Source: Bacteroidota bacterium (GTDB lineage: Bacteria; Bacteroidota; Ignavibacteria; UBA10030). Taken from it: a stretch of DNA of 64,000 nt. The notes beneath the pieces were generated by a model, which saw nothing but the letters and a program-made list of their open reading frames with translations, did no database searches and was not told where the DNA came from. A program made the translations under genes and the position numbers. The stretch spans positions 3,242 to 67,241 of the forward strand of contig JBBDYD010000191.1 of NCBI GenBank assembly GCA_040901865.1, written 5' to 3'. Positions 1 to 64,000 of the stretch are shown piece by piece (positions within the stretch are counted from its first letter, which is position 1; each line of letters opens with the position of its first letter).

Positions 1-107
1 CGGTTATTCAACCGGGCGGCTCGGTGCGCGACCAGGAGGTCATTGATGCTGCCAATGCCCATGGTATTGCCATGGTGTTTACCGGAATTCGTCACTTTCG
101 TCACTAA
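1..107 (+). CDS. purH: Bifunctional AICAR transformylase/IMP cyclohydrolase PurH, C-terminal end (5' part lies outside the window)
   Basis: The frame starting at nt 3 reads [34 protein letters not shown]. This is the conserved PurH C-terminus, which ends in ...RHFRH. Stop codon at 105-107. Confidence 0.85.
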
Positions 108-146
108 ACGATTCACTCTTCACCCTTTACTCTTTCACTATCTATT

Positions 147-1172
147 ATGGGCCTTTTCTCTCTCTTCTCCGCCGACATCGCCATTGACCTGGGTACGGCA
201 AATACGGTCATATGGATGAAAGGCAAAGGCATAGTCCTCAACGAGCCCTCGATCGTGGCATTTGATCGCAATACAAAAAAAATAATTGCGATCGGAAATG
301 AAGCGAGGGAAATGCTGGGCCGCACTCATCGTGATATCCGAACCATACGGCCGATGAAGGACGGAGTGATTGCAGACTTTGAGATCGCAGAAGGGATGTT
401 GAGGGAGTTCATCAAGAAGATCAATTCTTCATGGGTGCCTGCCAAGCGGATTGTCGTTTCGGTCCCTTCGGGGATTACCGAGGTTGAAAAACGCGCGGTG
501 CGCGATTCCGCCGAACACGCAGGTGCCAAAGAAGTGCATTTGCTGGCGGAACCCATGGCCGCCGCGATCGGGGTTGGCCTGGATGTCGACGCGCCGGTGG
601 GAAACATGGTTGTCGATATCGGAGGAGGCACCACCGAGATTGCCGTCATCGCCCTTTCGGGAATTGTGAATGAAGAGTCGATACGTGTGGCCGGCGATGA
701 AATGAATAACGCGATTATCCAGTTCTTTAAACGCAATCACAATATTCTAATCGGTGAAAGGACCGCGGAGGCGATTAAATGTGAAGTGGGATCCGCTATG
801 CCTTTGAAGGAAGAGATTACGATCCAGGTAAAGGGACGCGATCTTGTGAACGGAGTACCGAAAACCACCGAAGTAAGTTCCGTGGAGATCCGGGAAGCGT
901 TAAACGAGCCCATTGCGCAGATCGTCGAAGCCGTCAAGATGACTCTCGAGCGGACTCCGCCGGAACTTTCCGCGGATATTCTTGATCGCGGCATCATGTT
1001 GAGTGGTGGTGGGGCCCTTCTGAAGAATCTGGACGAGCGTCTTCGGCTGGAAACGAATCTGCCGGTCCACGTTTCGGAGGATCCGCTGACGGCTGTCGTT
1101 CGTGGAACGGGAAAAGTGTTGGAGAATCTGGACCAGTACTCAAAAGTCCTCATCAAGAGCAAGCGGTATTAG
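147..1172 (+). CDS. mreB: Rod shape-determining actin-like protein MreB
   Basis: 341 aa. Actin-fold ATPase motifs DLGTANT, VVDIGGGTTE and LSGGGA. Followed by mreC and mreD. Confidence 0.97.
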   Translation: MGLFSLFSADIAIDLGTANTVIWMKGKGIVLNEPSIVAFDRNTKKIIAIGNEAREMLGRTHRDIRTIRPMKDGVIADFEIAEGMLREFIKKINSSWVPAKRIVVSVPSGITEVEKRAVRDSAEHAGAKEVHLLAEPMAAAIGVGLDVDAPVGNMVVDIGGGTTEIAVIALSGIVNEESIRVAGDEMNNAIIQFFKRNHNILIGERTAEAIKCEVGSAMPLKEEITIQVKGRDLVNGVPKTTEVSSVEIREALNEPIAQIVEAVKMTLERTPPELSADILDRGIMLSGGGALLKNLDERLRLETNLPVHVSEDPLTAVVRGTGKVLENLDQYSKVLIKSKRY

Positions 1173-1237
1173 GTTGTGGATCGGGCATGCCCGGTTCTCA
1201 TTAATGCCCTCCGATTTCATTACCCTGAGCGCCTGGT

Positions 1238-2077
1238 ATGTTTGAACGCCTTTACACGCTGTTCATGGAGTTCCGGGAATACGTCCTTCTGTCATCCCTC
1301 GTTGTTCTCTCGTTTATCCTCCTTTCACTGAACGACAAACCCCAGGTAAAGCAAATCCGCGCCGTTCTGACGGTAGCCCTTGGTGTCGTGCAGCAACAGG
1401 TCGCATTTATTCCGCGGTATTTTGGCCTGCGGACGGAAAATGAAATTCTGAGACGATCCAATGTAGAACTTGCGGACGAGGCGAGTCAGCTCCGAGAGGC
1501 AAAACTGGAGAACCTCCGTCTGCGCCGGTTACTCACCCTGAAAGAGCGAACGCCGTTTGAGTTCGTGGCTGCAAGTGTCGTCAGCAAGAATCTCACACTT
1601 CTTCGCAACTCCCTCACACTTGATGTCGGTGAAGCAGATGGCATCCGACCATCAATGCCGGTGGTCAATGACGCCGGACTGATCGGCGTAGTCATTGCCG
1701 TAAGCCGGAATTACGCGGTGGTGAACATCCTGCTCAACACGGATTTTCGGGCAAGCGCAAAAGTGCAGCGAAGCCGTGTCGATGGAATCGTGGCATGGGA
1801 CGGAACCGATATCGTTCTAAAGAACATTGCAAAAACGCTTGATGTGAAGGCCGGCGATGTTGTTCTCACATCGGATTACAGCAGTACGTTTCCTCCGGGA
1901 ATTCGCATCGGACTGGTCAACAGTGTGACCGAGCAAGAAGGAAGCCTTTTCAAACATGTGATCATAACGCCGAGTGTGGATTTTGTGAAACTTGAAGAGG
2001 TGTTTGTGATGACGAAGGCGCCAGACGAGGAGAGATCGGATCTGGAGAAAAAGGTCAACGAGTTGCTCGCCCGGTAG
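1238..2077 (+). CDS. mreC: Rod shape-determining protein MreC
   Basis: 279 aa with an N-terminal TM helix, a coiled-coil segment (LREAKLENLRLRR) and a beta-rich C-terminus. Located between mreB and mreD. Confidence 0.9.
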   Translation: MFERLYTLFMEFREYVLLSSLVVLSFILLSLNDKPQVKQIRAVLTVALGVVQQQVAFIPRYFGLRTENEILRRSNVELADEASQLREAKLENLRLRRLLTLKERTPFEFVAASVVSKNLTLLRNSLTLDVGEADGIRPSMPVVNDAGLIGVVIAVSRNYAVVNILLNTDFRASAKVQRSRVDGIVAWDGTDIVLKNIAKTLDVKAGDVVLTSDYSSTFPPGIRIGLVNSVTEQEGSLFKHVIITPSVDFVKLEEVFVMTKAPDEERSDLEKKVNELLAR

Positions 2078-2081
2078 AACC

Positions 2082-2567
2082 ATGGAACGCCACCTCCGCT
2101 CCTCACTGATTATTCTCGGAATCGTCATCGTTCAGACAGCATTCATGCCGTACGTGGCGATTGGAGGGTTTCTCCCTGACCTTCTCTTGATTTGGGTGGT
2201 ATACACTTCTCTCAAACGCGGGCAAATCGAAGCGACCGTTGCAGGATTTGCGGTGGGATTACTTCAGGATCTCGTGGCGACGCAATTGTTTGGGTTGGCA
2301 GCTCTTTCGAAAACTGCCGCAGGGTTTTTGGGTGGTTATTTCCATAACGAAAACAAAACAGATCAAACGCTGGGATCGTACCAGTTCCTCCTGATCGTAA
2401 GCGTCTGTTCGCTTCTCCATAATGTGATTTTTTTTACTGTATTCCTGCAGGGCTCGGATGTGCCATTGCTCTTGACGGTTCTGCAGTACAGCTTTGCCAC
2501 AACCCTGTACACAGGCGCCATCAGCGCCCTTCCAATGTTCGCATTTGCACGAAAGGCCATGGCGTGA
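2082..2567 (+). CDS. mreD: Rod shape-determining protein MreD
   Basis: 161-aa polytopic membrane protein starting 4 nt after mreC. Its stop overlaps the GTG start of the PBP2 gene (GTGA). Confidence 0.85.
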   Translation: MERHLRSSLIILGIVIVQTAFMPYVAIGGFLPDLLLIWVVYTSLKRGQIEATVAGFAVGLLQDLVATQLFGLAALSKTAAGFLGGYFHNENKTDQTLGSYQFLLIVSVCSLLHNVIFFTVFLQGSDVPLLLTVLQYSFATTLYTGAISALPMFAFARKAMA

Positions 2568-4408
2568 GTTCCGTCATCCATCGCCATGAAGGAACAGGCA
2601 CTCCCGTACGACAACGTGTGTTGACACTGGTCGTCATCGGGATCGTCGGCCTGCTGTTTGTGCGATTGTACCAGCTGCAAATGCTTTACAATATTGAACT
2701 GGGAAAAAAATCCACCGAGAATACTCTTCGCGCTATTGTCCGGGACCCAATCCGAGGGTATGTCTTTGACCGTCACGGAGCCTTGGTGGTGGATGTCGGA
2801 CCGTCGTATTCGGTTACCATTACACCCGCGGAGTTCGACGAACACAGCCTGCCTCTTCTTTCCTCCCTTCTTGCATTGGAGGGTAATGTTATTCAGGAGC
2901 GGATTGAAAAGGGCCGTGCGTATTCGAAGTTTTCTCCCACCCGCATCAAGCGCGATATCGATTTCACGGTGCTGTCGGCGCTTGAAGAACACCTGTACCT
3001 GCTTCCTGGGGTGGGATATCAAATCGATTCAAAGCGATATTATCCGACCGGGGCAAGTGCGACGCATCTCCTTGGATATTGCAAGGAAATTTCCGACGCA
3101 CAATTGACGAAGATGGGCGACTACTACAAACTTGGCGACCTTATCGGGTCTTCGGGCCTCGAAGCAAGTTACGAAACGATGCTACGAGGTCAGAAGGGAT
3201 TTGAGTTCCTTGCCGTGAATGCCCGAGGACAGGTGATCGGACCGTTCGAAGACGGCCGCAACGATATCTCACCCAAGGAAGGATTTGATCTGATTCTCAG
3301 TCTGGACGCCGGCCTGCAGGCGTTTGCGGAATCGCTCATGACGAATTATCGTGGCGCTATTGTCGCCTTAGATCCCTCGAATGGTGGAATTCTCGCCCTT
3401 GTCAGCAAGCCGGATTTCGATCCGGCTATTTTCAGCGGAGTGACGCCGCTTGACGAGTGGGTTCGGTTGAACACGGACACAACCAAGCCTTTGTTTAACC
3501 GCGCCTCGATGACACGATATCCCCCCGGCTCGACCTATAAAATGGTGCTTGCCGCTGCGGCTTTGGAAGAAGGCGTCATTGACGAAAAGTACCGCATTAC
3601 GTGCAATGGCTCATACCGGTTTGGCAATAGAACATTCAAGGATCTTAGCGTCCACGGGTCAACCAATGTGGTCGAGGCCCTTCAAAGAAGCTGTAACGTG
3701 TTCTTCTATCAGCTTATTCACAAGGTGGGGCTCGAAAAATGGGCTGAATACGGAAAGCGGTTCGGGTTCGGTCAGCCAACCGGCGTCGACATCGGCGAAG
3801 AAACCGTTGGGCTTGTTCCAACAGGCGACTATTACGACCGTGTCTACGGAAAAGGCCGCTGGACCCAGGGATATCTTGTAAGTCTCGCTGTGGGTCAGGG
3901 AGAACTCGGTGTGTCTCCTCTTCAGATGGCCGTGTATGCAGCGGCTCTTGCAAACGGCGGAACATTCCATCAACCCCATGCAGTCCAATTCATCCGTAAT
4001 AAACTGACGAATCGGATCGATCAGTTCCAACAGCGAACACGGCCCGTCGGTCTTTCACCGGAAACCATTGCCCTTGTCCGTGAAGGGATGCGCAGAGTGG
4101 TGAATGAACCACGCGGGACCGGACGTGCTGCGCGCATTCCCGATATCGTGGTTTCCGGGAAAACCGGAACGGCGGAGAACCCTCATGGGGACGACCATGC
4201 ATGGTTCGTTGGCTTCGCACCATTTGAAGCACCGACCATCGCAGTAACGATCATGTTGGAGAATGCCGGTTCCGGCGGAGCGCGCGCCGCACCGCTCGCA
4301 GGCCTGGTGATCGAGAAATACATTCACGGGAAAATTAGGGGCTACAAACCGAAACTTCAGATTCCCGTTTCTGATTCAACACGAGTCATCACTCAAACCA
4401 TTCACTGA
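2564..4408 (+). CDS. mrdA: Penicillin-binding protein 2 (elongasome transpeptidase)
   Basis: 614 aa with an N-terminal TM anchor. Class B PBP motifs STYK (PPGSTYK), SCN (RSCN) and KTGTA. Confidence 0.95.
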   Translation: MSSVIHRHEGTGTPVRQRVLTLVVIGIVGLLFVRLYQLQMLYNIELGKKSTENTLRAIVRDPIRGYVFDRHGALVVDVGPSYSVTITPAEFDEHSLPLLSSLLALEGNVIQERIEKGRAYSKFSPTRIKRDIDFTVLSALEEHLYLLPGVGYQIDSKRYYPTGASATHLLGYCKEISDAQLTKMGDYYKLGDLIGSSGLEASYETMLRGQKGFEFLAVNARGQVIGPFEDGRNDISPKEGFDLILSLDAGLQAFAESLMTNYRGAIVALDPSNGGILALVSKPDFDPAIFSGVTPLDEWVRLNTDTTKPLFNRASMTRYPPGSTYKMVLAAAALEEGVIDEKYRITCNGSYRFGNRTFKDLSVHGSTNVVEALQRSCNVFFYQLIHKVGLEKWAEYGKRFGFGQPTGVDIGEETVGLVPTGDYYDRVYGKGRWTQGYLVSLAVGQGELGVSPLQMAVYAAALANGGTFHQPHAVQFIRNKLTNRIDQFQQRTRPVGLSPETIALVREGMRRVVNEPRGTGRAARIPDIVVSGKTGTAENPHGDDHAWFVGFAPFEAPTIAVTIMLENAGSGGARAAPLAGLVIEKYIHGKIRGYKPKLQIPVSDSTRVITQTIH

Positions 4409-5625
4409 TGCTGGACTATTTCAAAGAATATTTTGATTTCAAGGCCTTCTTCCTGACAATGGGGCTTGTGGTCATCGGTCTGGTGTCGGTGTATAGCGCG
4501 ACTTATGACGCCGGGGCAGCTTCCATCTTCCAGCGTCAATTGATGTGGGCGGGAATCGGGTTTATCGGTATGATCGTGGCGGCAGTTCTTCCGCTCAAAA
4601 CCATTCAACGGCTGAGTGTTCCGGCCTACGTCGTCAGTCTCGTGATATTGTTTGTGGTGCTCGTGGTGGGAAAAACTGTTTCGGGGTCGAAAAGCTGGCT
4701 CGGCGTCGGCGGATTGGGCGGCCAGCCGTCAGAGCTTGCCAAAGTTGCCACGATTCTTGCCCTGGGGGCCTTTCTGGCAAAAACCACAACCGTGGTTTCA
4801 GACCCGAAGCACCTCTTTTTTGCCATTGCCATTGCCCTGATCCCCACGGCTCTTGTCCTCGCCCAACCCGATGTTGGTACCTCGATGGTATTTTTTGCAT
4901 TGTTGTTGCCGGTGCTCTATTGGGCCGGCGTTGATAATTTCGTACTTGCGGCAATTCTCTCTCCCGTAATCGTAGCGGTGGGTGCGTTGTTAGGTACGTT
5001 CTTTTTTATTGTGAGTGTTCTCGTTTGTGCCGTACTTCTTTATATGAGTCGCCAGAACCGTTTTATTGCGGCCATGGCGTTCGCTGTGACGCTGGCAGTC
5101 GGGGTTTCCGTTCAGTTTGTGTATGAACGAATGCCTGCCTATCAGCAAAAACGTATCATTACGTTCCTCAATCCGGAATCCGATCCTCTGGGGTCGGGAT
5201 ACAACGTCCTTCAGGCAAAAGTGGCTATCGGTTCGGGCGGACTGTTCGGAAAGGGATATCTTCAGGGGTCGCAGACACAACTGAATTTCATTCCGGAACA
5301 ATGGACCGATTTTATTTTCTGCGTTCCCGGAGAAGAATTTGGTTTCTTTGGAGCTTCCATCGTGCTCCTGTTGTTCGGAGGGCTTCTGCTTCACGGAATC
5401 AAAGTGGCATCGGTGTCTAAGAACCGGTTTGCGGGAATTGCCGCCATTGGCATCACAGCCGTTCTCGCTACGCATATGTTGATCAATATCGGCATGTCCA
5501 TGGGGCTTATGCCGGTCGTGGGAATCCCTCTTCCCTTCCTGAGTTATGGCGGATCTGCGCTGCTGATGAACATGGTGATGTCGGGCCTGCTGATGAATTT
5601 CTGGGCCAATCGAAAAGAGTATTAA
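4408..5625 (+). CDS. rodA: SEDS-family peptidoglycan polymerase RodA
   Basis: 405-aa polytopic FtsW/RodA-family protein. 1-nt TGATG overlap with mrdA. Confidence 0.95.
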   Translation: MLDYFKEYFDFKAFFLTMGLVVIGLVSVYSATYDAGAASIFQRQLMWAGIGFIGMIVAAVLPLKTIQRLSVPAYVVSLVILFVVLVVGKTVSGSKSWLGVGGLGGQPSELAKVATILALGAFLAKTTTVVSDPKHLFFAIAIALIPTALVLAQPDVGTSMVFFALLLPVLYWAGVDNFVLAAILSPVIVAVGALLGTFFFIVSVLVCAVLLYMSRQNRFIAAMAFAVTLAVGVSVQFVYERMPAYQQKRIITFLNPESDPLGSGYNVLQAKVAIGSGGLFGKGYLQGSQTQLNFIPEQWTDFIFCVPGEEFGFFGASIVLLLFGGLLLHGIKVASVSKNRFAGIAAIGITAVLATHMLINIGMSMGLMPVVGIPLPFLSYGGSALLMNMVMSGLLMNFWANRKEY

Positions 5626-5690
5626 CCCTCCTTTGGAAACGAATCGGCCGAAAGCGATGTTGAGGGGTATCAACAACCCAACCCGGTGAA

Positions 5691-6920
5691 ATGACTCAAC
5701 CATGGATGTTTGCAGTATTCTTTATTGTCGTATGTTCGTTGTTCGGATTGACGCAATATCGGCTCTTTCGGTTGTTTCGCGTCTGGATTGCGGCAGCATT
5801 TCACGAAGCCAGGCGCAGAGTTTGGCTTAAAGCAGGTCGGGCGGTTCTCCTCGGGTTCAACATCCTTTTCGCACTTCAGTTCGTTCTTCGAATCAGCAGT
5901 GTTTACGATGCTCCCCTCGTCCAATCACTCTTCATCTATCCGAGCGGTTTATTCTTTGCAACAGTTGTATTGTCCTTCCTGATCGTTTCGATGACGGACA
6001 TTGTGCGATTGCTGTTGCGCCTGGGCCGTCGATTGGCCGGGGCTCACCCGGTCACAAAGGAGGACACGGGAATCCCATTGGATGAAGAAAGAAGAAAATT
6101 CCTCATGCGCAGCGGACTTACAACAGTCGCCGCCCTTGGGTCGTTTCCAATCGTGGCATCCCTGGCAACAGCACGGGACTACCAATTGAATCGAATCGAA
6201 TTAAAACTTCAGGGATTTCCCTCAGAGCTCAATGGAATGACACTCGTGCAGATCAGTGATATTCACTCCGGCATCTATATGACGGAAGAGAATATGAAGG
6301 AGATCATCGACCTGGCAAACAGTCTGCATCCAACCATCGTGATGGTAACCGGAGACTTTGTGGACTCTTCGGACTCTCAAATCGAACCGTTATCGAATGC
6401 ACTAAAGGATCTCAAGGCAGAGCTTGCCGTGTACGGATGTTTGGGGAACCACGATCATTTTGCGACAGCCTCGCGCGTTACCGCTGCGGTTCAGGAGCGC
6501 GGTGTCGTGATGTTGAACAATTCGCACGAGAAGATGATTCTGAACAACCGGATGATCACCGTTGTCGGAATCGATGATGCCGGACACGGAGCAGCGAATT
6601 TTGGGAGCTTTGACGAAGCGCTCAACGGTGTCGACCCGGAGTCCTTCAAAATTATGTTGACACACAGGCCTGCCGCATGGGACGAATGCCGCACCCGCGG
6701 ATTAAACCTCACACTTGCGGGCCATACACACGGGGGTCAGGTCGGGTTTCAAATCGGTCCGTTGAATCTCAATCCCGTGTACCTCGTCCACAAGTACGCC
6801 ATGGGACTTTACGAGGAAGAAGAAAAATACCTTTACGTGAATGTCGGCGTCGGGATGGTGGGTGTTCCGATCCGCATGGTACGACCCGAGATCGCCGCGA
6901 TCACGCTCATCTCTGCCTGA
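5691..6920 (+). CDS. Membrane-anchored calcineurin-like metallophosphoesterase (YkuE/YaeI-like)
   Basis: 409 aa. About 4 N-terminal TM helices, an internal RRKFL twin-arginine-like motif, and phosphoesterase motifs DIHSG, GDFVD, GNHD and GHTHGG. Confidence 0.85.
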   Translation: MTQPWMFAVFFIVVCSLFGLTQYRLFRLFRVWIAAAFHEARRRVWLKAGRAVLLGFNILFALQFVLRISSVYDAPLVQSLFIYPSGLFFATVVLSFLIVSMTDIVRLLLRLGRRLAGAHPVTKEDTGIPLDEERRKFLMRSGLTTVAALGSFPIVASLATARDYQLNRIELKLQGFPSELNGMTLVQISDIHSGIYMTEENMKEIIDLANSLHPTIVMVTGDFVDSSDSQIEPLSNALKDLKAELAVYGCLGNHDHFATASRVTAAVQERGVVMLNNSHEKMILNNRMITVVGIDDAGHGAANFGSFDEALNGVDPESFKIMLTHRPAAWDECRTRGLNLTLAGHTHGGQVGFQIGPLNLNPVYLVHKYAMGLYEEEEKYLYVNVGVGMVGVPIRMVRPEIAAITLISA

Positions 6921-7018
6921 CTTCGCCGCTCAAGACCATTTCGTTGAAAGTCAGCCGACTTTTCTGTATCCTGCCTCTTCATTCTCTCACCGCAATTCCA
7001 ACAATTCAGGATTAACCT

Positions 7019-7831
7019 GTGTCTGTCGATACTTTGTTTCTCGCCTTCGGCGGTATCGCTGCAGGGACGTTCGGAGCCCTGCTCGGACTTGGCGGCGGAG
7101 TGTTTTTGATTCCCTTCCTCGTGCTTGTCCTTCAAGTGCCCATGCATCAGGCGATTGCAACCAGTATTGTGGCTGTTATTGCCACCTCAAGTACTGGGGC
7201 CGCAATGAATCTGGAACGGCACATGGTGAACATTCGTCTCGGAATGCTCCTGGAAACCACAACAGTGGCGGGCGCAATCGCGGGAGGATTGACGGCCTCG
7301 ATGCTCGATGCCGATGTCCTGACGAAGATCTTCGGGGTTCTCCTTATCGGAATTGCTGCGATGATGGCCCTGAGCGGAAAAATGTCCGCCATGGTCCCGG
7401 CAACTGGCGGGAAGAAAGAGGTCTTGGCAGGAGAATACCACGATGATGCCACTCATGCAAACGTTCTGTACTCCGTGAGAAACGTGGGACCCACAATGGT
7501 TATTTCCCTGCTCGCGGGTAATGTTTCGGGACTCCTCGGTTTGGGCGGTGGGATCTTCAAGGTTCCTGCTATGCATTTACTCTCGGGAATCCCCCTTAAA
7601 GCGGCCACAGCAACCAGTAACTTTATGATTGGGGTAACCGCAGCAGCGGGAGCGTTTATCTATTTTGCGGAAGGCCATCTTGATCCGCATATTGCAGCGC
7701 CCACGGCCTTGGGGGTGCTCCTGGGTTCATTTTTCGGAATTCGCCTGGGGAGGATCATGAAAGCCAGCATCCTCAAGTGGGTTTTCATTGTTGTGCTCAT
7801 TGCTGCATCCATTCAACTAATAGCCCGTTGA
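7019..7831 (+). CDS. TauE/SafE (TSUP) family anion permease
   Basis: 270 aa from a GTG start. Polytopic, with duplicated glycine-rich helices (LGLGGGVFLIP and LLGLGGGIFKVP) typical of the family. Confidence 0.85.
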   Translation: MSVDTLFLAFGGIAAGTFGALLGLGGGVFLIPFLVLVLQVPMHQAIATSIVAVIATSSTGAAMNLERHMVNIRLGMLLETTTVAGAIAGGLTASMLDADVLTKIFGVLLIGIAAMMALSGKMSAMVPATGGKKEVLAGEYHDDATHANVLYSVRNVGPTMVISLLAGNVSGLLGLGGGIFKVPAMHLLSGIPLKAATATSNFMIGVTAAAGAFIYFAEGHLDPHIAAPTALGVLLGSFFGIRLGRIMKASILKWVFIVVLIAASIQLIAR

Positions 7832-8187
7832 TGACCAGCCAAAAACAGAATCACGACCGCTGGATAGCGTGGACTCTCAAAATCGGAATGTGGCTGAGTG
7901 CCTGCTTACTGCTTACGGGTGTAACGCTTTCATATGCCACTCCGGCGGAAACGTCGCCGGGAAACCTCTTGAATATGGCCGAGTTTCTCACGTCGATGAT
8001 GCGGTCGCAACTTCCGCTTGGTGAAGCGTTCTTGTATGCTGGAATTATGACGCTGATGTTTACGCCTGTACTCCGCGTAGGGGCAGCAGTCATTACATTC
8101 ATAGCGGAGCGTGATTGGAGATTCGTCGGTGTTTCAGTTGCTGTATTTGTGGTCCTGCTTCTCGAAGTCATCCTCTCCTTGCAATGA
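7831..8187 (+). CDS. DUF1634-like small membrane protein (usual partner of TauE/SafE permeases)
   Basis: Internal ATG at 7831 overlaps the TauE stop by 1 nt. About 118 aa with 3 TM helices. The assignment rests on position and topology. Confidence 0.7.
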   Translation: MTSQKQNHDRWIAWTLKIGMWLSACLLLTGVTLSYATPAETSPGNLLNMAEFLTSMMRSQLPLGEAFLYAGIMTLMFTPVLRVGAAVITFIAERDWRFVGVSVAVFVVLLLEVILSLQ

Positions 8188-8765
8188 CCATCATCCATTC
8201 GTTCAAGATCCTGTTTCTCATTGTGCTTTCTTCGGGAGGCATGGTGTCGTTCGCCTCCTCCCAGGCTCTTGACTGGTCTGAAACCACATTTTCCCTCACT
8301 GCCCAATGGATTAGTCCTCAAAAAGATTTCGGTACCTATTGGAACAACGGCCCGGCTGTGGGGGCTTATGCGGGGATTCCGCTGAACCATCCCATTTCGA
8401 TTACCGCCCTCGCCATTGTTTCGTGGCACTCACCCGCCGAAACATCACGCAAAGCAAAAATCCCGCAGGTATTGCTCTTCCAACTCGGCGGCGGATTTGC
8501 CCTGAGCCAGAACCTCTCCGAAAGTCTGGATGTTTCCTTTGCCGTCCTTCTTGTGAATAACGCATTCATTATGACCGGCCCTGCTGTTCGGCCGGGATTC
8601 GAAAATGCTGTTGAATCGGAATTCGGCATCTCCTTCGAGTGGACTCTGACAATGAAACCGGAATCGACTCCGCCACTATCCTTTCTCGCCTCCTATCAGC
8701 CGATTTTCGTTGGCCTTGATCCCGTGGCAATTATTTCCATAGGTCTCGCCGTGGGGCTTGAGTAA
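8184..8765 (+). CDS. Small secreted or outer-membrane beta-rich protein, function unknown
   Basis: ATGA overlap with the preceding gene. Signal peptide MTIIHSFKILFLIVLSSGGMVSFASSQ. Alternating hydrophobic pattern throughout. Confidence 0.5.
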   Translation: MTIIHSFKILFLIVLSSGGMVSFASSQALDWSETTFSLTAQWISPQKDFGTYWNNGPAVGAYAGIPLNHPISITALAIVSWHSPAETSRKAKIPQVLLFQLGGGFALSQNLSESLDVSFAVLLVNNAFIMTGPAVRPGFENAVESEFGISFEWTLTMKPESTPPLSFLASYQPIFVGLDPVAIISIGLAVGLE

Positions 8766-8768
8766 TTC

Positions 8769-10682
8769 ATGACATTCCGCCCAATCATCTTTGCCGTTTT
8801 GATTGTCGCCTACGGTGAAGCCCGCGCTCAAACATCGGCCTTGGAACAACGCACGACAGATTACCTACGACAGTCTTCTTCGGCAGTTCTTCTGTCAGCA
8901 ACACGCTATGTCCCGGTGATGCTCGGAAGAGGATACGGCACTTGGTCTTCCCCGGCCGGAAGAACTGTCATTGACGGAATGCCATTCGACGCCTTTCCTC
9001 TGAACCTCTCTTCTCCGGATTACGCGCCATTCGATTTGATCCTGGCGGATACCATTGAAATTTCTCAACACCCCTCCTTGACAGAAACGGGAAGTTTTCC
9101 GGGAGGAATGATTACCCTCAAGCGATCTGAAATTCCCGACTCCCTTGTCATTGCCGGAAGGCTCTACGGAGGAAGCGAAACCGGTGATGTTATTTTGCAG
9201 GAATACACCAGGGATAACCTTCCCTTCTTTAATAGAAACAAGATTGGCTTCTCCGGCGCTGCCGTTATTTCCGATCGTATCGATCGTTTTGCCTACAGAA
9301 TCATGGGAGGCGGGTTTTCGTATTTCTCGGTCGGTTATGCCGACAGGGATCGTATTCTCATTCCTTACATCGATTTGCCGACATTCTCAGAGCCGAACCG
9401 CAATTATGTCGGATCGTTGGAACTGGAATTCGGCAGAAACTTCTCCGTCGCCGCAGGGGTCAATGTGTTCGAGGCCTGGGAACAAGCTCCTTTTTTGCCA
9501 ACATTTGCTTTCTTTTCCGGTGCCCTTGGTTCGGTGCGGGTTTTCGCCCGGGAGCTGATCCCCTCTGTCGACCTCTTCGCCCGCCGTGACGCTGTATCAG
9601 TCACGATGCGTAGTCAACTCGGCACTGATGGCGGACAGTATGAAAGCTCGGTTGCATCCCTCAACCCGATCGTCCGGCTGGTATCCGGCGAGAACCTAAA
9701 GATCAGTCTCCCCTTTGAGATTACAGCCCATGCTGTTGATGTTCACGACCAGAACAGACAATTGTTCGATCGTGACATTGATCGGACCACGTGGTCCCTT
9801 GGACTCTCTGCCGATCTCGAATATTCCGCATGGCAGGGAACAGCGCAAGCCCGGTATGAAAAAGGCCTGAACGGATCGTTCCTGCGATCAGGCGATGTGA
9901 AGATTCGGATGAAACCGGGCGTTTCCGGGAATCTTGAACTTCATCTCAGCAGCGTCGAGCGGGCGCCTTCATTGTTGGAGATGTACGGAACTTTCTCAAC
10001 ATGGCGGTTCCGCCCGGCGCTGGCAGGCAATGACACGTTCAGAGTGAGAGGGACCTCTTCTCTGAAGCCCTCACGATCTTCCGGCGTTGAACTGCGCTTT
10101 GAACACAAAGGGTCTGTTGAATTCGGTGTAACGGCATTCTATTCGACAGCGGACAACCTCATCACCCGGCGGCCGCTTTCGATTATTCGCTCGGCATTTC
10201 CGGGGGATCTGGTTTTTTCCGGACAGTACGAGAATGTTCAGCGAAGGGTGTTTGGTGGAGTGGAAATCATGACATATTTAAACTTGTTCCCGGGAGTTCT
10301 CACCGAGGTTCGATACACGTACACGGAGAACCTCAGAGCGTCGGAAATCCCGCGCCATGAGGTACTACTCAAGAACACGTATCGGCTGGCAACACACACC
10401 ACCGCTCAAGTATCGTTGAGAGGCACTGCAAAGACTGTCTGGCCGGAGTTTGCGGTTGATCCGGCACAGGACGACAAGGACGGGATCGGATCAAACGGAG
10501 TTGTAACGGAACATTGGTCTGTCGACTGCTCCGTCGTTCAAAATCTCGGAGGGATCTTGTTTGGCAGGGATATAAGCGCGCGAGTCGAACTGCAGAACAT
10601 TCTCAATCGCACCTTCCGTACAATGCCCATCGGCGTGACGTACGATTTTGCAGTGATTGGGTATCTCTCCGTCCGGTTGTAA
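8769..10682 (+). CDS. TonB-dependent-receptor-like outer membrane barrel with a degenerate plug
   Basis: 637 aa with a signal peptide ending AYGEARAQ. Plug-like segment TVIDGMPFD...ADTIEISQHPS...GGMITLKRSE. Long beta-strand-rich C-terminal region. Confidence 0.65.
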   Translation: MTFRPIIFAVLIVAYGEARAQTSALEQRTTDYLRQSSSAVLLSATRYVPVMLGRGYGTWSSPAGRTVIDGMPFDAFPLNLSSPDYAPFDLILADTIEISQHPSLTETGSFPGGMITLKRSEIPDSLVIAGRLYGGSETGDVILQEYTRDNLPFFNRNKIGFSGAAVISDRIDRFAYRIMGGGFSYFSVGYADRDRILIPYIDLPTFSEPNRNYVGSLELEFGRNFSVAAGVNVFEAWEQAPFLPTFAFFSGALGSVRVFARELIPSVDLFARRDAVSVTMRSQLGTDGGQYESSVASLNPIVRLVSGENLKISLPFEITAHAVDVHDQNRQLFDRDIDRTTWSLGLSADLEYSAWQGTAQARYEKGLNGSFLRSGDVKIRMKPGVSGNLELHLSSVERAPSLLEMYGTFSTWRFRPALAGNDTFRVRGTSSLKPSRSSGVELRFEHKGSVEFGVTAFYSTADNLITRRPLSIIRSAFPGDLVFSGQYENVQRRVFGGVEIMTYLNLFPGVLTEVRYTYTENLRASEIPRHEVLLKNTYRLATHTTAQVSLRGTAKTVWPEFAVDPAQDDKDGIGSNGVVTEHWSVDCSVVQNLGGILFGRDISARVELQNILNRTFRTMPIGVTYDFAVIGYLSVRL

Positions 10683-10748
10683 TGTCGCGTCGTGGAGAGG
10701 TTTATCGGGAAAATTTAGTACATTCACGAACATTCTTTTTGGAGGTAT

Positions 10749-11285
10749 ATGATTCTTTCCGACAGCCAAATTCTCCGTGAAATGGACAAGGGGAGCATCG
10801 TCGTCCGGCCATATAACCGGAAGTTCCTTGGATCCAACAGCTACGACGTCCACCTGGGAGTGTGGCTGGCGATGTACAACGAAGAAATCCTCGATTGCAG
10901 AAGGCACAACGACATCCATTATTTCAAGATTCCGAAAGAGGGACTGATCCTTGTTCCCAGCAAGCTCTATCTCGGAGTAACAGAAGAGTACACCGAAACA
11001 CACAAACATGTGCCGTTCCTCGAGGGGAAAAGCAGTATCGGCCGGCTGGGAATCGATATTCACGCCACCGCGGGTAAGGGAGATGTCGGATTCTGCAACA
11101 CCTGGACTCTTGAGATTTCCGTGCGTCAACCCGTCCGGATTTATGCAGGAATGCCCATCGGACAGCTGATTTACTTTGAAATTTCGGGAGAGGTCGAGAT
11201 TCCGTACTCCCGGAAGAAGGGCGCCAAGTATAACAAACGCAGTGTCAAGCCGGTGGAATCGATGATGTGGAAGAATTTCAAATGA
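10749..11285 (+). CDS. dcd: dCTP deaminase
   Basis: 178 aa. N-terminus MILSDSQI and EGKSSIGRLGI motif of the dUTPase-fold Dcd family. GGAGG RBS 6 nt upstream. Confidence 0.93.
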   Translation: MILSDSQILREMDKGSIVVRPYNRKFLGSNSYDVHLGVWLAMYNEEILDCRRHNDIHYFKIPKEGLILVPSKLYLGVTEEYTETHKHVPFLEGKSSIGRLGIDIHATAGKGDVGFCNTWTLEISVRQPVRIYAGMPIGQLIYFEISGEVEIPYSRKKGAKYNKRSVKPVESMMWKNFK

Positions 11286-11304
11286 CCGGGATTGAAACAC
11301 GATC

Positions 11305-12129
11305 ATGAGTTTTGTGGAATCGTTGCGGAAGATCCAGGAAGACCAAAATTCGCTTCTCTGCATAGGCCTGGATAGCGATCCCGACCTCCTTCCGCCCCAT
11401 CTGGGTAGAACACCCGAATCAGTTCTGGAATTCAACAAGAAGGTAATCGAGGCGACAAAAGATCTCGTCTGCAGCTACAAACTTAACCTGGCGTTTTATG
11501 AGGCCCTTGGATCCGAAGGTTGGAAAATCCTCCAGAGCACAATCTCCCTCATTCCCGAGACGCTCCTTGTAATCGGGGATGCGAAGCGGGGCGATATTGG
11601 TAACACCGCTGACAGGTATGCATCGGCCCTTCTGGCAGATTTGAAATTTGGCGCAGTGACGGTGAATCCTTACATGGGATTCGACTCGGTTGAACCGTTT
11701 CTGAAGTACCGTGAACGGGGGGTTTTCCTGCTCGCACTAACTTCCAATCCGGGGTCAAAGGACTTTCAACGGCTCAAGATCGGTCAAACGCCGCTGTATG
11801 AAAAGATTGTCAGCGCGGCAAAGAAATGGAACAGTAACGATAATCTTGGATTCGTTGTCGGAGCGACTCATCCAAGGGAATTGAAGAAAATCCGTTCAAT
11901 GGTTCCGACCCTGCCACTTCTCATTCCAGGGATTGGTAAGCAGGGAGGCGACCTCCGCTCGGTCGTACGCTACGGATGCGATCGAAAGGGCCTAACGGCC
12001 GTTATCAATGTGGGGCGTTCAATTATCTATTCTTCTCGTGATCCGGATTTTACAACTACTGTACGGAAGGAAGCAATGGCGGTCCGGGACGAGATTCGAA
12101 TGTATCAGGCTGAATTTTTTGGGGGATAA
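11305..12129 (+). CDS. pyrF: Orotidine 5'-phosphate decarboxylase (type 2)
   Basis: 274 aa with the type-2 PyrF signature DAKRGDIGNTA. Confidence 0.93.
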   Translation: MSFVESLRKIQEDQNSLLCIGLDSDPDLLPPHLGRTPESVLEFNKKVIEATKDLVCSYKLNLAFYEALGSEGWKILQSTISLIPETLLVIGDAKRGDIGNTADRYASALLADLKFGAVTVNPYMGFDSVEPFLKYRERGVFLLALTSNPGSKDFQRLKIGQTPLYEKIVSAAKKWNSNDNLGFVVGATHPRELKKIRSMVPTLPLLIPGIGKQGGDLRSVVRYGCDRKGLTAVINVGRSIIYSSRDPDFTTTVRKEAMAVRDEIRMYQAEFFGG

Positions 12130-12147
12130 GCAGAATCTAAGCTTCTC

Positions 12148-12215
12148 ATCTGCGATATCCGCTCCATCTGTGAAATCTGAAATCTGCGTCTAAATCCGTA
12201 AAATCTGCGAAAATC
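12148..12215. repeat. Cluster of degenerate (A)ATC(T/C)G(C/T)G short repeats between pyrF and the DUF2851 gene
   Basis: ATCTGCG-like motif at 12148, 12166, 12175, 12182, 12194 and 12203. Includes the tandem TGAAATC TGAAATC at 12171-12184. Confidence 0.45.
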
Positions 12216-12318
12216 ACCCGGGGGGTGTATCATCCGCGAATCATTTCTCCATCTCATTTGGCAGCAGCAACACTTCCGTTCCGCTGATCTTGTTACATCA
12301 GACGGAACACCAATTGGA

Positions 12319-13698
12319 GTGTTTGAGCCCGGAACGCCGAACGAAGACGGCGGACCGGATTTTCGTAATGCGAGAATCCGAATCGGCCCCACCGTTTTTG
12401 TTGGTGATGTCGAGATTCACAGGGGTGTTGCAGAATGGCTCCAGCACGGTCATCAATCAGATCCCGCTTACAACGGCGTCATCCTCCATGTAGTGTTTGA
12501 CGGCAGTCCCCTGCAGTTCCCAACGGTTGTGCAGAGCGGCAGAACGGTGCCTGTTCTGATTCTGAGGAGGTTCCTTTCTGAGTCCTTTGAACGGCTTGAG
12601 ACCTTGGCCGCGGAAGACGCTGAGCATTCTCATGGAACAGTCCTCAAATGCGCAGAACGGAATTCAAACATTGGCAGCGATGTTCTGAAACAGTGGATTG
12701 GGAAACTGGCCCGGGAGCGATTGGAGCTGAAAGTGCGACGGTTTGAAGAGCGTTTGCGCGAGCTGGCGCATCAAAAACTTCATGTTGCCGAACAAAACCG
12801 TTCCTACGGCGCCCACGAACCTGAAAGTATTCCTGACACGTTTTCCGGGTTAACACAACATCAATTATCCGACAGAGGGCTCTGGGACCAGCTCCTCTAC
12901 GAAGGAATCATGGATGGTCTGGGCTATTCGAAGAATCGCGAGCCGTTTGTGAAGCTTGCTCGGAACGTTTCTTTGAAGATCGTGCAATCGCTGAATCCGT
13001 CCAATGATTGCCTGGTATCAGAGGCGCTTCTCCTCGGTGTTGCAGGGCTTTTGCCGCAGGTCAGGATTCTTCGCGAAAACTCATCCCGTGACTATGTACG
13101 CGTTTTGCGCCGTCACTGGCGTTCGATCAGAAAAGCAGTTTCATGCGAACGGTTGCATGAGGCCGAATGGCAATTTTTTCCCACGCGTCCCGGTAATTTT
13201 CCCACCGTCCGTATTGCCGCGGCTTCGGTCATGGTTCAGAAAATTCTATCCGGAGACCTATTCCGAACGATCATTCAAATCGTCAAATCATCCGCGCCTC
13301 AATGCCTTTCTCATCTCATTGAGACTTTTTCCGTTAGGCCCGGAGACTTTTGGAAATCGCACTATCATTTCGATGCACCTTCCGGAAAGCCGCTCAATCC
13401 TCTCGGGCGCTCACGTGCGTCCGATATCGTCGCCAACACCTATCTTCCGCTTTCACTGTTATATTCACGCATATTTCACGATCCGCTCGCGCGAAAGAAC
13501 ACCCTGGATCTCTACGAGGCGTTTCCGCCGCTTTCCTCCAACCTCGTTCTTCGGCGAATGGAACAACAACTCCTCCGGGCAAAACTCAATCTTTCGTCAA
13601 TGCGCTTACAACAGGGGGCCATCCAACTGTGGCGTTCCTATTGCAGTGAGGGGCGCTGTTCAGAGTGCGATGTAGGAAAAATAGTTTTCAAGGCGTAA
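12319..13698 (+). CDS. DUF2851 family protein; the true start is probably upstream of the first canonical start codon
   Basis: 459 aa from GTG 12319. Family-typical GPDF..A.I.I...GDVEIH..A.W..HGH and ...VILHVV. The conserved N-terminal motif ESFLHLIWQQQHFR is encoded in frame at 12238-12279. No ATG, GTG or TTG lies between the in-frame stop at 12199-12201 and this motif. Confidence 0.8.
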   Translation: MFEPGTPNEDGGPDFRNARIRIGPTVFVGDVEIHRGVAEWLQHGHQSDPAYNGVILHVVFDGSPLQFPTVVQSGRTVPVLILRRFLSESFERLETLAAEDAEHSHGTVLKCAERNSNIGSDVLKQWIGKLARERLELKVRRFEERLRELAHQKLHVAEQNRSYGAHEPESIPDTFSGLTQHQLSDRGLWDQLLYEGIMDGLGYSKNREPFVKLARNVSLKIVQSLNPSNDCLVSEALLLGVAGLLPQVRILRENSSRDYVRVLRRHWRSIRKAVSCERLHEAEWQFFPTRPGNFPTVRIAAASVMVQKILSGDLFRTIIQIVKSSAPQCLSHLIETFSVRPGDFWKSHYHFDAPSGKPLNPLGRSRASDIVANTYLPLSLLYSRIFHDPLARKNTLDLYEAFPPLSSNLVLRRMEQQLLRAKLNLSSMRLQQGAIQLWRSYCSEGRCSECDVGKIVFKA

Positions 13699-13708
13699 AT
13701 TACGCCCT

Positions 13709-14626
13709 ATGCCGGAATTGCCGGATATCATCGTCTATCGTGAGGCCCTCGAGCAACGGACGCTGGGTGCGACTCTCACTTCCATCCGGCTCGGGAATCC
13801 ATTTCTTCTCCGATCCGTTTCTCCGCAACCGTCCGAGGCTACGGGTCGGAACGTGGTGGGATTACGTCGTCTGGGAAAGCGCATTGTCTTCCAATTGGAA
13901 GGCGATATGTTCCTTGTGCTCCATTTGATGATCGCAGGCCGCCTGCACTGGAAGCCCTCAGGAGCAAAAATTCCCGGGAAGATCGGACTGGCGGCATTTG
14001 ATTTCACGTCTGGAACACTGACTCTGACGGAAGCCGGAACAAAAAAACGTGCCTCGTTGCATATTGTGGCGGGAGAAGAAAATCTGAAAGCACTGGATCG
14101 CGGTGGGATGGATGTCGAAACAGGGACGGAGATGGAATTCGCAAGCCGTTTGACACTCGAGAATCACACATTAAAGAGGTCGCTTACGGATCCTCGCCTT
14201 TTCAGCGGGATTGGGAACTCCTATTCGGACGAGATTTTGCACCGGTCAAAACTTTCACCTCTCCGGCTTACCCGGCAAATGACGAACGAGGAAATCGGAA
14301 TGCTATTCCGGTCCATCAAGGAGGTGTTTTCGGAATGGACGGAGCGGCTCCGAAAAGACGCTGGAAATGAATTTCCGGAACACGTCACAGCGTTTCGCAA
14401 GGAAATGGCTGTGCACGGGAAGTTCAATCTACCATGTCCTGTGTGCGGAACAGAAGTTCAGCGGATTGTCTATGCGGAAAATGAATGCAATTACTGCCCC
14501 CGGTGCCAGACGGGCGGAAAACTGTTGGCGGACCGTGCATTCTCGAGACTCCTCAAAAACGATTGGCCGAAAACGATTGAGGAACTGGAAGCGGGCAGCG
14601 GGCTGAAAAGCGTGGAATCCCAATGA
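13709..14626 (+). CDS. Fpg/Nei family DNA glycosylase/AP lyase
   Basis: 305 aa. N-terminal MPELPD (catalytic Pro2/Glu3) and a C-terminal zinc finger CPVCGTEVQRIVYAENECNYCPRC. Confidence 0.9.
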   Translation: MPELPDIIVYREALEQRTLGATLTSIRLGNPFLLRSVSPQPSEATGRNVVGLRRLGKRIVFQLEGDMFLVLHLMIAGRLHWKPSGAKIPGKIGLAAFDFTSGTLTLTEAGTKKRASLHIVAGEENLKALDRGGMDVETGTEMEFASRLTLENHTLKRSLTDPRLFSGIGNSYSDEILHRSKLSPLRLTRQMTNEEIGMLFRSIKEVFSEWTERLRKDAGNEFPEHVTAFRKEMAVHGKFNLPCPVCGTEVQRIVYAENECNYCPRCQTGGKLLADRAFSRLLKNDWPKTIEELEAGSGLKSVESQ

Positions 14627-15693
14627 CACTCGAATCACTTGGCTGGAATCCGGTCTTTGCGGAGGCCTTCAAGGCCTATGAAGGGCGGGATCTCATTCCC
14701 GGGCGTATTGCGCTTCAGCATCGGACGTACTACAGCATTCTCTCCGAGATCGGTGAACTCAGAGGCGAGGTCACGGGGAAAATGGAATATCTTGCCTCTG
14801 GGCCGCAGGACCTCCCGGCAGTCGGAGACTGGGTCGTCCTTCATCCGCGTCCCGAAGAATCAACCGCCACTATTGTCGATCTCCTTCCCAGAAGAACAAA
14901 ATTCTCGCGCAAAGTTGCCGGTCGAAAAACAGAGGAACAAATCGTCGCCGCAAATGTGGACGTGGTGTTCATTGTCAGCGGACTGGATCATGATTTTAAT
15001 CTCCGGCGGATTGAGCGTTACCTCGTTCTCTCGCGGCAAAGCGGTGCCAACCCCGTAATCCTCCTGAACAAGGCAGATCTTCGCGACGATCACAAAGAAA
15101 TCCGAAAAGCAATTGCACTAATCGCGGGGGACATCCCCGTGATCTTGGCCAGCGCTTTGAAGGACAAGGGGCTTGATGCGATTGCACATCATTTAAAGCC
15201 CGGGTGTACAGGCGCCTTGCTGGGTTCATCCGGTGTCGGAAAAACGACGATCATCAACCATCTCCTGGGTTCCACCCGCAAGACCGCGGAAGTCCGGGAA
15301 AACGACAGCAGGGGAAGGCATACCACTTCGGCGCGGGAATTGATTCTGCTTCCCTCGGGCGGCCTTTTGATCGATACACCCGGCATGAGGGAGCTTCAGC
15401 TATGGGGAGAGGCGGAGGGAGTTGATGAAACATTCGAAGACATCGAAGAACTTGAACGCCAATGCAAATTCAGGGATTGTTCGCATGATGTCGAGCCGGG
15501 GTGTGAAATACGGGCTGCACTGGAGAAAGGAATTCTGGAGCCGGAACGATATGAGAGCTACAAAAAATTACTACGGGAACTCGCCTATCACAACCGAAAA
15601 TACAACGAGGTGGAGCAACGAAAGGAAAAAGAGCGGATTAAGAAACGTACGTCACAATTCAAGCGAAATTTCCCCAAGGGAAAGCGATCGTGA
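14623..15693 (+). CDS. rsgA: Ribosome small-subunit-dependent GTPase A
   Basis: 356 aa. Circularly permuted GTPase motifs NKADL, GSSGVGKTT and DTPG. Zinc finger CKFRDCSHDVEPGC. ATGA overlap with the upstream gene. Confidence 0.93.
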   Translation: MTLESLGWNPVFAEAFKAYEGRDLIPGRIALQHRTYYSILSEIGELRGEVTGKMEYLASGPQDLPAVGDWVVLHPRPEESTATIVDLLPRRTKFSRKVAGRKTEEQIVAANVDVVFIVSGLDHDFNLRRIERYLVLSRQSGANPVILLNKADLRDDHKEIRKAIALIAGDIPVILASALKDKGLDAIAHHLKPGCTGALLGSSGVGKTTIINHLLGSTRKTAEVRENDSRGRHTTSARELILLPSGGLLIDTPGMRELQLWGEAEGVDETFEDIEELERQCKFRDCSHDVEPGCEIRAALEKGILEPERYESYKKLLRELAYHNRKYNEVEQRKEKERIKKRTSQFKRNFPKGKRS

Positions 15694-16070
15694 ATGAAAA
15701 ACGCCTTCACCTGATCGTTGGAATCAGCAATATGCGAATGGAATTTCCGGATCTTTACGCAGGAAACGAAGCGATTCGATATCTGTTTCGCGCGAACCAC
15801 GTTTACATTCTCTTCTGCGGGCTGCTGAACGTGGTTGCAGGTCTCTACCTGTCAGCGTCGGAAAGCAGGTGGAGGAGAATGCTTCAGCGGACGGGATCAT
15901 GGCTGCTTCTCGCTTCGGCGCCCGTGTTTCTCGCCGCGTTTGTCGTTGAACCAATGCAAGCCAGCCCTCTGCGGCCGCTCACCGTGACCGCTGCTTTTTT
16001 TGCACTCGTTAGTGTCGGATTGCATTTCCTGGCAACAGCCGTCCGTTCACGAAGCGACAAGAACAGATGA
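15690..16070 (+). CDS. Hypothetical membrane protein
   Basis: 126 aa from a GTG start overlapping the rsgA stop (GTGA). About 3 TM helices. No recognisable family. Confidence 0.5.
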   Translation: MNEKRLHLIVGISNMRMEFPDLYAGNEAIRYLFRANHVYILFCGLLNVVAGLYLSASESRWRRMLQRTGSWLLLASAPVFLAAFVVEPMQASPLRPLTVTAAFFALVSVGLHFLATAVRSRSDKNR

Positions 16071-16283
16071 TCAGGAAGTGCCTCCTGTGGAACGCGGTCC
16101 CCTGAGAATGCGGGCTGGAAGCAAGATCAGCGATTTCAGAAATTCAAACACTCCGTGAAATGCGATGCCGATGAGCCTGAACGGAAGCAGAATCAGCCAC
16201 ACCAGGGGGTACAAAACGAGTGCCAGAAGAGCAACCGGCCAGCAGACCACAAGAAGGATCAGCCAAAGAAGAAACGTTGTCAT
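16071..16283 (-). CDS. Small hydrophobic membrane protein (70 aa)
   Basis: Two TM helices rich in W, P and L (LLWLILLVVCWPVALLALVLYPLVWLILLPF). Convergent with the previous gene with no intergenic nucleotides. Confidence 0.5.
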   Translation of the reverse strand: MTTFLLWLILLVVCWPVALLALVLYPLVWLILLPFRLIGIAFHGVFEFLKSLILLPARILRGPRSTGGTS

Positions 16284-16376
16284 GTTCTCTCTTACGGTTC
16301 AGAGAGAATGGGGTTTCAGAATGAATCCTATTATCATAAATTAGATCATTTGAAACGAACGTAAAGGGCTGTCATC

Positions 16377-16841
16377 ATGGACCATCGAATCATCGAACTT
16401 CTTCGTCAGCGCACGAGAGTTTCCTTTCCGGTTGAAGAAGACGACCGGACGTTCGAAATGCTCCTGGCTGCCTGCGCACTGCTTCTTGAACTCGCCTCTG
16501 CCGATGGGGAGTTTACGCATGAGGAACGGAAACGGATTTACGCCCTTTTCCGGGACGAATACCAGATGTTCACAGAGGATATCGAGGAATTGATCGATCT
16601 GACAGAGCAGGCCGTTGGATACGGAAAAGAAGATGAGGAATTTACGGCCATTGTCAATGCAGAATACTCGATACACGAAAAAATGCATCTTGTTGAACTG
16701 ATGTGGAAGATTGTCTTCGCCGATGGTGTTCTGGATGAGAGGGAGTCGAAGCTGGTTGAGACATTGGCAGGGAAACTGGGGATTTCACACAAGGAAATTC
16801 GGAACGCAGGCACGCGAACGGGGTTCAATCCCCCGGGATAG
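16377..16841 (+). CDS. TerB-like (tellurite-resistance/DjlA N-terminal type) protein
   Basis: 154 aa. Two TerB-type helical repeats, ADGEFTHEERKRI and ADGVLDERESKLVETLAGKLGIS. Confidence 0.75.
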   Translation: MDHRIIELLRQRTRVSFPVEEDDRTFEMLLAACALLLELASADGEFTHEERKRIYALFRDEYQMFTEDIEELIDLTEQAVGYGKEDEEFTAIVNAEYSIHEKMHLVELMWKIVFADGVLDERESKLVETLAGKLGISHKEIRNAGTRTGFNPPG

Positions 16842-16905
16842 AAAAACAGGCAACCGCCTCGGGGAGATTCCAGCGGTTGCCGTCATTGAACGATTTCATC
16901 TCAAC

Positions 16906-16931
16906 AAAAAAGCCCGGATCGAAATCCGGGC
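16906..16931 (-). terminator. Intrinsic terminator of the ABC-F gene
   Basis: 8-bp stem GCCCGGAT/ATCCGGGC with a CGAA loop, followed on the minus-strand transcript by U6 (A-run 16906-16911). A second 9-bp hairpin (16849-16857 pairing with 16873-16881) follows the TerB gene. Confidence 0.6.
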
Positions 16932-16961
16932 CTGGTTTAAAAAAACACTCTAGAACTGAAT

Positions 16962-18905
16962 TCACGTATTGACCTCGCGTTCCATTTTCTGTAATTGGTC
17001 GGTGATGGATGTCCATTCGGCATAGCTGGCTTCGAGGTCCGACTGCAATGCTTTGTGCTCCACGAGAGCGTTCTTCGATTCCTCTCCGCGTTTGTAAAAT
17101 TCGGGATCGGCAAGCAGGATTTCAAGCTCCCGTTTTTTTGTTTCGCGTTGTTGAATTTCCTTCTCGAGTTTTTGCAGACGCTGACGAAGCGGCTTAAGTG
17201 TGTTTGACCGCTGTTGGCGCTTTCCGGCCTCAACCCTTCTTCGTTCCTTCTCATTCACCGTGGTCACACGTTTGACCTGGGCATTCGATATGCCGGCCCG
17301 TTCCTCTTTCTTTTTTGTCAGATATTCTGTCACCGTACCGAGATAGGTCTTGACACCCGTCCTGGATACTTCAAGGACTTTGTTGACGATGGGATCGAGG
17401 AAGGACCGGTCATGCGATACAATGGCGTAGGTCCCTTCATACCGCCTGAGTGCGTCCTGGAGCACCGCCTTCGACCGCATGTCGAGGTGGTTGGTGGGCT
17501 CGTCCATGATAAGGAAATTGGCCGGCTGGAGGAGCATCTTCGCAAGAGCCAGACGGCTCTTTTCGCCACCGGATAAGACGGAGACTCTTTTAAAGACATC
17601 ATCACCGTGAAAGAGGAACGACCCCAGGATGGCGCGCAGTTTCTTTCGCACCTCGCCTGACGCTACCTCATCCACCACCGCCAGTACTTCTTTTGAATGA
17701 TCCAGTTCTTCCGCCTGGTGTTGGGCAAAATAGGACAGGGTGACGTTGTGTCCCGGAACGCGTTCCCCGGAATCGAACGGCTCCGCACCGGCAAGGATTC
17801 TCGAAAGCGTTGATTTCCCCGCGCCGTTCGGTCCCACGATCGCGATTCGGTCCCCGCGCTCAATCTTGTAATCCAAATCTCCAAAAACCCGCTGTGTTCC
17901 GTAGTGTTTGGTAATCTTCTTCAGTTCCATCACCACCCGGCCGCTGGGTTGAGGCTGAGGAAATCGAAAGTGAATTCCTTCTTCTTCCGATTCGATCTCG
18001 ATCAGGTCCATTTTCTCGAGCTGTTTGATGCGGCTCTGTACTTGGCTCGCCTTTGAGGCTTTATATCGGAATCGGTCAATGAATTCCTGTGTTTGCTTCA
18101 ATTTGTCCTGCTGGTTTTTGTAGGCGTTTAACACCAGGGACTTTCGGATTTCCTTCTCCTTTTCATAAAACGAATAATTTCCCGCATACTCTTCGAGAGT
18201 ACCGGAACCGAGTGCCAGAGTTTTTGCCGTGAGACTGTCCAAAAAAGCGCGGTCGTGCGAAACGAGGATGATCGCTCCGTTATAGGAACGAAGGTACTCC
18301 TCAAGCCATTGCAATGAGTCAATGTCGAGATGGTTCGTCGGTTCGTCGAGTAACAGGAGGGATGGCTCTTGCAGGAGCAGCTTTGCGAGCGCGATGCGCA
18401 TTTGCCATCCGCCGCTGAACTCCTCTGTACGCCTCTGCATATCGCTCATAAAAAACCCAAGACCCATAAGCACGCGCTCGATCTTGGATTTCATTCGGAA
18501 TGCATCGAGGTCCTCGAGCTTGTGCTGCAGCTCTCCCATAACCTCAAGTGTATCCGCATATTCCGGGGCTTGCGGATCGAGGATCGCCAGCGTCTGTTGG
18601 GCTTCATCAAGCTCCCGTTGAATAGTCACGATGTCCTCGAAAGCGGATTCGACCTCGAGGTACAATGAGGTTCCACGGGAGGTGATGCCGTCCTGCGGGA
18701 GATAGCCAACGGTGACGTAGTTGGCTTTGCTCACTCTCCCCTGATCGGGATTTACCGAGCCCGTGAGAATTCCCAGCAGGGTGGATTTTCCGGCCCCATT
18801 GGAACCAACAAGCCCGATGCGATCGTGCGGATTAATGAGAAACGAAACGCCGTCCAGTAAGACCCGGCTTCCGTACTGTAGGGTTATTTGTTCAAGGGCA
18901 AGCAT
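16962..18905 (-). CDS. ABC-F family ATPase with two ABC cassettes and a C-terminal coiled coil
   Basis: 647 aa. Walker A twice (GSNGAGKST and GPNGAGKST), signatures FSGGWQMR and LSGGEKSRL, and a Lys/Glu-rich coiled-coil tail. No TM domain. Confidence 0.93.
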   Translation of the reverse strand: MLALEQITLQYGSRVLLDGVSFLINPHDRIGLVGSNGAGKSTLLGILTGSVNPDQGRVSKANYVTVGYLPQDGITSRGTSLYLEVESAFEDIVTIQRELDEAQQTLAILDPQAPEYADTLEVMGELQHKLEDLDAFRMKSKIERVLMGLGFFMSDMQRRTEEFSGGWQMRIALAKLLLQEPSLLLLDEPTNHLDIDSLQWLEEYLRSYNGAIILVSHDRAFLDSLTAKTLALGSGTLEEYAGNYSFYEKEKEIRKSLVLNAYKNQQDKLKQTQEFIDRFRYKASKASQVQSRIKQLEKMDLIEIESEEEGIHFRFPQPQPSGRVVMELKKITKHYGTQRVFGDLDYKIERGDRIAIVGPNGAGKSTLSRILAGAEPFDSGERVPGHNVTLSYFAQHQAEELDHSKEVLAVVDEVASGEVRKKLRAILGSFLFHGDDVFKRVSVLSGGEKSRLALAKMLLQPANFLIMDEPTNHLDMRSKAVLQDALRRYEGTYAIVSHDRSFLDPIVNKVLEVSRTGVKTYLGTVTEYLTKKKEERAGISNAQVKRVTTVNEKERRRVEAGKRQQRSNTLKPLRQRLQKLEKEIQQRETKKRELEILLADPEFYKRGEESKNALVEHKALQSDLEASYAEWTSITDQLQKMEREVNT

Positions 18906-19003
18906 AAGCTTAAAATCAATTCAAGAGAACAAAATATACGCAATCTTTGTGGGAAATCCGGTACCCGTTTCCCCGTACCGAAGATTTTACTACATTGGGA
19001 TCC

Positions 19004-19753
19004 GTGGAACTCACCCATGTCCTCCTCCTGTTTGCTGTCGGTGTGGTCTCGGCGTTTCTCAATGTCATGGCGGGAGGCGGATCAGCCATCGCCCTCCCCG
19101 CGCTGATTTTCATGGGGCTCGACAGTGCACTGGCAAACGGCACCAATCGGGTAGCAATTCTCATCCAGAATATTTTTGCCGTCACGTCATTTCGACGGCA
19201 GGACGTTCATGCCTTTCGGCAAAGCATGCGATTGACCCTGTGGGCGTTGCCGGGAGCCATTGCGGGAGCCGTGCTGGGAGTGACTGTCAGTGATGAATTG
19301 TTTCAGCGGATTCTTGGCGTTGTCATGATCGCAACGGTGATAACGATTCTTGTGCCGCAGAAACGCGTTGTTGAAATGAATGAGCAGGCCAGGCTGCGAC
19401 GGGAGCGCTGGATCTACCCGATGATGTTTGGAATTGGAATCTACGGCGGGTTCATTCAGGTGAGCGTGGGATTTCTTTTCATGGCGGCTTTGTACCATGT
19501 ATTACGCATGGACCTCGTGAGGGTCAATATGCACAAGGTGACCATTGTGATGATCTATACGGTGCCGGCTTTGGGTATCTATGCGTGGACCGGTAATGTT
19601 GCCTGGATCCCCGGGTTGATTCTAGGGGCCGGGAGCGCTGTTGGAGGATGGTGGGCCGCAAGTGTATCGGTCCGGAGGGGCGAGTCGGGCATTCGCATCG
19701 TTCTGGGAATTGCCATGCTTGTCATGGCAGCGAAGCTCCTGGGCCTGTTTTAG
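19004..19753 (+). CDS. TauE/SafE (TSUP) family anion permease, second copy
   Basis: The ORF is open from GTG 18947. GTG 19004 (MELTHVLLLFAVGVVSAFLNVMAGGGS) gives the family-typical short N-terminus. Polytopic. Confidence 0.8.
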   Translation: MELTHVLLLFAVGVVSAFLNVMAGGGSAIALPALIFMGLDSALANGTNRVAILIQNIFAVTSFRRQDVHAFRQSMRLTLWALPGAIAGAVLGVTVSDELFQRILGVVMIATVITILVPQKRVVEMNEQARLRRERWIYPMMFGIGIYGGFIQVSVGFLFMAALYHVLRMDLVRVNMHKVTIVMIYTVPALGIYAWTGNVAWIPGLILGAGSAVGGWWAASVSVRRGESGIRIVLGIAMLVMAAKLLGLF

Positions 19754-19884
19754 GAGTAGGATCCGAAACTATTAATCTTCAATTGTCGTAAACCGGACGA
19801 TATCCGGGACAGGCTCGCGTCTTCCCGCCGTTATCCAATTATCCGGTTTTACATTTTCCATTTTCACATTTCCATGGAGGAGGT

Positions 19885-21240
19885 ATGCAATTCACGCGCT
19901 CGTTGTTCTTTACCCTGCTCTTTGTCCCGTTCGTTCTCCTGGGGCAAGGGAGCAGTTTCAGAGTTCCTGTCGAGTACCGAAAACTCGGGAATGGACTCAA
20001 GGTGGTCCTTTCGCAGGACAAGACCGCCCCGACGGTTGTCGTGGCCGTCTATTACAACATCGGATTCCGGATTGAACCGAGGGACCGTACGGGATTTGCC
20101 CATTTATTTGAGCACATGATGTTCCAGGGTTCGCAGAACCTGGGAAAGATGGAGTTCATTCGTCTTGTTCAGCGGAACGGCGGCGTTCTCAACGGATCCA
20201 CAACATTCGATTTTACAAACTACTTTGAAATTCTTCCCTCCCATAAACTCGAGACGGCTTTGTGGGCCGAGGCGGACCGGATGCGCGGACTTGCAATCAC
20301 GCAGGAGAACCTCACGAATCAACAGGGCGTTGTGAAGAATGAGGTGAAGGTCAACGTGCTTAATCAGCCGTACGGCGGCTTCCCCTGGCTCGATATGCCG
20401 CAGTACGCCAACGAGAATTGGTACAACGCGCACAACTTCTATGGCGAGTTGGAGGACCTTGACGCGGCGACTCTGAACGACGTCAAAGACTTTTTCAACA
20501 CGTTCTACGCTCCGAACAACGCTGTCGTGGTTGTTGTCGGAGATTTTGAATTTGCCGAGGGACTTGCCATGATCGAGAAGTATTTCGGCGATATCCCCGC
20601 GCAGAATCAGCCGTCCAAACCGGATATTCGCGAGCAGCGCCAGGAGAAGGAAAAGATATTCACCAAAAAAGACACGTTGGCCCATCGGCCGGCTCTTGCG
20701 TTTGCGTACCACATGCCCTCTCGAAACACGCTCGAGTACTATGCCATGGGGCTCCTTGATCAGATCTTGTTGCAGGGAGACGACAGCAAGCTCATGCAGG
20801 CGCTTGCGAAGAAAAAAGGCTATACCGATAACGTCAACGGCGGGATCAACCTCCTTGGGAACATGTTCAACTACAACGGGCCGATGCTCTGGATGGCGTC
20901 TCTTATCCACGACCCTGCTTCGAAGCCAGACGACATCATGAAAACGGTGGATGAGGTCATCGAGGACGCCAGAACAAAGCCGGTAGACAAGGCAACACTC
21001 GACCGGGCGGTTGTCAAACTCCGGTCCGACTTGTACGACAACATGGGCGGTTTCTTCGGATTTGGCCGGGCAGACCTGCTGGCGAGCTTTGCCTTGTTTG
21101 ACGATAACCCTGCGAGAATCAACACGCTGGAAGACGAATTCAAAAAAGTCACGCCTGAATTGATCTTGAAAACCGCGCAAGAGTATCTCAGGCCGGCCAA
21201 CAGGACAGTCCTTATTCTTGAGCACAAAACCGGGTCTTAA
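19885..21240 (+). CDS. M16 (pitrilysin/insulinase) family zinc peptidase, catalytic subunit
   Basis: 451 aa with a signal peptide and the inverted zinc motif HLFEH (GFAHLFEHMMFQGS). GGAGGAGG RBS upstream. Confidence 0.92.
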   Translation: MQFTRSLFFTLLFVPFVLLGQGSSFRVPVEYRKLGNGLKVVLSQDKTAPTVVVAVYYNIGFRIEPRDRTGFAHLFEHMMFQGSQNLGKMEFIRLVQRNGGVLNGSTTFDFTNYFEILPSHKLETALWAEADRMRGLAITQENLTNQQGVVKNEVKVNVLNQPYGGFPWLDMPQYANENWYNAHNFYGELEDLDAATLNDVKDFFNTFYAPNNAVVVVVGDFEFAEGLAMIEKYFGDIPAQNQPSKPDIREQRQEKEKIFTKKDTLAHRPALAFAYHMPSRNTLEYYAMGLLDQILLQGDDSKLMQALAKKKGYTDNVNGGINLLGNMFNYNGPMLWMASLIHDPASKPDDIMKTVDEVIEDARTKPVDKATLDRAVVKLRSDLYDNMGGFFGFGRADLLASFALFDDNPARINTLEDEFKKVTPELILKTAQEYLRPANRTVLILEHKTGS

Positions 21241-21254
21241 CAGGAGCATAAACC

Positions 21255-22652
21255 ATGAAACGCAATCAATTTTTTCTCACTCTACTCTCTTTGCTATTCC
21301 TTGTCCCGGGGCTGGTCGCACAAAAACAGCTGCCTCCGGAAGGCGGAAAGCCGAAGGATTTCAATCTTCCGCACAAACACACGTTCACGCTTGAGAACGG
21401 CCTAAACGTTACCATGGTGCCGTATGGATCTCTTCCGAAGGTTACCGTTTCCGTGATCATTCGTTCCGGAAATCTGAACGAGCAATCAAACGAGGTCTGG
21501 CTTGCAGATATTACCGGGGACATGATGAAGGAAGGCACTACCACGCGGTCTGCCCAACAAATTGCTGAGGAGGCTGCTGCGATGGGTGGAATGGTGAATA
21601 TTAGTACCGGACTTGATCAAACCACGGTGAACGGCGATGTGCTTTCAGAATTTGGACCGAAGCTTGTGGACCTTGCGGCTGACATTGTTCGAAATCCGAA
21701 GCTTCCTGAATCGGAGATTGCCCGCATCAAGGCCGACCTCATCCGTCAACTGACGGTGGCAAAGTCTTCTCCGCAGCAGCAAACGCTTGAGCAATTTCTC
21801 CGGATCATGTATGGCGACCACGCCTACGGCCGGACCTTTCCGACCCAGCCCATGCTCGAGGGTTATACGCTTGCCCAGGTGAAGGATTTCTACAAAAGGA
21901 ACTTCGGTGCAAAGAGAACCAGCATCTATGTGGCCGGTGCATTTGATGTCAAGGCAATGGAAAAAGCCATCCGGGATGGATTCGGCGGCTGGCAAAAAGG
22001 CCCCGAGCCACTGATCGATATTCCCCAGCCGTCCGCGAAAAAAGCCTTCCACCTCATCGACCGGCCCGGCGCACCTCAATCGACCATTTATATGGGGTTA
22101 CCGGTCGCTAATCCGTCCGACAAGGACTACGTTCCCCTTCTCGTGACAAATGCGCTTCTCGGAGGGTCGTTCGGCTCAAGAATCACGAGCAACATCCGTG
22201 AACAGAAAGGATATACGTATTCTCCGCGCAGCACGATTTCGAGCCGTTATCGTGATGCCTATTGGGCAGAAATAGCCGATGTGACCACGGACGTCACGGG
22301 CCCGGCCCTTCAGGAAATCTACAAGGAAATCGACCGCCTTCAGAATGAACCTCCTCCGCAAGAAGAACTACGCGGAATTCAGAACTATCTTTCCGGCACG
22401 TTCGTTCTTCAGAATTCCAGTCGGGGCGGTATCATCGGTCAGCTCAACTTCCTGAATCTCCACGGGCTCAAAGAAGACTATCTGACAAGTTATGTTCAGA
22501 ACGTGCATTCCGTAACACCGGAAAAGGTCTCAGAGATCACGAAAAAACACATCCGGGAAGAGGATATGACGCTCGTGATTACCGGTGACAAGAAGAAGAT
22601 AGAGGCCCAGATCCAGGAATATGCGAAGCCAGCGCCGGAAATAAAGAAATAG
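21255..22652 (+). CDS. M16 family peptidase-like protein lacking the HxxEH motif (non-catalytic partner)
   Basis: 465 aa with a signal peptide and an M16 fold-like sequence. The corresponding position reads ADITGDMMKEGT, with no zinc motif. Confidence 0.85.
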   Translation: MKRNQFFLTLLSLLFLVPGLVAQKQLPPEGGKPKDFNLPHKHTFTLENGLNVTMVPYGSLPKVTVSVIIRSGNLNEQSNEVWLADITGDMMKEGTTTRSAQQIAEEAAAMGGMVNISTGLDQTTVNGDVLSEFGPKLVDLAADIVRNPKLPESEIARIKADLIRQLTVAKSSPQQQTLEQFLRIMYGDHAYGRTFPTQPMLEGYTLAQVKDFYKRNFGAKRTSIYVAGAFDVKAMEKAIRDGFGGWQKGPEPLIDIPQPSAKKAFHLIDRPGAPQSTIYMGLPVANPSDKDYVPLLVTNALLGGSFGSRITSNIREQKGYTYSPRSTISSRYRDAYWAEIADVTTDVTGPALQEIYKEIDRLQNEPPPQEELRGIQNYLSGTFVLQNSSRGGIIGQLNFLNLHGLKEDYLTSYVQNVHSVTPEKVSEITKKHIREEDMTLVITGDKKKIEAQIQEYAKPAPEIKK

Positions 22653-22654
22653 AG

Positions 22655-22745
22655 GTTCCGTTACCCCCCCAAAGAGATTCCCGGAATCTTCCTTGCTTTA
22701 AACAAGTGAAGATTCCGGGAATCTTCACTTGTGGGGTAACGGAAC
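22655..22745 (+). terminator. 91-nt compound hairpin immediately after the M16 pair (possible terminator or structured RNA)
   Basis: Outer 13-bp stem pairs 22655-22667 with 22733-22745. Inner 16-bp perfect stem pairs 22676-22691 with 22708-22723, extended by 4 bp (22692-22695 with 22703-22706). 7-nt loop. No adjacent U-tract; the T7 run lies 40 nt downstream. Confidence 0.5.
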
Positions 22746-22832
22746 GCATGCGCAGTCACCATTGGATTCCCTCTGTTTTTTTCTTACACTTTCATACCGC
22801 AACATTCAAATTCATGCCATAACAGGTGACCC

Positions 22833-24977
22833 ATGAAACGGATCCTTACCATTTTCTCGATTATGATCGCCCTCACAGCTTCAATCCTCGTCGGCCGGTT
22901 TGATCTCGCCGCGGATGAGGGGATGTACCCCATCAGCGAGATTCACAAAATGAATCTCAAAAAGCTGGGATTTGCCATCGATGCAAAAACGCTCTACAAC
23001 CCGAACGGCGTCAGCCTCATTGACGCCATTGTCAATGTCGGTGGCTGTACGGGCTCCTTTGTTTCCGGTGAGGGGCTTGTCATCACCAATCACCATTGCG
23101 TGTTCGGAGCGGTGAGCAACGCCAGTACAAAAGAGCAGGATTACGTCACCGCAGGATTCCTGGCGGCAGACCGTTCAAAAGAAATGCCTGCCAGAGGCAT
23201 GACCATCAGGATTACAGAATCGTATCGCGACGTTTCGAAGGAAGTTCTGAGCGTTGTCGACAATCAAATGTCGGCAGTTGACAGGACCAAAGCAATTCAG
23301 AAGAGAATGCGCGAATTGGAGCAGGAAACCGAAAAGGCAAACCCGGGCAAGCAGGCGAGTGTTTCAGAAATGTTTGCCGGCCGAACGTATGTTTTGTTCC
23401 AATACGCCCAAATACGAGACGTGAGGCTGGTCTATGTCCCCCAGCGATCCATCGGGGAATTTGGAGGCGAGGACGATAATTGGGTCTGGCCGCGCCATAC
23501 AGGCGATTTTTCGTTTGTGAGGGCCTATGTTGCCGCCGACGGATCTCCTGCCGAGCATTCCACCGAGAACGTCCCGTATAAACCAAGGAAGTTTCTAAAG
23601 GTCAATCCGAACGGCGCCGATGAAAACGACTTTGTGTTCATCCTGGGATACCCCGGCAGAACATTCAGGCATCAACCATCCGGTTTCCTTCGGTACGATG
23701 AGGAAGTCCGCCTGGGCATGATTGCGGATTTTTACGAGTGGCAGATCCGGTTGCTGGAGCAGATGGGCAAAGAAGACCGCTCCGTTGCCTTGAAATTCGA
23801 TTCGAGGATCAAAGGCATGGCCAACGTCATGAAGAACTACCGTGGTAAACTCAAGGGGCTTGCAAGAATGCAACTGGTCCGGAAAAAAATTGAAGAGGAA
23901 CAGGGGCTGCAGAATTTCATTGGCCAGAACGAGGTTCGGCGAAATTTATACGGATCGACATTGACACATCTGAACGCGGTCTATGCTGAGATGACGGAAA
24001 ACGCCGGAAAGGAGATCCTTCTCGACCTGTTCAACACAACCCCTACATTACTTTCCCGTGCAGCGGCCCTTTACGAAGCCGCTCTTGAGAGGCAGAAACC
24101 CGATGCAGAACGCGGGTCCGCCTACACGGACAAGAATTTTGAGCGATTCCAACAGAATTTTCATCGCTCTCTCGCCTCATACCATGAACCGGCCGATAAG
24201 GCCGTATTGACAGAACTGTTGAGTCGGGCATCTCTGCTTCAGGGCACATCACGCGTCACAGAACTCGACTCCTGGTCGGGTATCGCGACTGAGCAGATGT
24301 ACCAATCAACGGTCCTCAAGGACGAGAAAAAACTGCAGGAATTATTGAAGGCATCCCCCGACGAACTGAAGAACCTGAACGATCCGTTTATGAACCTCGC
24401 AATTGCCCTGAGGCCGGCTCAGCAGGCACTTCGGGAAACACGCCAACGCCGAACGGGGGTCATCAATAAAGAATATCCTCTGTATGTTGAGGTCAAGGAA
24501 CAGTTCCAGAAGGCCACATTTATTCCCGACGCCAACAGCACCTTGCGTCTGACATTCGGTAGAATCAAAGGCTATTCACCTGCGGACGCGATGTACTACA
24601 GTCCGATTTCCACGTTGACTGGGGTAGTGCAGAAAACGACAGGCATACCGCCTTTCTACGACACACCCCAGAAGCTTCTTGACCAGGCGAAGGCGAAAAA
24701 CTACGGCAAGTATGCACACAAGAAGCTGAAGGATGTACCTGTGGGAATTCTTTATAATACAGACACAACCGGGGGCAACTCCGGCAGTCCGGTCATGAAT
24801 GCCCGCGGAGAACTCGTTGGTGTGAATTTCGACCGTGCGTACGAAGCGACGATTAATGATTATGCCTGGAGCGAAGCCTATAGCCGATCCATCGCAGTCG
24901 ACATCCGCTATGTTTTGTGGGTGACAAGATATGTCGGCGAAGCCAATCATATTCTGAACGAGATGAAAGTGGAATGA
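22833..24977 (+). CDS. S46 family dipeptidyl-peptidase (DPP7/DPP11-like)
   Basis: 714 aa with a signal peptide. GGCTGSFVSGEGLVITNHHC (catalytic His region) and TTGGNSGSPV (catalytic Ser). Confidence 0.92.
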   Translation: MKRILTIFSIMIALTASILVGRFDLAADEGMYPISEIHKMNLKKLGFAIDAKTLYNPNGVSLIDAIVNVGGCTGSFVSGEGLVITNHHCVFGAVSNASTKEQDYVTAGFLAADRSKEMPARGMTIRITESYRDVSKEVLSVVDNQMSAVDRTKAIQKRMRELEQETEKANPGKQASVSEMFAGRTYVLFQYAQIRDVRLVYVPQRSIGEFGGEDDNWVWPRHTGDFSFVRAYVAADGSPAEHSTENVPYKPRKFLKVNPNGADENDFVFILGYPGRTFRHQPSGFLRYDEEVRLGMIADFYEWQIRLLEQMGKEDRSVALKFDSRIKGMANVMKNYRGKLKGLARMQLVRKKIEEEQGLQNFIGQNEVRRNLYGSTLTHLNAVYAEMTENAGKEILLDLFNTTPTLLSRAAALYEAALERQKPDAERGSAYTDKNFERFQQNFHRSLASYHEPADKAVLTELLSRASLLQGTSRVTELDSWSGIATEQMYQSTVLKDEKKLQELLKASPDELKNLNDPFMNLAIALRPAQQALRETRQRRTGVINKEYPLYVEVKEQFQKATFIPDANSTLRLTFGRIKGYSPADAMYYSPISTLTGVVQKTTGIPPFYDTPQKLLDQAKAKNYGKYAHKKLKDVPVGILYNTDTTGGNSGSPVMNARGELVGVNFDRAYEATINDYAWSEAYSRSIAVDIRYVLWVTRYVGEANHILNEMKVE

Positions 24978-24980
24978 CGA

Positions 24981-25015
24981 ATTGCGCAATGCGGATTGCG
25001 AATTGCGGAATTGTC
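24981..25015. repeat. Tandem degenerate heptanucleotide array (A[AT]TGCGN) x5
   Basis: ATTGCGC AATGCGG ATTGCGA ATTGCGG AATTGTC, with strict 7-nt periodicity. Fills the gap between the S46 stop and the ATG at 25020. Confidence 0.6.
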
Positions 25016-25019
25016 CTCG

Positions 25020-25466
25020 ATGACTGAACCGAGAGTTGCGGAACTTCATTCACGGAAGATAACCCCTGAGCTCTATCACGAGATCAGGCGGTTGTGGCAG
25101 GCTCATTCCATTGCAGAGGATAAACGCGATATACCCGGCCTTCTTTCAACGCTGACTGACGACTGCGTGTACGAGCTCGTTCAAACAGGACACCGGTGGC
25201 CCGGGCATGAAGGGGCGAGACATTTTTATACGGAGATGCTTGCCGCATTTCCGGATATCCATTTCGACTTGCAGAATATCGTTATCGGGCCGCAGGGAGT
25301 TTTTGAGGAGGCCCGGGTAACGGGGACCCACATCGGAGCCTGGCTGAATTTTCCTCCGCCTTCAGGGAAAATCGTCCACTTCGATGTTCTCATCCTCTTT
25401 CCGTGGGATCCCGAACAAAGGAAATTCAAAGGCGAACGAGTTTGGTTTCAAATGGCCCACCATTGA
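25020..25466 (+). CDS. SnoaL-like/ester-cyclase (NTF2-fold) protein
   Basis: About 148 aa from ATG 25020; the ORF is open from 24996 but that stretch is the heptad array. Typical DDCVYE...GHEGARHFYTEMLAAFPDIHF...V.GTH.G. Confidence 0.7.
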   Translation: MTEPRVAELHSRKITPELYHEIRRLWQAHSIAEDKRDIPGLLSTLTDDCVYELVQTGHRWPGHEGARHFYTEMLAAFPDIHFDLQNIVIGPQGVFEEARVTGTHIGAWLNFPPPSGKIVHFDVLILFPWDPEQRKFKGERVWFQMAHH

Positions 25467-25469
25467 CGC

Positions 25470-27020
25470 ATGCTTCTTCACCAACGATTTATTGAAATAG
25501 CGAAACGGTTCGGGAAAAAACCCGCAATCGTTGACCGAACGCTGAATCGCCGCGTAACATACTCGAAAGCCCTGATCGGATCTCTTATTCTCTGCGAAAA
25601 ATTCAAAGTCTTCGACAGCGGCTTCCTCGGGATTATGCTGCCAACGTCAGTCGGAGCAGTCCTCTCAACCCTGGGGGCTTTAATGAGCGGGCGTGTGCCG
25701 GTCATGATCAACTATTCCACGGGTGCCGCGCAAAACGTCGAATACGCTCAGAAAAAATGCGACTTTCGGACGATCATTACCGCCCGGGCGTTGCTGGAGA
25801 AGATAAAATGTCCCGTGGTTCCAGGCATGGTGTTCCTCGAAGACATCATGAGCAAAGTAACCCTCGGGGACAAACTCTCCGCCCTCATCAAGTCCAAGCT
25901 CCCGTTGTCAATACTCCTCAAGACCCTCCACGGCGGAACAGAAGATGACGATGTCGTTGTTTTGTTTACGAGCGGGAGTGAAAAGGAGCCGAAGGCGGTC
26001 GAGCTAACGCATGCGAACATCGTTTCCAATGTCGAAAGCATTTCCTCGACGCTGGACATTTCCCATAAAGACATCTTTCTTGCAAACCTCCCCTATTTTC
26101 ATATCTTCGGTCAAACCGGAAACCTCTGGGCACCTCTCTATCACGGAATGACATTGGTCAGTTACGCGAACCCCATCGACTATAAGACCATCTGTGATAT
26201 TGTTCGTGAGGAGCGATGTACCCTGATGGTCGGTACGCCGAGTTTTCTGTGGGGCTATGTGCGCAAGTCGGAGCCCGGTGATTTCAAGAGCGTGAGAATA
26301 GCCCTGACTGGAGCGGACAAATGTCCCGACGCGCTGCGCAAGGAATTTCGTGACAAACACTCGATCGAGCTTCTTGAGGCCTACGGGGCGACAGAAACCA
26401 GTCCCGGTATCTCCGTGAATACGCCGTCTGCGAACAAACCCGGAAGCGTCGGCCGGCCCATCCCGGGAGTGAAGGTCCGCATTGAACACTATGAGACAGG
26501 CGAGGTGTGTAGACCGGGCGAGATCGGAAAGATCCTCGTTCAGGGAAAGAACGTCATGAAGGGGTATTTTGATGACTTCGAACAAACATCCCTCCACATT
26601 CGTCACGGTTGGTATGACACCGGAGATATGGGATATATGGATGAAGACGGATACCTCTGGCATGTCGGACGGCTAAAGCGATTCCTGAAGATCGGGGGGG
26701 AAATGGTGTCGCTCATCCGGGTGGAGGATGTTCTCGAACGGTTTCTTCCCCCCGATGTGCTATGCTGTGTTGTTGAAGTTCCTGACCACGTCAAGGGTGC
26801 GAAAATCGTCGCTGTCGTAACGCACTCACTCGATGAGAAAGCCATCCTGAAACGCATGGCCGACCACCTGCCAAACATCGCTCTTCCGAAGCAATTTGTT
26901 GTATTGGAAGACCTTCCCAAGATGGCTTCGGGGAAAATCGATTTCCGGACAATCACCGATACGGTGCGGGATATCCTGCAGAACCGCATGTCTTCCCCCC
27001 TTTCAACCCTCGGAAAATAG
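25470..27020 (+). CDS. AMP-dependent acyl-CoA/acyl-ACP synthetase (Aas C-terminal-domain-like)
   Basis: 516 aa with adenylate-forming motifs LFTSGSEKEPKAV, EAYGATETS and WYDTGDMG. Confidence 0.9.
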   Translation: MLLHQRFIEIAKRFGKKPAIVDRTLNRRVTYSKALIGSLILCEKFKVFDSGFLGIMLPTSVGAVLSTLGALMSGRVPVMINYSTGAAQNVEYAQKKCDFRTIITARALLEKIKCPVVPGMVFLEDIMSKVTLGDKLSALIKSKLPLSILLKTLHGGTEDDDVVVLFTSGSEKEPKAVELTHANIVSNVESISSTLDISHKDIFLANLPYFHIFGQTGNLWAPLYHGMTLVSYANPIDYKTICDIVREERCTLMVGTPSFLWGYVRKSEPGDFKSVRIALTGADKCPDALRKEFRDKHSIELLEAYGATETSPGISVNTPSANKPGSVGRPIPGVKVRIEHYETGEVCRPGEIGKILVQGKNVMKGYFDDFEQTSLHIRHGWYDTGDMGYMDEDGYLWHVGRLKRFLKIGGEMVSLIRVEDVLERFLPPDVLCCVVEVPDHVKGAKIVAVVTHSLDEKAILKRMADHLPNIALPKQFVVLEDLPKMASGKIDFRTITDTVRDILQNRMSSPLSTLGK

Positions 27021-27126
27021 TCACATTTTTGCCATTTGGACGCCGTAAGTCTTTTCTAATCATCAGGTTGCGAAACTTTTGGGTGGGTGGAACGTATCTC
27101 CTGAAGTACCCTGACCAGGAGAAACC

Positions 27127-28977
27127 ATGCAACGTAGCCATTCAAAGAATCCGACTTTGTTTGTTCTTGTAATCGCTCTTGCGCTTACAATTCCCGGTGC
27201 TGCAATCCATCCGCCCGCAATTACCACTGATTCAACTCCGCCAGCACAGCGCGAAATTCTCTCTCTCCGCGATTTCACCGAGGTTGAAGTCAAAGGAGCG
27301 GGATTTTCGATCAGCAAAGACGCCCGCGTCAACATTTCCGCGCTCGGCGGTGGCGACCGTGTATTTTGGCGCGATGTATTTGACGCCGCAGACGAATCGA
27401 GAATGTACGCCGCCGGCTGGATCATCAATGCCGATACGCGCGAACGAGTGTGGGAAATGACCATGGATAACACAACAGGCAAGACCCACAGCCGGTCGTT
27501 CGACGGATCACTCGATCTTAAACGAGGCTCGTACGAAGTGTACTATGCCGCGCACGGGTACTACCGCAGTTCAACGTTCTCCACCTCGTCGATCAACATC
27601 GACCGCCGATCGGAGAAAAACAGCCGGCGATGGTCGGGTGTGAATTTCTTTGGGTTGTTTTCCGACAACGACTCCAACCTCTATGAAGACTTCATGGAGT
27701 ATGCCCCGGACTACGGCATCACGATCTCGGTTGACGAATCCGATGCGTCACAAGTTGAACGGTTCGATGCTCCGCGAGCGTTTCCCAACACGGTGTTCAA
27801 GGCGACACGCGTGGGTGATCGGGAAGTGGTGAAGCGCGCGTTTTTCGTTCAATCCCCCGTAACCTTGTACCTGTACGTTTTGGGCGAAGGGCGAAAGCGG
27901 GATGAGATTTTTGATTATGGGTGGATTGTAAACAGCGCGACGCGTGAACGGGTGTGGAATATGAACGATCGCAACGTCCGGCACGCTGGCGGGGCATCCA
28001 AGAACATCCGATGGAGCGGTGAAGTCCAGCTCGGCCGGGGAACCTATGAGGTGTATTACGTGACGGATGACTCCAATTCGGACGAGGACTGGAATTCCAA
28101 GCCGCCGTTCGATCCCTTTAATTATGGGATCACAATTACGGTGCCGAACGAAGGAGATCGCGGCAAAATCACTCCGACGGAATTTCCAGATCCAGCCTCG
28201 AAAGCAATTGTGTCACTCACCAAAGTGAACGACGATGAATTCGTGAGTGCGGGGTTCACCTTGAAGCAGGAAACCCGCCTCCGGGTCTATGCCATTGGAG
28301 AACGCGAGCACGATGACGACATGGCGGACTATGGCTGGATTGTCCGGGCAAAAAATCGTGAACGGGTGTGGTCTATGGAAGATCGAGAGACGCTGCATGC
28401 CGGGGGAGCAACCAAAAATCGACTTGTTGACGAAGTGATAACGCTTCCGGCGGGAAGCTACATTGCCTATTACCAGACAGATGGATCCCATGCGTTCGAG
28501 GATTGGAATTCCGATCCACCGTTCGACGAGGAGTACTATGGAATCACCATTAGCGGGGTCGGCGAACAATTCGATCCGGGGACAGTGACATCGTTCAATG
28601 AAGGCGAAGAAGCCAACGTGTTTGCCCAGTTGATTCGCGTTCGGGATGACCGTCACGTCAGCAAGTCCTTTACCATTGACAAATCGACTCGGGTACGCAT
28701 CTACGCGATCGGCGAAGGGGTTGACCGTGAAATGGCGGACTACGGTTGGCTTGAAGATCGGCGCCCGGGGAGGATTGTGTGGGAAATGACGTACGGCATG
28801 ACGGATTGGGCCGGCGGGGCGCGAAAGAACCGGACGGTGAGTACAACGCTGATCCTGGAACCGGGCGAATATGAGCTGCATTTCAAGACGGATGGTTCCC
28901 ATTCTTACAATGATTGGAACGACGATGCTCCGGACGACCGGATGCATTGGGGAATCACTGTTTATAAAGACCAATAA
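27127..28977 (+). CDS. Secreted protein built from four tandem copies of an unassigned ~135-aa module
   Basis: 616 aa with a signal peptide and an AGGAGA RBS. Repeated signature [DY]YGW[IL]...R.RVW.M....AGGA.KNR....L..G.YE.....D.S...DWN..PP.D..YGIT at about aa 95, 264, 402 and 539. Confidence 0.8.
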   Translation: MQRSHSKNPTLFVLVIALALTIPGAAIHPPAITTDSTPPAQREILSLRDFTEVEVKGAGFSISKDARVNISALGGGDRVFWRDVFDAADESRMYAAGWIINADTRERVWEMTMDNTTGKTHSRSFDGSLDLKRGSYEVYYAAHGYYRSSTFSTSSINIDRRSEKNSRRWSGVNFFGLFSDNDSNLYEDFMEYAPDYGITISVDESDASQVERFDAPRAFPNTVFKATRVGDREVVKRAFFVQSPVTLYLYVLGEGRKRDEIFDYGWIVNSATRERVWNMNDRNVRHAGGASKNIRWSGEVQLGRGTYEVYYVTDDSNSDEDWNSKPPFDPFNYGITITVPNEGDRGKITPTEFPDPASKAIVSLTKVNDDEFVSAGFTLKQETRLRVYAIGEREHDDDMADYGWIVRAKNRERVWSMEDRETLHAGGATKNRLVDEVITLPAGSYIAYYQTDGSHAFEDWNSDPPFDEEYYGITISGVGEQFDPGTVTSFNEGEEANVFAQLIRVRDDRHVSKSFTIDKSTRVRIYAIGEGVDREMADYGWLEDRRPGRIVWEMTYGMTDWAGGARKNRTVSTTLILEPGEYELHFKTDGSHSYNDWNDDAPDDRMHWGITVYKDQ

Positions 28978-29006
28978 TCCGTTCGCTATCCTTCGGCGAA
29001 CATGCG

Positions 29007-29055
29007 GATGCATCGGAGCGGGGACAAGCAAAGCAGCTCCGGTGCATCTTTTTTT
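29007..29055 (+). terminator. Rho-independent terminator of the repeat-protein gene
   Basis: 13-bp stem pairs 29007-29019 with 29036-29048 (one G-U pair), followed by T7 at 29049-29055. Confidence 0.8.
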
Positions 29056-29082
29056 ATTTCCCTTGCTCGGTTATATTGCTCA

Positions 29083-29547
29083 ATGAACTTCCTTGCCTTC
29101 ATTCTGATTGCGTTGCCGGCCGCTCAGGATTTTCAACACCAATCCATCCGGCTCGTCGTTCGCAAGAGTGAGTACGCGCTTTCCGTATTCCGCGGAGATT
29201 CCCTCCTCACGACCTATCAAATAGCAGTGGGGCAGAACTCCGGAGAAAAACAGCGACCGGGTGATAAAAGAACACCGGTTGGAGAGTTCACAATTTCTCA
29301 GATTCAAAACTCTGGCACCTGGGTTCGTGATTTCGGTGACGGAAAAGGTCACGTTCCCGGCGCGTACGGGCCGTGGTTCCTGAGACTCAAGACACCCGGA
29401 TGGACGGGAATCGGGATTCACGGAACACATGATCCCTCCTCCCTCGGTACGATGGCGACTGAAGGATGCATACGGCTCTCCAACGAGAATATCGCGGAAC
29501 TAAAAAAACTGGTGACCATTGGCACTCCGGTTGCAATCTCTCCGTGA
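29083..29547 (+). CDS. L,D-transpeptidase (YkuD domain)
   Basis: About 154 aa from ATG 29083, downstream of the terminator. Signal-like N-terminus and catalytic motif GIHGTHDPSSLGTMATEGCIRLSN. Confidence 0.9.
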   Translation: MNFLAFILIALPAAQDFQHQSIRLVVRKSEYALSVFRGDSLLTTYQIAVGQNSGEKQRPGDKRTPVGEFTISQIQNSGTWVRDFGDGKGHVPGAYGPWFLRLKTPGWTGIGIHGTHDPSSLGTMATEGCIRLSNENIAELKKLVTIGTPVAISP

Positions 29548-29623
29548 AATCCCCGATGTGATCCCTCGCAAACAACGCGATTGATTGCATCTCCCTCTAT
29601 CTTCCCCTATATTCTTCGAAACC

Positions 29624-30097
29624 ATGGCACTTCTCATTCGACCGGCGCGGGCGGACGATGCCCCCTTGATTGCTCAGTTTAACGCCTTGATGGCCCTCGA
29701 AACCGAACACCGCACCTTGGACCACGAGACGCTGAGGAAAGGCGTGGAGACGGTTGTCCGAGAATCGTCCCACGGAACATATTACGTGGCTGAAATGGAT
29801 GAAAAAGTGGTGGGGCAACTCCTGATTACGTATGAATGGAGTGACTGGCGCAACGGCGTGTTCTGGTGGATTCAAAGCGTGTACGTCCCAGAAGAGTTTC
29901 GCGGGCGTGGAGTTTTTAAAGCCTTGTACCGGCATGTTGAAAGCATGGCCCGAAAACAGATCGGCGTCTGTGGCCTTCGCCTCTATGTGGAGCATGACAA
30001 CCAGAGCGCTATTCGGACCTATCAAAAACTCGGGATGGAAAAGACGCCGTACGAGCTGTATGAAATTGATTTTGTTCTCGGAAAGGGCTCCCGATGA
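29624..30097 (+). CDS. GNAT family N-acetyltransferase
   Basis: About 157 aa. Acetyl-CoA binding region VPEEFRGRGVFKALY. The start at 29624 (MALLIRPARADD) is typical of the family. Confidence 0.85.
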   Translation: MALLIRPARADDAPLIAQFNALMALETEHRTLDHETLRKGVETVVRESSHGTYYVAEMDEKVVGQLLITYEWSDWRNGVFWWIQSVYVPEEFRGRGVFKALYRHVESMARKQIGVCGLRLYVEHDNQSAIRTYQKLGMEKTPYELYEIDFVLGKGSR

Positions 30098-30741
30098 CGT
30101 GCTGTAGCGGGCAGGAATGTGCCGGAGCAAACAGGTTCTTCTCGCGATTCTCGGCAAAATATGCCAAGCGCTTTCGAAAGAAGGGCCTTGAAAAGGTTCA
30201 ACAGCACCTCCTGAAAGGGATTCAACGTGCCCCTGTTTCTTCGGCAGAGATACTTGATATTGGCTGCGGCGTTGGTGCACTGCACATTGCTCTCCTCCAG
30301 GAGGGAGCCATGCGTGCCACAGGAGTCGATGCTGCGGTGGGGATGATCAGACAGGCGCGCACATTTGCAAGAGAGCATGGCGTGCTTGAACAGGTCAATT
30401 ATGTGTTGGGAGACTTCACCCGCGTTGCAGACGACCTCGCGCCGGCCGACATCACGATTCTTGATAAAGTTGTTTGCTGCTATGAGAACGTTGATGAACT
30501 TGTTGGCAAATCGCTTGAGAAAACTCGTCGAGTCTACGCGCTCAGCATGCCGCGGGAGAGTCTCATTGTGCGCTGGGGGTTCGCGATTGAGATATTCTTT
30601 GCAAAACTATTCAAAGCCACCTTCCGTCCGTACTGGCACAACTGGAAGAACCTTCGCGCCAAGATCACCTCGCGGGGATTCAGGCCCGTCTATGAGAACC
30701 GCACAATTCTATGGAGCATCGCTGTCTTTGAACGCGCCTGA
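30094..30741 (+). CDS. Class I SAM-dependent methyltransferase with a Cys-rich N-terminus
   Basis: 215 aa with motif I ILDIGCGVGAL and N-terminus MTCCSGQEC. ATGA overlap with the GNAT gene. Confidence 0.8.
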   Translation: MTCCSGQECAGANRFFSRFSAKYAKRFRKKGLEKVQQHLLKGIQRAPVSSAEILDIGCGVGALHIALLQEGAMRATGVDAAVGMIRQARTFAREHGVLEQVNYVLGDFTRVADDLAPADITILDKVVCCYENVDELVGKSLEKTRRVYALSMPRESLIVRWGFAIEIFFAKLFKATFRPYWHNWKNLRAKITSRGFRPVYENRTILWSIAVFERA

Positions 30742-30759
30742 TAGGGTCCCGATTTCCTC

Positions 30760-32067
30760 ATGAATGCACCCGGGTTCCGTTCTTTCGTTCCGCTCGTTCA
30801 GTCAGGTGGCCTCATTCTGATCCCAGCGGCCCTGATTTCGTGCCTGATGCTCGCTTCCCTCGCCCTGGGTACGTTGAATCCCCTCTTTGACGATTCGATG
30901 CATCGAACGGGCAAAGGAGCGGACTTCTTCGCTGTGTATCAAGCCGGAACAAATCTGGTAGAAGGCATCAGCATCTATTCGACAGACCCCGTTCGTCAGG
31001 AAGTCCCATACTATTATCCCTACCGATACCACCCTTTTGTCGCTCTCACCATAGGCCTTGCCGCACAGCTTCTTCCTCCGTTCGCTGCTTATGGGGTCTG
31101 GATTATCATTGTGGAAATCTTGTTGATCGTCAATGCCTTCAAAACGTGGTCACTGTTTCAGGATAAACACCACGCTGCGCTCGCAGTTTCACTCTGGCTC
31201 GTTTTCTCTCCACTCTATCTCGAACTCTTCATGGGACAGTTTTCATTCCTGATGGCAAGCCTGGTGTTCTGGGCGCTTCTGGCCTGGATTCAAGGAGCCC
31301 GAACACGAGGCGACACTTGGTGGACACTCTCCCTTATCGTGAAGTCCAATTCCGTTCTGTTTGTGCCCGCCCTGTTACGCGAGGGCCGTTGGAAAACGGT
31401 TGCCATCGGCGGCGCAGTTGCAGCGGCCATCGCAATTCCCTATTTCGCAGTCGTACCCGGGACCTATGAGCAATTCGCTCAGAATTACTCGGGCCGGATG
31501 ACCATGTCAACACTTTTGGGAAACCAGGGCTTTGCCGCTCTCATTGGCATCGCAATCCTCCGCACCAGCGGACTCTGGACGGATGATCTCCAGGTGCTCG
31601 GGCAACGAGTACCGCAAATGGACCAATTGATGGAGATTCCATTGCTCCTCTGGACCCTCATGGTCTTGGGCGGCACTCTTCTTATAACGCTCAGGTCAAA
31701 ACGGAACTCCAATCCGGAAGTCTATCTCCTCTGGATTCTCGCTTACTTCCTTTTCTACAAGCATGTCTGGGAACATCACTATGTCATGTTGCTGCCAGTG
31801 TTTGTCCTCCTCTACTACAGAATGATCTCAGGCGGACTTTCCCTTTCAAAGAATGTGTTCTGGTGGTCATATGCGGTGATTGCCCTTCCGTCCCTGTTCG
31901 TGTTCTTTGATCAATCACCCGTCTTGTTCGATCCGGAACTTTCGTGGGAGGCCTGGAAGAGCTTTGCCTTTCACGTTCCGAAACCCCTGGCTGTCCTCGT
32001 CCTCTTCGTCAGTCTCGGCCGGGAGCTTCTCGAGCCCTCCGGTTTACCTCCGATCAAATCCCAATGA
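30760..32067 (+). CDS. Polytopic membrane glycosyltransferase-like protein (GT87/DUF2029-like)
   Basis: 435 aa with about 10 or more TM helices. The first-loop motif GADFFAVYQAGTNLVEGISIY resembles the DUF2029 signature. Confidence 0.7.
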   Translation: MNAPGFRSFVPLVQSGGLILIPAALISCLMLASLALGTLNPLFDDSMHRTGKGADFFAVYQAGTNLVEGISIYSTDPVRQEVPYYYPYRYHPFVALTIGLAAQLLPPFAAYGVWIIIVEILLIVNAFKTWSLFQDKHHAALAVSLWLVFSPLYLELFMGQFSFLMASLVFWALLAWIQGARTRGDTWWTLSLIVKSNSVLFVPALLREGRWKTVAIGGAVAAAIAIPYFAVVPGTYEQFAQNYSGRMTMSTLLGNQGFAALIGIAILRTSGLWTDDLQVLGQRVPQMDQLMEIPLLLWTLMVLGGTLLITLRSKRNSNPEVYLLWILAYFLFYKHVWEHHYVMLLPVFVLLYYRMISGGLSLSKNVFWWSYAVIALPSLFVFFDQSPVLFDPELSWEAWKSFAFHVPKPLAVLVLFVSLGRELLEPSGLPPIKSQ

Positions 32068-34031
32068 CACTTCATCCGCGGGATGTTGTTCTTGTGATAG
32101 CAGCTCTTGTTTGTCTGGCTCTCGCCGTGGCCATGGGATCGTTCGCTTATTATAGCAACGAGAGTTTCGGATTTCCGCTTGACGATCCCTGGATTCATCT
32201 GCAATTTGCAGAAAATCTTGCGGAGCACGGTGCCTTCTCATACTACAAAGATGAATTGGTCACCTCGGGATCGACGGCGCCGTTCTACACCCTTCTCCTT
32301 GCTGCGGGGTTGCTGGTCACGGACAATGAAATGGTTCTTAGTTACGTGATTGGCGTTCTGATGTTCCTGGTCGCCATCTTCCTATTCCTCAGGACTGCTG
32401 AGCACTCTTTCCGCGGCCGATCATGGCTTGCGTTTGGCGGAGTGTTCCTCCTTGCCATGGAACCGCGCCTTCACTGGGCGGCGTTGTCGGGGATGGAAAC
32501 GACACTCTTCGTTGCCCTTCTTCTCGCTGTGTTCCATTCGTACACGGGTCGAAAACCGGTTGCCTTGGGCATCAGCGCGGGCCTTCTGCTGTGGACACGC
32601 CCTGAAGCCGTGATCCTTTTTGGCGCCCTGATCGCCGATCTTGCGTTCAAGGCTTTTTTCGCAAACCGAACGGAAAAACGAGGGTTTGATGAATACTCCT
32701 GGCTGGTGAAAAGCGCCGTGATTGTCCTATTGCTGGGAGCCGGATACGCGTTATTCAATTTCGTCCTTTCCGGTTCGTTGTTGCCCAACACGTACGCGGC
32801 AAAGTTGAAATATTATTCGGGAACAGGAAGAAATTTCCCGGTTGAAGTGTTCCGTTATCTGACCGACGGTCATCTGATACTCCTCGCACCATTTTGCGGT
32901 GTGGGGATGGTCCTGACGATTTTTCAGCTGGCGAGAGGGAAGCATTCAGTCGGAATCATCCCCCTGCTGTTTGTGATTGGAATGTTTTTGGCGTACTGGA
33001 TCAAATTACCATACATGTACCAGAACGGGCGGTATTTGATGCCGGTGCTTCCCTTCTACCTGTTTCTCGGGTTGGTCGGAATAGATTGGCTCATAACAAA
33101 GGGGATTGGGTTTCTCAAGTTCTCCGTTAAGGAAAAATTGATTCCCCGAATCGGACTCGCCCTGCTCGGTATCATCGCCATTCAGTTTGGATACGGTACG
33201 TGGAAAGAGCGGAGTTCATACCAGGAATCCTGTAAATATATTTCGGACCGTCAGGTAAAAACGGCGCACTGGATTCGCGAACATCTTCCGGAAACAGCTG
33301 TCATTGCCACTCACGATGTTGGGGCAATTGCCTATTACTCTCAACGGAAGATCGTCGATATGGTGGGTCTTATCACTCCGGAGATGATTCCGCGCATTGG
33401 CAACCTGGAATTGCTGAAAGGATTTTTGCGGGAGCAACATGTAACGCACCTGGCACTTCTTCGGAATTGGTTTGAAGTTGTCAATGTCAATCCCTTGTTT
33501 CAAACAAACGAACTCACGCCGGAAATCATGGAAGTGTTTGCGTTTGAGCCGGATCGCACTCATTTTACAACGAGCCAGGTTGCTTGGTTGACGTCGACCG
33601 GATGGTATTATCTTGCGCGCGGCGATGTGCGGCAGGGAGGCCCCCTGGTGGAGAAGGCTGTTCAACTCGATTCGCTCTCATCCCGTGCTCATCACCATTT
33701 CGGCTGGGCGTTATCGCTGGCCGGGCAGATCGACAGGGCGGAAGAAGAATTCAGAAAGTCCATAGACCTGCATCCGTCGTACTGGCAGGCACATTTCGCC
33801 CTCGCCCAGGTTCCGCTCAGGCGTCAACAGCCGGCCGAAGCGATCACGCGGTTACAAAAACTCCTCGCTGCCAATCCGGATATGCTGGCTGTCTATCAAT
33901 CGATAGCCCAGATTTACGGGCAAATGGGAGATACAACAAAAGCACGGCGTTCATTGGAGCAATTCCAGAGAGAAATGGAAATGAGAGCAAAGCGGGAAGG
34001 CGAGAAACCTTATTCCGGTTTACCTCGTTAA
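32064..34031 (+). CDS. GT-C-fold (ArnT/PMT-like) membrane glycosyltransferase fused to C-terminal TPR repeats
   Basis: About 655 aa from ATG 32064, with an ATGA overlap. First-loop acidic motif FPLDDPWIHLQFAENL, a polytopic core, and a C-terminal ~130 aa of TPR repeats. Confidence 0.7.
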   Translation: MTLHPRDVVLVIAALVCLALAVAMGSFAYYSNESFGFPLDDPWIHLQFAENLAEHGAFSYYKDELVTSGSTAPFYTLLLAAGLLVTDNEMVLSYVIGVLMFLVAIFLFLRTAEHSFRGRSWLAFGGVFLLAMEPRLHWAALSGMETTLFVALLLAVFHSYTGRKPVALGISAGLLLWTRPEAVILFGALIADLAFKAFFANRTEKRGFDEYSWLVKSAVIVLLLGAGYALFNFVLSGSLLPNTYAAKLKYYSGTGRNFPVEVFRYLTDGHLILLAPFCGVGMVLTIFQLARGKHSVGIIPLLFVIGMFLAYWIKLPYMYQNGRYLMPVLPFYLFLGLVGIDWLITKGIGFLKFSVKEKLIPRIGLALLGIIAIQFGYGTWKERSSYQESCKYISDRQVKTAHWIREHLPETAVIATHDVGAIAYYSQRKIVDMVGLITPEMIPRIGNLELLKGFLREQHVTHLALLRNWFEVVNVNPLFQTNELTPEIMEVFAFEPDRTHFTTSQVAWLTSTGWYYLARGDVRQGGPLVEKAVQLDSLSSRAHHHFGWALSLAGQIDRAEEEFRKSIDLHPSYWQAHFALAQVPLRRQQPAEAITRLQKLLAANPDMLAVYQSIAQIYGQMGDTTKARRSLEQFQREMEMRAKREGEKPYSGLPR

Positions 34032-34038
34032 GAAGAAC

Positions 34039-35889
34039 ATGAACCTGCGATCCGTTTCCATACTCTTGTTCCTCATGGCCGCTGTCCTTCCGGTTTGGGC
34101 ACAAACTCCTGACGCCTCGGTCAAACTGCGTCTCGCTCAAAGTTTTGAGCGTTCCGGCGACTGGGAACGGGCGGTTCCGATCTATGAGTCGCTCCTTTTT
34201 GGAGAACCGCAAAATTTCGTTTACTACGATGCCCTCCGCCGCGGATATATCCAGCTAAAAGAGTACGACAAAGCGATCGAATTGATTCGCTACCGGCTCA
34301 CTCTTCAGCCCGACAGCCACTTGCTGTTATCTTCGCTCGGCGGAGTGTACTATCAGAAAGGGGAAGAGCAAAAAGCTGATTCTGTATGGCAGGCAATTCT
34401 TCGGTCTAATCCCTCGAATGTTAACCTGTACAGAATGATCGCCGGCCAGATGATGGAGTACAGGCTGTACGATCAGGCAATTTCCCTTTTTCTTCAGGCA
34501 CGTCAGGTAACAGGGGATGCGAACCTCTTTACGGGAGAACTTGCAAACCTCTATGGTGCATTTCAGCAATACGAGAATGCAGCCCGCGAGTACGTTCGCC
34601 TCTTAACGCAACAGCCCTCCCAGCTGGCCGATATTCAGTCACGGATGTCTCTTTTTTTGAATCGACCGGAAGCCGTCGCCTCCGCCACAAAGGCACTCCA
34701 GGAAGCACTTGATGCCAGAGGGAATCTCATTCCGCTTCGGCAACTCTACGCCTGGATTTTGATGGAAGGAAAGGATTATTCTGCCGCGTTGGATCAATTT
34801 AGAATCATTGACCGGTCTTCAAATGCCCGCGGTGTTGAGCTCTTCAATTTTGCCCAGCGGGCCCTGGAAGAGAGGGAACTGGGAACTGCAGTCAAGGCGT
34901 ATCAGGAAGTTCTGTCAATTTCTCCCCCGAAGGAGATTCAGCCTGCAGCGCGTCTCGGGCTTGCCAGAGCTACCGAAGAGTTGAGTATCGCCATCGACTC
35001 GACGCTTTCGCCGGGATCCGGGGAATCCTGGCCCGTGTCGGAGACCCGGCCGTCCATTGGCAGCGCCCTGGGTCTCTTCGAGGCAATCATCCGCGATTAT
35101 CCCGGGACACCCATTGCCGCCCAGGCATATTTCCGCATAGGTGTCATCAAAAGGGATCGATCTTTTGATCTCGATGGGGCGTTCGCGGCGTTTGCCAGCA
35201 TTCCGACGATTGTGCCCGACAGTCCCTTAGCCCTGGAAGGCTCTCTCGCAGCTGCAGGTGTCCTTATTGCCCGTAATGACCTGGCGGCCGCCAGGAATCG
35301 CTATATCGCGTTATTGGGGAACCGTGACCCCCTCCAGCGGGACCGGGTGCTCTTTCATCTGGCAGAGATTGACTACTTTACCGCCTCGTTCGATACTGCG
35401 CTCAGTGTGCTGAAGCGTCTTTCGCTGCAGTCATCGACCGACCTAGCGAACAATGCCCTTGAACTTCGGTACTTTATCGAAGAAAACATCGGCACGAGCA
35501 CTCAGGGACTGAAGCTGTTTGCTGCATCCGACTTACTCATGCGGCAGCGAAGATACCCGGAAGCTCTGGAGGGTTTTCGGGAAGTGGTCCGTCAGTTTCC
35601 CGCAGTGCTGCTTGTCGATGATGCGACGATCAGGATTGGCGAGCTGCAGCTTCTTCTGGAAAAACCCCTCGAGGCGGTGAACACATTTCGCTCGATGGTA
35701 AGCGACATGACCGCGAGCATCCTCCGCGACCGCGCCCTCATGCGGATTGGAGAAATCTATGAGCAGAGACTAAACAATCCTGTGTTGGCAATTGAAGTAT
35801 ATGAGGAATTGTTAAAACTGTTTCCCATGTCGCTCTATGCAGAAGAAGCCCGCCGACGGATGCGCAGGCTGCGGGGAGACGTAATCTGA
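34039..35889 (+). CDS. Secreted TPR-repeat protein
   Basis: 616 aa with a signal peptide (LPVWAQ) and TPR-like repeats throughout. Confidence 0.8.
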   Translation: MNLRSVSILLFLMAAVLPVWAQTPDASVKLRLAQSFERSGDWERAVPIYESLLFGEPQNFVYYDALRRGYIQLKEYDKAIELIRYRLTLQPDSHLLLSSLGGVYYQKGEEQKADSVWQAILRSNPSNVNLYRMIAGQMMEYRLYDQAISLFLQARQVTGDANLFTGELANLYGAFQQYENAAREYVRLLTQQPSQLADIQSRMSLFLNRPEAVASATKALQEALDARGNLIPLRQLYAWILMEGKDYSAALDQFRIIDRSSNARGVELFNFAQRALEERELGTAVKAYQEVLSISPPKEIQPAARLGLARATEELSIAIDSTLSPGSGESWPVSETRPSIGSALGLFEAIIRDYPGTPIAAQAYFRIGVIKRDRSFDLDGAFAAFASIPTIVPDSPLALEGSLAAAGVLIARNDLAAARNRYIALLGNRDPLQRDRVLFHLAEIDYFTASFDTALSVLKRLSLQSSTDLANNALELRYFIEENIGTSTQGLKLFAASDLLMRQRRYPEALEGFREVVRQFPAVLLVDDATIRIGELQLLLEKPLEAVNTFRSMVSDMTASILRDRALMRIGEIYEQRLNNPVLAIEVYEELLKLFPMSLYAEEARRRMRRLRGDVI

Positions 35890-37160
35890 TGATACGAGGC
35901 ATTTTCATAGGACTTCTGCTGGCTGGAAGCATTGTTTTCCTTCAGGGTCAAACGAAACTCCTGATTCCGATGGATGGCGGGCAAACCGACCATTTGAAAT
36001 CATATGGTGTGGCTTTCTGGCTCCTGGAACGCGGGGGCACGGTTGATTGGCTCCTCAATCATCGTGGGGGCTCGTTTCTGATGGACTACAGCGAGATTCT
36101 CGCGCGCGAATGCAGAGTACGGGCTGTGGGATTCGAGGAGATCGGAGCAGGACAGGCTGCTGTGATCCTTGCCGAGGTACAGCGCGATGACGCCAACACG
36201 GATATTGTGCGTCTGGAAAAAGCTCCCAGGATTGCTGTCTATGTTCCGCCGAATTTCAAACCCTGGGACGACGCCGTGACACTCGCGTTAGAATATGCCG
36301 AAATTCCCTATACGAAGGTTTGGGATGAGGAAGTACTTTCCGGCAAGTTGGCCGACTACGACTGGCTCCATTTGCACCATGAGGACTTTACCGGGCAATA
36401 CGGAAAATTCTATGCAAACTACCGGCATGCACAATGGTACATTCAGCAGCAAATGTTGTATGAGCGTGAAGCGAAGCGGCTTGGTTTTAGAAAAGTTTCC
36501 GATGAAAAGAAAGCCGTTGCACGGGCGATCAGGGAATATCTCGGTCAGGGTGGATTCATGTTTGCCATGTGCTCAGCTACCGACAGCTACGATATTGCCC
36601 TCGCAGCAGAGGGAGTTGACATTTGCGATGTCATGTTCGACGGTGACCCGCCCGACAGGGATGCGACGAGTCGGTTGGATTTCACCAAAACTCTCGCATT
36701 CGAGGGATTTGCGCTGGACAGGAATCCCCTGCGCTATGAGTATTCCGACATCGACATTCCTTCGAGTGACCCACCTCCGTTACGTGATCCAGGAACGGAT
36801 TATTTTACCCTGTTTGAATTTTCAGCCAAGTACGATCCTGTCCCAACGATGCTCACACAGAATCATGTGAACATGGTCAAGGGGTTTATGGGTCAAACAA
36901 CAGCATTTCGGAAGTCCCTGATTAAAAGAACGGTTGTGCTGCTGGCGGAGAGGGAGGGAACGGAAGAAGTAAAATATCTCCATGGGAATTTTGGACGAGG
37001 GACATTTACCTGGTACGGAGGTCACGACCCCGAAGATTACCAGCACGCGGTTGGTGATCCCCCGACGGATCTCAATCTCTACCGGAATTCACCGGGCTAT
37101 CGTTTGATCCTCAATAATGTACTGTTTCCAGCAGCAAAGAAGAAACAGCAGAAAACGTAG
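35889..37160 (+). CDS. Secreted conserved-looking protein, function unknown
   Basis: 423 aa. 1-nt TGATG overlap with the TPR gene. Signal peptide MIRGIFIGLLLAGSIVFLQGQ. No motif I can assign. Confidence 0.7.
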   Translation: MIRGIFIGLLLAGSIVFLQGQTKLLIPMDGGQTDHLKSYGVAFWLLERGGTVDWLLNHRGGSFLMDYSEILARECRVRAVGFEEIGAGQAAVILAEVQRDDANTDIVRLEKAPRIAVYVPPNFKPWDDAVTLALEYAEIPYTKVWDEEVLSGKLADYDWLHLHHEDFTGQYGKFYANYRHAQWYIQQQMLYEREAKRLGFRKVSDEKKAVARAIREYLGQGGFMFAMCSATDSYDIALAAEGVDICDVMFDGDPPDRDATSRLDFTKTLAFEGFALDRNPLRYEYSDIDIPSSDPPPLRDPGTDYFTLFEFSAKYDPVPTMLTQNHVNMVKGFMGQTTAFRKSLIKRTVVLLAEREGTEEVKYLHGNFGRGTFTWYGGHDPEDYQHAVGDPPTDLNLYRNSPGYRLILNNVLFPAAKKKQQKT

Positions 37161-37189
37161 ATAACCGTTTGGTGGTGCAGCACAAAAGG

Positions 37190-37227
37190 AAGGGCCGGCT
37201 CTTGAAGGAGGAAGAGAGCCGGCCCTT
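37190..37227. terminator. Bidirectional terminator hairpin between convergent operons
   Basis: 13-bp GC-rich stem pairs 37190-37202 with 37215-37227, with a 12-nt loop. T-rich sequence follows on both strands. Confidence 0.7.
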
Positions 37228-37248
37228 GGTGTTTCTGCTTCAGGCAGG

Positions 37249-38289
37249 TTACAGCCCAAGCTTTACAGCAACGACATGATTATCATCGAAGAACTCTGTT
37301 GCCCGAAAGGCATAGTCCACGGCGATACTCATGGTTGGGCTCAAGCTGAATTGAACGCCTGCCCCTGCCGTGTACGTGAACAGCGCTTCATCCGTCGGCA
37401 GGTCCGGAGAAAGGGCATAACCGGCCCTGAGGAAGAACATATTGTTGTAGGACCACTCACCGCCGATCCTGAAATCGTCATACGAGAAATTCTGATGTAC
37501 AAATGTTCCCGTGATCACGAAGTGCGATTGTTCCATCATGGGAATCTCGTACGACGATCCGAATTCAAGCGTCGATGGGAGGTCGAACTCCTGTGACGTG
37601 ATCCGGAGAGGCCTTGGCTGTGTACCTGGCTCCGTACCGGGAAGCTGAACAGACTGCTCCAGGTCCGGTCCGTCATATCTCATGCTCGGACCGAAATTCT
37701 TCATGACCACGCCGAATTTGAAACCCCGCAGCCCGGTCTGATATTGCAGACCCAGATCGAAGGCCAGGCCGGTTGCTGATTCTCTCATGATCGTCTCGGT
37801 CACAACTTTCATGGTGACGCCAAACGCGATCCGGTCGGTCATCATCTTGGAGAAGTTGAGTCCGAGGGTCATGAAATTGGGGGAATACGTCTCTCCCGTG
37901 CCATCGGGAAAATCATTGGTCGTAATGATAATGTCGCCGAAGTTGATCGTCTGGATGCTGAACCCCAGCGTTCCAAACTCACCGAGTTTCGCAGCAACGC
38001 CCGCGTATTCGACTTTAATATCCGCCAGGTAATTCATGTGGGCGAACATTGCCTCGGCAGAATTCGCTATGTTCGCCGCTCCTGCGGGATTCCAATACAG
38101 AGCTTCCACGCCCTGGATCCCCGAAACGTATGACCCTGCAAGGCCTATACCGCGGGCTCCGAGCGGAATTAAAAGCTCCTGCGCACCGGCCGTGCCCTTT
38201 CGTCGTCCGGATCCTGCGTCGGCCTGGGTAAACCCGACCAGCAACCCGAGGAGGAGCACCCAGATGGTGGTTGATTGTAATGTCTTCAT
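37249..38289 (-). CDS. PorV/PorQ-family outer membrane beta-barrel (T9SS-associated)
   Basis: 346 aa from ATG 38289, with an AGGAG RBS 7 nt upstream. Signal peptide, then the PorV-like N-terminal motif ELLIPLGARGIGLAGSY....EALYWNPAG. Beta-barrel pattern ending AVKLGL. Confidence 0.75.
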   Translation of the reverse strand: MKTLQSTTIWVLLLGLLVGFTQADAGSGRRKGTAGAQELLIPLGARGIGLAGSYVSGIQGVEALYWNPAGAANIANSAEAMFAHMNYLADIKVEYAGVAAKLGEFGTLGFSIQTINFGDIIITTNDFPDGTGETYSPNFMTLGLNFSKMMTDRIAFGVTMKVVTETIMRESATGLAFDLGLQYQTGLRGFKFGVVMKNFGPSMRYDGPDLEQSVQLPGTEPGTQPRPLRITSQEFDLPSTLEFGSSYEIPMMEQSHFVITGTFVHQNFSYDDFRIGGEWSYNNMFFLRAGYALSPDLPTDEALFTYTAGAGVQFSLSPTMSIAVDYAFRATEFFDDNHVVAVKLGL

Positions 38290-38332
38290 GATATACTCCT
38301 TTGGTTCTTTCATGTTCAAACGTTGTAAGAAC

Positions 38333-38358
38333 GCCGGAGAAGCGGAGGCCTCTCCGGC
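38333..38358 (-). promoter_or_regulatory. Intercistronic hairpin between the T9SS cargo gene and the PorV-like gene
   Basis: 8-bp stem GCCGGAGA/TCTCCGGC with a 10-nt loop. Starts 7 nt after the cargo stop codon on the minus-strand transcript. Confidence 0.4.
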
Positions 38359-38365
38359 GGAACTC

Positions 38366-41300
38366 TTACAGCCGATCCAGCCGCTCCTCGGGCTGGATCA
38401 CTCCAAGCTTGAGGATCTTTGAACCAATACCCTCAATTTCAATATGCACAAGATACATACCGCTGGCCACGGGAATTCCGTCGGTGTTTCGAAGGTCCCA
38501 TCGCTCGAATGTTGATCCTACGGCATGTTCGATCTGGTGCACGAGAACCCCGGCAAGTGAGAAAATGCGGATCTTCGTTTTTTCCTGTTGTGGGAGCCGG
38601 GTGAAAGTGACGAAACGGTTCAAAGGATCCCTTTCCATTGTCTGAGCGCCGAAGTACGGATTCGGAAACACGTTGATCATTTCGACGTCGGCCTTTGCCT
38701 GCGTGGTGCTGACAGAAGGCTGCAGGCCGCTTGTTGAGAATGTAAAGCGGTCATTTTGAGAATTGACGAAATTCGGTGTTACTGTCAAGATTTGCCCATC
38801 CTGCCAGTCAATCGTATAGCCTGTCCGAAGGAGGGGCCACCATCCGTAGAGGATGTCGAAATCGTCGTTCAGCAAGTTCTTCGACGTGTAGGCCGGATCA
38901 GGAGTAGCGCCGCTGTAGGTGCTGTTCAGAATGAACATATACTCCCGGTCTGACGAAGCAGTTGTCGGACCCCAGAGCGCATCAGCCGCCGGGCCTGCGT
39001 TTTGCTCGACATAGACAACATTCAGCTGACGGGCAGGGCTTGAAGTAACATCCCAGACCTCGAAATGTTGTTGCGTGTAATCCACATATCCGTAGCTGGG
39101 AGTACCTCCCCGGACATACCGATAGGCCCTTTGACCATCGGCATTCGTTCGGAAGCGGATTTCAATCGTGACGAACTGGTCGGGAGTGCAGGTACCGCCC
39201 CAGAAGTTCGGTCCCGTGCCGAAACCACCACCGAGGATATCGCCGCCCCAGTTAACCCCGTTGAACCATCGCGTTCCTCCTGCGAACGTGTATTCCTTCA
39301 CAACGGGCGCGGGGCCGACTACTTTCATCTGGAGGCCATCGGCGATCAAGTGCATGCCATCCCCGGTCTGATTGTCCTGGTCTTCAATAACCGGAGTGGC
39401 CGTGGTCAGATCCTGAAGAGTCCAAAGGAATCCGCCGGAACCTGCATCGAACGCAAACGAGACTTCGTAATTATGGCCTGTGACTTTCGTCGGATCGATG
39501 ACAAGTGCGTAGGCGTTTCCATCACTCGATCCGATATGCACCGTTTTGATCGTGTCGCCCGAGGCGCTGTTCCACCGGGTGCCGGGAGATGCCGCATGCG
39601 GCCGCGCGGTGACGATGCTTTGAGCGCTCTTCAGCATTCTGGGGACACCCCAGGAATTGTATGCATAGGAGGCTATGACAAAGTAATACGGGTTGCCATT
39701 GACAAGGGGAAGCCCTGAAATAGCATCCATCTTTGTCGAAAACCGATGCTGAAGTCCCGAGTTCGTGCCTTTGACAACGGTCACTTCCACGTTCTCGCCG
39801 TACGCAGGATCATACTTGAAGTCCTTGATATCCAGGACCAGATTATCCAGGTCGTAGGTGGCAAGGGTTCTTATGACGGTCGGTGCCGACGGATGATCGA
39901 CCTGATACACTACGTATCCCTCGAAATCATACGAGGTTGGCAGGCCGGTTGATGTGTCGACCTTGATCAGATCGGCCGCTGTATAGGTTTCTGCATTGTC
40001 TTCCCACACCAGCACCACTTCACGATCAAGCTCGGTGAGCGTCGTCGTCGGGACCGGAGGCGAAGGAGGCAGAGCAAAGTTGATATCGTAAGCGGTTTGT
40101 GCGCTCTTGTCAACTTCTTTGAGCACAGCAACACTGCTCTTGTTGTTGCCGCCTGTTGCGATCAGCACCCCAAACACCACTTCCTGCGTATCACCCGGGG
40201 AAAACATGAACGGTCCGGAGGACATCAAGAAGCGGCGGTCACCGGGAGCCCGTACTGTTGGGCTGGATTCACTCCATCCGGATCCCGTTACAGGATCGCC
40301 CGGAAAAACGAACCGGGTGGGCTGGGAGGTCATTGGATTGATGAACGGAGACCCATCCTGATATCTGCCCGTCATGTAATTGAATGCCTCTTCTGCATTC
40401 TCAGGATCTCTCTGGGGGAATGTCGATCCGTTGATGTAGTAGGCAAACGCGAACATCGGAAGATTTTTGAAATCTGGAATCTTCCGTCCAGAAACCAGCG
40501 CTGTATCACCGACAGACGGAACGATTGGGCCTTGGAAGAAGTCGCGACCGATGGCCGGAGGCGGTGATCCATAGGTGAGGTCGTTGTTATCGGCATTCCA
40601 GCAATAGCCAAGGCTCAGCGTGGTATCGCAGCCGACATAATCATCGCCCGCGTCGCCGAGATCCGGATCGTCCCAAAGGGCGATGAAGGTGGAATCAACC
40701 GCGGTTGTGCCTTTGTGAATGATCTTTGCTTTCACAAACATCATGTCGCCGAAGGCATCGGGGCGGTCATATCCCCACGCCGTGAACTGAACTTCGATGC
40801 CCAGCGGCAAAGTGCTGAAGATATTTGCATGCAGGGCTGCATCCATGTCATTGAACACGCACCACATGGTGATATCGCCCATTAACAGAGGATTTCCCGC
40901 GGAATCCACAGGTGCACCGTCGGCAACAGGCCAATTGAGATAGTCATCGCCGGGATTCAAGAGATCCGCGCGCGTGATTTTGTACCATCGATACTGAGGA
41001 AGCGACGCATCATCAGCCACGCCCGACGGAAGGATCTTTCCGGGTGTGAATTCCGAAGCGTATTCCGCAGCAGCGGTCCGGAACTGGCCGCTGACCTTCC
41101 CTGCAACCCAGATTCCCGCGGCATAGTCGATGAGCTTGAATGTTCCTTTGGGCCATTCCATGCCGGAGTTTCCGGTAACGACCTGACTCACATACTGGCC
41201 GTTGTTTCCCATGATGCTATTGATGCGGTTCCCGTCGAAGTTTTGATATTCGAGGGTTGCCGTCTTGCCCAGCCGGGTGACCGGCTTCCGGCCCTTCCTG

Positions 41301-41383
41301 TCACCGCCATCGGCGATAACAAGACCGAACACGAGAAGCAGAATAACGCCCAGTGCCAGGCGATGATTCATGATCTGTTTCAT
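38366..41383 (-). CDS. Large secreted protein of unknown function carrying a T9SS type-A C-terminal sorting domain
   Basis: 1005 aa with an AAGGAG RBS and a signal peptide. The C-terminal ~90 aa match the Por_Secre_tail pattern (VFPNPY...KIRIFSLAGVLV...ASGMYLVHIE...KILKLGVI). No catalytic motif is recognisable. Confidence 0.85.
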   Translation of the reverse strand: MKQIMNHRLALGVILLLVFGLVIADGGDRKGRKPVTRLGKTATLEYQNFDGNRINSIMGNNGQYVSQVVTGNSGMEWPKGTFKLIDYAAGIWVAGKVSGQFRTAAAEYASEFTPGKILPSGVADDASLPQYRWYKITRADLLNPGDDYLNWPVADGAPVDSAGNPLLMGDITMWCVFNDMDAALHANIFSTLPLGIEVQFTAWGYDRPDAFGDMMFVKAKIIHKGTTAVDSTFIALWDDPDLGDAGDDYVGCDTTLSLGYCWNADNNDLTYGSPPPAIGRDFFQGPIVPSVGDTALVSGRKIPDFKNLPMFAFAYYINGSTFPQRDPENAEEAFNYMTGRYQDGSPFINPMTSQPTRFVFPGDPVTGSGWSESSPTVRAPGDRRFLMSSGPFMFSPGDTQEVVFGVLIATGGNNKSSVAVLKEVDKSAQTAYDINFALPPSPPVPTTTLTELDREVVLVWEDNAETYTAADLIKVDTSTGLPTSYDFEGYVVYQVDHPSAPTVIRTLATYDLDNLVLDIKDFKYDPAYGENVEVTVVKGTNSGLQHRFSTKMDAISGLPLVNGNPYYFVIASYAYNSWGVPRMLKSAQSIVTARPHAASPGTRWNSASGDTIKTVHIGSSDGNAYALVIDPTKVTGHNYEVSFAFDAGSGGFLWTLQDLTTATPVIEDQDNQTGDGMHLIADGLQMKVVGPAPVVKEYTFAGGTRWFNGVNWGGDILGGGFGTGPNFWGGTCTPDQFVTIEIRFRTNADGQRAYRYVRGGTPSYGYVDYTQQHFEVWDVTSSPARQLNVVYVEQNAGPAADALWGPTTASSDREYMFILNSTYSGATPDPAYTSKNLLNDDFDILYGWWPLLRTGYTIDWQDGQILTVTPNFVNSQNDRFTFSTSGLQPSVSTTQAKADVEMINVFPNPYFGAQTMERDPLNRFVTFTRLPQQEKTKIRIFSLAGVLVHQIEHAVGSTFERWDLRNTDGIPVASGMYLVHIEIEGIGSKILKLGVIQPEERLDRL

Positions 41384-41432
41384 TGTGTGATCTCCTTAGC
41401 AAATCCGAATGATGTCATTCCATGCGTGACCA

Positions 41433-44258
41433 TCACAGGTCAACTCGCACGCCGAGGCGCATTTGCCGGGGTGTTCCCCAGTTTCCGGGAGTTCCGAGGC
41501 GGTATCGATATCCATCCACCGCTTCCTGTCCCTCTGCGGCCGCGTACGCCTGGCCGTCCGTTGTTCTGAAATATCCGTCATCATCCGGCAGGCCGGTTTG
41601 ATTGTAGACAAACGTGACGTTCTTCGCGTTGGTCAGATTCAGCATCCACAGGTAGATATTCAGATTCGTGGTGCCAAAGGTGAAGGTTTTGTCGATCTTC
41701 AGATCGAGCTGGAAGTTCCAGGGCGAGTACGATTGATTCATCGCCGCTACCGGTTGTTCCCAGCCGGGTCCAAAAAGAATCGTTGTGGCACGTGCAGGGG
41801 TGTAGGGTCGCCCGCTTCCAAAGGTCAACAACAGATTTGCACCAACCTGCTCGAGGGGCTTCATATCAAACATGGTTGGCCCGTCTCCGACTTCTGTACG
41901 GAAGTCGAAGTTGATGCTGCCGGTATGTCGCTGATCGAAATCCAGGGGCGACACGTAGGTCGGAAAGTTCGTTCCGAGCCATGCGATATTAAAGTTCGTA
42001 TTTGCGGCGGAACCCGTTCCCGAGGCATATTGCAGTGTGTAGTTGACCGTTGCAGAGACCCGGTTGGTGCGGCGAAGCGCGAACGCCAGGGTGAGTCCCT
42101 TGACCGTCCCGAAGTCACCGTTGGTGAATTGAGCATACGACACCGGAGTTGCAAACACCGTGCGAAGCTGAACGAGATCGCTGATGTCTTTGTAGTAGGT
42201 CGTAATGTCAAGACTCGCGTTCTGCCCGAGCTGCTGACTGAACCCGATCTCATATGTGATTGTCTTCTCGGGTTTCAGACTTGGATTTCCTACCGTCACG
42301 AAGTTTCCGGCGGTCAGTTGCTGTACTAACTGCGTGGTGCTGGTATAGAGCCTGTTCAACTCGACATGCTGAATAAAATGCCCGTACTGCGCATGGAAGA
42401 CCGTTTGATCTGTGACGGGGAAGGAGAAACCGAACCTGGGGCTGATGGTGGTGCTTGCTTCACCTGCCTCATAGTTGTCTTCCGCAATTGTCTGGTAGTT
42501 TCCTGCCGAGACTATGCGAATATTGGTCGGATCCTTCAAACGATCCACGTTAGCGTTGATGTAATCCCACCGCAATCCGATGTTCAGAACGAGGTCCGGG
42601 AGCTCGATCTTGTCCTGGGCATAGATGGCAGCGATGATGGGATGAGGTGCGCTGTTACGACTGCCGTCGTCAAGGAACGTTTTGCGTCCTTTGGCAACAC
42701 CATCCACCGCCATACCGATATTGTCGGTGTAAGCATTCCGGAGGAGCTCCTCGCGGGTGAATGTCGGACTGGTGGATTGAACCTGTGCGAACCGCGCGGT
42801 GGAGGTCGTCCAGTACCGAATCGTGTTGTATCGATATTCGCCGCCGACCTTCAGGAGATTCGTCTGGTCAAACTGATGGGTGAAATCGACCTTTGCACTG
42901 AGGTAGGAAGACCGATTGTAGGTGTAACCGAAATTGACGAATCCCGGCCCGGCAAAAAGATTGTGAAACAGATTTGCAGGGTTGCGGCCTGGTCCGCTGA
43001 GGACAGGATTCTTTGTAGTATCTCCATACGATTCTATGTCGTCGAACCATATGGGATCACCCTGTTCCGTTTCGGTCTGAAACCAGCTCGCCATGACACT
43101 GTAGAATGTGGAGGCACCCAGCGTGTGTGTTGCCTTGCCGTAATAGGCATGGGTCGCGCGCTCACGCTCTTGATTCCGGTCGGCATTGTAAACGGAGTTA
43201 TACTGGCTGAAGACGCGATCATTCAGGAAATTGGTGAACCCGCCTACTCTGATGTTCATGGGTTTGTAATCCCAAATGAGGTTGGAATTCAACGTAAATT
43301 CTTTGGAAGTATTATCGGGGAGATAATACTTCCGCCCTACTGTTGGGCTTCCATCAAGTGCATAGGTGTACTCAGACCCGATGTGGAATCGCAGCGATTG
43401 ACCGGCAAAAGGAATTGGTCCGCCTGCGGAAACGTGGAACGTCGATGTTCCGTACGAACGGAAACCATTCGGTCCCTGCAACCCATCTTTGATGCGCTGC
43501 ATTGGGTTGGATGACGCTTCCCGGTGGTAGAACATCTCGTCCGAGATCACGCCCAGCGAAAGAGTATACTTGGCGGTTCCGCCTTTGGTGGTAGCGCTGA
43601 CGAGACCCGCATTGGCAAACCCGTACTCGGCGCTGAATCCGCCTGCCTGGTAGGTCACCTCTTCGATGGATTCATTGACCACCGCTCCTGCGTTGGCGCT
43701 GTTGAACTGATTGTTCACGATCATGCCGTCAATAAAATAGGCCACTTCGTCGGATCGGCCGCCGCGGACATACAGACTGTTGCCAAGTTTCACGATTCCC
43801 GGCTGAAGAGCAATAACGTCCAGGTAACCGCGGGTCGGAATGTTCTTTATGTCTTCCGCACGCACGGTCATGATGGCGTTGGTCGCGTTCTTATTGACGA
43901 GAGGCCTGTCGGCAACGATCTCGATCTCGGGAACCGCGATGACTTCACTCGCAAGCGGGACGTTGAGTTCCGTCGTCAATTCCGAAGTAACAATGAGGTT
44001 GCTGATATTCACCGTCTGGTAACCGATGAAACTCACGCGCAGCGTATAACTTCCGGGCCGCACGTTCAGAATGAAATAATTCCCGTCAATGTCTGTGGCG
44101 GATCCTAACGTCGTCCCCACGATAATGACATTGGCGCCGATGAGAGCTTCACCGGACTGGGAATCTGTGACCTTGCCTGCGATCTTTCCCGACCCCTGCG
44201 CAAGCGCAAGCGAGGTGCAGAGAATGGCAAGAGAAAGAATGGAAAGGAAACGGTTCAT
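41433..44258 (-). CDS. TonB-dependent receptor with an N-terminal CarboxypepD_reg-like domain (SusC-like architecture)
   Basis: 941 aa from ATG 44258, with an AGGAAGGA RBS. Signal peptide, GKIAGKVTDSQSGEALIGANV...TDIDGNYFILNVRPGSYTLRVSFIGY, a plug domain (YVRGGRSDEVAYFIDGM...GGFSAEYG) and a large barrel. Confidence 0.9.
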   Translation of the reverse strand: MNRFLSILSLAILCTSLALAQGSGKIAGKVTDSQSGEALIGANVIIVGTTLGSATDIDGNYFILNVRPGSYTLRVSFIGYQTVNISNLIVTSELTTELNVPLASEVIAVPEIEIVADRPLVNKNATNAIMTVRAEDIKNIPTRGYLDVIALQPGIVKLGNSLYVRGGRSDEVAYFIDGMIVNNQFNSANAGAVVNESIEEVTYQAGGFSAEYGFANAGLVSATTKGGTAKYTLSLGVISDEMFYHREASSNPMQRIKDGLQGPNGFRSYGTSTFHVSAGGPIPFAGQSLRFHIGSEYTYALDGSPTVGRKYYLPDNTSKEFTLNSNLIWDYKPMNIRVGGFTNFLNDRVFSQYNSVYNADRNQERERATHAYYGKATHTLGASTFYSVMASWFQTETEQGDPIWFDDIESYGDTTKNPVLSGPGRNPANLFHNLFAGPGFVNFGYTYNRSSYLSAKVDFTHQFDQTNLLKVGGEYRYNTIRYWTTSTARFAQVQSTSPTFTREELLRNAYTDNIGMAVDGVAKGRKTFLDDGSRNSAPHPIIAAIYAQDKIELPDLVLNIGLRWDYINANVDRLKDPTNIRIVSAGNYQTIAEDNYEAGEASTTISPRFGFSFPVTDQTVFHAQYGHFIQHVELNRLYTSTTQLVQQLTAGNFVTVGNPSLKPEKTITYEIGFSQQLGQNASLDITTYYKDISDLVQLRTVFATPVSYAQFTNGDFGTVKGLTLAFALRRTNRVSATVNYTLQYASGTGSAANTNFNIAWLGTNFPTYVSPLDFDQRHTGSINFDFRTEVGDGPTMFDMKPLEQVGANLLLTFGSGRPYTPARATTILFGPGWEQPVAAMNQSYSPWNFQLDLKIDKTFTFGTTNLNIYLWMLNLTNAKNVTFVYNQTGLPDDDGYFRTTDGQAYAAAEGQEAVDGYRYRLGTPGNWGTPRQMRLGVRVDL

Positions 44259-44661
44259 GGTGATATCCTTCCTGGGTGATGAGAAACAAATAAATTCGTT
44301 GACATTGTACCTGTCCTGCCGTTTGTCCGTATCGGAAAGCAGAAAAACAGGAATCATTTGCAATGATTGATGAAAGAAGGATGATGCGCGCTTGTCGTAA
44401 CAACATCCGTACCCTTCGCTGATTGTTGAAAGGGCGGATTTTCAATGGAAATCGACTCCGCAAAAAATCGGATTGTAAGTTTCGAGAATGGCCGCATGAA
44501 CATTTCTTTTCATAATTTAATACCGCCTCCTGTTTTCGCATTCCAATTTGTGACGAGGCACAGTTGAGTGTGATGAACGGAGCGAGTCAGCAAAGATTCT
44601 CGGAATGGTTACATTCATTGTGTAGAAAAAATGAATAGTTCTGCACCTTATCCCGTGACAA

Positions 44662-44883
44662 ATGGTTAAATACGCAACGCGTAAAGAACTTCTCAAGTTT
44701 GATAAAGACTGTCCCGTGGAATTCCCTCCTAATTTGATGTACCTTTCAAAATTGGACAACCATCGTGACCCCCTCCTTGGAGGCTTCCGCAAAACCAGCG
44801 AGGTGATCATGTGGAAACGTAATCAGGTAGTCATGTGGGTTGAGGTTGAGTCTCTCGACTATTCGATGATCTACAATCAGTGA
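44662..44883 (+). CDS. Possible small protein (73 aa) in the long divergent intergenic region
   Basis: Balanced composition, while the antisense frame is Arg/Ser-rich and shadow-like. No obvious RBS and no family recognised. Confidence 0.3.
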   Translation: MVKYATRKELLKFDKDCPVEFPPNLMYLSKLDNHRDPLLGGFRKTSEVIMWKRNQVVMWVEVESLDYSMIYNQ

Positions 44884-45052
44884 TTCCATGGTTATTTTCT
44901 TACTATTCACCACGCCTTTCATCTGTCCAGTCTTTACTTTTCGGGAAGATTTGTCTATGCTCAGGAGAGGCGATGATTTTTTGAACAGCCTGCCGCAACT
45001 GAACCCCGAAACATCCGTAAACTCATTGTCTATTTTTTTCAGAGGAGATTGT

Positions 45053-46414
45053 ATGAAACGACTTTTGCTGGTCCTTTTCCTTCCCCTGGCGCTTCTCCGG
45101 GCTCAGGAAGTGAGTTTGAGCGTTCCGTACGAAAGAATGGAACTCCGAAACGGTCTGAATGTTATTTTGCACGAAGACCATACAATCCCGAGGGTTTCTG
45201 TGAACATGTGGTATCATGTGGGTTCTGGTCATGAGAAACCCGGAAGAACCGGGTTCGCTCACTTATTTGAACATATCATGTTTGAAGGATCGGGAAACGT
45301 GCCGGAAGGGATGTTTGATGTGTGGCTCGAAGCGGCAGGAGGTGACAACAACGGATCGACAAACGGGGATCGGACAAACTACTATGAAAACATGCCCGGG
45401 AATGCTCTTGAGCTCGCCCTCTTCCTCGAATCAGACAGGATGGGGTACCTCCTGGATGCCATGTCGCCCCAAAAAGTCGACGGTCAACGAGATGTCGTAA
45501 AGAACGAACGCCGGCAACGGTATGAAAATCAACCGTACGGAATGGTGTGGATTGTTATGGCACAAAACATCTATCCCAAAGACCATCCGTATTCGTGGCC
45601 AACCATCGGATCGATGGCAGACTTGTCGGCTGCCAGTTATGAAGACGTGGTGGAATTTTTCAAGAAGTATTATGTGCCAAACAACACAAGCATGGTGATT
45701 GCCGGCGATATCAACGTGGAACAGACCAAGAAATTGGTAACGAAATGGTTTGATGAGATTCCGGCGGGAAAACCAAATGAGCCGATTGATCCCCCGGCCT
45801 CTTCGATAACGTCGGAAAAACGTCTCATGATGGAAGACCGCGTTCAACTTCCACGGTTCTACATGTCCTGGCTGACACCACCCTTGCTTACACCCGGCGA
45901 TGCTGAAATGGACATTCTTGCAAACATCCTGGCCGGCGGCAAGAATTCGAGACTCCATAAAAGATTGGTCTATGATTTACAGATTGCGCAGGATGTTTCG
46001 GCATTTCAATCCTCCGCTTCACTTTCTTCGTCCTTCTGGGTCATCGCCACTGCCAGGGCTGGTCATACTCTCGCGGAGCTGGAGACAGTCATCCAGGAGG
46101 AAATCAATCGTTTGAAGGTCGATGGGCCGACAGACCGGGAGGTACAGAGGGCAATAAACCAGTTTGAAGCAGCCTTTCTCGATGGCCTCGAAACCTCGGC
46201 CGGCAAGGCCGATCAATTGAACAACTATTTTGTCAGAACGGGAAACCCGGACTATTTCAACGAGGATCTTGCCCGCTATAAAGCTGTCCGGCGAAACGAT
46301 GTTCAGGCGATGGCACGGTCGTTCCTGCCCGACGGCGCGCGCGTGGTCCTGAGTATTGTCCCGCAGGGGAAAAAGGATCTTTCAGCCGCGGCGAGTATGG
46401 AGGTGAAACCATGA
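45053..46414 (+). CDS. M16 family zinc peptidase, catalytic subunit (second pair)
   Basis: About 453 aa from ATG 45053, with an AGAGGAG RBS. Signal peptide MKRLLLVLFLPLALLRAQ and zinc motif HLFEH (GFAHLFEHIMFEGS). Confidence 0.92.
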   Translation: MKRLLLVLFLPLALLRAQEVSLSVPYERMELRNGLNVILHEDHTIPRVSVNMWYHVGSGHEKPGRTGFAHLFEHIMFEGSGNVPEGMFDVWLEAAGGDNNGSTNGDRTNYYENMPGNALELALFLESDRMGYLLDAMSPQKVDGQRDVVKNERRQRYENQPYGMVWIVMAQNIYPKDHPYSWPTIGSMADLSAASYEDVVEFFKKYYVPNNTSMVIAGDINVEQTKKLVTKWFDEIPAGKPNEPIDPPASSITSEKRLMMEDRVQLPRFYMSWLTPPLLTPGDAEMDILANILAGGKNSRLHKRLVYDLQIAQDVSAFQSSASLSSSFWVIATARAGHTLAELETVIQEEINRLKVDGPTDREVQRAINQFEAAFLDGLETSAGKADQLNNYFVRTGNPDYFNEDLARYKAVRRNDVQAMARSFLPDGARVVLSIVPQGKKDLSAAASMEVKP

Positions 46415-47898
46415 ATCAGTCAATACAGTGGAAGAAGAAAAAGGATTGCGGGATGATCAAGAGAATGGTAAACCTCGTGGTTCTATTGTTGATAATGAGC
46501 GGAGGAGCGGTCGGCCAAAAGCCCGACCGGACTTCTCCGCCGTCGCTGGGGAATCCGGGTACGCTGAGCTTACCTGCAATTCAGAAATTCAAGCTCTCAA
46601 ACGGTCTTCCCGTCGTGCTGATGGAGAAACGGGGGGTTCCTGTCGTGCAGATCAATGTACTCGTGAAAACCGGCTCTGCAATGGAGCCAACGGACAAGTC
46701 CGGAGTTGCAAGCATGACGGCGGCCATGCTCGACGAAGGTGCGGGTACGCACTCTGCGTTGGAATTGGCTGACGCGATTGATTTCCTCGGCGCCAGGATT
46801 ACCACGAGCTCCGGTCAACACACGAGCGCCATAGCCCTGCATACACCGGTGTCCAAGCTCGACGCGGCCCTTGCTCTGATGGGCGATATCGCCATACGGC
46901 CGACATTTCCCGCTGAAGAACTTGACCGTTTGCGGAAAGAGCGGATGACGACCCTGGTGCAATGGCACGACCAGCCGGGGACCATCGCATCAGTTGCCTT
47001 TAGCCAGACACTCTATGGTTCCCGACATCCCTATGGTGTACCTTCGATCGGAAACGAACAATCGCTTCGGGCAATGAAAGCGACGGATCTCAAGCGTTTC
47101 CATGAAGCAAATTACAACCCCAACAATGTCACGCTTATTGTGGTTGGAGATGTCCGGAAATCGGATATTCTGAAGAAGCTCGAATCAGTGTTCGGCGTAT
47201 GGAAGGGAAGAACCACCGGTTCGGTGAATTGGCCCGACGCAGCCCAGGTGGAGCGAAGGATCATCTATCTTATCGATAAACCGGACGCAGCGCAATCCGA
47301 AATCCGCATTGGACGAATCGGCGTTTCGCGCATGACCGAAGATTATTTTCCGCTTGTCGTCATGAACACGATTCTCGGCGGATCGTTTACATCGAGGTTG
47401 AACCAAAACCTGCGCGAAACCCATGGATACTCTTACGGGGCCGGGTCCTTTTTTGACATGCGCCCCCTCCCGGGACCGTTCATGGCATATTCTGCCGTAC
47501 AGACAAACGTGACGGACAGCGCATTGGCGGAGTTCTTCAAGGAATTTAGGAACATGCAGAAATCATTGCCGGATGAGGAATTCGAAAAGGCGAAGAACTA
47601 TATCGCCCTTGGTTATCCGGACAATTTCGAATCAGTAAGTCAGATCGCGGGGATGCTTGCGGAGATGATCACGTTTAATCTTCCGGACAACTATTTTAAC
47701 ACATACGTGAACAAGGTCCTTGCAGTCAAAAAAGCGGATGTTGAGCGCGTGGCTCGGGAGTACGTTTTGCAGGATAAAATGGCAGTGATTGTGGTGGGAG
47801 ACAGAGCGGTGATAGAAAAGGGAATACGGGGACTGAACCTCGGAACGGTGCAAGTGAGATCGATTGAAGACATTCTTGGAAAACCACCGAAGTTGTAG
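46411..47898 (+). CDS. M16 family peptidase-like protein lacking HxxEH (non-catalytic partner)
   Basis: 495 aa with an ATGA overlap with the upstream gene; an alternative start lies at 46453. The equivalent site reads GVASMTAAMLDEGAGT. Confidence 0.85.
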   Translation: MNQSIQWKKKKDCGMIKRMVNLVVLLLIMSGGAVGQKPDRTSPPSLGNPGTLSLPAIQKFKLSNGLPVVLMEKRGVPVVQINVLVKTGSAMEPTDKSGVASMTAAMLDEGAGTHSALELADAIDFLGARITTSSGQHTSAIALHTPVSKLDAALALMGDIAIRPTFPAEELDRLRKERMTTLVQWHDQPGTIASVAFSQTLYGSRHPYGVPSIGNEQSLRAMKATDLKRFHEANYNPNNVTLIVVGDVRKSDILKKLESVFGVWKGRTTGSVNWPDAAQVERRIIYLIDKPDAAQSEIRIGRIGVSRMTEDYFPLVVMNTILGGSFTSRLNQNLRETHGYSYGAGSFFDMRPLPGPFMAYSAVQTNVTDSALAEFFKEFRNMQKSLPDEEFEKAKNYIALGYPDNFESVSQIAGMLAEMITFNLPDNYFNTYVNKVLAVKKADVERVAREYVLQDKMAVIVVGDRAVIEKGIRGLNLGTVQVRSIEDILGKPPKL

Positions 47899-47900
47899 GC

Positions 47901-48998
47901 CTAGACGTTGAATCTGAAGAACACGATGTCACCATCCTGAAGGAGGTACTCGCGCCCCTCGACCCTCATAAGCCCGTTTTCTTTCACGGCGGATTCGGAT
48001 CCAAGTCGGTCGAGGTCTGCAAACCGGATGATTTCGGCTCGGATGAATCCCTGCTCGAAATCCGAATGGATGACGCCAGCCGCCTGCGGTGCCGCTGTTC
48101 CGCGCTCCAAGGTCCAGGCATGAACCTCCTTGGGACCTGCAGTAAAGAACGTTATGAGTCGAAGCAGATCATAGCCCTCCCGAATGACCTGGTTCAAACC
48201 GGACTCTTTGAGCCCCAACCCCTCCAAAAAATGACTCCGCTCTCCTTCTGGAAGCTCCGCCACTTCTGCTTCGACAGCCGCTGAAACCACGGCGACCTTT
48301 GCTCCCTCCTTTGCGGCAATTTCCCGGACTTGGTCGATATAGGGATTGGAGATCAGCAGATCTTTTTCATGGACATTGCAGACGTACATGACGGGTTTAC
48401 GAGTGAGGAGATGGAGATCCCGCATCCAGAGCGTCTCTTCTTCGTTCTGAACAGGAAGGTACCTCGCCAGTCTTCCCGTGGAAAGATGAGTGCGGACTTT
48501 CGAAAAAAAATCCGCCTCCTGTTTCGTTTTCTTATCACCGCTTTTTGCCCGCTTCTCCGCGTCTGAGAACTTCTTTTCAACCGTTTCAAGATCCTTGAGG
48601 ATCAATTCCGTTTCGATGACTTCGATGTCCCGTTGGGGATTCACACTGCCATCCACATGGACGACATTCGGATCGTCAAAGCATCGCACCACGTGAGCAA
48701 TGGCATCGACGTTTCGGATGTGGGAAAGAAACTGGTTGCCGAGACCTTCGCCCTTGCTGGCCCCTTTCACGAGTCCGGCGATATCAAGAAACTCAATGGT
48801 GGTTGGTACAATCTTCCCCGGCTTGAAGATATCGACAAGCCGACTAACTCGGTTGTCGGGAACCGTTACAACCCCAACATTGGGATCAATTGTGCAAAAC
48901 GGGTAATTCGCAGCCTCGGCACCGGCGGCAGTGATTGCATTGAAAAGAGTGGATTTTCCCACATTCGGCAATCCAACAATTCCACAAGTAAATCCCAT
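47901..48998 (-). CDS. ychF: Ribosome-binding ATPase YchF
   Basis: 365 aa. [21 protein letters not shown] and a C-terminal TGS/YchF domain. Confidence 0.95.
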
Positions 48999-49132
48999 AT
49001 TTTAAAGGCTCTTATGTCGGTTGTTAAAGAAGTATTTTGAAAGACATGCTGTAAGTTACTAAAAATTGTGCTATTTTCTAAAAGTCATCAAAATAGTCGA
49101 AAACAGGTTGTGACACTGCTCATGTGAACAAC

Positions 49133-49162
49133 TTGCGAATTAGTTTTCTGCGATTATATTTG
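49133..49162 (+). promoter_or_regulatory. Candidate Bacteroidetes-type promoter (TTG - 19 nt - TAnnTTTG) for the outer membrane protein gene
   Basis: TTG at 49133-49135 and TATATTTG at 49155-49162, about 50 nt upstream of ATG 49212. Pattern match only. Confidence 0.3.
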
Positions 49163-49211
49163 TGTGTTCATGTAAATCCAATGAATTCACCAACATCCTG
49201 AAAGGATACTT

Positions 49212-50588
49212 ATGAAACAACTCTTTAGTGTTCTCTTGATCGTTCTGGTCATCGGAATGGCGGAAGCTCAGGAGAAGCCAAAGGCGGTCAGTGGAGGTCT
49301 TGGTCGGACAACGGCCCTTGGCGGAAGTCCTTATAATCCGTATGTCCAGGATTACACCGATGTTTTCACCAATCCTGCCTATGCGGCATGGAACAAGGAT
49401 CTTCTCTTTGGAGAGCTTGGAAACAGCTTTGCAAACCAGTATGTCGCACCGGGTCAATATGCTGCCTATATACTGGGTTTGGGAAATTTGGCTCTCGGTG
49501 TAGCCATCGGGAAGCGCGAAGGCCCCATGTTTGCGGAAAACGCGTATGGTACGGGGATATTTGCCTGGTCGGACTATATGATCCCTTCCATTAATGCAAA
49601 TACTCCCGTGGCAACTGGTGAGCCGCTTGCGCCCGTTCAGGTCTTTGGTGCATTCAAAGCAGGGTCGCTCACGATTGGTGCGGGACTCTACAGGTCGTGG
49701 TGGAGTTTTCTCGATGATGGGACCGGTTCGATGGGTGCTTTGCAAAAATTGGAGATTTCGAACAACCAGACAGGATTCAAGGGCGGCATTCTCCTTGAGC
49801 TCACCCCAAGCGTTCTTGTCGATGCAGGCGTTCTCTTTCGCATCAATTCTTCTTCTGGCGATTTCACTGATGGAAATGCGGGAGCCAATCCAACGGCACA
49901 GGCCTACAGTGCAACGGGAACGGAGATCGGTGTCAACGGAAGGATCTTCATGAAGTTTTCCGACAAACTGACCCTGGTCCCACAGGTTCGGTTTGCGACG
50001 TTTGGATATCAACCGGAACTGAAGGATAATACGACTCCGGCCCCCCCAACCCCGGTGAATAATAAGCCGAACGATTACGGTCGCACGGAATTCGAAGTCG
50101 GCATTGGTGCTAATTCATCGTTTGACGGCGGATGGGTCACGGTGGGTGTTGCGGTTCAAAGCATCTCGCTTTCGAACGATGTTACTACACAGCCGGGTGG
50201 TGCGGGGACTCCTTTGCAGACGACAAAAAGCACCATGAGTTGGTTCGATCTGCCGAAGTTCAACGTCGGTGCGGAATTTGACCTGCTTTCGTGGATGAAA
50301 GGCCGGCTTGGATATTTTAAGCGTCTTTCCTCGATGAGCACAACGACTGAACCACCGTCTCCGGGCCAGAAAACAGAAACCAGCACGTCGCAGGAACCCG
50401 GCTATATTCCCTCCCTGGGTTTCTCCGGTGCTCAACAGCAGGTTTCCTTGGGTCTGGGCATCATACTCAACAGAATTTCCATTGATGGATATGTTGGTGA
50501 ACGCGTTCTGGCAGCAGGTACATGGCTTCTGAGCGGCCGCGCGCAGGATATTTTTGGCGTGCTATCGATCAGCGTAAAGTTCAACTGA
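49212..50588 (+). CDS. Outer membrane beta-barrel protein, function unknown (weak PorP/PorV-like N-terminal NPAY motif)
   Basis: 458 aa. Signal peptide (GMAEAQ), N-terminal GGSPYNPYVQDYTDVFTNPAYAAW, alternating beta pattern, ends ...VLSISVKFN. Confidence 0.7.
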   Translation: MKQLFSVLLIVLVIGMAEAQEKPKAVSGGLGRTTALGGSPYNPYVQDYTDVFTNPAYAAWNKDLLFGELGNSFANQYVAPGQYAAYILGLGNLALGVAIGKREGPMFAENAYGTGIFAWSDYMIPSINANTPVATGEPLAPVQVFGAFKAGSLTIGAGLYRSWWSFLDDGTGSMGALQKLEISNNQTGFKGGILLELTPSVLVDAGVLFRINSSSGDFTDGNAGANPTAQAYSATGTEIGVNGRIFMKFSDKLTLVPQVRFATFGYQPELKDNTTPAPPTPVNNKPNDYGRTEFEVGIGANSSFDGGWVTVGVAVQSISLSNDVTTQPGGAGTPLQTTKSTMSWFDLPKFNVGAEFDLLSWMKGRLGYFKRLSSMSTTTEPPSPGQKTETSTSQEPGYIPSLGFSGAQQQVSLGLGIILNRISIDGYVGERVLAAGTWLLSGRAQDIFGVLSISVKFN

Positions 50589-50612
50589 TTTTCCGGTTTT
50601 TCCGGAGTCAAA

Positions 50613-50642
50613 GGCGCCCCGAGCAATCGGGGCGTTTTTTTT
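50613..50642 (+). terminator. Rho-independent terminator
   Basis: 8-bp stem CGCCCCGA/TCGGGGCG with a GCAA loop, followed by T8 (50635-50642). Confidence 0.85.
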
Positions 50643-50663
50643 GTCCCTCCACAAAATACTCCT

Positions 50664-50697
50664 TGCATATTTATGCACATAAATGCATATTTATGCA
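50664..50697. promoter_or_regulatory. Tandem ARG boxes (ArgR operator) overlapping the argC start codon
   Basis: Two identical palindromes TGCATATTTATGCA at 50664-50677 and 50684-50697, 20 bp centre to centre. Same 5-4-5 layout as the TGAAT-WWWW-ATTCA ARG-box core. argR is encoded in the operon. Confidence 0.7.
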
Positions 50698-51734
50698 TGG
50701 AGGCTACGCCAACAATTTCTATTGTAGGGGCATCCGGATATTCGGGTGCCGAACTCTATTCCCTGCTGTCTCACCACTCCCTTGTTCGCATCGGCAAGCT
50801 CTTTGCTAACACCTCCGCCGGTAAGCAGTTTCATGAAGTGTTTCCCCGATTTTTGGGGAATTCAGCGCAATCAAGCGGTTCATTGTTGGAACTGTATTCG
50901 CCGGAGGCGGCATGCTCAAGCGATCTGATTTTCATTGCCCTCCCTTCCGGGGAGGCCATGCGAGTTGTTCCCGAACTCCTTCAGCGTGGAAAACGAATCG
51001 TCGATCTTGGTGGCGATTTTCGACTCAAGAGCGCTTCGCTTTATGAGCGCTATTACAAACACGTCCACTCGTCGCCCGACTATCTCAACCAAGCGGTGTA
51101 TGGCCTTCCGGAATGGAACCGGGACGCGATTCGAAATGCAAAGCTCGTCGCCAACCCCGGCTGCTACCCAACAAGCGCCGTCCTGCCGCTTCTCCCCTTG
51201 CTGAAAGAAAAGATTATTCGCGATGACGGGATAGCCATCAGTTCCCTTTCGGGTGTTTCCGGGGCTGGCAGAAGTGCTTCAGTCGATTTGTCTTTTGTCG
51301 AAGTCAATGAATCTGTAAAAGCATACAAGGTGGGAGTGCATCAGCATATTCCGGAAATTAAATCGGTCCTTTCGGAACTCACCGGGAGGCACATTTCGGT
51401 CAGTTTTGTGCCCCATCTGCTCCCCATCACCCGTGGGATTTTTACGAGTATTTATGCACCCCTCGCTCAGGATGTTTCCCCTGAACGGGTTTTCGAGATC
51501 TATCAATCCCAATACACACGGGAACCGTTTATTCGCATCTTGGCCGACAACCTCCCCGAGATCAAACACGTAACGAACACCAATTTCCTCGATATCGGAT
51601 TCCGCATTGACCGCGAGAATAACATGCTGATTATCTTGTCCGTTCTTGACAATCTGATCAAGGGTGCTGCGGGCCAGGCCGTTCAAAATATGAATCTTAT
51701 GTTCGGGTTCAACGAGACGGAAGGACTTCTATGA
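50697..51734 (+). CDS. argC: N-acetyl-gamma-glutamyl-phosphate reductase
   Basis: About 345 aa from ATG 50697 (MEATPTISIVGASGYSGAEL) with the catalytic Cys motif NPGCYPT. Confidence 0.95.
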   Translation: MEATPTISIVGASGYSGAELYSLLSHHSLVRIGKLFANTSAGKQFHEVFPRFLGNSAQSSGSLLELYSPEAACSSDLIFIALPSGEAMRVVPELLQRGKRIVDLGGDFRLKSASLYERYYKHVHSSPDYLNQAVYGLPEWNRDAIRNAKLVANPGCYPTSAVLPLLPLLKEKIIRDDGIAISSLSGVSGAGRSASVDLSFVEVNESVKAYKVGVHQHIPEIKSVLSELTGRHISVSFVPHLLPITRGIFTSIYAPLAQDVSPERVFEIYQSQYTREPFIRILADNLPEIKHVTNTNFLDIGFRIDRENNMLIILSVLDNLIKGAAGQAVQNMNLMFGFNETEGLL

Positions 51735-52951
51735 AACCATCAACACCCGTAAGGGAATGCGACGGCGGAGTAACAACACCGCGGGGATTCAGAGCTGGCG
51801 GATTGTATTGCGGGATCCGAAAGGCCAAAAAAGATATTGCCATAATCGTATCCCAGTCTCCCGCGACGGTCGCCGCGGTTTTTACGATCAACAAAACACA
51901 AGCCGCGCCTTTGATTGTGGACAAGATGCAACTCCAGCGTTCTCCCCTGTGCTCGGCTCTTGTCGTGAACAGCGGAAATGCAAATGCCTGCACGGGTGAG
52001 CGCGGACTGAACGATGCCTGGGAAATGGTAAGAACGGCGAGTGAAGCCATTGGTGTACCAGAAGAACAGGTGTTGGTTTCATCCACCGGCGTGATCGGGC
52101 AATATCTTCCGATGGACAGGGTCGTATCCGGCATTCGACAACTGGCGCCGGTATTGACCGAAACAGGCGGTCGCGATGCCGCAGAAGCAATCATGACGAC
52201 GGATACGTATTCAAAAGAAACCGCGGTGCAGTTTTCCCTGGGAAAATCCCTGGTAACGATCGGCGGCATGGCAAAAGGATCAGGAATGATCGCTCCAAAC
52301 ATGGCCACCATGCTCGCATTCATCACAACCGACGTTCGCATCAGCCGCCCCCTCTTGCAGAAAGCACTCATGCGGGCGAATAATCGGTCGTTCAATCGCA
52401 TCACGGTCGATGGTGACATGAGCACGAATGACATGGTTGTCGTCCTTGCAAACGGCTTGGCTGAAAATGAACCATTCGGGGAACATTCGGAAGAATTTCA
52501 TCTGTTCTGCGCGGCACTTGAGTATGTGATGATTAAACTTGCCAAGATGATTGCCCGCGACGGCGAAGGAGCCACCAAGCTCATCGAGATCTACGTCAAA
52601 GGTGCCCGGACCGAAGAAGAGGCGGCGCAGGCGGCTCGTTCTGTTGCCAACTCGAACCTCGTTAAAACCGCACTTCATGGTTGTGATGCCAACTGGGGCC
52701 GCATCATGGCTGCGGTGGGGTACTCGGGAATCGACATGGATCCCGAACAAATTGAAATCAGGTTTAACGATCTCCCCATTCTCAATAAGCACTACGAAAT
52801 TGTCCTCGACGAAGAAAAAGCAAGATCAGCCCTTGCGCTGGAACAGGTTCTCGTGACCATTGATTTGAATCAGGGCTCGCAAAGTGCGAGGTTCTGGACG
52901 TGCGACCTGACAAAAGAATACGTCCACATTAACGCGAGTTACCGGTCGTGA
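51731..52951 (+). CDS. argJ: Bifunctional ornithine acetyltransferase/N-acetylglutamate synthase
   Basis: 406 aa with the autoproteolysis motif ATMLAFITTDV. ATGA overlap with argC. Confidence 0.95.
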   Translation: MKPSTPVRECDGGVTTPRGFRAGGLYCGIRKAKKDIAIIVSQSPATVAAVFTINKTQAAPLIVDKMQLQRSPLCSALVVNSGNANACTGERGLNDAWEMVRTASEAIGVPEEQVLVSSTGVIGQYLPMDRVVSGIRQLAPVLTETGGRDAAEAIMTTDTYSKETAVQFSLGKSLVTIGGMAKGSGMIAPNMATMLAFITTDVRISRPLLQKALMRANNRSFNRITVDGDMSTNDMVVVLANGLAENEPFGEHSEEFHLFCAALEYVMIKLAKMIARDGEGATKLIEIYVKGARTEEEAAQAARSVANSNLVKTALHGCDANWGRIMAAVGYSGIDMDPEQIEIRFNDLPILNKHYEIVLDEEKARSALALEQVLVTIDLNQGSQSARFWTCDLTKEYVHINASYRS

Positions 52952-53841
52952 CACCGAAATCGATCGATTACGCCACCAAGGAAGAAGTGCTGATCGAAGC
53001 ACTGCCCTACATTCAAACGTACGAGGGCAAAACGTTTGTGATTAAATACGGCGGTTCGGCGATGACCGACGAGGGCCTGAAACTCACGTTTGCCAAGGAT
53101 GTTACCCTCCTTCGGAAAATCGGTATCAACATTGTCATCGTGCACGGCGGCGGCAAGGAAATAACGGAGACGGCGGCCCGGTTGGGGATCGAGACGCGGT
53201 TTGTTCAGGGTCAACGGTTTACGGACGAAAATATGATCCGGGTTGTTCTGATGGTGCTGGCGGGTGTACTAAACAAAGAAATCGTTCACGGGATCAATCA
53301 GAATGGAGGCAACGCTCTCGGGTTGTGCGGAGTGGATAACTCTCTGCTGAAAGCGAAAAAACTCTCGAGCAATGGGGTGGATCTTGGATTTGTGGGAACC
53401 ATAACCTCTGTCAACACCACGTTTCTGCAGATGATCCTTCAGAACGGAATGATGCCGGTGATTGCTCCACTGGCTGTTGGGCCCTCCGGAGAGATTTTCA
53501 ATGTCAACGCCGACCTTGGTGCGGCGGCAGTCGCATCGGCTCTCGGCGCGGAAAAGTTGGTGTACCTGAGCGACGTCGAAGGAATCATCGCGAATGGATC
53601 ACTGGTCTCAACGTTGACGCAATCCGAAGCGCGCCGGATGATCGAGCGGGGCGACATTTTTGGGGGAATGATTCCGAAAGTACAATCGGCGTTTGAAACG
53701 CTCGATGCCGGCGTCAACAAGGTGCATATCGTGGACGGCCGCGTCAAGCATTCCTTGTTGCTGGAAATATTCACAGACGAGGGGATTGGTACGCAGATGA
53801 TTCGTGACACGGCGCCGCACCAAAAGAGCATTGCGATATGA
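52948..53841 (+). CDS. argB: Acetylglutamate kinase
   Basis: 297 aa with FVIKYGGSAM and IVHGGG. GTGA overlap with argJ. Confidence 0.95.
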   Translation: MTPKSIDYATKEEVLIEALPYIQTYEGKTFVIKYGGSAMTDEGLKLTFAKDVTLLRKIGINIVIVHGGGKEITETAARLGIETRFVQGQRFTDENMIRVVLMVLAGVLNKEIVHGINQNGGNALGLCGVDNSLLKAKKLSSNGVDLGFVGTITSVNTTFLQMILQNGMMPVIAPLAVGPSGEIFNVNADLGAAAVASALGAEKLVYLSDVEGIIANGSLVSTLTQSEARRMIERGDIFGGMIPKVQSAFETLDAGVNKVHIVDGRVKHSLLLEIFTDEGIGTQMIRDTAPHQKSIAI

Positions 53842-54782
53842 AAAAGGATCTTCTCACATTATTCGATGTGACCCGCGAGGATTTGGAGTCCCTCTTTGAA
53901 GAGGCCGATCGACTTCAGACAGATCGTTCTGCCACACCGCTCCTCGGTGCAACGGTGGCCCTGATATTTCAAAAACCGTCGTTACGAACACGTGTTTCAT
54001 TTGAAGTCGGGGTCGCACAGCTTGGGGGAAACACGACCTTCCTTTCGCAGGAAAGCATTGGCGTTGGGACGCGCGAATCCGCGCATGACGTGGCTATGCT
54101 TCTTTCACGATTCTGCGATGCCATTATTGCCCGCCTCTATGATCATACTGTGATTGTGGAACTTGCGCGCCATGCAACGGTTCCTGTGATTAATGCTTTG
54201 ACTGATATCTCCCATCCATGCCAGGTTCTCGCCGATTTGTATACGATCAGACAGCACGGCAGACTGAAGCCGGGGCTGAAGGTGGCGTTTGTGGGTGACG
54301 GTAACAATGTCGTTAACTCGTGGCTCGAAATGGCTTCTCTCTATCCAATGGAGTTCGTTCTTGCCGCGCCCCGCGGGTATTGGCCGGATGAGGGCATTGT
54401 GCGGCGGGCCAGGGAATCCGGTGTGAGCAAGATCGAAATAACAAATGACCCGTCGGCGGCCGTGCAAAGAGCGGACGTTGTGTACACCGATGTGTGGACG
54501 AGTATGGGACAAGAGGCCGAAAGCGAAAAGCGCAAGAAGGCCTTTGCAGCGTTCCAGGTGAACGAGGTTTTGATGAGTCATGCGCCGTCCGATTGCATGG
54601 TCATGCACTGCCTGCCGGCACACAGGGGCGAAGAGATCACAACCGGCGTTATTGACGGGCCGAATTCTATTGTCTTTGACGAAGCGGAAAACCGACTTCA
54701 TATTCAAAAGGCGGTTTTATCAGCTTTGTGCACCCGCAAGTCTATTCCTGCTCGATTCCAAAAGGGAGTTAAAACAGGATGA
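53838..54782 (+). CDS. argF: Ornithine carbamoyltransferase
   Basis: 314 aa with SLRTR, HPCQ, DVWTSMG and HCLPAHRGEE, which are canonical OTCase motifs. Confidence 0.9.
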   Translation: MKKDLLTLFDVTREDLESLFEEADRLQTDRSATPLLGATVALIFQKPSLRTRVSFEVGVAQLGGNTTFLSQESIGVGTRESAHDVAMLLSRFCDAIIARLYDHTVIVELARHATVPVINALTDISHPCQVLADLYTIRQHGRLKPGLKVAFVGDGNNVVNSWLEMASLYPMEFVLAAPRGYWPDEGIVRRARESGVSKIEITNDPSAAVQRADVVYTDVWTSMGQEAESEKRKKAFAAFQVNEVLMSHAPSDCMVMHCLPAHRGEEITTGVIDGPNSIVFDEAENRLHIQKAVLSALCTRKSIPARFQKGVKTG

Positions 54783-55240
54783 AGCACGCACGTCATCTGG
54801 CAATCAAAGAGATCCTGGCTCATGCGATGGTTGGAAACCAGGATGAACTCCTGCGGTTGCTCAAGAAAGGCGGATTTGCAATCACGCAGGCGACGCTTTC
54901 GCGTGACTTGAAGGACCTCGGTGTCGGACGGGTAAACACTGCCGATGGTGCGCGGTACGTGCTTCAAACGGAGGTCGAGGAGCAAAAGCTGAGAGCGTTT
55001 TTGGGATACGAAATCGAAGAAATTGATTCCAATGAGTCGGTTATTGTTGTGAAAACGCTTCCGGGCAGGGCACAGGGTGTGGCGGGGATCATCGACGGCT
55101 TGCATCACCCCCTTGTCTTGGGGACCATTGCGGGGGACAATACAATTTTTGTCACGCCCAAATCCGTCAAAAAAATCCCCGACTTGATAAAGGTGATCCG
55201 GTCTCTCATGTCCGATCAACGAAATCCAATCCATAACTAA
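54779..55240 (+). CDS. argR: Arginine repressor
   Basis: 153 aa. Winged-helix N-terminus ([28 protein letters not shown]) and C-terminal [11 protein letters not shown]. Confidence 0.9.
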
Positions 55241-55262
55241 TCGCTTTACCAAAGGAACATAC

Positions 55263-56510
55263 GTGAAAAAGCAACGCATTGCGGTCGCCTATTCAGGCGG
55301 GCTCGACACATCGGTCATCGTGAAATGGCTTCAGGAACGCTACAACGCCGACATCATCACGGTCACCGGTAATTTGGGGCAGAAGAAAGAAATTGTCGGC
55401 CTGGCAGACAAGGCCTACAAAATCGGCGCCAAGAAAGTGTATATTCAGGATTTGCGAGAAGAGTTTGTGGAACAGTACCTCTGGCCTTCCCTCAAGGCCG
55501 GCGCGTTGTATGAGCACACGTATCCCATGGCAACTTCCATTGGGCGCCCGTTGCTCGCCAAAGCGCTCGTGGATGTGGCGCGCCGCGAACGGTGCACGGC
55601 CGTTGCGCATGGTTGTACCGGAAAGGGAAACGATCAGGTCAGATTCGAAACGGCGGTAGCGGCACTTGCACCGGATCTCAAAGTTCTGGCGCCGTTGCGG
55701 GAATGGGAATTCAAATCGAGGGAGGAGGAAATCGCGTATTGTGAAAAACATGGAATTCCCGTCACGGCGACGAGGGAGAATCCGTACTCCATTGACGAAA
55801 ATATCTGGGGGACGAGTATTGAGTGCGGCATCCTCGAGGATCCCATGGCAGAACCGCCGGAAGATGCCTATCAGCGCACCGTTTCTCCGGCCAAAGCTCC
55901 CGATAAATCCACATACGTGACGGTGGAATTCGAAGGCGGAATTCCTATTGGATTAAACGGAAAAAGAATAAAAGGTATCGATCTGATCGACAAACTTAAT
56001 ACCATCGCCGGGGCGAACGCGGTCGGGCGGATGGACCTCATTGAAAACCGGCTCGTAGGAATCAAGTCGAGGGAAGTGTACGAAGCGCCGGGAGCGGTCA
56101 CACTGCACTTCGCACACCGGGAACTGGAACGCCTGACTCTCGAGAAGGAGGTTATGCATTTCAAAGCCAAAATCGCTCTGGATTATGCAAACCTCATCTA
56201 CAACGGCCTTTGGTTCTCGCCCCTGCGAAAAGCCCTGGACGCTTTTATTGATGAGACACAAAAGGTTGTAAATGGGATTGTCCGCCTGAAGCTCTACAAA
56301 GGGAATATCGAAATCTCGGGCAGAACTTCGCCGAATTCACTGTACGATACAAAACTTGCAACCTATACCATCGAAGATCAGTTTGATCACAAAGCCAGCG
56401 AGGGGTTCATCAAAATTTATAGTCTGCCGATCAAAACCTTTTACAGGGTTAATCGGAACGGATTTATGAAGAAACGCGTCCTTCCGAAACGTCGAAAAAC
56501 CCGAACATAG
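55263..56510 (+). CDS. argG: Argininosuccinate synthase
   Basis: 415 aa from a GTG start, with the motif AYSGGLDTS. Confidence 0.95.
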
Positions 56511-56514
56511 CGCG

Positions 56515-58335
56515 ATGATCCAAAGGTTTCTCTTCCTCCTTCTTCCCGTTCTCACTACGCTCGCACAACCGGCTGATTCCCTTCGGCCGTTCACCGGCCC
56601 GCTCTTCCTGCGTGTTGTCATACCTGAAACGGACACGATTACAGCGCCGGTGAACCGTCACCGGATTGCGGCCAGCACCATTCCTGGCGCCAGGGCATTC
56701 GTCGGTGACAAGGAGGCGAAGGTCTATCAGAGCGGGGGATTCGCGGGGCTCGTGGAATTGCAACAGGATACCGTTGTCACAGACGTCAAAGTGATCGGTC
56801 CGGCAGGTGATTCCGTATCACGCAGGTTTATTTTTCTGAGATCGAAACCACTGCTGACTTCTCCCCATGACACGCTGGCGATCGATTCAGCCCTGATGGA
56901 ACCGGCAGTTGACCGATGGATTGGACCCGGAGATATCCTCGAGGTGAGGTTCAAAGGGAGCCCGGGGTATGAAGCATCGTTTTCCCTGGAGGGCATCCAA
57001 TCGGATATACCAATGCGGGAGCTTTCGGGTCGGGAGGCAGGAGGCCTCGAAGGAGTGTATGTTGGCCGCTATGTTGTCAATGAGGGGGATGAAGCGTTGG
57101 ATATCCGGGTGGGGTTTGAACTACGAAGGAGTTTCTGGAGCAGTGAGGAGGCCGTCTCAAAGGGAAGAGTGCGTATTCTGGCTGCGGGCACACCGAGCGT
57201 TGGGGAACTCAGGGGTCGCAGACCGTTTCTGAATGCAGGATTGGGTGACGACCGGCTGGGTGGAGCGAAGCTCGGGTATCTTGATGCCGGTGTTCGACTT
57301 GCGATCTCCGGCAAGGCCCGGGGTCAGTATAAAATCCGGCTCACTCCTTCGATGGTCGCGTGGGTGCCTGAAGAGAACATGAAGCTCCTCCCCGAGGGGA
57401 CACCGGTTCCCGCCTCGTTTGTGGGCTCGATAACGGCCTCGGGAAATTCCACAGAAGACATTATTATTGTCGGATTGAGCGATCGCCTGCCGTTCATCAC
57501 CGAACAGCAACTGAATCCCGCAGCCGTGATTGTCAATATTTTTGGGGCAACATCGAACACGAATTGGATCACGCATCATCTTTCGGCCGAGGGAATTCAG
57601 AATATTTCATGGGAACAGGCGGGGGAAGGGCATTACCGGCTGAAGATTGCCCTGACAAACCAGGCCCACTGGGGATACGATGTGTCGTATCGGGGTGGAG
57701 CGAATCTTCACATTCGGATACGCCGGCCCCCCGCCGTTACCGGCCGGGACTCTGTGTTACGGAATCTCACGATCGCGGTCGATGCGGGCCACGGTGGTGA
57801 GAACTTTGGTGCGATTGGGAGTACGGGTGCCAGGGAGCGGGATATCACGCTGGAGATGGCTTCTCAGCTTGAGCTGCTGTTGAAGAGTCGCGGGGCCAGG
57901 GTGATCATGACACGAACAGACACCAACGGAGTCTCCAATTTTGATCGTATCGAGAGGACCCTCTCATCGAAGGCACACTTGCTCGTAAGCATCCACTGCA
58001 ATTCTGTCGGACTCAATGTCGACGCCGAACGCGTTCAGGGCACGTCGACATTTTTTCATCATGCCGGATTCAAGCCCTTGGCGGACCAGATCTACGCCCG
58101 CATGCTGGAACTTGGCCTTGCCCAGTTCGGCGTGGTCGGAGGCTTCAATTTTGCCCTTAACGGGCTCACGCAACTCCCCAGCGTTCTTGTCGAGACCGCG
58201 TTTATTTCCAATCCGGACGATGAAATGAAGCTTCTGGAGAAGCCGTTTCGTGAGCAAATAGCTGCGAAAATTGTGCTTGGATTGGAAGAATTCCTGCGAA
58301 ATCAACTCACCTCCCCAACTTCTCCAGCAAAATAA
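56515..58335 (+). CDS. N-acetylmuramoyl-L-alanine amidase (Amidase_3) with a long N-terminal extension
   Basis: 606 aa with a signal peptide. C-terminal catalytic domain IAVDAGHGGEN...SIHCNS...LVETAFISNPDDE. Confidence 0.88.
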   Translation: MIQRFLFLLLPVLTTLAQPADSLRPFTGPLFLRVVIPETDTITAPVNRHRIAASTIPGARAFVGDKEAKVYQSGGFAGLVELQQDTVVTDVKVIGPAGDSVSRRFIFLRSKPLLTSPHDTLAIDSALMEPAVDRWIGPGDILEVRFKGSPGYEASFSLEGIQSDIPMRELSGREAGGLEGVYVGRYVVNEGDEALDIRVGFELRRSFWSSEEAVSKGRVRILAAGTPSVGELRGRRPFLNAGLGDDRLGGAKLGYLDAGVRLAISGKARGQYKIRLTPSMVAWVPEENMKLLPEGTPVPASFVGSITASGNSTEDIIIVGLSDRLPFITEQQLNPAAVIVNIFGATSNTNWITHHLSAEGIQNISWEQAGEGHYRLKIALTNQAHWGYDVSYRGGANLHIRIRRPPAVTGRDSVLRNLTIAVDAGHGGENFGAIGSTGARERDITLEMASQLELLLKSRGARVIMTRTDTNGVSNFDRIERTLSSKAHLLVSIHCNSVGLNVDAERVQGTSTFFHHAGFKPLADQIYARMLELGLAQFGVVGGFNFALNGLTQLPSVLVETAFISNPDDEMKLLEKPFREQIAAKIVLGLEEFLRNQLTSPTSPAK

Positions 58336-58345
58336 ATAACGGGTC

Positions 58346-58392
58346 TTGACAATTGAAACTTTTTCATGTTTATTATCGTAATAATACGATAA
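58346..58392 (+). promoter_or_regulatory. Sigma70-like promoter plus a candidate ArsR operator
   Basis: TTGACA at 58346-58351 and TATTAT at 58371-58376. Perfect inverted repeat TTATCGTA-ATAA-TACGATAA at 58373-58392, ending 5 nt before the arsR ATG. Confidence 0.55.
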
Positions 58393-58397
58393 AGAAC

Positions 58398-58730
58398 ATG
58401 CCCAAAAGTAAGTTATATCTTTTCAAGAAAACCGAAGTTCAGTTGGCAAATCTGCTTAAAGCCCTTTCTCACCCTGCGCGGATCGCCATCCTCTCGACGC
58501 TCTCCAAAAGAACCGAATGTGTTTGCGGAGAGGTCGTGAACGTCATTCCGCTTGCTCAGGCAACCGTCTCCCAGCATCTCAAGGCCCTCAAATCCGCCGG
58601 TCTGATCTCAGGAGAATTCGAGGGGCCCAAATCATCCTATTGCCTTAACTGGAAGAACATTGAGGAACTATCCTCCATGCTCGAGGACCTTGTCACAACG
58701 CTCAAAAACAATCAACAGCGATGCTGTTAG
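58398..58730 (+). CDS. arsR: ArsR/SmtB family arsenic-responsive repressor
   Basis: About 110 aa from ATG 58398. HTH LAQATVSQHLKALKSAGLI preceded by the As(III)-binding ECVCGE (CVC) motif. Confidence 0.88.
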   Translation: MPKSKLYLFKKTEVQLANLLKALSHPARIAILSTLSKRTECVCGEVVNVIPLAQATVSQHLKALKSAGLISGEFEGPKSSYCLNWKNIEELSSMLEDLVTTLKNNQQRCC

Positions 58731-59554
58731 AAAAGGATAAAACCGTGAAGAACCCTGAAGAACTCAAGATTGTTGTCAAAGAGACCTACGGGAAGATCGC
58801 ATCACAATCCCGCACACAAAATGCCTCTTCCTGTTGCGGATCCGGATCCGGGTGTGGATGCTCCGACGACGCTGTGATGGCAGAGGAATACGGGCACCTG
58901 GACGGCTACGTGCCTGAAGCCGATCTCGGCCTTGGCTGTGGAATTCCCACGGATGGTGCGGGGATCAAATCCGGCGACACGGTACTCGATCTTGGCTCCG
59001 GCGCCGGCAACGACGTTTTCGTAGCGCGCCGTATCGTCGGTGAACATGGGAGGGTGATTGGCGTGGACTTCACTGAAGAAATGATCGCCAAGGCGAATGC
59101 CAACAAGCAGAAGCTTGGTTACGCCAACGTGGGTTTCCGTATGGGAGATATTGAACAACTTCCCGTGGATACTTCCTCCGTTGACGTCGTCATCAGCAAT
59201 TGCGTTCTGAACCTCGTTCCCGATAAAACAAAGGCCTTTGCCGAAATATCCAGAGTCTTGAAGCCGGGAGGACATTTCAGTATATCCGATATCGTGGTCA
59301 CAGCGCCGCTCCCCGAGAAACTGAAGACGGTGGCGGAATTGTACGCCGGTTGCGTTTCGGGTGCAATGGTCCGAAGTGAGTACCTGAGCATCATTGAATC
59401 TGCAGGTTTTCGAAATATTCGTCTCGTAAAGGAAAAACCGATCCAGATTCCAGCGGAGGCCCTTGCTGAATATCTTTCCGACGTGGAACGCGCTGCGTAC
59501 AATGACTCAAATGTTCGTATTCAAAGCATCACCGTTATGGCGGAAAAACCATAA
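58721..59554 (+). CDS. arsM: Arsenite S-adenosylmethionine methyltransferase
   Basis: 277 aa with the N-terminal Cys cluster SSCCGSGSGCGC, SAM motif VLDLGSGAGND and conserved Cys in AGCVSGA. Confidence 0.88.
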   Translation: MLLEKDKTVKNPEELKIVVKETYGKIASQSRTQNASSCCGSGSGCGCSDDAVMAEEYGHLDGYVPEADLGLGCGIPTDGAGIKSGDTVLDLGSGAGNDVFVARRIVGEHGRVIGVDFTEEMIAKANANKQKLGYANVGFRMGDIEQLPVDTSSVDVVISNCVLNLVPDKTKAFAEISRVLKPGGHFSISDIVVTAPLPEKLKTVAELYAGCVSGAMVRSEYLSIIESAGFRNIRLVKEKPIQIPAEALAEYLSDVERAAYNDSNVRIQSITVMAEKP

Positions 59555-59555
59555 T

Positions 59556-59999
59556 ATGGTGTCCTGGTCCATTCAACGTCCGACCGCCGCCGATCTGGCG
59601 GCGATTCGTGGCCTCCTTGCCGCATCGAACCTTCCCTCTGAAGATGTTGCGGAACACCTGGATCATTTTCTTTCTGCGTGGGATGGCAAACGATTGGCTG
59701 GGGTGGTCGGAATGGAAATCCACAACACCGGAGGTTTGTTGCGTTCACTTGCCGTTGATCCGGCTTATCGCGGCACAGGTCTTGGGAAGGCACTCACGCA
59801 GAAGATTCTCTCTCATGCCATTTCGAATGGTGTGACAAACGCAGGTCTTCTAACCACAACGGCGGCGAACTTCTTTGCGAGGCATGGATTTCTGCCGATT
59901 CTCCGGGAGGAGATCCCGGAATGGATCAAAACAAGCAAGGAATACCGGCTGTACTGTCCTTCAACGGCAGTATGTATGATCAAACAACTCGCCCGGTGA
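59556..59999 (+). CDS. arsN2: ArsN2-type GNAT N-acetyltransferase
   Basis: About 147 aa from ATG 59556. LLRSLAVDPAYRGTGLGKAL...LLTTTAANFFARHGF...EYRLYCPSTAVCM. Located inside the ars operon. Confidence 0.75.
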   Translation: MVSWSIQRPTAADLAAIRGLLAASNLPSEDVAEHLDHFLSAWDGKRLAGVVGMEIHNTGGLLRSLAVDPAYRGTGLGKALTQKILSHAISNGVTNAGLLTTTAANFFARHGFLPILREEIPEWIKTSKEYRLYCPSTAVCMIKQLAR

Positions 60000-60004
60000 C
60001 AACG

Positions 60005-60424
60005 GTGAAAAAACAAGTCCTGGTATTGTGTACGGGAAACAGCTGTCGGAGTCAAATGGCCGAAGGATGGCTCAGGTACTTTGCGGGAGAAAAAGCGGAG
60101 GTCTTCAGTGCAGGGATTGAATCGCACGGATTGAACCCGCGCGCGGTAGCGGTGATGAAGGAAGTCGATATCGACATTTCTCATCATACGTCAAAGACCA
60201 TCGAGGACCTGGGTCCGAAGGAGTTCGATATCGTGATCACCGTTTGCGACAACGCCCGCGAACGATGCCCGTATTTCCCGGCCCGCGTACTGCAGTTACA
60301 TCAAGACTTTCAAGACCCGGCGAAAGCAACGGGAAGCAAGGAAGAGGTTCTTTCGGTATTCAGGTCTGTACGCGACCAAATCCGAGTCTACTGCCAAGGC
60401 TTTGTGATCAACCACTTGAAGTGA
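60005..60424 (+). CDS. arsC: Arsenate reductase, LMW-PTP (thioredoxin-coupled) family
   Basis: GTG 60005 gives VKKQVLVLCTGNSCRSQMAEG (CX5R P-loop). An alternative ATG at 59972 overlaps arsN2. Confidence 0.9.
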   Translation: MKKQVLVLCTGNSCRSQMAEGWLRYFAGEKAEVFSAGIESHGLNPRAVAVMKEVDIDISHHTSKTIEDLGPKEFDIVITVCDNARERCPYFPARVLQLHQDFQDPAKATGSKEEVLSVFRSVRDQIRVYCQGFVINHLK

Positions 60425-60429
60425 TTTTC

Positions 60430-60454
60430 AATTGCCAAACTCTCATTGGCAATT
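60430..60454 (+). terminator. Hairpin after arsC (weak terminator candidate)
   Basis: 9-bp stem AATTGCCAA/TTGGCAATT with a 7-nt loop. No strong U-tract follows. Confidence 0.4.
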
Positions 60455-60497
60455 CATTTGCCCTCCCCCCCATTTTTCCCTATCTTGAACGCAGTCC

Positions 60498-60525
60498 ACA
60501 ATCCGCAATCACCAATCCGAAATCA
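60498..60525. repeat. Tandem degenerate heptanucleotide array (NNNAATC) x4 directly upstream of argH
   Basis: CACAATC CGCAATC ACCAATC CGAAATC, with strict 7-nt periodicity. Ends 3 nt before ATG 60529. Confidence 0.6.
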
Positions 60526-60528
60526 TTT

Positions 60529-61917
60529 ATGCCCCATCAGGCCCTCTGGAGTGGTCGGTTTAAAGAGCCATTGTCGAAGATCGCTCTTAACTTCTCCAGC
60601 TCTATCGATCTTGACAAGCAGCTTTACCAGGAAGACATCGCCGGCAGTATCGCCCACGTGGAAATGTTATCTGCATGCCGCATCCTGACCGCGGCAGAGT
60701 CGCGACGAATCCGAAATTCCCTCAAGAGAATTCAAAAGGAAATCGAAACGGGGAGGTTTGAGCTTTCCGGAGATTACGAGGACGTTCATCTTGCGATCGA
60801 ACAGCGGCTGATTCAGAAGATCGGTCCTTTAGGCGGGAAATTGCACACGGGGCGGAGCAGAAACGACCAAGTGGCCCTGGACGAGCGTCTCTATTTGCGG
60901 GCAGCCATCATGGAAATCGGCAAACTGATCGTCCAGCTGCAAAGAGTGCTTCTCTACAAGGCGGAAAAGTATTTCGGTGCTCTTATGCCCGGGTATACGC
61001 ATCTTCAACGCGCCCAGCCCGTGATGCTGTCGCATCATCTGCTGGCGTATGTTTCCATGCTGGAGCGCGACTACGACCGGCTGAACGATTGCCTGAAACG
61101 GCTTAACAAGTCTCCGCTTGGAGCAGCGGCACTTGCAGGAACCTCGTTCCCTCTCGACCGCATGAAGGTTGCAAAGAAGCTCCGATTCGAGGGCATTGTG
61201 GAGAACAGCATCGACGCAGTGAGCGACCGCGATTATCTCATCGAATTTGTGTCCGCCGCGTCTCTTATCGCCGTGCACCTAAGCCGCATGGCCGAGGAGC
61301 TCGTGCTCTGGTCTACGAAGGAGTTTGCGTTTGTGCAGATCAGCGACGCCTACACCACCGGCAGCAGCATCATGCCGCAAAAGAAGAATCCCGACATGGC
61401 CGAACTGGTGCGTGGCAAATCGGGGAGGGTGTTCGGCGCACTGACGAACCTGCTAACGATCATGAAGGGACTGCCCCTCGCCTACAATCGCGACATGCAG
61501 GAAGACAAACAACCCATGTTTGACACAGTTTCGACGACACGAAACTGCCTCTTCGTTATGGCGCACATGCTCGTCCATACGGATTTCCGAAAGGATCACC
61601 TCGAAGAGGAACTTCGCAATGATTTCACGACCGCTACCGAGTTAGCAGACTATCTTGTTCGGAAAGGACTGCCGTTCCGTGATGCACATGAGGTAACCGG
61701 GAAGATCGTTTCGTATTGTATTGAACATCGGATGTACTTCGGCAACCTCGATCTCGAGACGCTGCGGTCGTTTTCAAAAGAGTTTGATGAGCACGTCTTT
61801 GAATATTTGCTTCCTCATCGGAGTGTTGAACAAAAGAAATCAGCGGGGAGTACATCACCGCAAGAAGTGAAGAAGCAGATTGTCCATTGGACAAGGGTGT
61901 TGAAGACGAGAAAGTAG
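60529..61917 (+). CDS. argH: Argininosuccinate lyase
   Basis: About 462 aa from ATG 60529 (MPHQALWSGRF). Motifs GGKLHTGRSRNDQV and GSSIMPQKKNPD. Confidence 0.95.
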   Translation: MPHQALWSGRFKEPLSKIALNFSSSIDLDKQLYQEDIAGSIAHVEMLSACRILTAAESRRIRNSLKRIQKEIETGRFELSGDYEDVHLAIEQRLIQKIGPLGGKLHTGRSRNDQVALDERLYLRAAIMEIGKLIVQLQRVLLYKAEKYFGALMPGYTHLQRAQPVMLSHHLLAYVSMLERDYDRLNDCLKRLNKSPLGAAALAGTSFPLDRMKVAKKLRFEGIVENSIDAVSDRDYLIEFVSAASLIAVHLSRMAEELVLWSTKEFAFVQISDAYTTGSSIMPQKKNPDMAELVRGKSGRVFGALTNLLTIMKGLPLAYNRDMQEDKQPMFDTVSTTRNCLFVMAHMLVHTDFRKDHLEEELRNDFTTATELADYLVRKGLPFRDAHEVTGKIVSYCIEHRMYFGNLDLETLRSFSKEFDEHVFEYLLPHRSVEQKKSAGSTSPQEVKKQIVHWTRVLKTRK

Positions 61918-61944
61918 CGGTGGGGGTAAACCCAGAGTGGTGGG

Positions 61945-63624
61945 CTACCTCTGATACCCCGGTCCCCTGAGTGCTCGCCCGGGGTAGTTCCCTGTAAAAT
62001 TGCCTTCCTCCCAAACAGAAACTCCATTCACAAGTACCAACGCAATCCCTTCCGAGTACTGATGCGGGCTCTCAAAAGTTGCTTTGTCGATCACCGTTTT
62101 TGGATCGAAAATGACGATGTCGGCATAGAATCCGGGCTTGAGAATTCCGCGCTCCCTGAGGCCAACACGCTGCGCCGGTAGCGATGTCATTTTACGAACG
62201 GCCTCCTCGAGGGAAAGCAACTTCACGTCACGGACGTAACGGCCTAGAATTCTTGGAAAACTACCGTAGGCGCGGGGATGCGGTTTGCCCCCGCTCAGGG
62301 GGCCGTCCAATGCCTGCTGTCCTCCGTCGGTGCAAAAGCTGACCCACGGTTGCGCCATGGCCATTCGTACATCCTCTTCATTCATGGAAAAGAATACTCC
62401 CCCAATGCGGCCGGAATCGGCCAACACAAGATCCAGCATGACATCCACCGGATGTTTTTTCCATTCACGGGCAATTTCACTCAACCTCATTCCTTCGTAC
62501 TTCTTGAGATCGGCGGATTGAACGCTCGCGATCAATATTCCTTCAGGCCCGGTGGCAGCAAAGGAATTGTCGGCGCCCGCTGTTTTGCCCATGACCTCGT
62601 CACGAATACGCTTCCGTGCTTCCGGGTCTCTTAGCCGATCCAGAAGTTTCTGTTCACCTCCGTCGTGTGCCCAGGATGGGATCCGCGAACTCAGCCGCGT
62701 ACTGCTGGCAGGATAGGGGTAGATGTTTGCTGTCATGTCGATCCCTGCATCGCGCTGCTTGCTGATGAAATTGACGATCGAGGCCATTGTCCCCCAATTC
62801 TGCTTTCCAGCTACCTTCAGATGCCAAATTTCCACCGGAATGGTCGCTTCGCGCCCAATATCCACCGCCTCATACAAAGCCTCCGTTTCCCTTTCGCCCT
62901 CGTCGCGAATGTGCGATATGTAAATCCCGCCGAATTGGGCCGCGATCTTGGCCAGCTCGATCAATTCTTCTGTTTTGGCAAACGCGGCTGGTGCGTATAT
63001 CAGCGAAGTGCTCAGGCCAAGAGCTCCTTGCTCCATGGCTGTTCGTACAAGTCCCTTCATCTGATCGAGCTCTTCCGGCGTGGGTGCGCGATCGTCAAGT
63101 CCGATTACATATCGCCGCACTTGCGTCGCTCCGACAAAAGTTGCCACGTTCAGTGCTGGTTTGCGTGTTTCGAGGGCCCGGAAATACCCGTCAAGATCGA
63201 TCCATTCAACGTTCACGTTATATCGCTGACTCCATGCTTTCATATCCTCCAGGATTCGGTTGTTGACCGGGGCGGCGGAATTCCCCTCGCCGGTGACCTC
63301 TGTCGTAATCCCCTGCGAGATCTTGCTCATTCCACGCGGATCGGCCAGGAGGCTTAATTCCGATTGCCCGAGCATGTCGATGAATCCGGGTGAAACCACT
63401 TTCCCCGCGGCGTCGATGACTCGATGTGCGTGGGCGTTTTTCAAAAAACCTATTGCGGCGATTTTATCCCCATGAATTCCAATGTCTCCTTTGTACCACG
63501 GATTTCCTGTTCCATCAACGACCGTTGCGTTGAGAATCAGCAAGTCGAATCGTTTGGATTGCTCTTGGCAGGAATTAAGCAGGAAAAACAACAGAGCGGC
63601 GCTGAACAGTACTCTCGTCATCAT
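61945..63624 (-). CDS. N-acyl-D-amino-acid deacylase (D-aminoacylase) family amidohydrolase, probable lipoprotein
   Basis: About 559 aa from ATG 63624 (MMTRVLFSAALLFFLLNSC). DLLILNATVVDGTGNPWYKGDIGIHGDKIAAIG and ISHIRDEG. Confidence 0.85.
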   Translation of the reverse strand: MMTRVLFSAALLFFLLNSCQEQSKRFDLLILNATVVDGTGNPWYKGDIGIHGDKIAAIGFLKNAHAHRVIDAAGKVVSPGFIDMLGQSELSLLADPRGMSKISQGITTEVTGEGNSAAPVNNRILEDMKAWSQRYNVNVEWIDLDGYFRALETRKPALNVATFVGATQVRRYVIGLDDRAPTPEELDQMKGLVRTAMEQGALGLSTSLIYAPAAFAKTEELIELAKIAAQFGGIYISHIRDEGERETEALYEAVDIGREATIPVEIWHLKVAGKQNWGTMASIVNFISKQRDAGIDMTANIYPYPASSTRLSSRIPSWAHDGGEQKLLDRLRDPEARKRIRDEVMGKTAGADNSFAATGPEGILIASVQSADLKKYEGMRLSEIAREWKKHPVDVMLDLVLADSGRIGGVFFSMNEEDVRMAMAQPWVSFCTDGGQQALDGPLSGGKPHPRAYGSFPRILGRYVRDVKLLSLEEAVRKMTSLPAQRVGLRERGILKPGFYADIVIFDPKTVIDKATFESPHQYSEGIALVLVNGVSVWEEGNFTGNYPGRALRGPGYQR

Positions 63625-63631
63625 TGGCCTC

Positions 63632-64000
63632 TCATTCGAAAGCATTCGAATTCGCCACTTCGTACAGCCCGCTGGCGACAAAGGCCAGAAGGATGATCGT
63701 CATGGCCTTCAACTCGTGGATACGCTCGCCGTTTTTCAGCCCGTAATAGCAGAGGATCCCGGGCCACCCCCAGGCCATTCCCACAAGGGAGATGATGAGA
63801 CTGATTTTGGATAGGACTAAATCCGGGTCATCCGGAAGGAGAACAGCGCCGCCGAGAGTGACAAGAATGGAAGCTACCGAGGTGAGGACAAGCGGTGCGG
63901 CGGCAAATCCAACCACAGCAATGACATTCGGCAATTCACCCAGCCCGCCCCAGAGTTCAGCAGAAAGGTGAAAGACGATGGTGAGAAAAGCCCATGTAAG
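63632..64000 (-). CDS. Polytopic membrane protein, C-terminal part (N-terminus lies beyond the window edge)
   Basis: The minus-strand frame is open from the window edge to the stop at 63632. Hydrophobic helices (IAVVGFAAAPLVLTSVASILVTLGG and IISLVGMAWGWPGILCYYG). Family not assigned. Confidence 0.55.
   Translation of the reverse strand, partial: LTWAFLTIVFHLSAELWGGLGELPNVIAVVGFAAAPLVLTSVASILVTLGGAVLLPDDPDLVLSKISLIISLVGMAWGWPGILCYYGLKNGERIHELKAMTIILLAFVASGLYEVANSNAFE

Follow-up and report, generated by a model that had tools for sequence, protein, structure and literature searches.

A conserved receptor, secreted all-β protein and PorV-family barrel that look like an undescribed outer-membrane machine of FCB bacteria

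We analysed three adjacent genes that encode a TonB-dependent receptor, a 1005-aa secreted all-β protein (the type 1 cargo) and a PorV/PorQ-family barrel, in a window that comprises the whole 64,000-nucleotide stretch of DNA. The three genes are a strictly conserved unit, and the trio looks like an undescribed outer-membrane machine whose role is most likely the capture and import of a nutrient. [quoted passage not shown] Within this module, the association of the proteins in a complex, the substrate and the way in which transport runs are points of inference. A search of the literature found no paper describing the receptor, cargo and barrel trio. The locus contains the following features (window coordinates).

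44259..45052, no strand: upstream intergenic region of 794 bp, shared with a divergent M16 peptidase pair
41433..44258, minus strand: TonB-dependent receptor, 941 aa from ATG, with Pfam and NCBIfam matches
38366..41383, minus strand: 1005-aa secreted all-β protein (type 1 cargo), from the translation; the end coordinate takes in the stop codon
40064..41260, minus strand: cargo N-terminal domain (residues 42-440), a β-supersandwich and the hallmark of the superfamily
38699..40063, minus strand: cargo Ig/FN3-like β-domains (residues 441-895), from secondary structure and Foldseek FN3/MG-like matches
38369..38698, minus strand: cargo sorting domain (residues 896-996) and 9-residue tail QPEERLDRL, from profiles, Foldseek and conservation
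38333..38358, minus strand: intercistronic RNA hairpin in the cargo/barrel gap, with an 11-bp stem and a 4-nt loop
37249..38289, minus strand: PorV/PorQ-family outer-membrane barrel, 346 aa from ATG, with an NCBIfam match
37190..37227, no strand: GC-rich hairpin between convergent genes, with a 13-bp stem

The three minus-strand ORFs run from receptor through large protein to barrel with intergenic gaps of 49 and 76 nt, and the coordinates, both gaps, the 794-bp region and the two hairpins reported in the first-pass annotation were all borne out. The upstream region has this length provided that 45053 is the start of the divergent M16 peptidase gene, a choice that yields the signal peptide MKRLLLVLFLPLALL. 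This region is presumably the promoter site of the unit; it contains patches conserved in a comparison with locus L001, matches no Rfam family and has σ70-like sites at no more than chance level. At the intercistronic hairpin, the stretch between the two genes gives a fold z of -3.9; three relatives (L001-L003) preserve the hairpin, and one C:G to G:C change among them is compensatory. The hairpin might, as the first-pass annotation suggested, set the cargo:PorV stoichiometry. The 13-bp stem between the convergent genes was confirmed (fold z = -4.5) and is likely the terminator of the unit; a simple terminator scan made no call there because the 12-nt loop is over its limit. Elsewhere, the window encodes many peptidases.

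Among the 120 related loci with sufficient flanking DNA, 117 keep the order receptor, cargo and PorV-family barrel on one strand, with a receptor orthologue directly upstream and a barrel directly downstream of the cargo gene. Trio loci represent eight or more lineages of FCB bacteria, among them Ignavibacteria, Calditrichota, KSB1, Zixibacteria, Latescibacteria, Eisenbacteria and Marinimicrobia, with identities of 31-46% and median intergenic gaps of ~18 nt. Three paralogues (L011, L127 and L138) are found without receptor and barrel neighbours. No further neighbour gene is conserved among the trio loci. Unlike classical polysaccharide utilisation loci, the trio has no linked gene for a hydrolase, a regulator or an inner-membrane transporter, which counts, like the three lone paralogues, against the module that we favour. 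In some Ignavibacteria, the trio adjoins lipopolysaccharide genes.

The type 2 cargo, a distant paralogous family related to type 1 over the N-domain and the first FN3 domain (hhalign probability 100%, E = 3.6e-44), occurs in the same trio arrangement in four further genomes. Receptors and barrels cluster by module type and not by genome, and the trio has therefore diversified as a unit, a pattern that co-evolving partners would show. The earlier proposal that the three genes are one unit is thus upheld by an order kept across phyla and by co-diversification into types 1 and 2. Could they nevertheless be neighbours with separate functions, transcribed together by chance or from some unrelated cause, with the barrel as an extra general PorV? 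Membership of the barrel in the general PorV/PorQ family would fit this, but the gene order persists across phyla while all other neighbours change, and all three partners split in parallel into the two types. This synteny and co-diversification make such a reading highly improbable, and the several barrel copies per genome, together with scores that reach neither the PorV nor the PorQ equivalog cut-off, also argue against it.

The receptor consists of a signal peptide, a CarboxypepD_reg-like N-terminal extension, a putative TonB box, a plug and a 22-strand-type barrel, in that order. Matches to CarbopepD_reg_2 (68.8 bits, above cut-off), Plug (32.6 bits; Pfam cut-off 23.9) and the TonB_dep_Rec barrel (83.5 bits; Pfam cut-off 27) all passed, in agreement with the N-domain and plug first read from the sequence, and Pfam OMP_b-brl_4 is matched as well at 53.7 bits. 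Ahead of the plug lies the putative TonB box, EIEIVADRP, which shows partial conservation across phyla, and the plug motifs are conserved (63 orthologues). Judging from its plug, putative TonB box and barrel, the receptor resembles an energised transporter. It had also been described as SusC-like, and the N-terminal architecture is indeed common with SusC, but membership of the SusC/RagA family (TIGR04056) was rejected: the score of 73.6 bits falls short of the 368.25-bit cut-off, and the match is confined to the first ~200 residues, with model positions 2-207 alone aligned. Downstream of the receptor there is no SusD/RagB-like lipoprotein gene, as judged by the lack of a SusD-like Pfam or NCBIfam match, the lack of a lipobox cysteine and the all-β fold.

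The same receptor might work outwards, as Oar of Myxococcus reportedly does for the protease PopC, secreting the cargo or helping to mount it while the PorV-like barrel anchors it, in a self-contained unit that imports nothing. Its N-terminal extension, plug and barrel are the architecture of Oar (PMC6434023), and the OMP_b-brl_4 match, the position of its gene directly before the cargo gene and the absence of import-linked genes nearby would suit such a device. However, the type IX-type sorting domain of the cargo already supplies an export route, protein secretion by TonB-dependent transporters has one experimental case behind it, and the Oar-like architecture is common in Bacteroidetes and hence not diagnostic (PMC6434023). 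We consider an export or assembly device decidedly unlikely.

The cargo has more than 2,820 homologues and is here the founding member of a large family, which is without a Pfam or NCBIfam model. In the AlphaFold2 model (pLDDT 87), the N-domain is followed by a remainder that is all-β. The N-domain itself is modelled with a pLDDT of 95.6 and a pTM of 0.93, carries the motifs MEWPKG, DPDLGD..DD.VGCD and DRRFLMSSGPF..PGDTQEVV, and belongs to a family of 6,459 clusters at 50% identity (E <= 1e-3). The very high conservation of the N-domain between phyla is a point against the favoured module, since it could reflect a housekeeping or structural role and not just a nutrient-specific one. In Foldseek, the domain matches N-domains that are non-catalytic, those of GH116, GH94 and dextran dextrinase (TM ~0.4, 8-12% identity). 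We rejected a GH116, GH94 or GH15-like enzyme, as only the N-terminal β-sandwich aligns, the (α/α)6 catalytic domain is missing and there are no sequence matches. Searches with Pfam, NCBIfam and Foldseek on models found no enzyme family or known catalytic motif, in agreement with the first-pass reading, which saw no catalytic motif in the 1005-aa protein. The cargo is without a catalytic domain.

The N-domain nevertheless contains ~30 invariant columns, many of them Asp, Glu, Arg and Gln, including E197, D239, D241, D248, D281, D363, D382, R384 and Q400, and several invariant residues are common to the type 2 cargo. The cargo might be a new type of glycan- or peptide-processing surface enzyme, with invariant acidic residues as its active site and a receptor that imports the products; the resemblance of the fold to domains accompanying glycoside hydrolases and phosphorylases, and the peptidases in the window, are in line with this idea. 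We regard it as unlikely, given that the structural matches are to non-catalytic N-terminal sandwiches with no (α/α)6 domain, that the searches gave neither a known catalytic motif nor a known family, and that clustered Asp residues in a β-sandwich frequently form calcium sites.

Within the cargo, residues 701-895 vary most and are richest in indels (conservation profile 0.43, compared with 0.62 in the N-domain and sorting domain) and are a candidate specificity region. The paralogous module types with this variable region resemble specificity variants, and the conservation across phyla of the plug motifs and, in part, of the TonB-box region argues for an energised transporter. Both points speak against a structural component, that is, a cargo acting as a coat, adhesin or envelope-maintenance factor with the receptor-like barrel as a second anchor or scaffold that transports nothing. 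We find this role very doubtful, even with an all-β cargo whose Ig/FN3 domains are of the kind usual in adhesins and S-layer proteins, some weak Foldseek matches to an S-layer protein and adhesin repeats, a module that is near-universal and strongly conserved in its carrier phyla, and the adjoining lipopolysaccharide genes of some Ignavibacteria in its favour.

The C-terminus had been called a clear type-A sorting domain. This description has support at the level of the family and the fold; the window protein by itself scores just below the cut-off of TIGR04183 (21.2 bits against 23) and below that of PF18962 (17.2 bits against 27), a point against the favoured module. TIGR04183 is matched by 33 of 44 cargo homologues (E < 0.01; best E = 1e-10), the PorZ C-terminus by 40/44 and PorU by 9/44. 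The model has a seven-strand β-sandwich at residues 904-995, as in type-A sorting domains, and the top Foldseek match for the whole cargo model is PorZ (5m11). Unlike in canonical sorting domains, a nearly invariant tail, QPEERLDRL, sits after the last strand, starting at the point where PorZ stops. The cargo sorting domain most resembles those of PorZ and PorU, which stay uncleaved; these are the two known proteins with retained sorting domains (PMC10947112, PMC10202324). Because of this likeness, a role of the barrel as a shuttle is less likely than one as a permanent anchor.

The PorV/PorQ-like identity of the barrel was corroborated by the family model NF033709 (181.8 bits; cut-off 90), which all 33 of 33 module barrels match, and F. 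johnsoniae PorV (6h3i) matches the barrel with E = 1e-8. It scores below the equivalog cut-offs of PorV (NF033710, 65 bits against 250), PorQ (NF033711, 89.9 against 220) and PorV2 (NF052325, 75.1 against 325); PorQ is its best-scoring equivalog, and it is orthologous to neither PorV nor PorQ. The 33 module barrels reach best E-values of 8.5e-33 for PorV, 6.5e-36 for PorQ and 7.6e-25 for PorV2, a comparison in E-values and not bit scores, in which they are taken as below the cut-offs. TIGR03519 (PorP/SprF) weakly matches 3/33 module barrels, and the BamG model matches the barrel weakly (E = 1e-4, 21.6 bits against 250). Each genome has two or more copies. A single housekeeping PorV was rejected on the basis of the missed PorV, PorQ and PorV2 cut-offs, the copy number and the grouping of barrels by cargo type, and the first-pass view that the barrel is more than the genome's lone housekeeping PorV gained support. 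The barrel is a member of a subfamily dedicated to this module.

In the import module that we favour, the receptor, cargo and barrel all have Sec signal peptides, as their sequences show, and the outer membrane would take up the receptor and the PorV-family barrel. By means of its C-terminal sorting domain, the cargo would pass the outer membrane in the translocon of type IX secretion. With the exception of Chlorobiota, every FCB phylum examined is reported to have the SprA translocon (PMC12611786), and Por sorting domains occur on Melioribacter enzymes (PMC3534657); against this, the window ORFs that we scanned included no core gene of this secretion system. By analogy with PorQ for PorZ and with PorP/SprF barrels for type-B cargo, the dedicated barrel would collect the sorting domain and retain it uncleaved as a non-covalent surface tether. 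On the surface, the cargo may cooperate with the TonB-dependent receptor encoded just upstream, its N-terminal supersandwich and sorting domain being the constant parts that would serve the machinery and its variable β-region (residues ~700-895) the part that would contact the ligand. The receptor would then draw on TonB energy to import the captured substrate, whole or as a fragment.

Several known systems share parts of this arrangement. In BamG-BamH of the Bacteroidota BAM complex, a 14-strand FadL-like barrel is likewise a platform that holds an extracellular protein (PMC12578637), but the BamG model matches the trio barrel only weakly, the partner there is a lipoprotein, and there is no receptor-cargo-barrel operon. 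Oar of Myxococcus xanthus has the N-terminal extension, plug and barrel of the trio receptor and is functionally tied to a secreted protein, PopC (PMC6434023). Myxococcus xanthus is from a different phylum, PopC has neither a type IX sorting domain nor a PorV-like partner, and the likeness to Oar is one of architecture. Type-B cargo systems (SprB-SprF, PG1035-PorP) also have a cargo gene followed by the gene of its own FadL-like barrel, a surface anchor (PMC9143113), whereas the trio barrel is of the PorV/PorQ family, its sorting domain is type-A/PorZ-like and a receptor is part of the unit.

Closer parallels are PorQ-PorZ and PorV-PorU, in which one particular surface protein is bound, and kept, by a PorV-family barrel through its uncleaved C-terminal domain (PMC10947112, PMC10202324), as we propose by analogy for the trio. 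The cargo family's sorting domain matches the PorZ C-terminus best and PorQ is the best-scoring equivalog of the barrel, which is nonetheless well under the PorQ cut-off. The cargo lacks the β-propellers of PorZ, with the C-terminal ~80 residues alone matching, and the type 1 cargo has a conserved PEERLD tail that is absent from PorZ. The trio also includes a TonB-dependent receptor, and its proposed function is other than secretion-system housekeeping.

As in SusC/SusD (RagA/RagB), a TonB-dependent barrel with a CarboxypepD_reg-like domain and plug is encoded directly before an extracellular partner, a genome has several paralogous copies, and the partner has constant and variable parts. Unlike in SusC/SusD, the trio receptor misses the SusC/RagA model and matches at the N-terminus only, the partner is an all-β protein with a sorting domain and no SusD-like TPR lipoprotein, a PorV-family barrel is an obligatory third gene, and hydrolases or regulators are not linked. 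The first-pass idea that a T9SS protein has replaced the SusD lipoprotein does not hold as a substitution and is an analogy only, because genuine SusCD systems coexist in related lineages (PMC3534657, PMC12611786). Within that analogy, a T9SS-delivered, barrel-held extracellular partner would stand in the module where the SusC/SusD pair has its surface lipoprotein.

Translation and folding reproduced the three-gene layout proposed in the first-pass annotation, including the ORF positions, the gaps, the 794-bp intergenic region and both hairpins. The genes for a TonB-dependent receptor, a large protein (the cargo) and a PorV-family barrel lie on the minus strand at 37249-44258, with intergenic gaps of 49 and 76 nt.

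Features of the module in the window
ATG at 44258, minus strand: receptor gene, translation of 941 aa
41383-38366, minus strand: large-protein gene, translation of 1005 aa
ATG at 38289, minus strand: PorV-family barrel gene, translation of 346 aa
38333-38358: intercistronic hairpin with an 11-bp stem; fold z of the intergenic stretch = -3.9
37190-37227: hairpin with a 13-bp stem, between the barrel gene and the convergent gene ending at 37160; fold z = -4.5

Translation of the divergent upstream gene from 45053 reads as a signal peptide, making this its likely start and thus giving the 794-bp region. The intercistronic hairpin is retained in three relatives (73-89% protein identity), with one compensatory C:G to G:C change. 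No riboswitch or known RNA was found in the 794-bp leader or elsewhere within the window, and a scan for σ70 promoters and terminators, which missed the long-loop terminator, did not rise above chance. The upstream region (44259-45052) exceeds its counterparts in the related loci L001-L003 by ~240 bp and contains short unsupported ORFs (44517-44810 and 44149-44541). Short patches close to the start of the receptor gene are conserved with these loci, one of them a TTTG-containing element just 5' of the ribosome-binding site.

Two scans, each with one genome per species, yielded at least 575 and at least 587 related loci, and the three window proteins served as queries against every fetched locus. 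In 117 of the 120 loci whose flanks were long enough, the cargo gene is immediately preceded by the receptor gene and immediately followed by a PorV-family barrel gene, all on the same strand. The median intergenic gap within these trios is ~18 nt, and the trio proteins of related loci are 31-46% identical to those of the window. Carriers, as labelled in their records, are Ignavibacteria/Melioribacteraceae, Calditrichota, KSB1, Zixibacteria, Latescibacterota, Eisenbacteria, Marinimicrobia and Cloacimonadota; complete genomes with the module include OZ251458.1, OX638329.1, OY782765.1 and that of Melioribacter sp. Ez-97. The three exceptions to the trio order (L011, L127 and L138) are extra paralogues, and the genome of L127, a second copy, also has a full trio. 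These rare cargo paralogues with no adjacent receptor or barrel are found at L127:5001-8276, L011:3680-11114 and L138:2792-8271; in L011 two of them stand in tandem beside another sorting-domain protein (Sortilin/SdrD-like). Clustering of all flanking ORFs identified no conserved neighbour besides the trio, the next commonest occurring in 13 loci, and gave no hint of a substrate. Just 3' of the barrel, ~13 loci of Ignavibacteria type have a gene for a ~455-aa GWxTD-domain protein (L052:12615-13988; L086:9467-10825; L084:4934-6319), often followed by a lipid A acyltransferase-like and a heptosyltransferase-like gene.

Several genomes hold two complete trios (L129 with L131, L105 with L106). A second trio stands behind the first in the Marinimicrobia locus L080 and consists of a receptor, a 791-aa protein from a family of at least 215 members and a PorV-family barrel. 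In three distant genomes this distant, type 2 cargo is again flanked by genes for a CarboxypepD_reg-type receptor and a PorV-family protein.

Type 2 modules (receptor, ~780-aa distant cargo paralogue, PorV-family barrel)
L080:8084-14445
L082:3709-10296
L083:3800-10379
L084:6879-13480

In L080 and L084 the type 2 module comes directly after the type 1 module, that of the window cargo and its relatives. In L082-L084, genes for three more proteins come after it: a ~1350-aa Por_Secre_tail protein, a TPR protein and another one with a sorting domain. Profile-profile comparison relates type 2 cargo to the window protein over its N-domain (residues 42-440) and first FN3-like domain (probability 100%, E = 3.6e-44, 22% identity). 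Receptors of one type from different genomes resemble each other more than do receptors of the two types in a single genome (706 vs 147 bits), and the same holds for barrels (282 vs 152 bits). Since both group by type and not by genome, the duplication of the whole trio is ancient, its parts diverging together, and this co-divergence is the strongest sign of functional coupling available at the sequence level. Synteny across phyla and co-diversification thus bear out the proposal that the three genes form a unit.

The receptor exceeds the Pfam/NCBIfam cut-offs for CarbopepD_reg_2, Plug and the TonB_dep_Rec barrel. It is not a member of the SusC/RagA family, whose model (TIGR04056) reaches 73.6 bits vs 368 and covers only the N-terminal 200 residues. 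Elsewhere in the window, a 637-aa ORF (8769-10682) with only a weak TonB-dependent-receptor barrel match (E = 1.8e-7) may encode a second, shorter receptor-like outer-membrane protein.

The 1005-aa protein has >2,820 homologues, of which almost none has a name or a Pfam domain. Pfam, NCBIfam and PDB profile searches returned only sorting-domain matches, confined to the C-terminus, or chance-level ones, with no known enzyme or solved relative. An AlphaFold2 model built with 44 homologues is confident (pLDDT 87), all-β and multidomain, and Foldseek with the whole model gave nothing beyond domain-level β-sandwich likeness. Modelled alone, the N-domain forms a β-supersandwich (pLDDT 95.6) whose closest matches among solved structures are N-terminal, non-catalytic domains from dextran dextrinase, GH116, GH94 and cyclic glucan synthase (Foldseek E = 1e-8 to 1e-6, TM about 0.4, 8-12% identity), while the remainder of the protein is Ig/FN3/MG-like. 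The (α/α)6 catalytic domain of these enzymes is missing from the large protein. The N-domain contains ~30 invariant residues, many of them acidic and including the cluster D239/D241/D248/D382/R384, and shares several motifs with type 2. Along the cargo, conservation peaks in the N-domain and the sorting domain (0.62) and falls to its lowest in residues 701-895 (0.43), where insertions are most frequent.

Used alone as a query, the N-domain retrieved 6,459 clusters (50% identity), of which 1,999 had E <= 1e-30, and neither Pfam nor NCBIfam has any model for it. Its position is almost always directly after the signal peptide. Among P0351 (2726 aa), P0244 (1788 aa), P0241, P0243 and P0281, all N-domain-bearing proteins, it is present in two copies or lies deep inside a giant protein, well away from the N-terminus, and the domain is therefore also present in other architectures.

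The type-A sorting domain had been called clear; it has support at the level of the family, but in the window protein Por_Secre_tail stays below the cut-offs of both TIGR04183 (21.2 vs 23) and Pfam (17.2 vs 27). The C-terminus of PorZ matches the window protein at E = 9e-8, and across 44 family members it matches 40, TIGR04183 33 (best E = 1e-10) and PorU 9. PorZ and PorU are type IX proteins with uncleaved C-terminal domains, which stay bound to PorQ and PorV, respectively (PMC10947112, PMC10202324). Type 1 cargo ends, after the last sorting-domain strand, in a nearly invariant tail, (Q)PEERLD(RL), at residues 997-1005 (window 38369-38395); this tail begins past the end of PorZ, is missing from PorZ and type 2 proteins, and may be a docking peptide.

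The window barrel belongs to the PorV/PorQ family (181.8 bits vs a cut-off of 90), as do 33/33 module barrels tested, and its sole solved relative is F. johnsoniae PorV (E = 1e-8). It falls clearly under the PorV, PorQ and PorV2 equivalog cut-offs; the best E-values among the 33 barrels (8.5e-33, 6.5e-36 and 7.6e-25, respectively) we read as below them too. Together with multiple copies per genome and grouping by cargo type, these scores rule out a housekeeping PorV or PorQ and sustain the view of a dedicated barrel.

The window is ordinary chromosome (mreBCD-pbp2-rodA, pyrF, fpg, rsgA, ettA, argC and several peptidase genes). Its standard cell-shape cluster at 147-5625 (mreB, mreC, an unscanned ORF where mreD would be expected, pbp2 and rodA) shows that it belongs to the core chromosome rather than to a mobile element. 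The peptidase genes at 19885-22652, 22833-24977 and 45053-47898 comprise an S46 Dpp7-like dipeptidyl-peptidase gene and M16 (insulinase-like) genes, the latter in two separate tandem pairs. One of these pairs runs divergently from the module, and this neighbourhood is common only to the three closest relatives. Convergent to the module, 31944-37160 encodes a 423-aa protein without a family match and two large proteins with TPR repeats (695 and 616 aa). The closest genomes are a 'Bacteroidota' metagenome-assembled genome (89-94% identity) and Ignavibacterium sp. (74-81%).

No type IX secretion core genes occur among the part of the window ORFs scanned and no SprA-sized ORF in the fetched loci, so that the presence of this system in these phyla rests on the literature. 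SprA is reported in FCB phyla except Chlorobiota, as are SusCD systems (PMC12611786), and in Melioribacter Por-sorted enzymes occur alongside SusCDE (PMC3534657). Because SusCD is already present in trio-bearing lineages, we reject the suggestion that the trio replaces SusD in phyla lacking SusCD, and regard it as an additional system.

The best-supported mechanism goes beyond the observed signal peptides, domain identities, synteny, co-diversification and conservation pattern. The cargo would be exported through type IX secretion; the cognate barrel would capture it and keep it through its sorting domain, as in the PorQ-PorZ (PMC10947112) and PorP-type-B (PMC9143113) cases; and cargo and receptor would act together, their likeliest task being to capture a substrate for import. 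Its main rivals give the receptor an outward, Oar-like role (PMC6434023), make the large protein a new surface enzyme, or see only a structural component of the surface. In a further reading that we consider unlikely, the trio would not be an importer but a self-contained, TonB-powered machine of the cell surface, its receptor working outward or mechanically, Oar-like, to deliver, mount or actuate a barrel-held β-protein. If true, this would directly link TonB energy to type IX-style surface display, in an arrangement older than the divergence of the FCB phyla. The proposal of a three-protein complex is directly testable because a cultured organism, Melioribacter sp. Ez-97, has the module (L086: receptor 1961-4969, cargo 5001-8282, barrel 8297-9331).

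Each component is of a known kind; the obligatory trio, its paralogous types and the N-domain superfamily are new to the literature searched, full-text searches having returned no paper that describes them. If the three proteins truly form one complex, this would provide a function for a very large superfamily without a model and for an entire subfamily of barrels that genome annotation now labels 'PorV/PorQ family' and leaves unexplained, in phyla that are abundant in the environment and poorly studied (Ignavibacteria, Marinimicrobia, KSB1, Zixibacteria, Latescibacteria, Eisenbacteria and Calditrichota). The principle of cargo retention by a cognate barrel, exemplified by PorQ-PorZ and PorP-type-B, would then reach further than the secretion machinery. 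As one complex, the trio would also represent a third way to equip a TonB-dependent transporter with an extracellular partner, next to lipoprotein lids (SusD/RagB) and stand-alone receptors.
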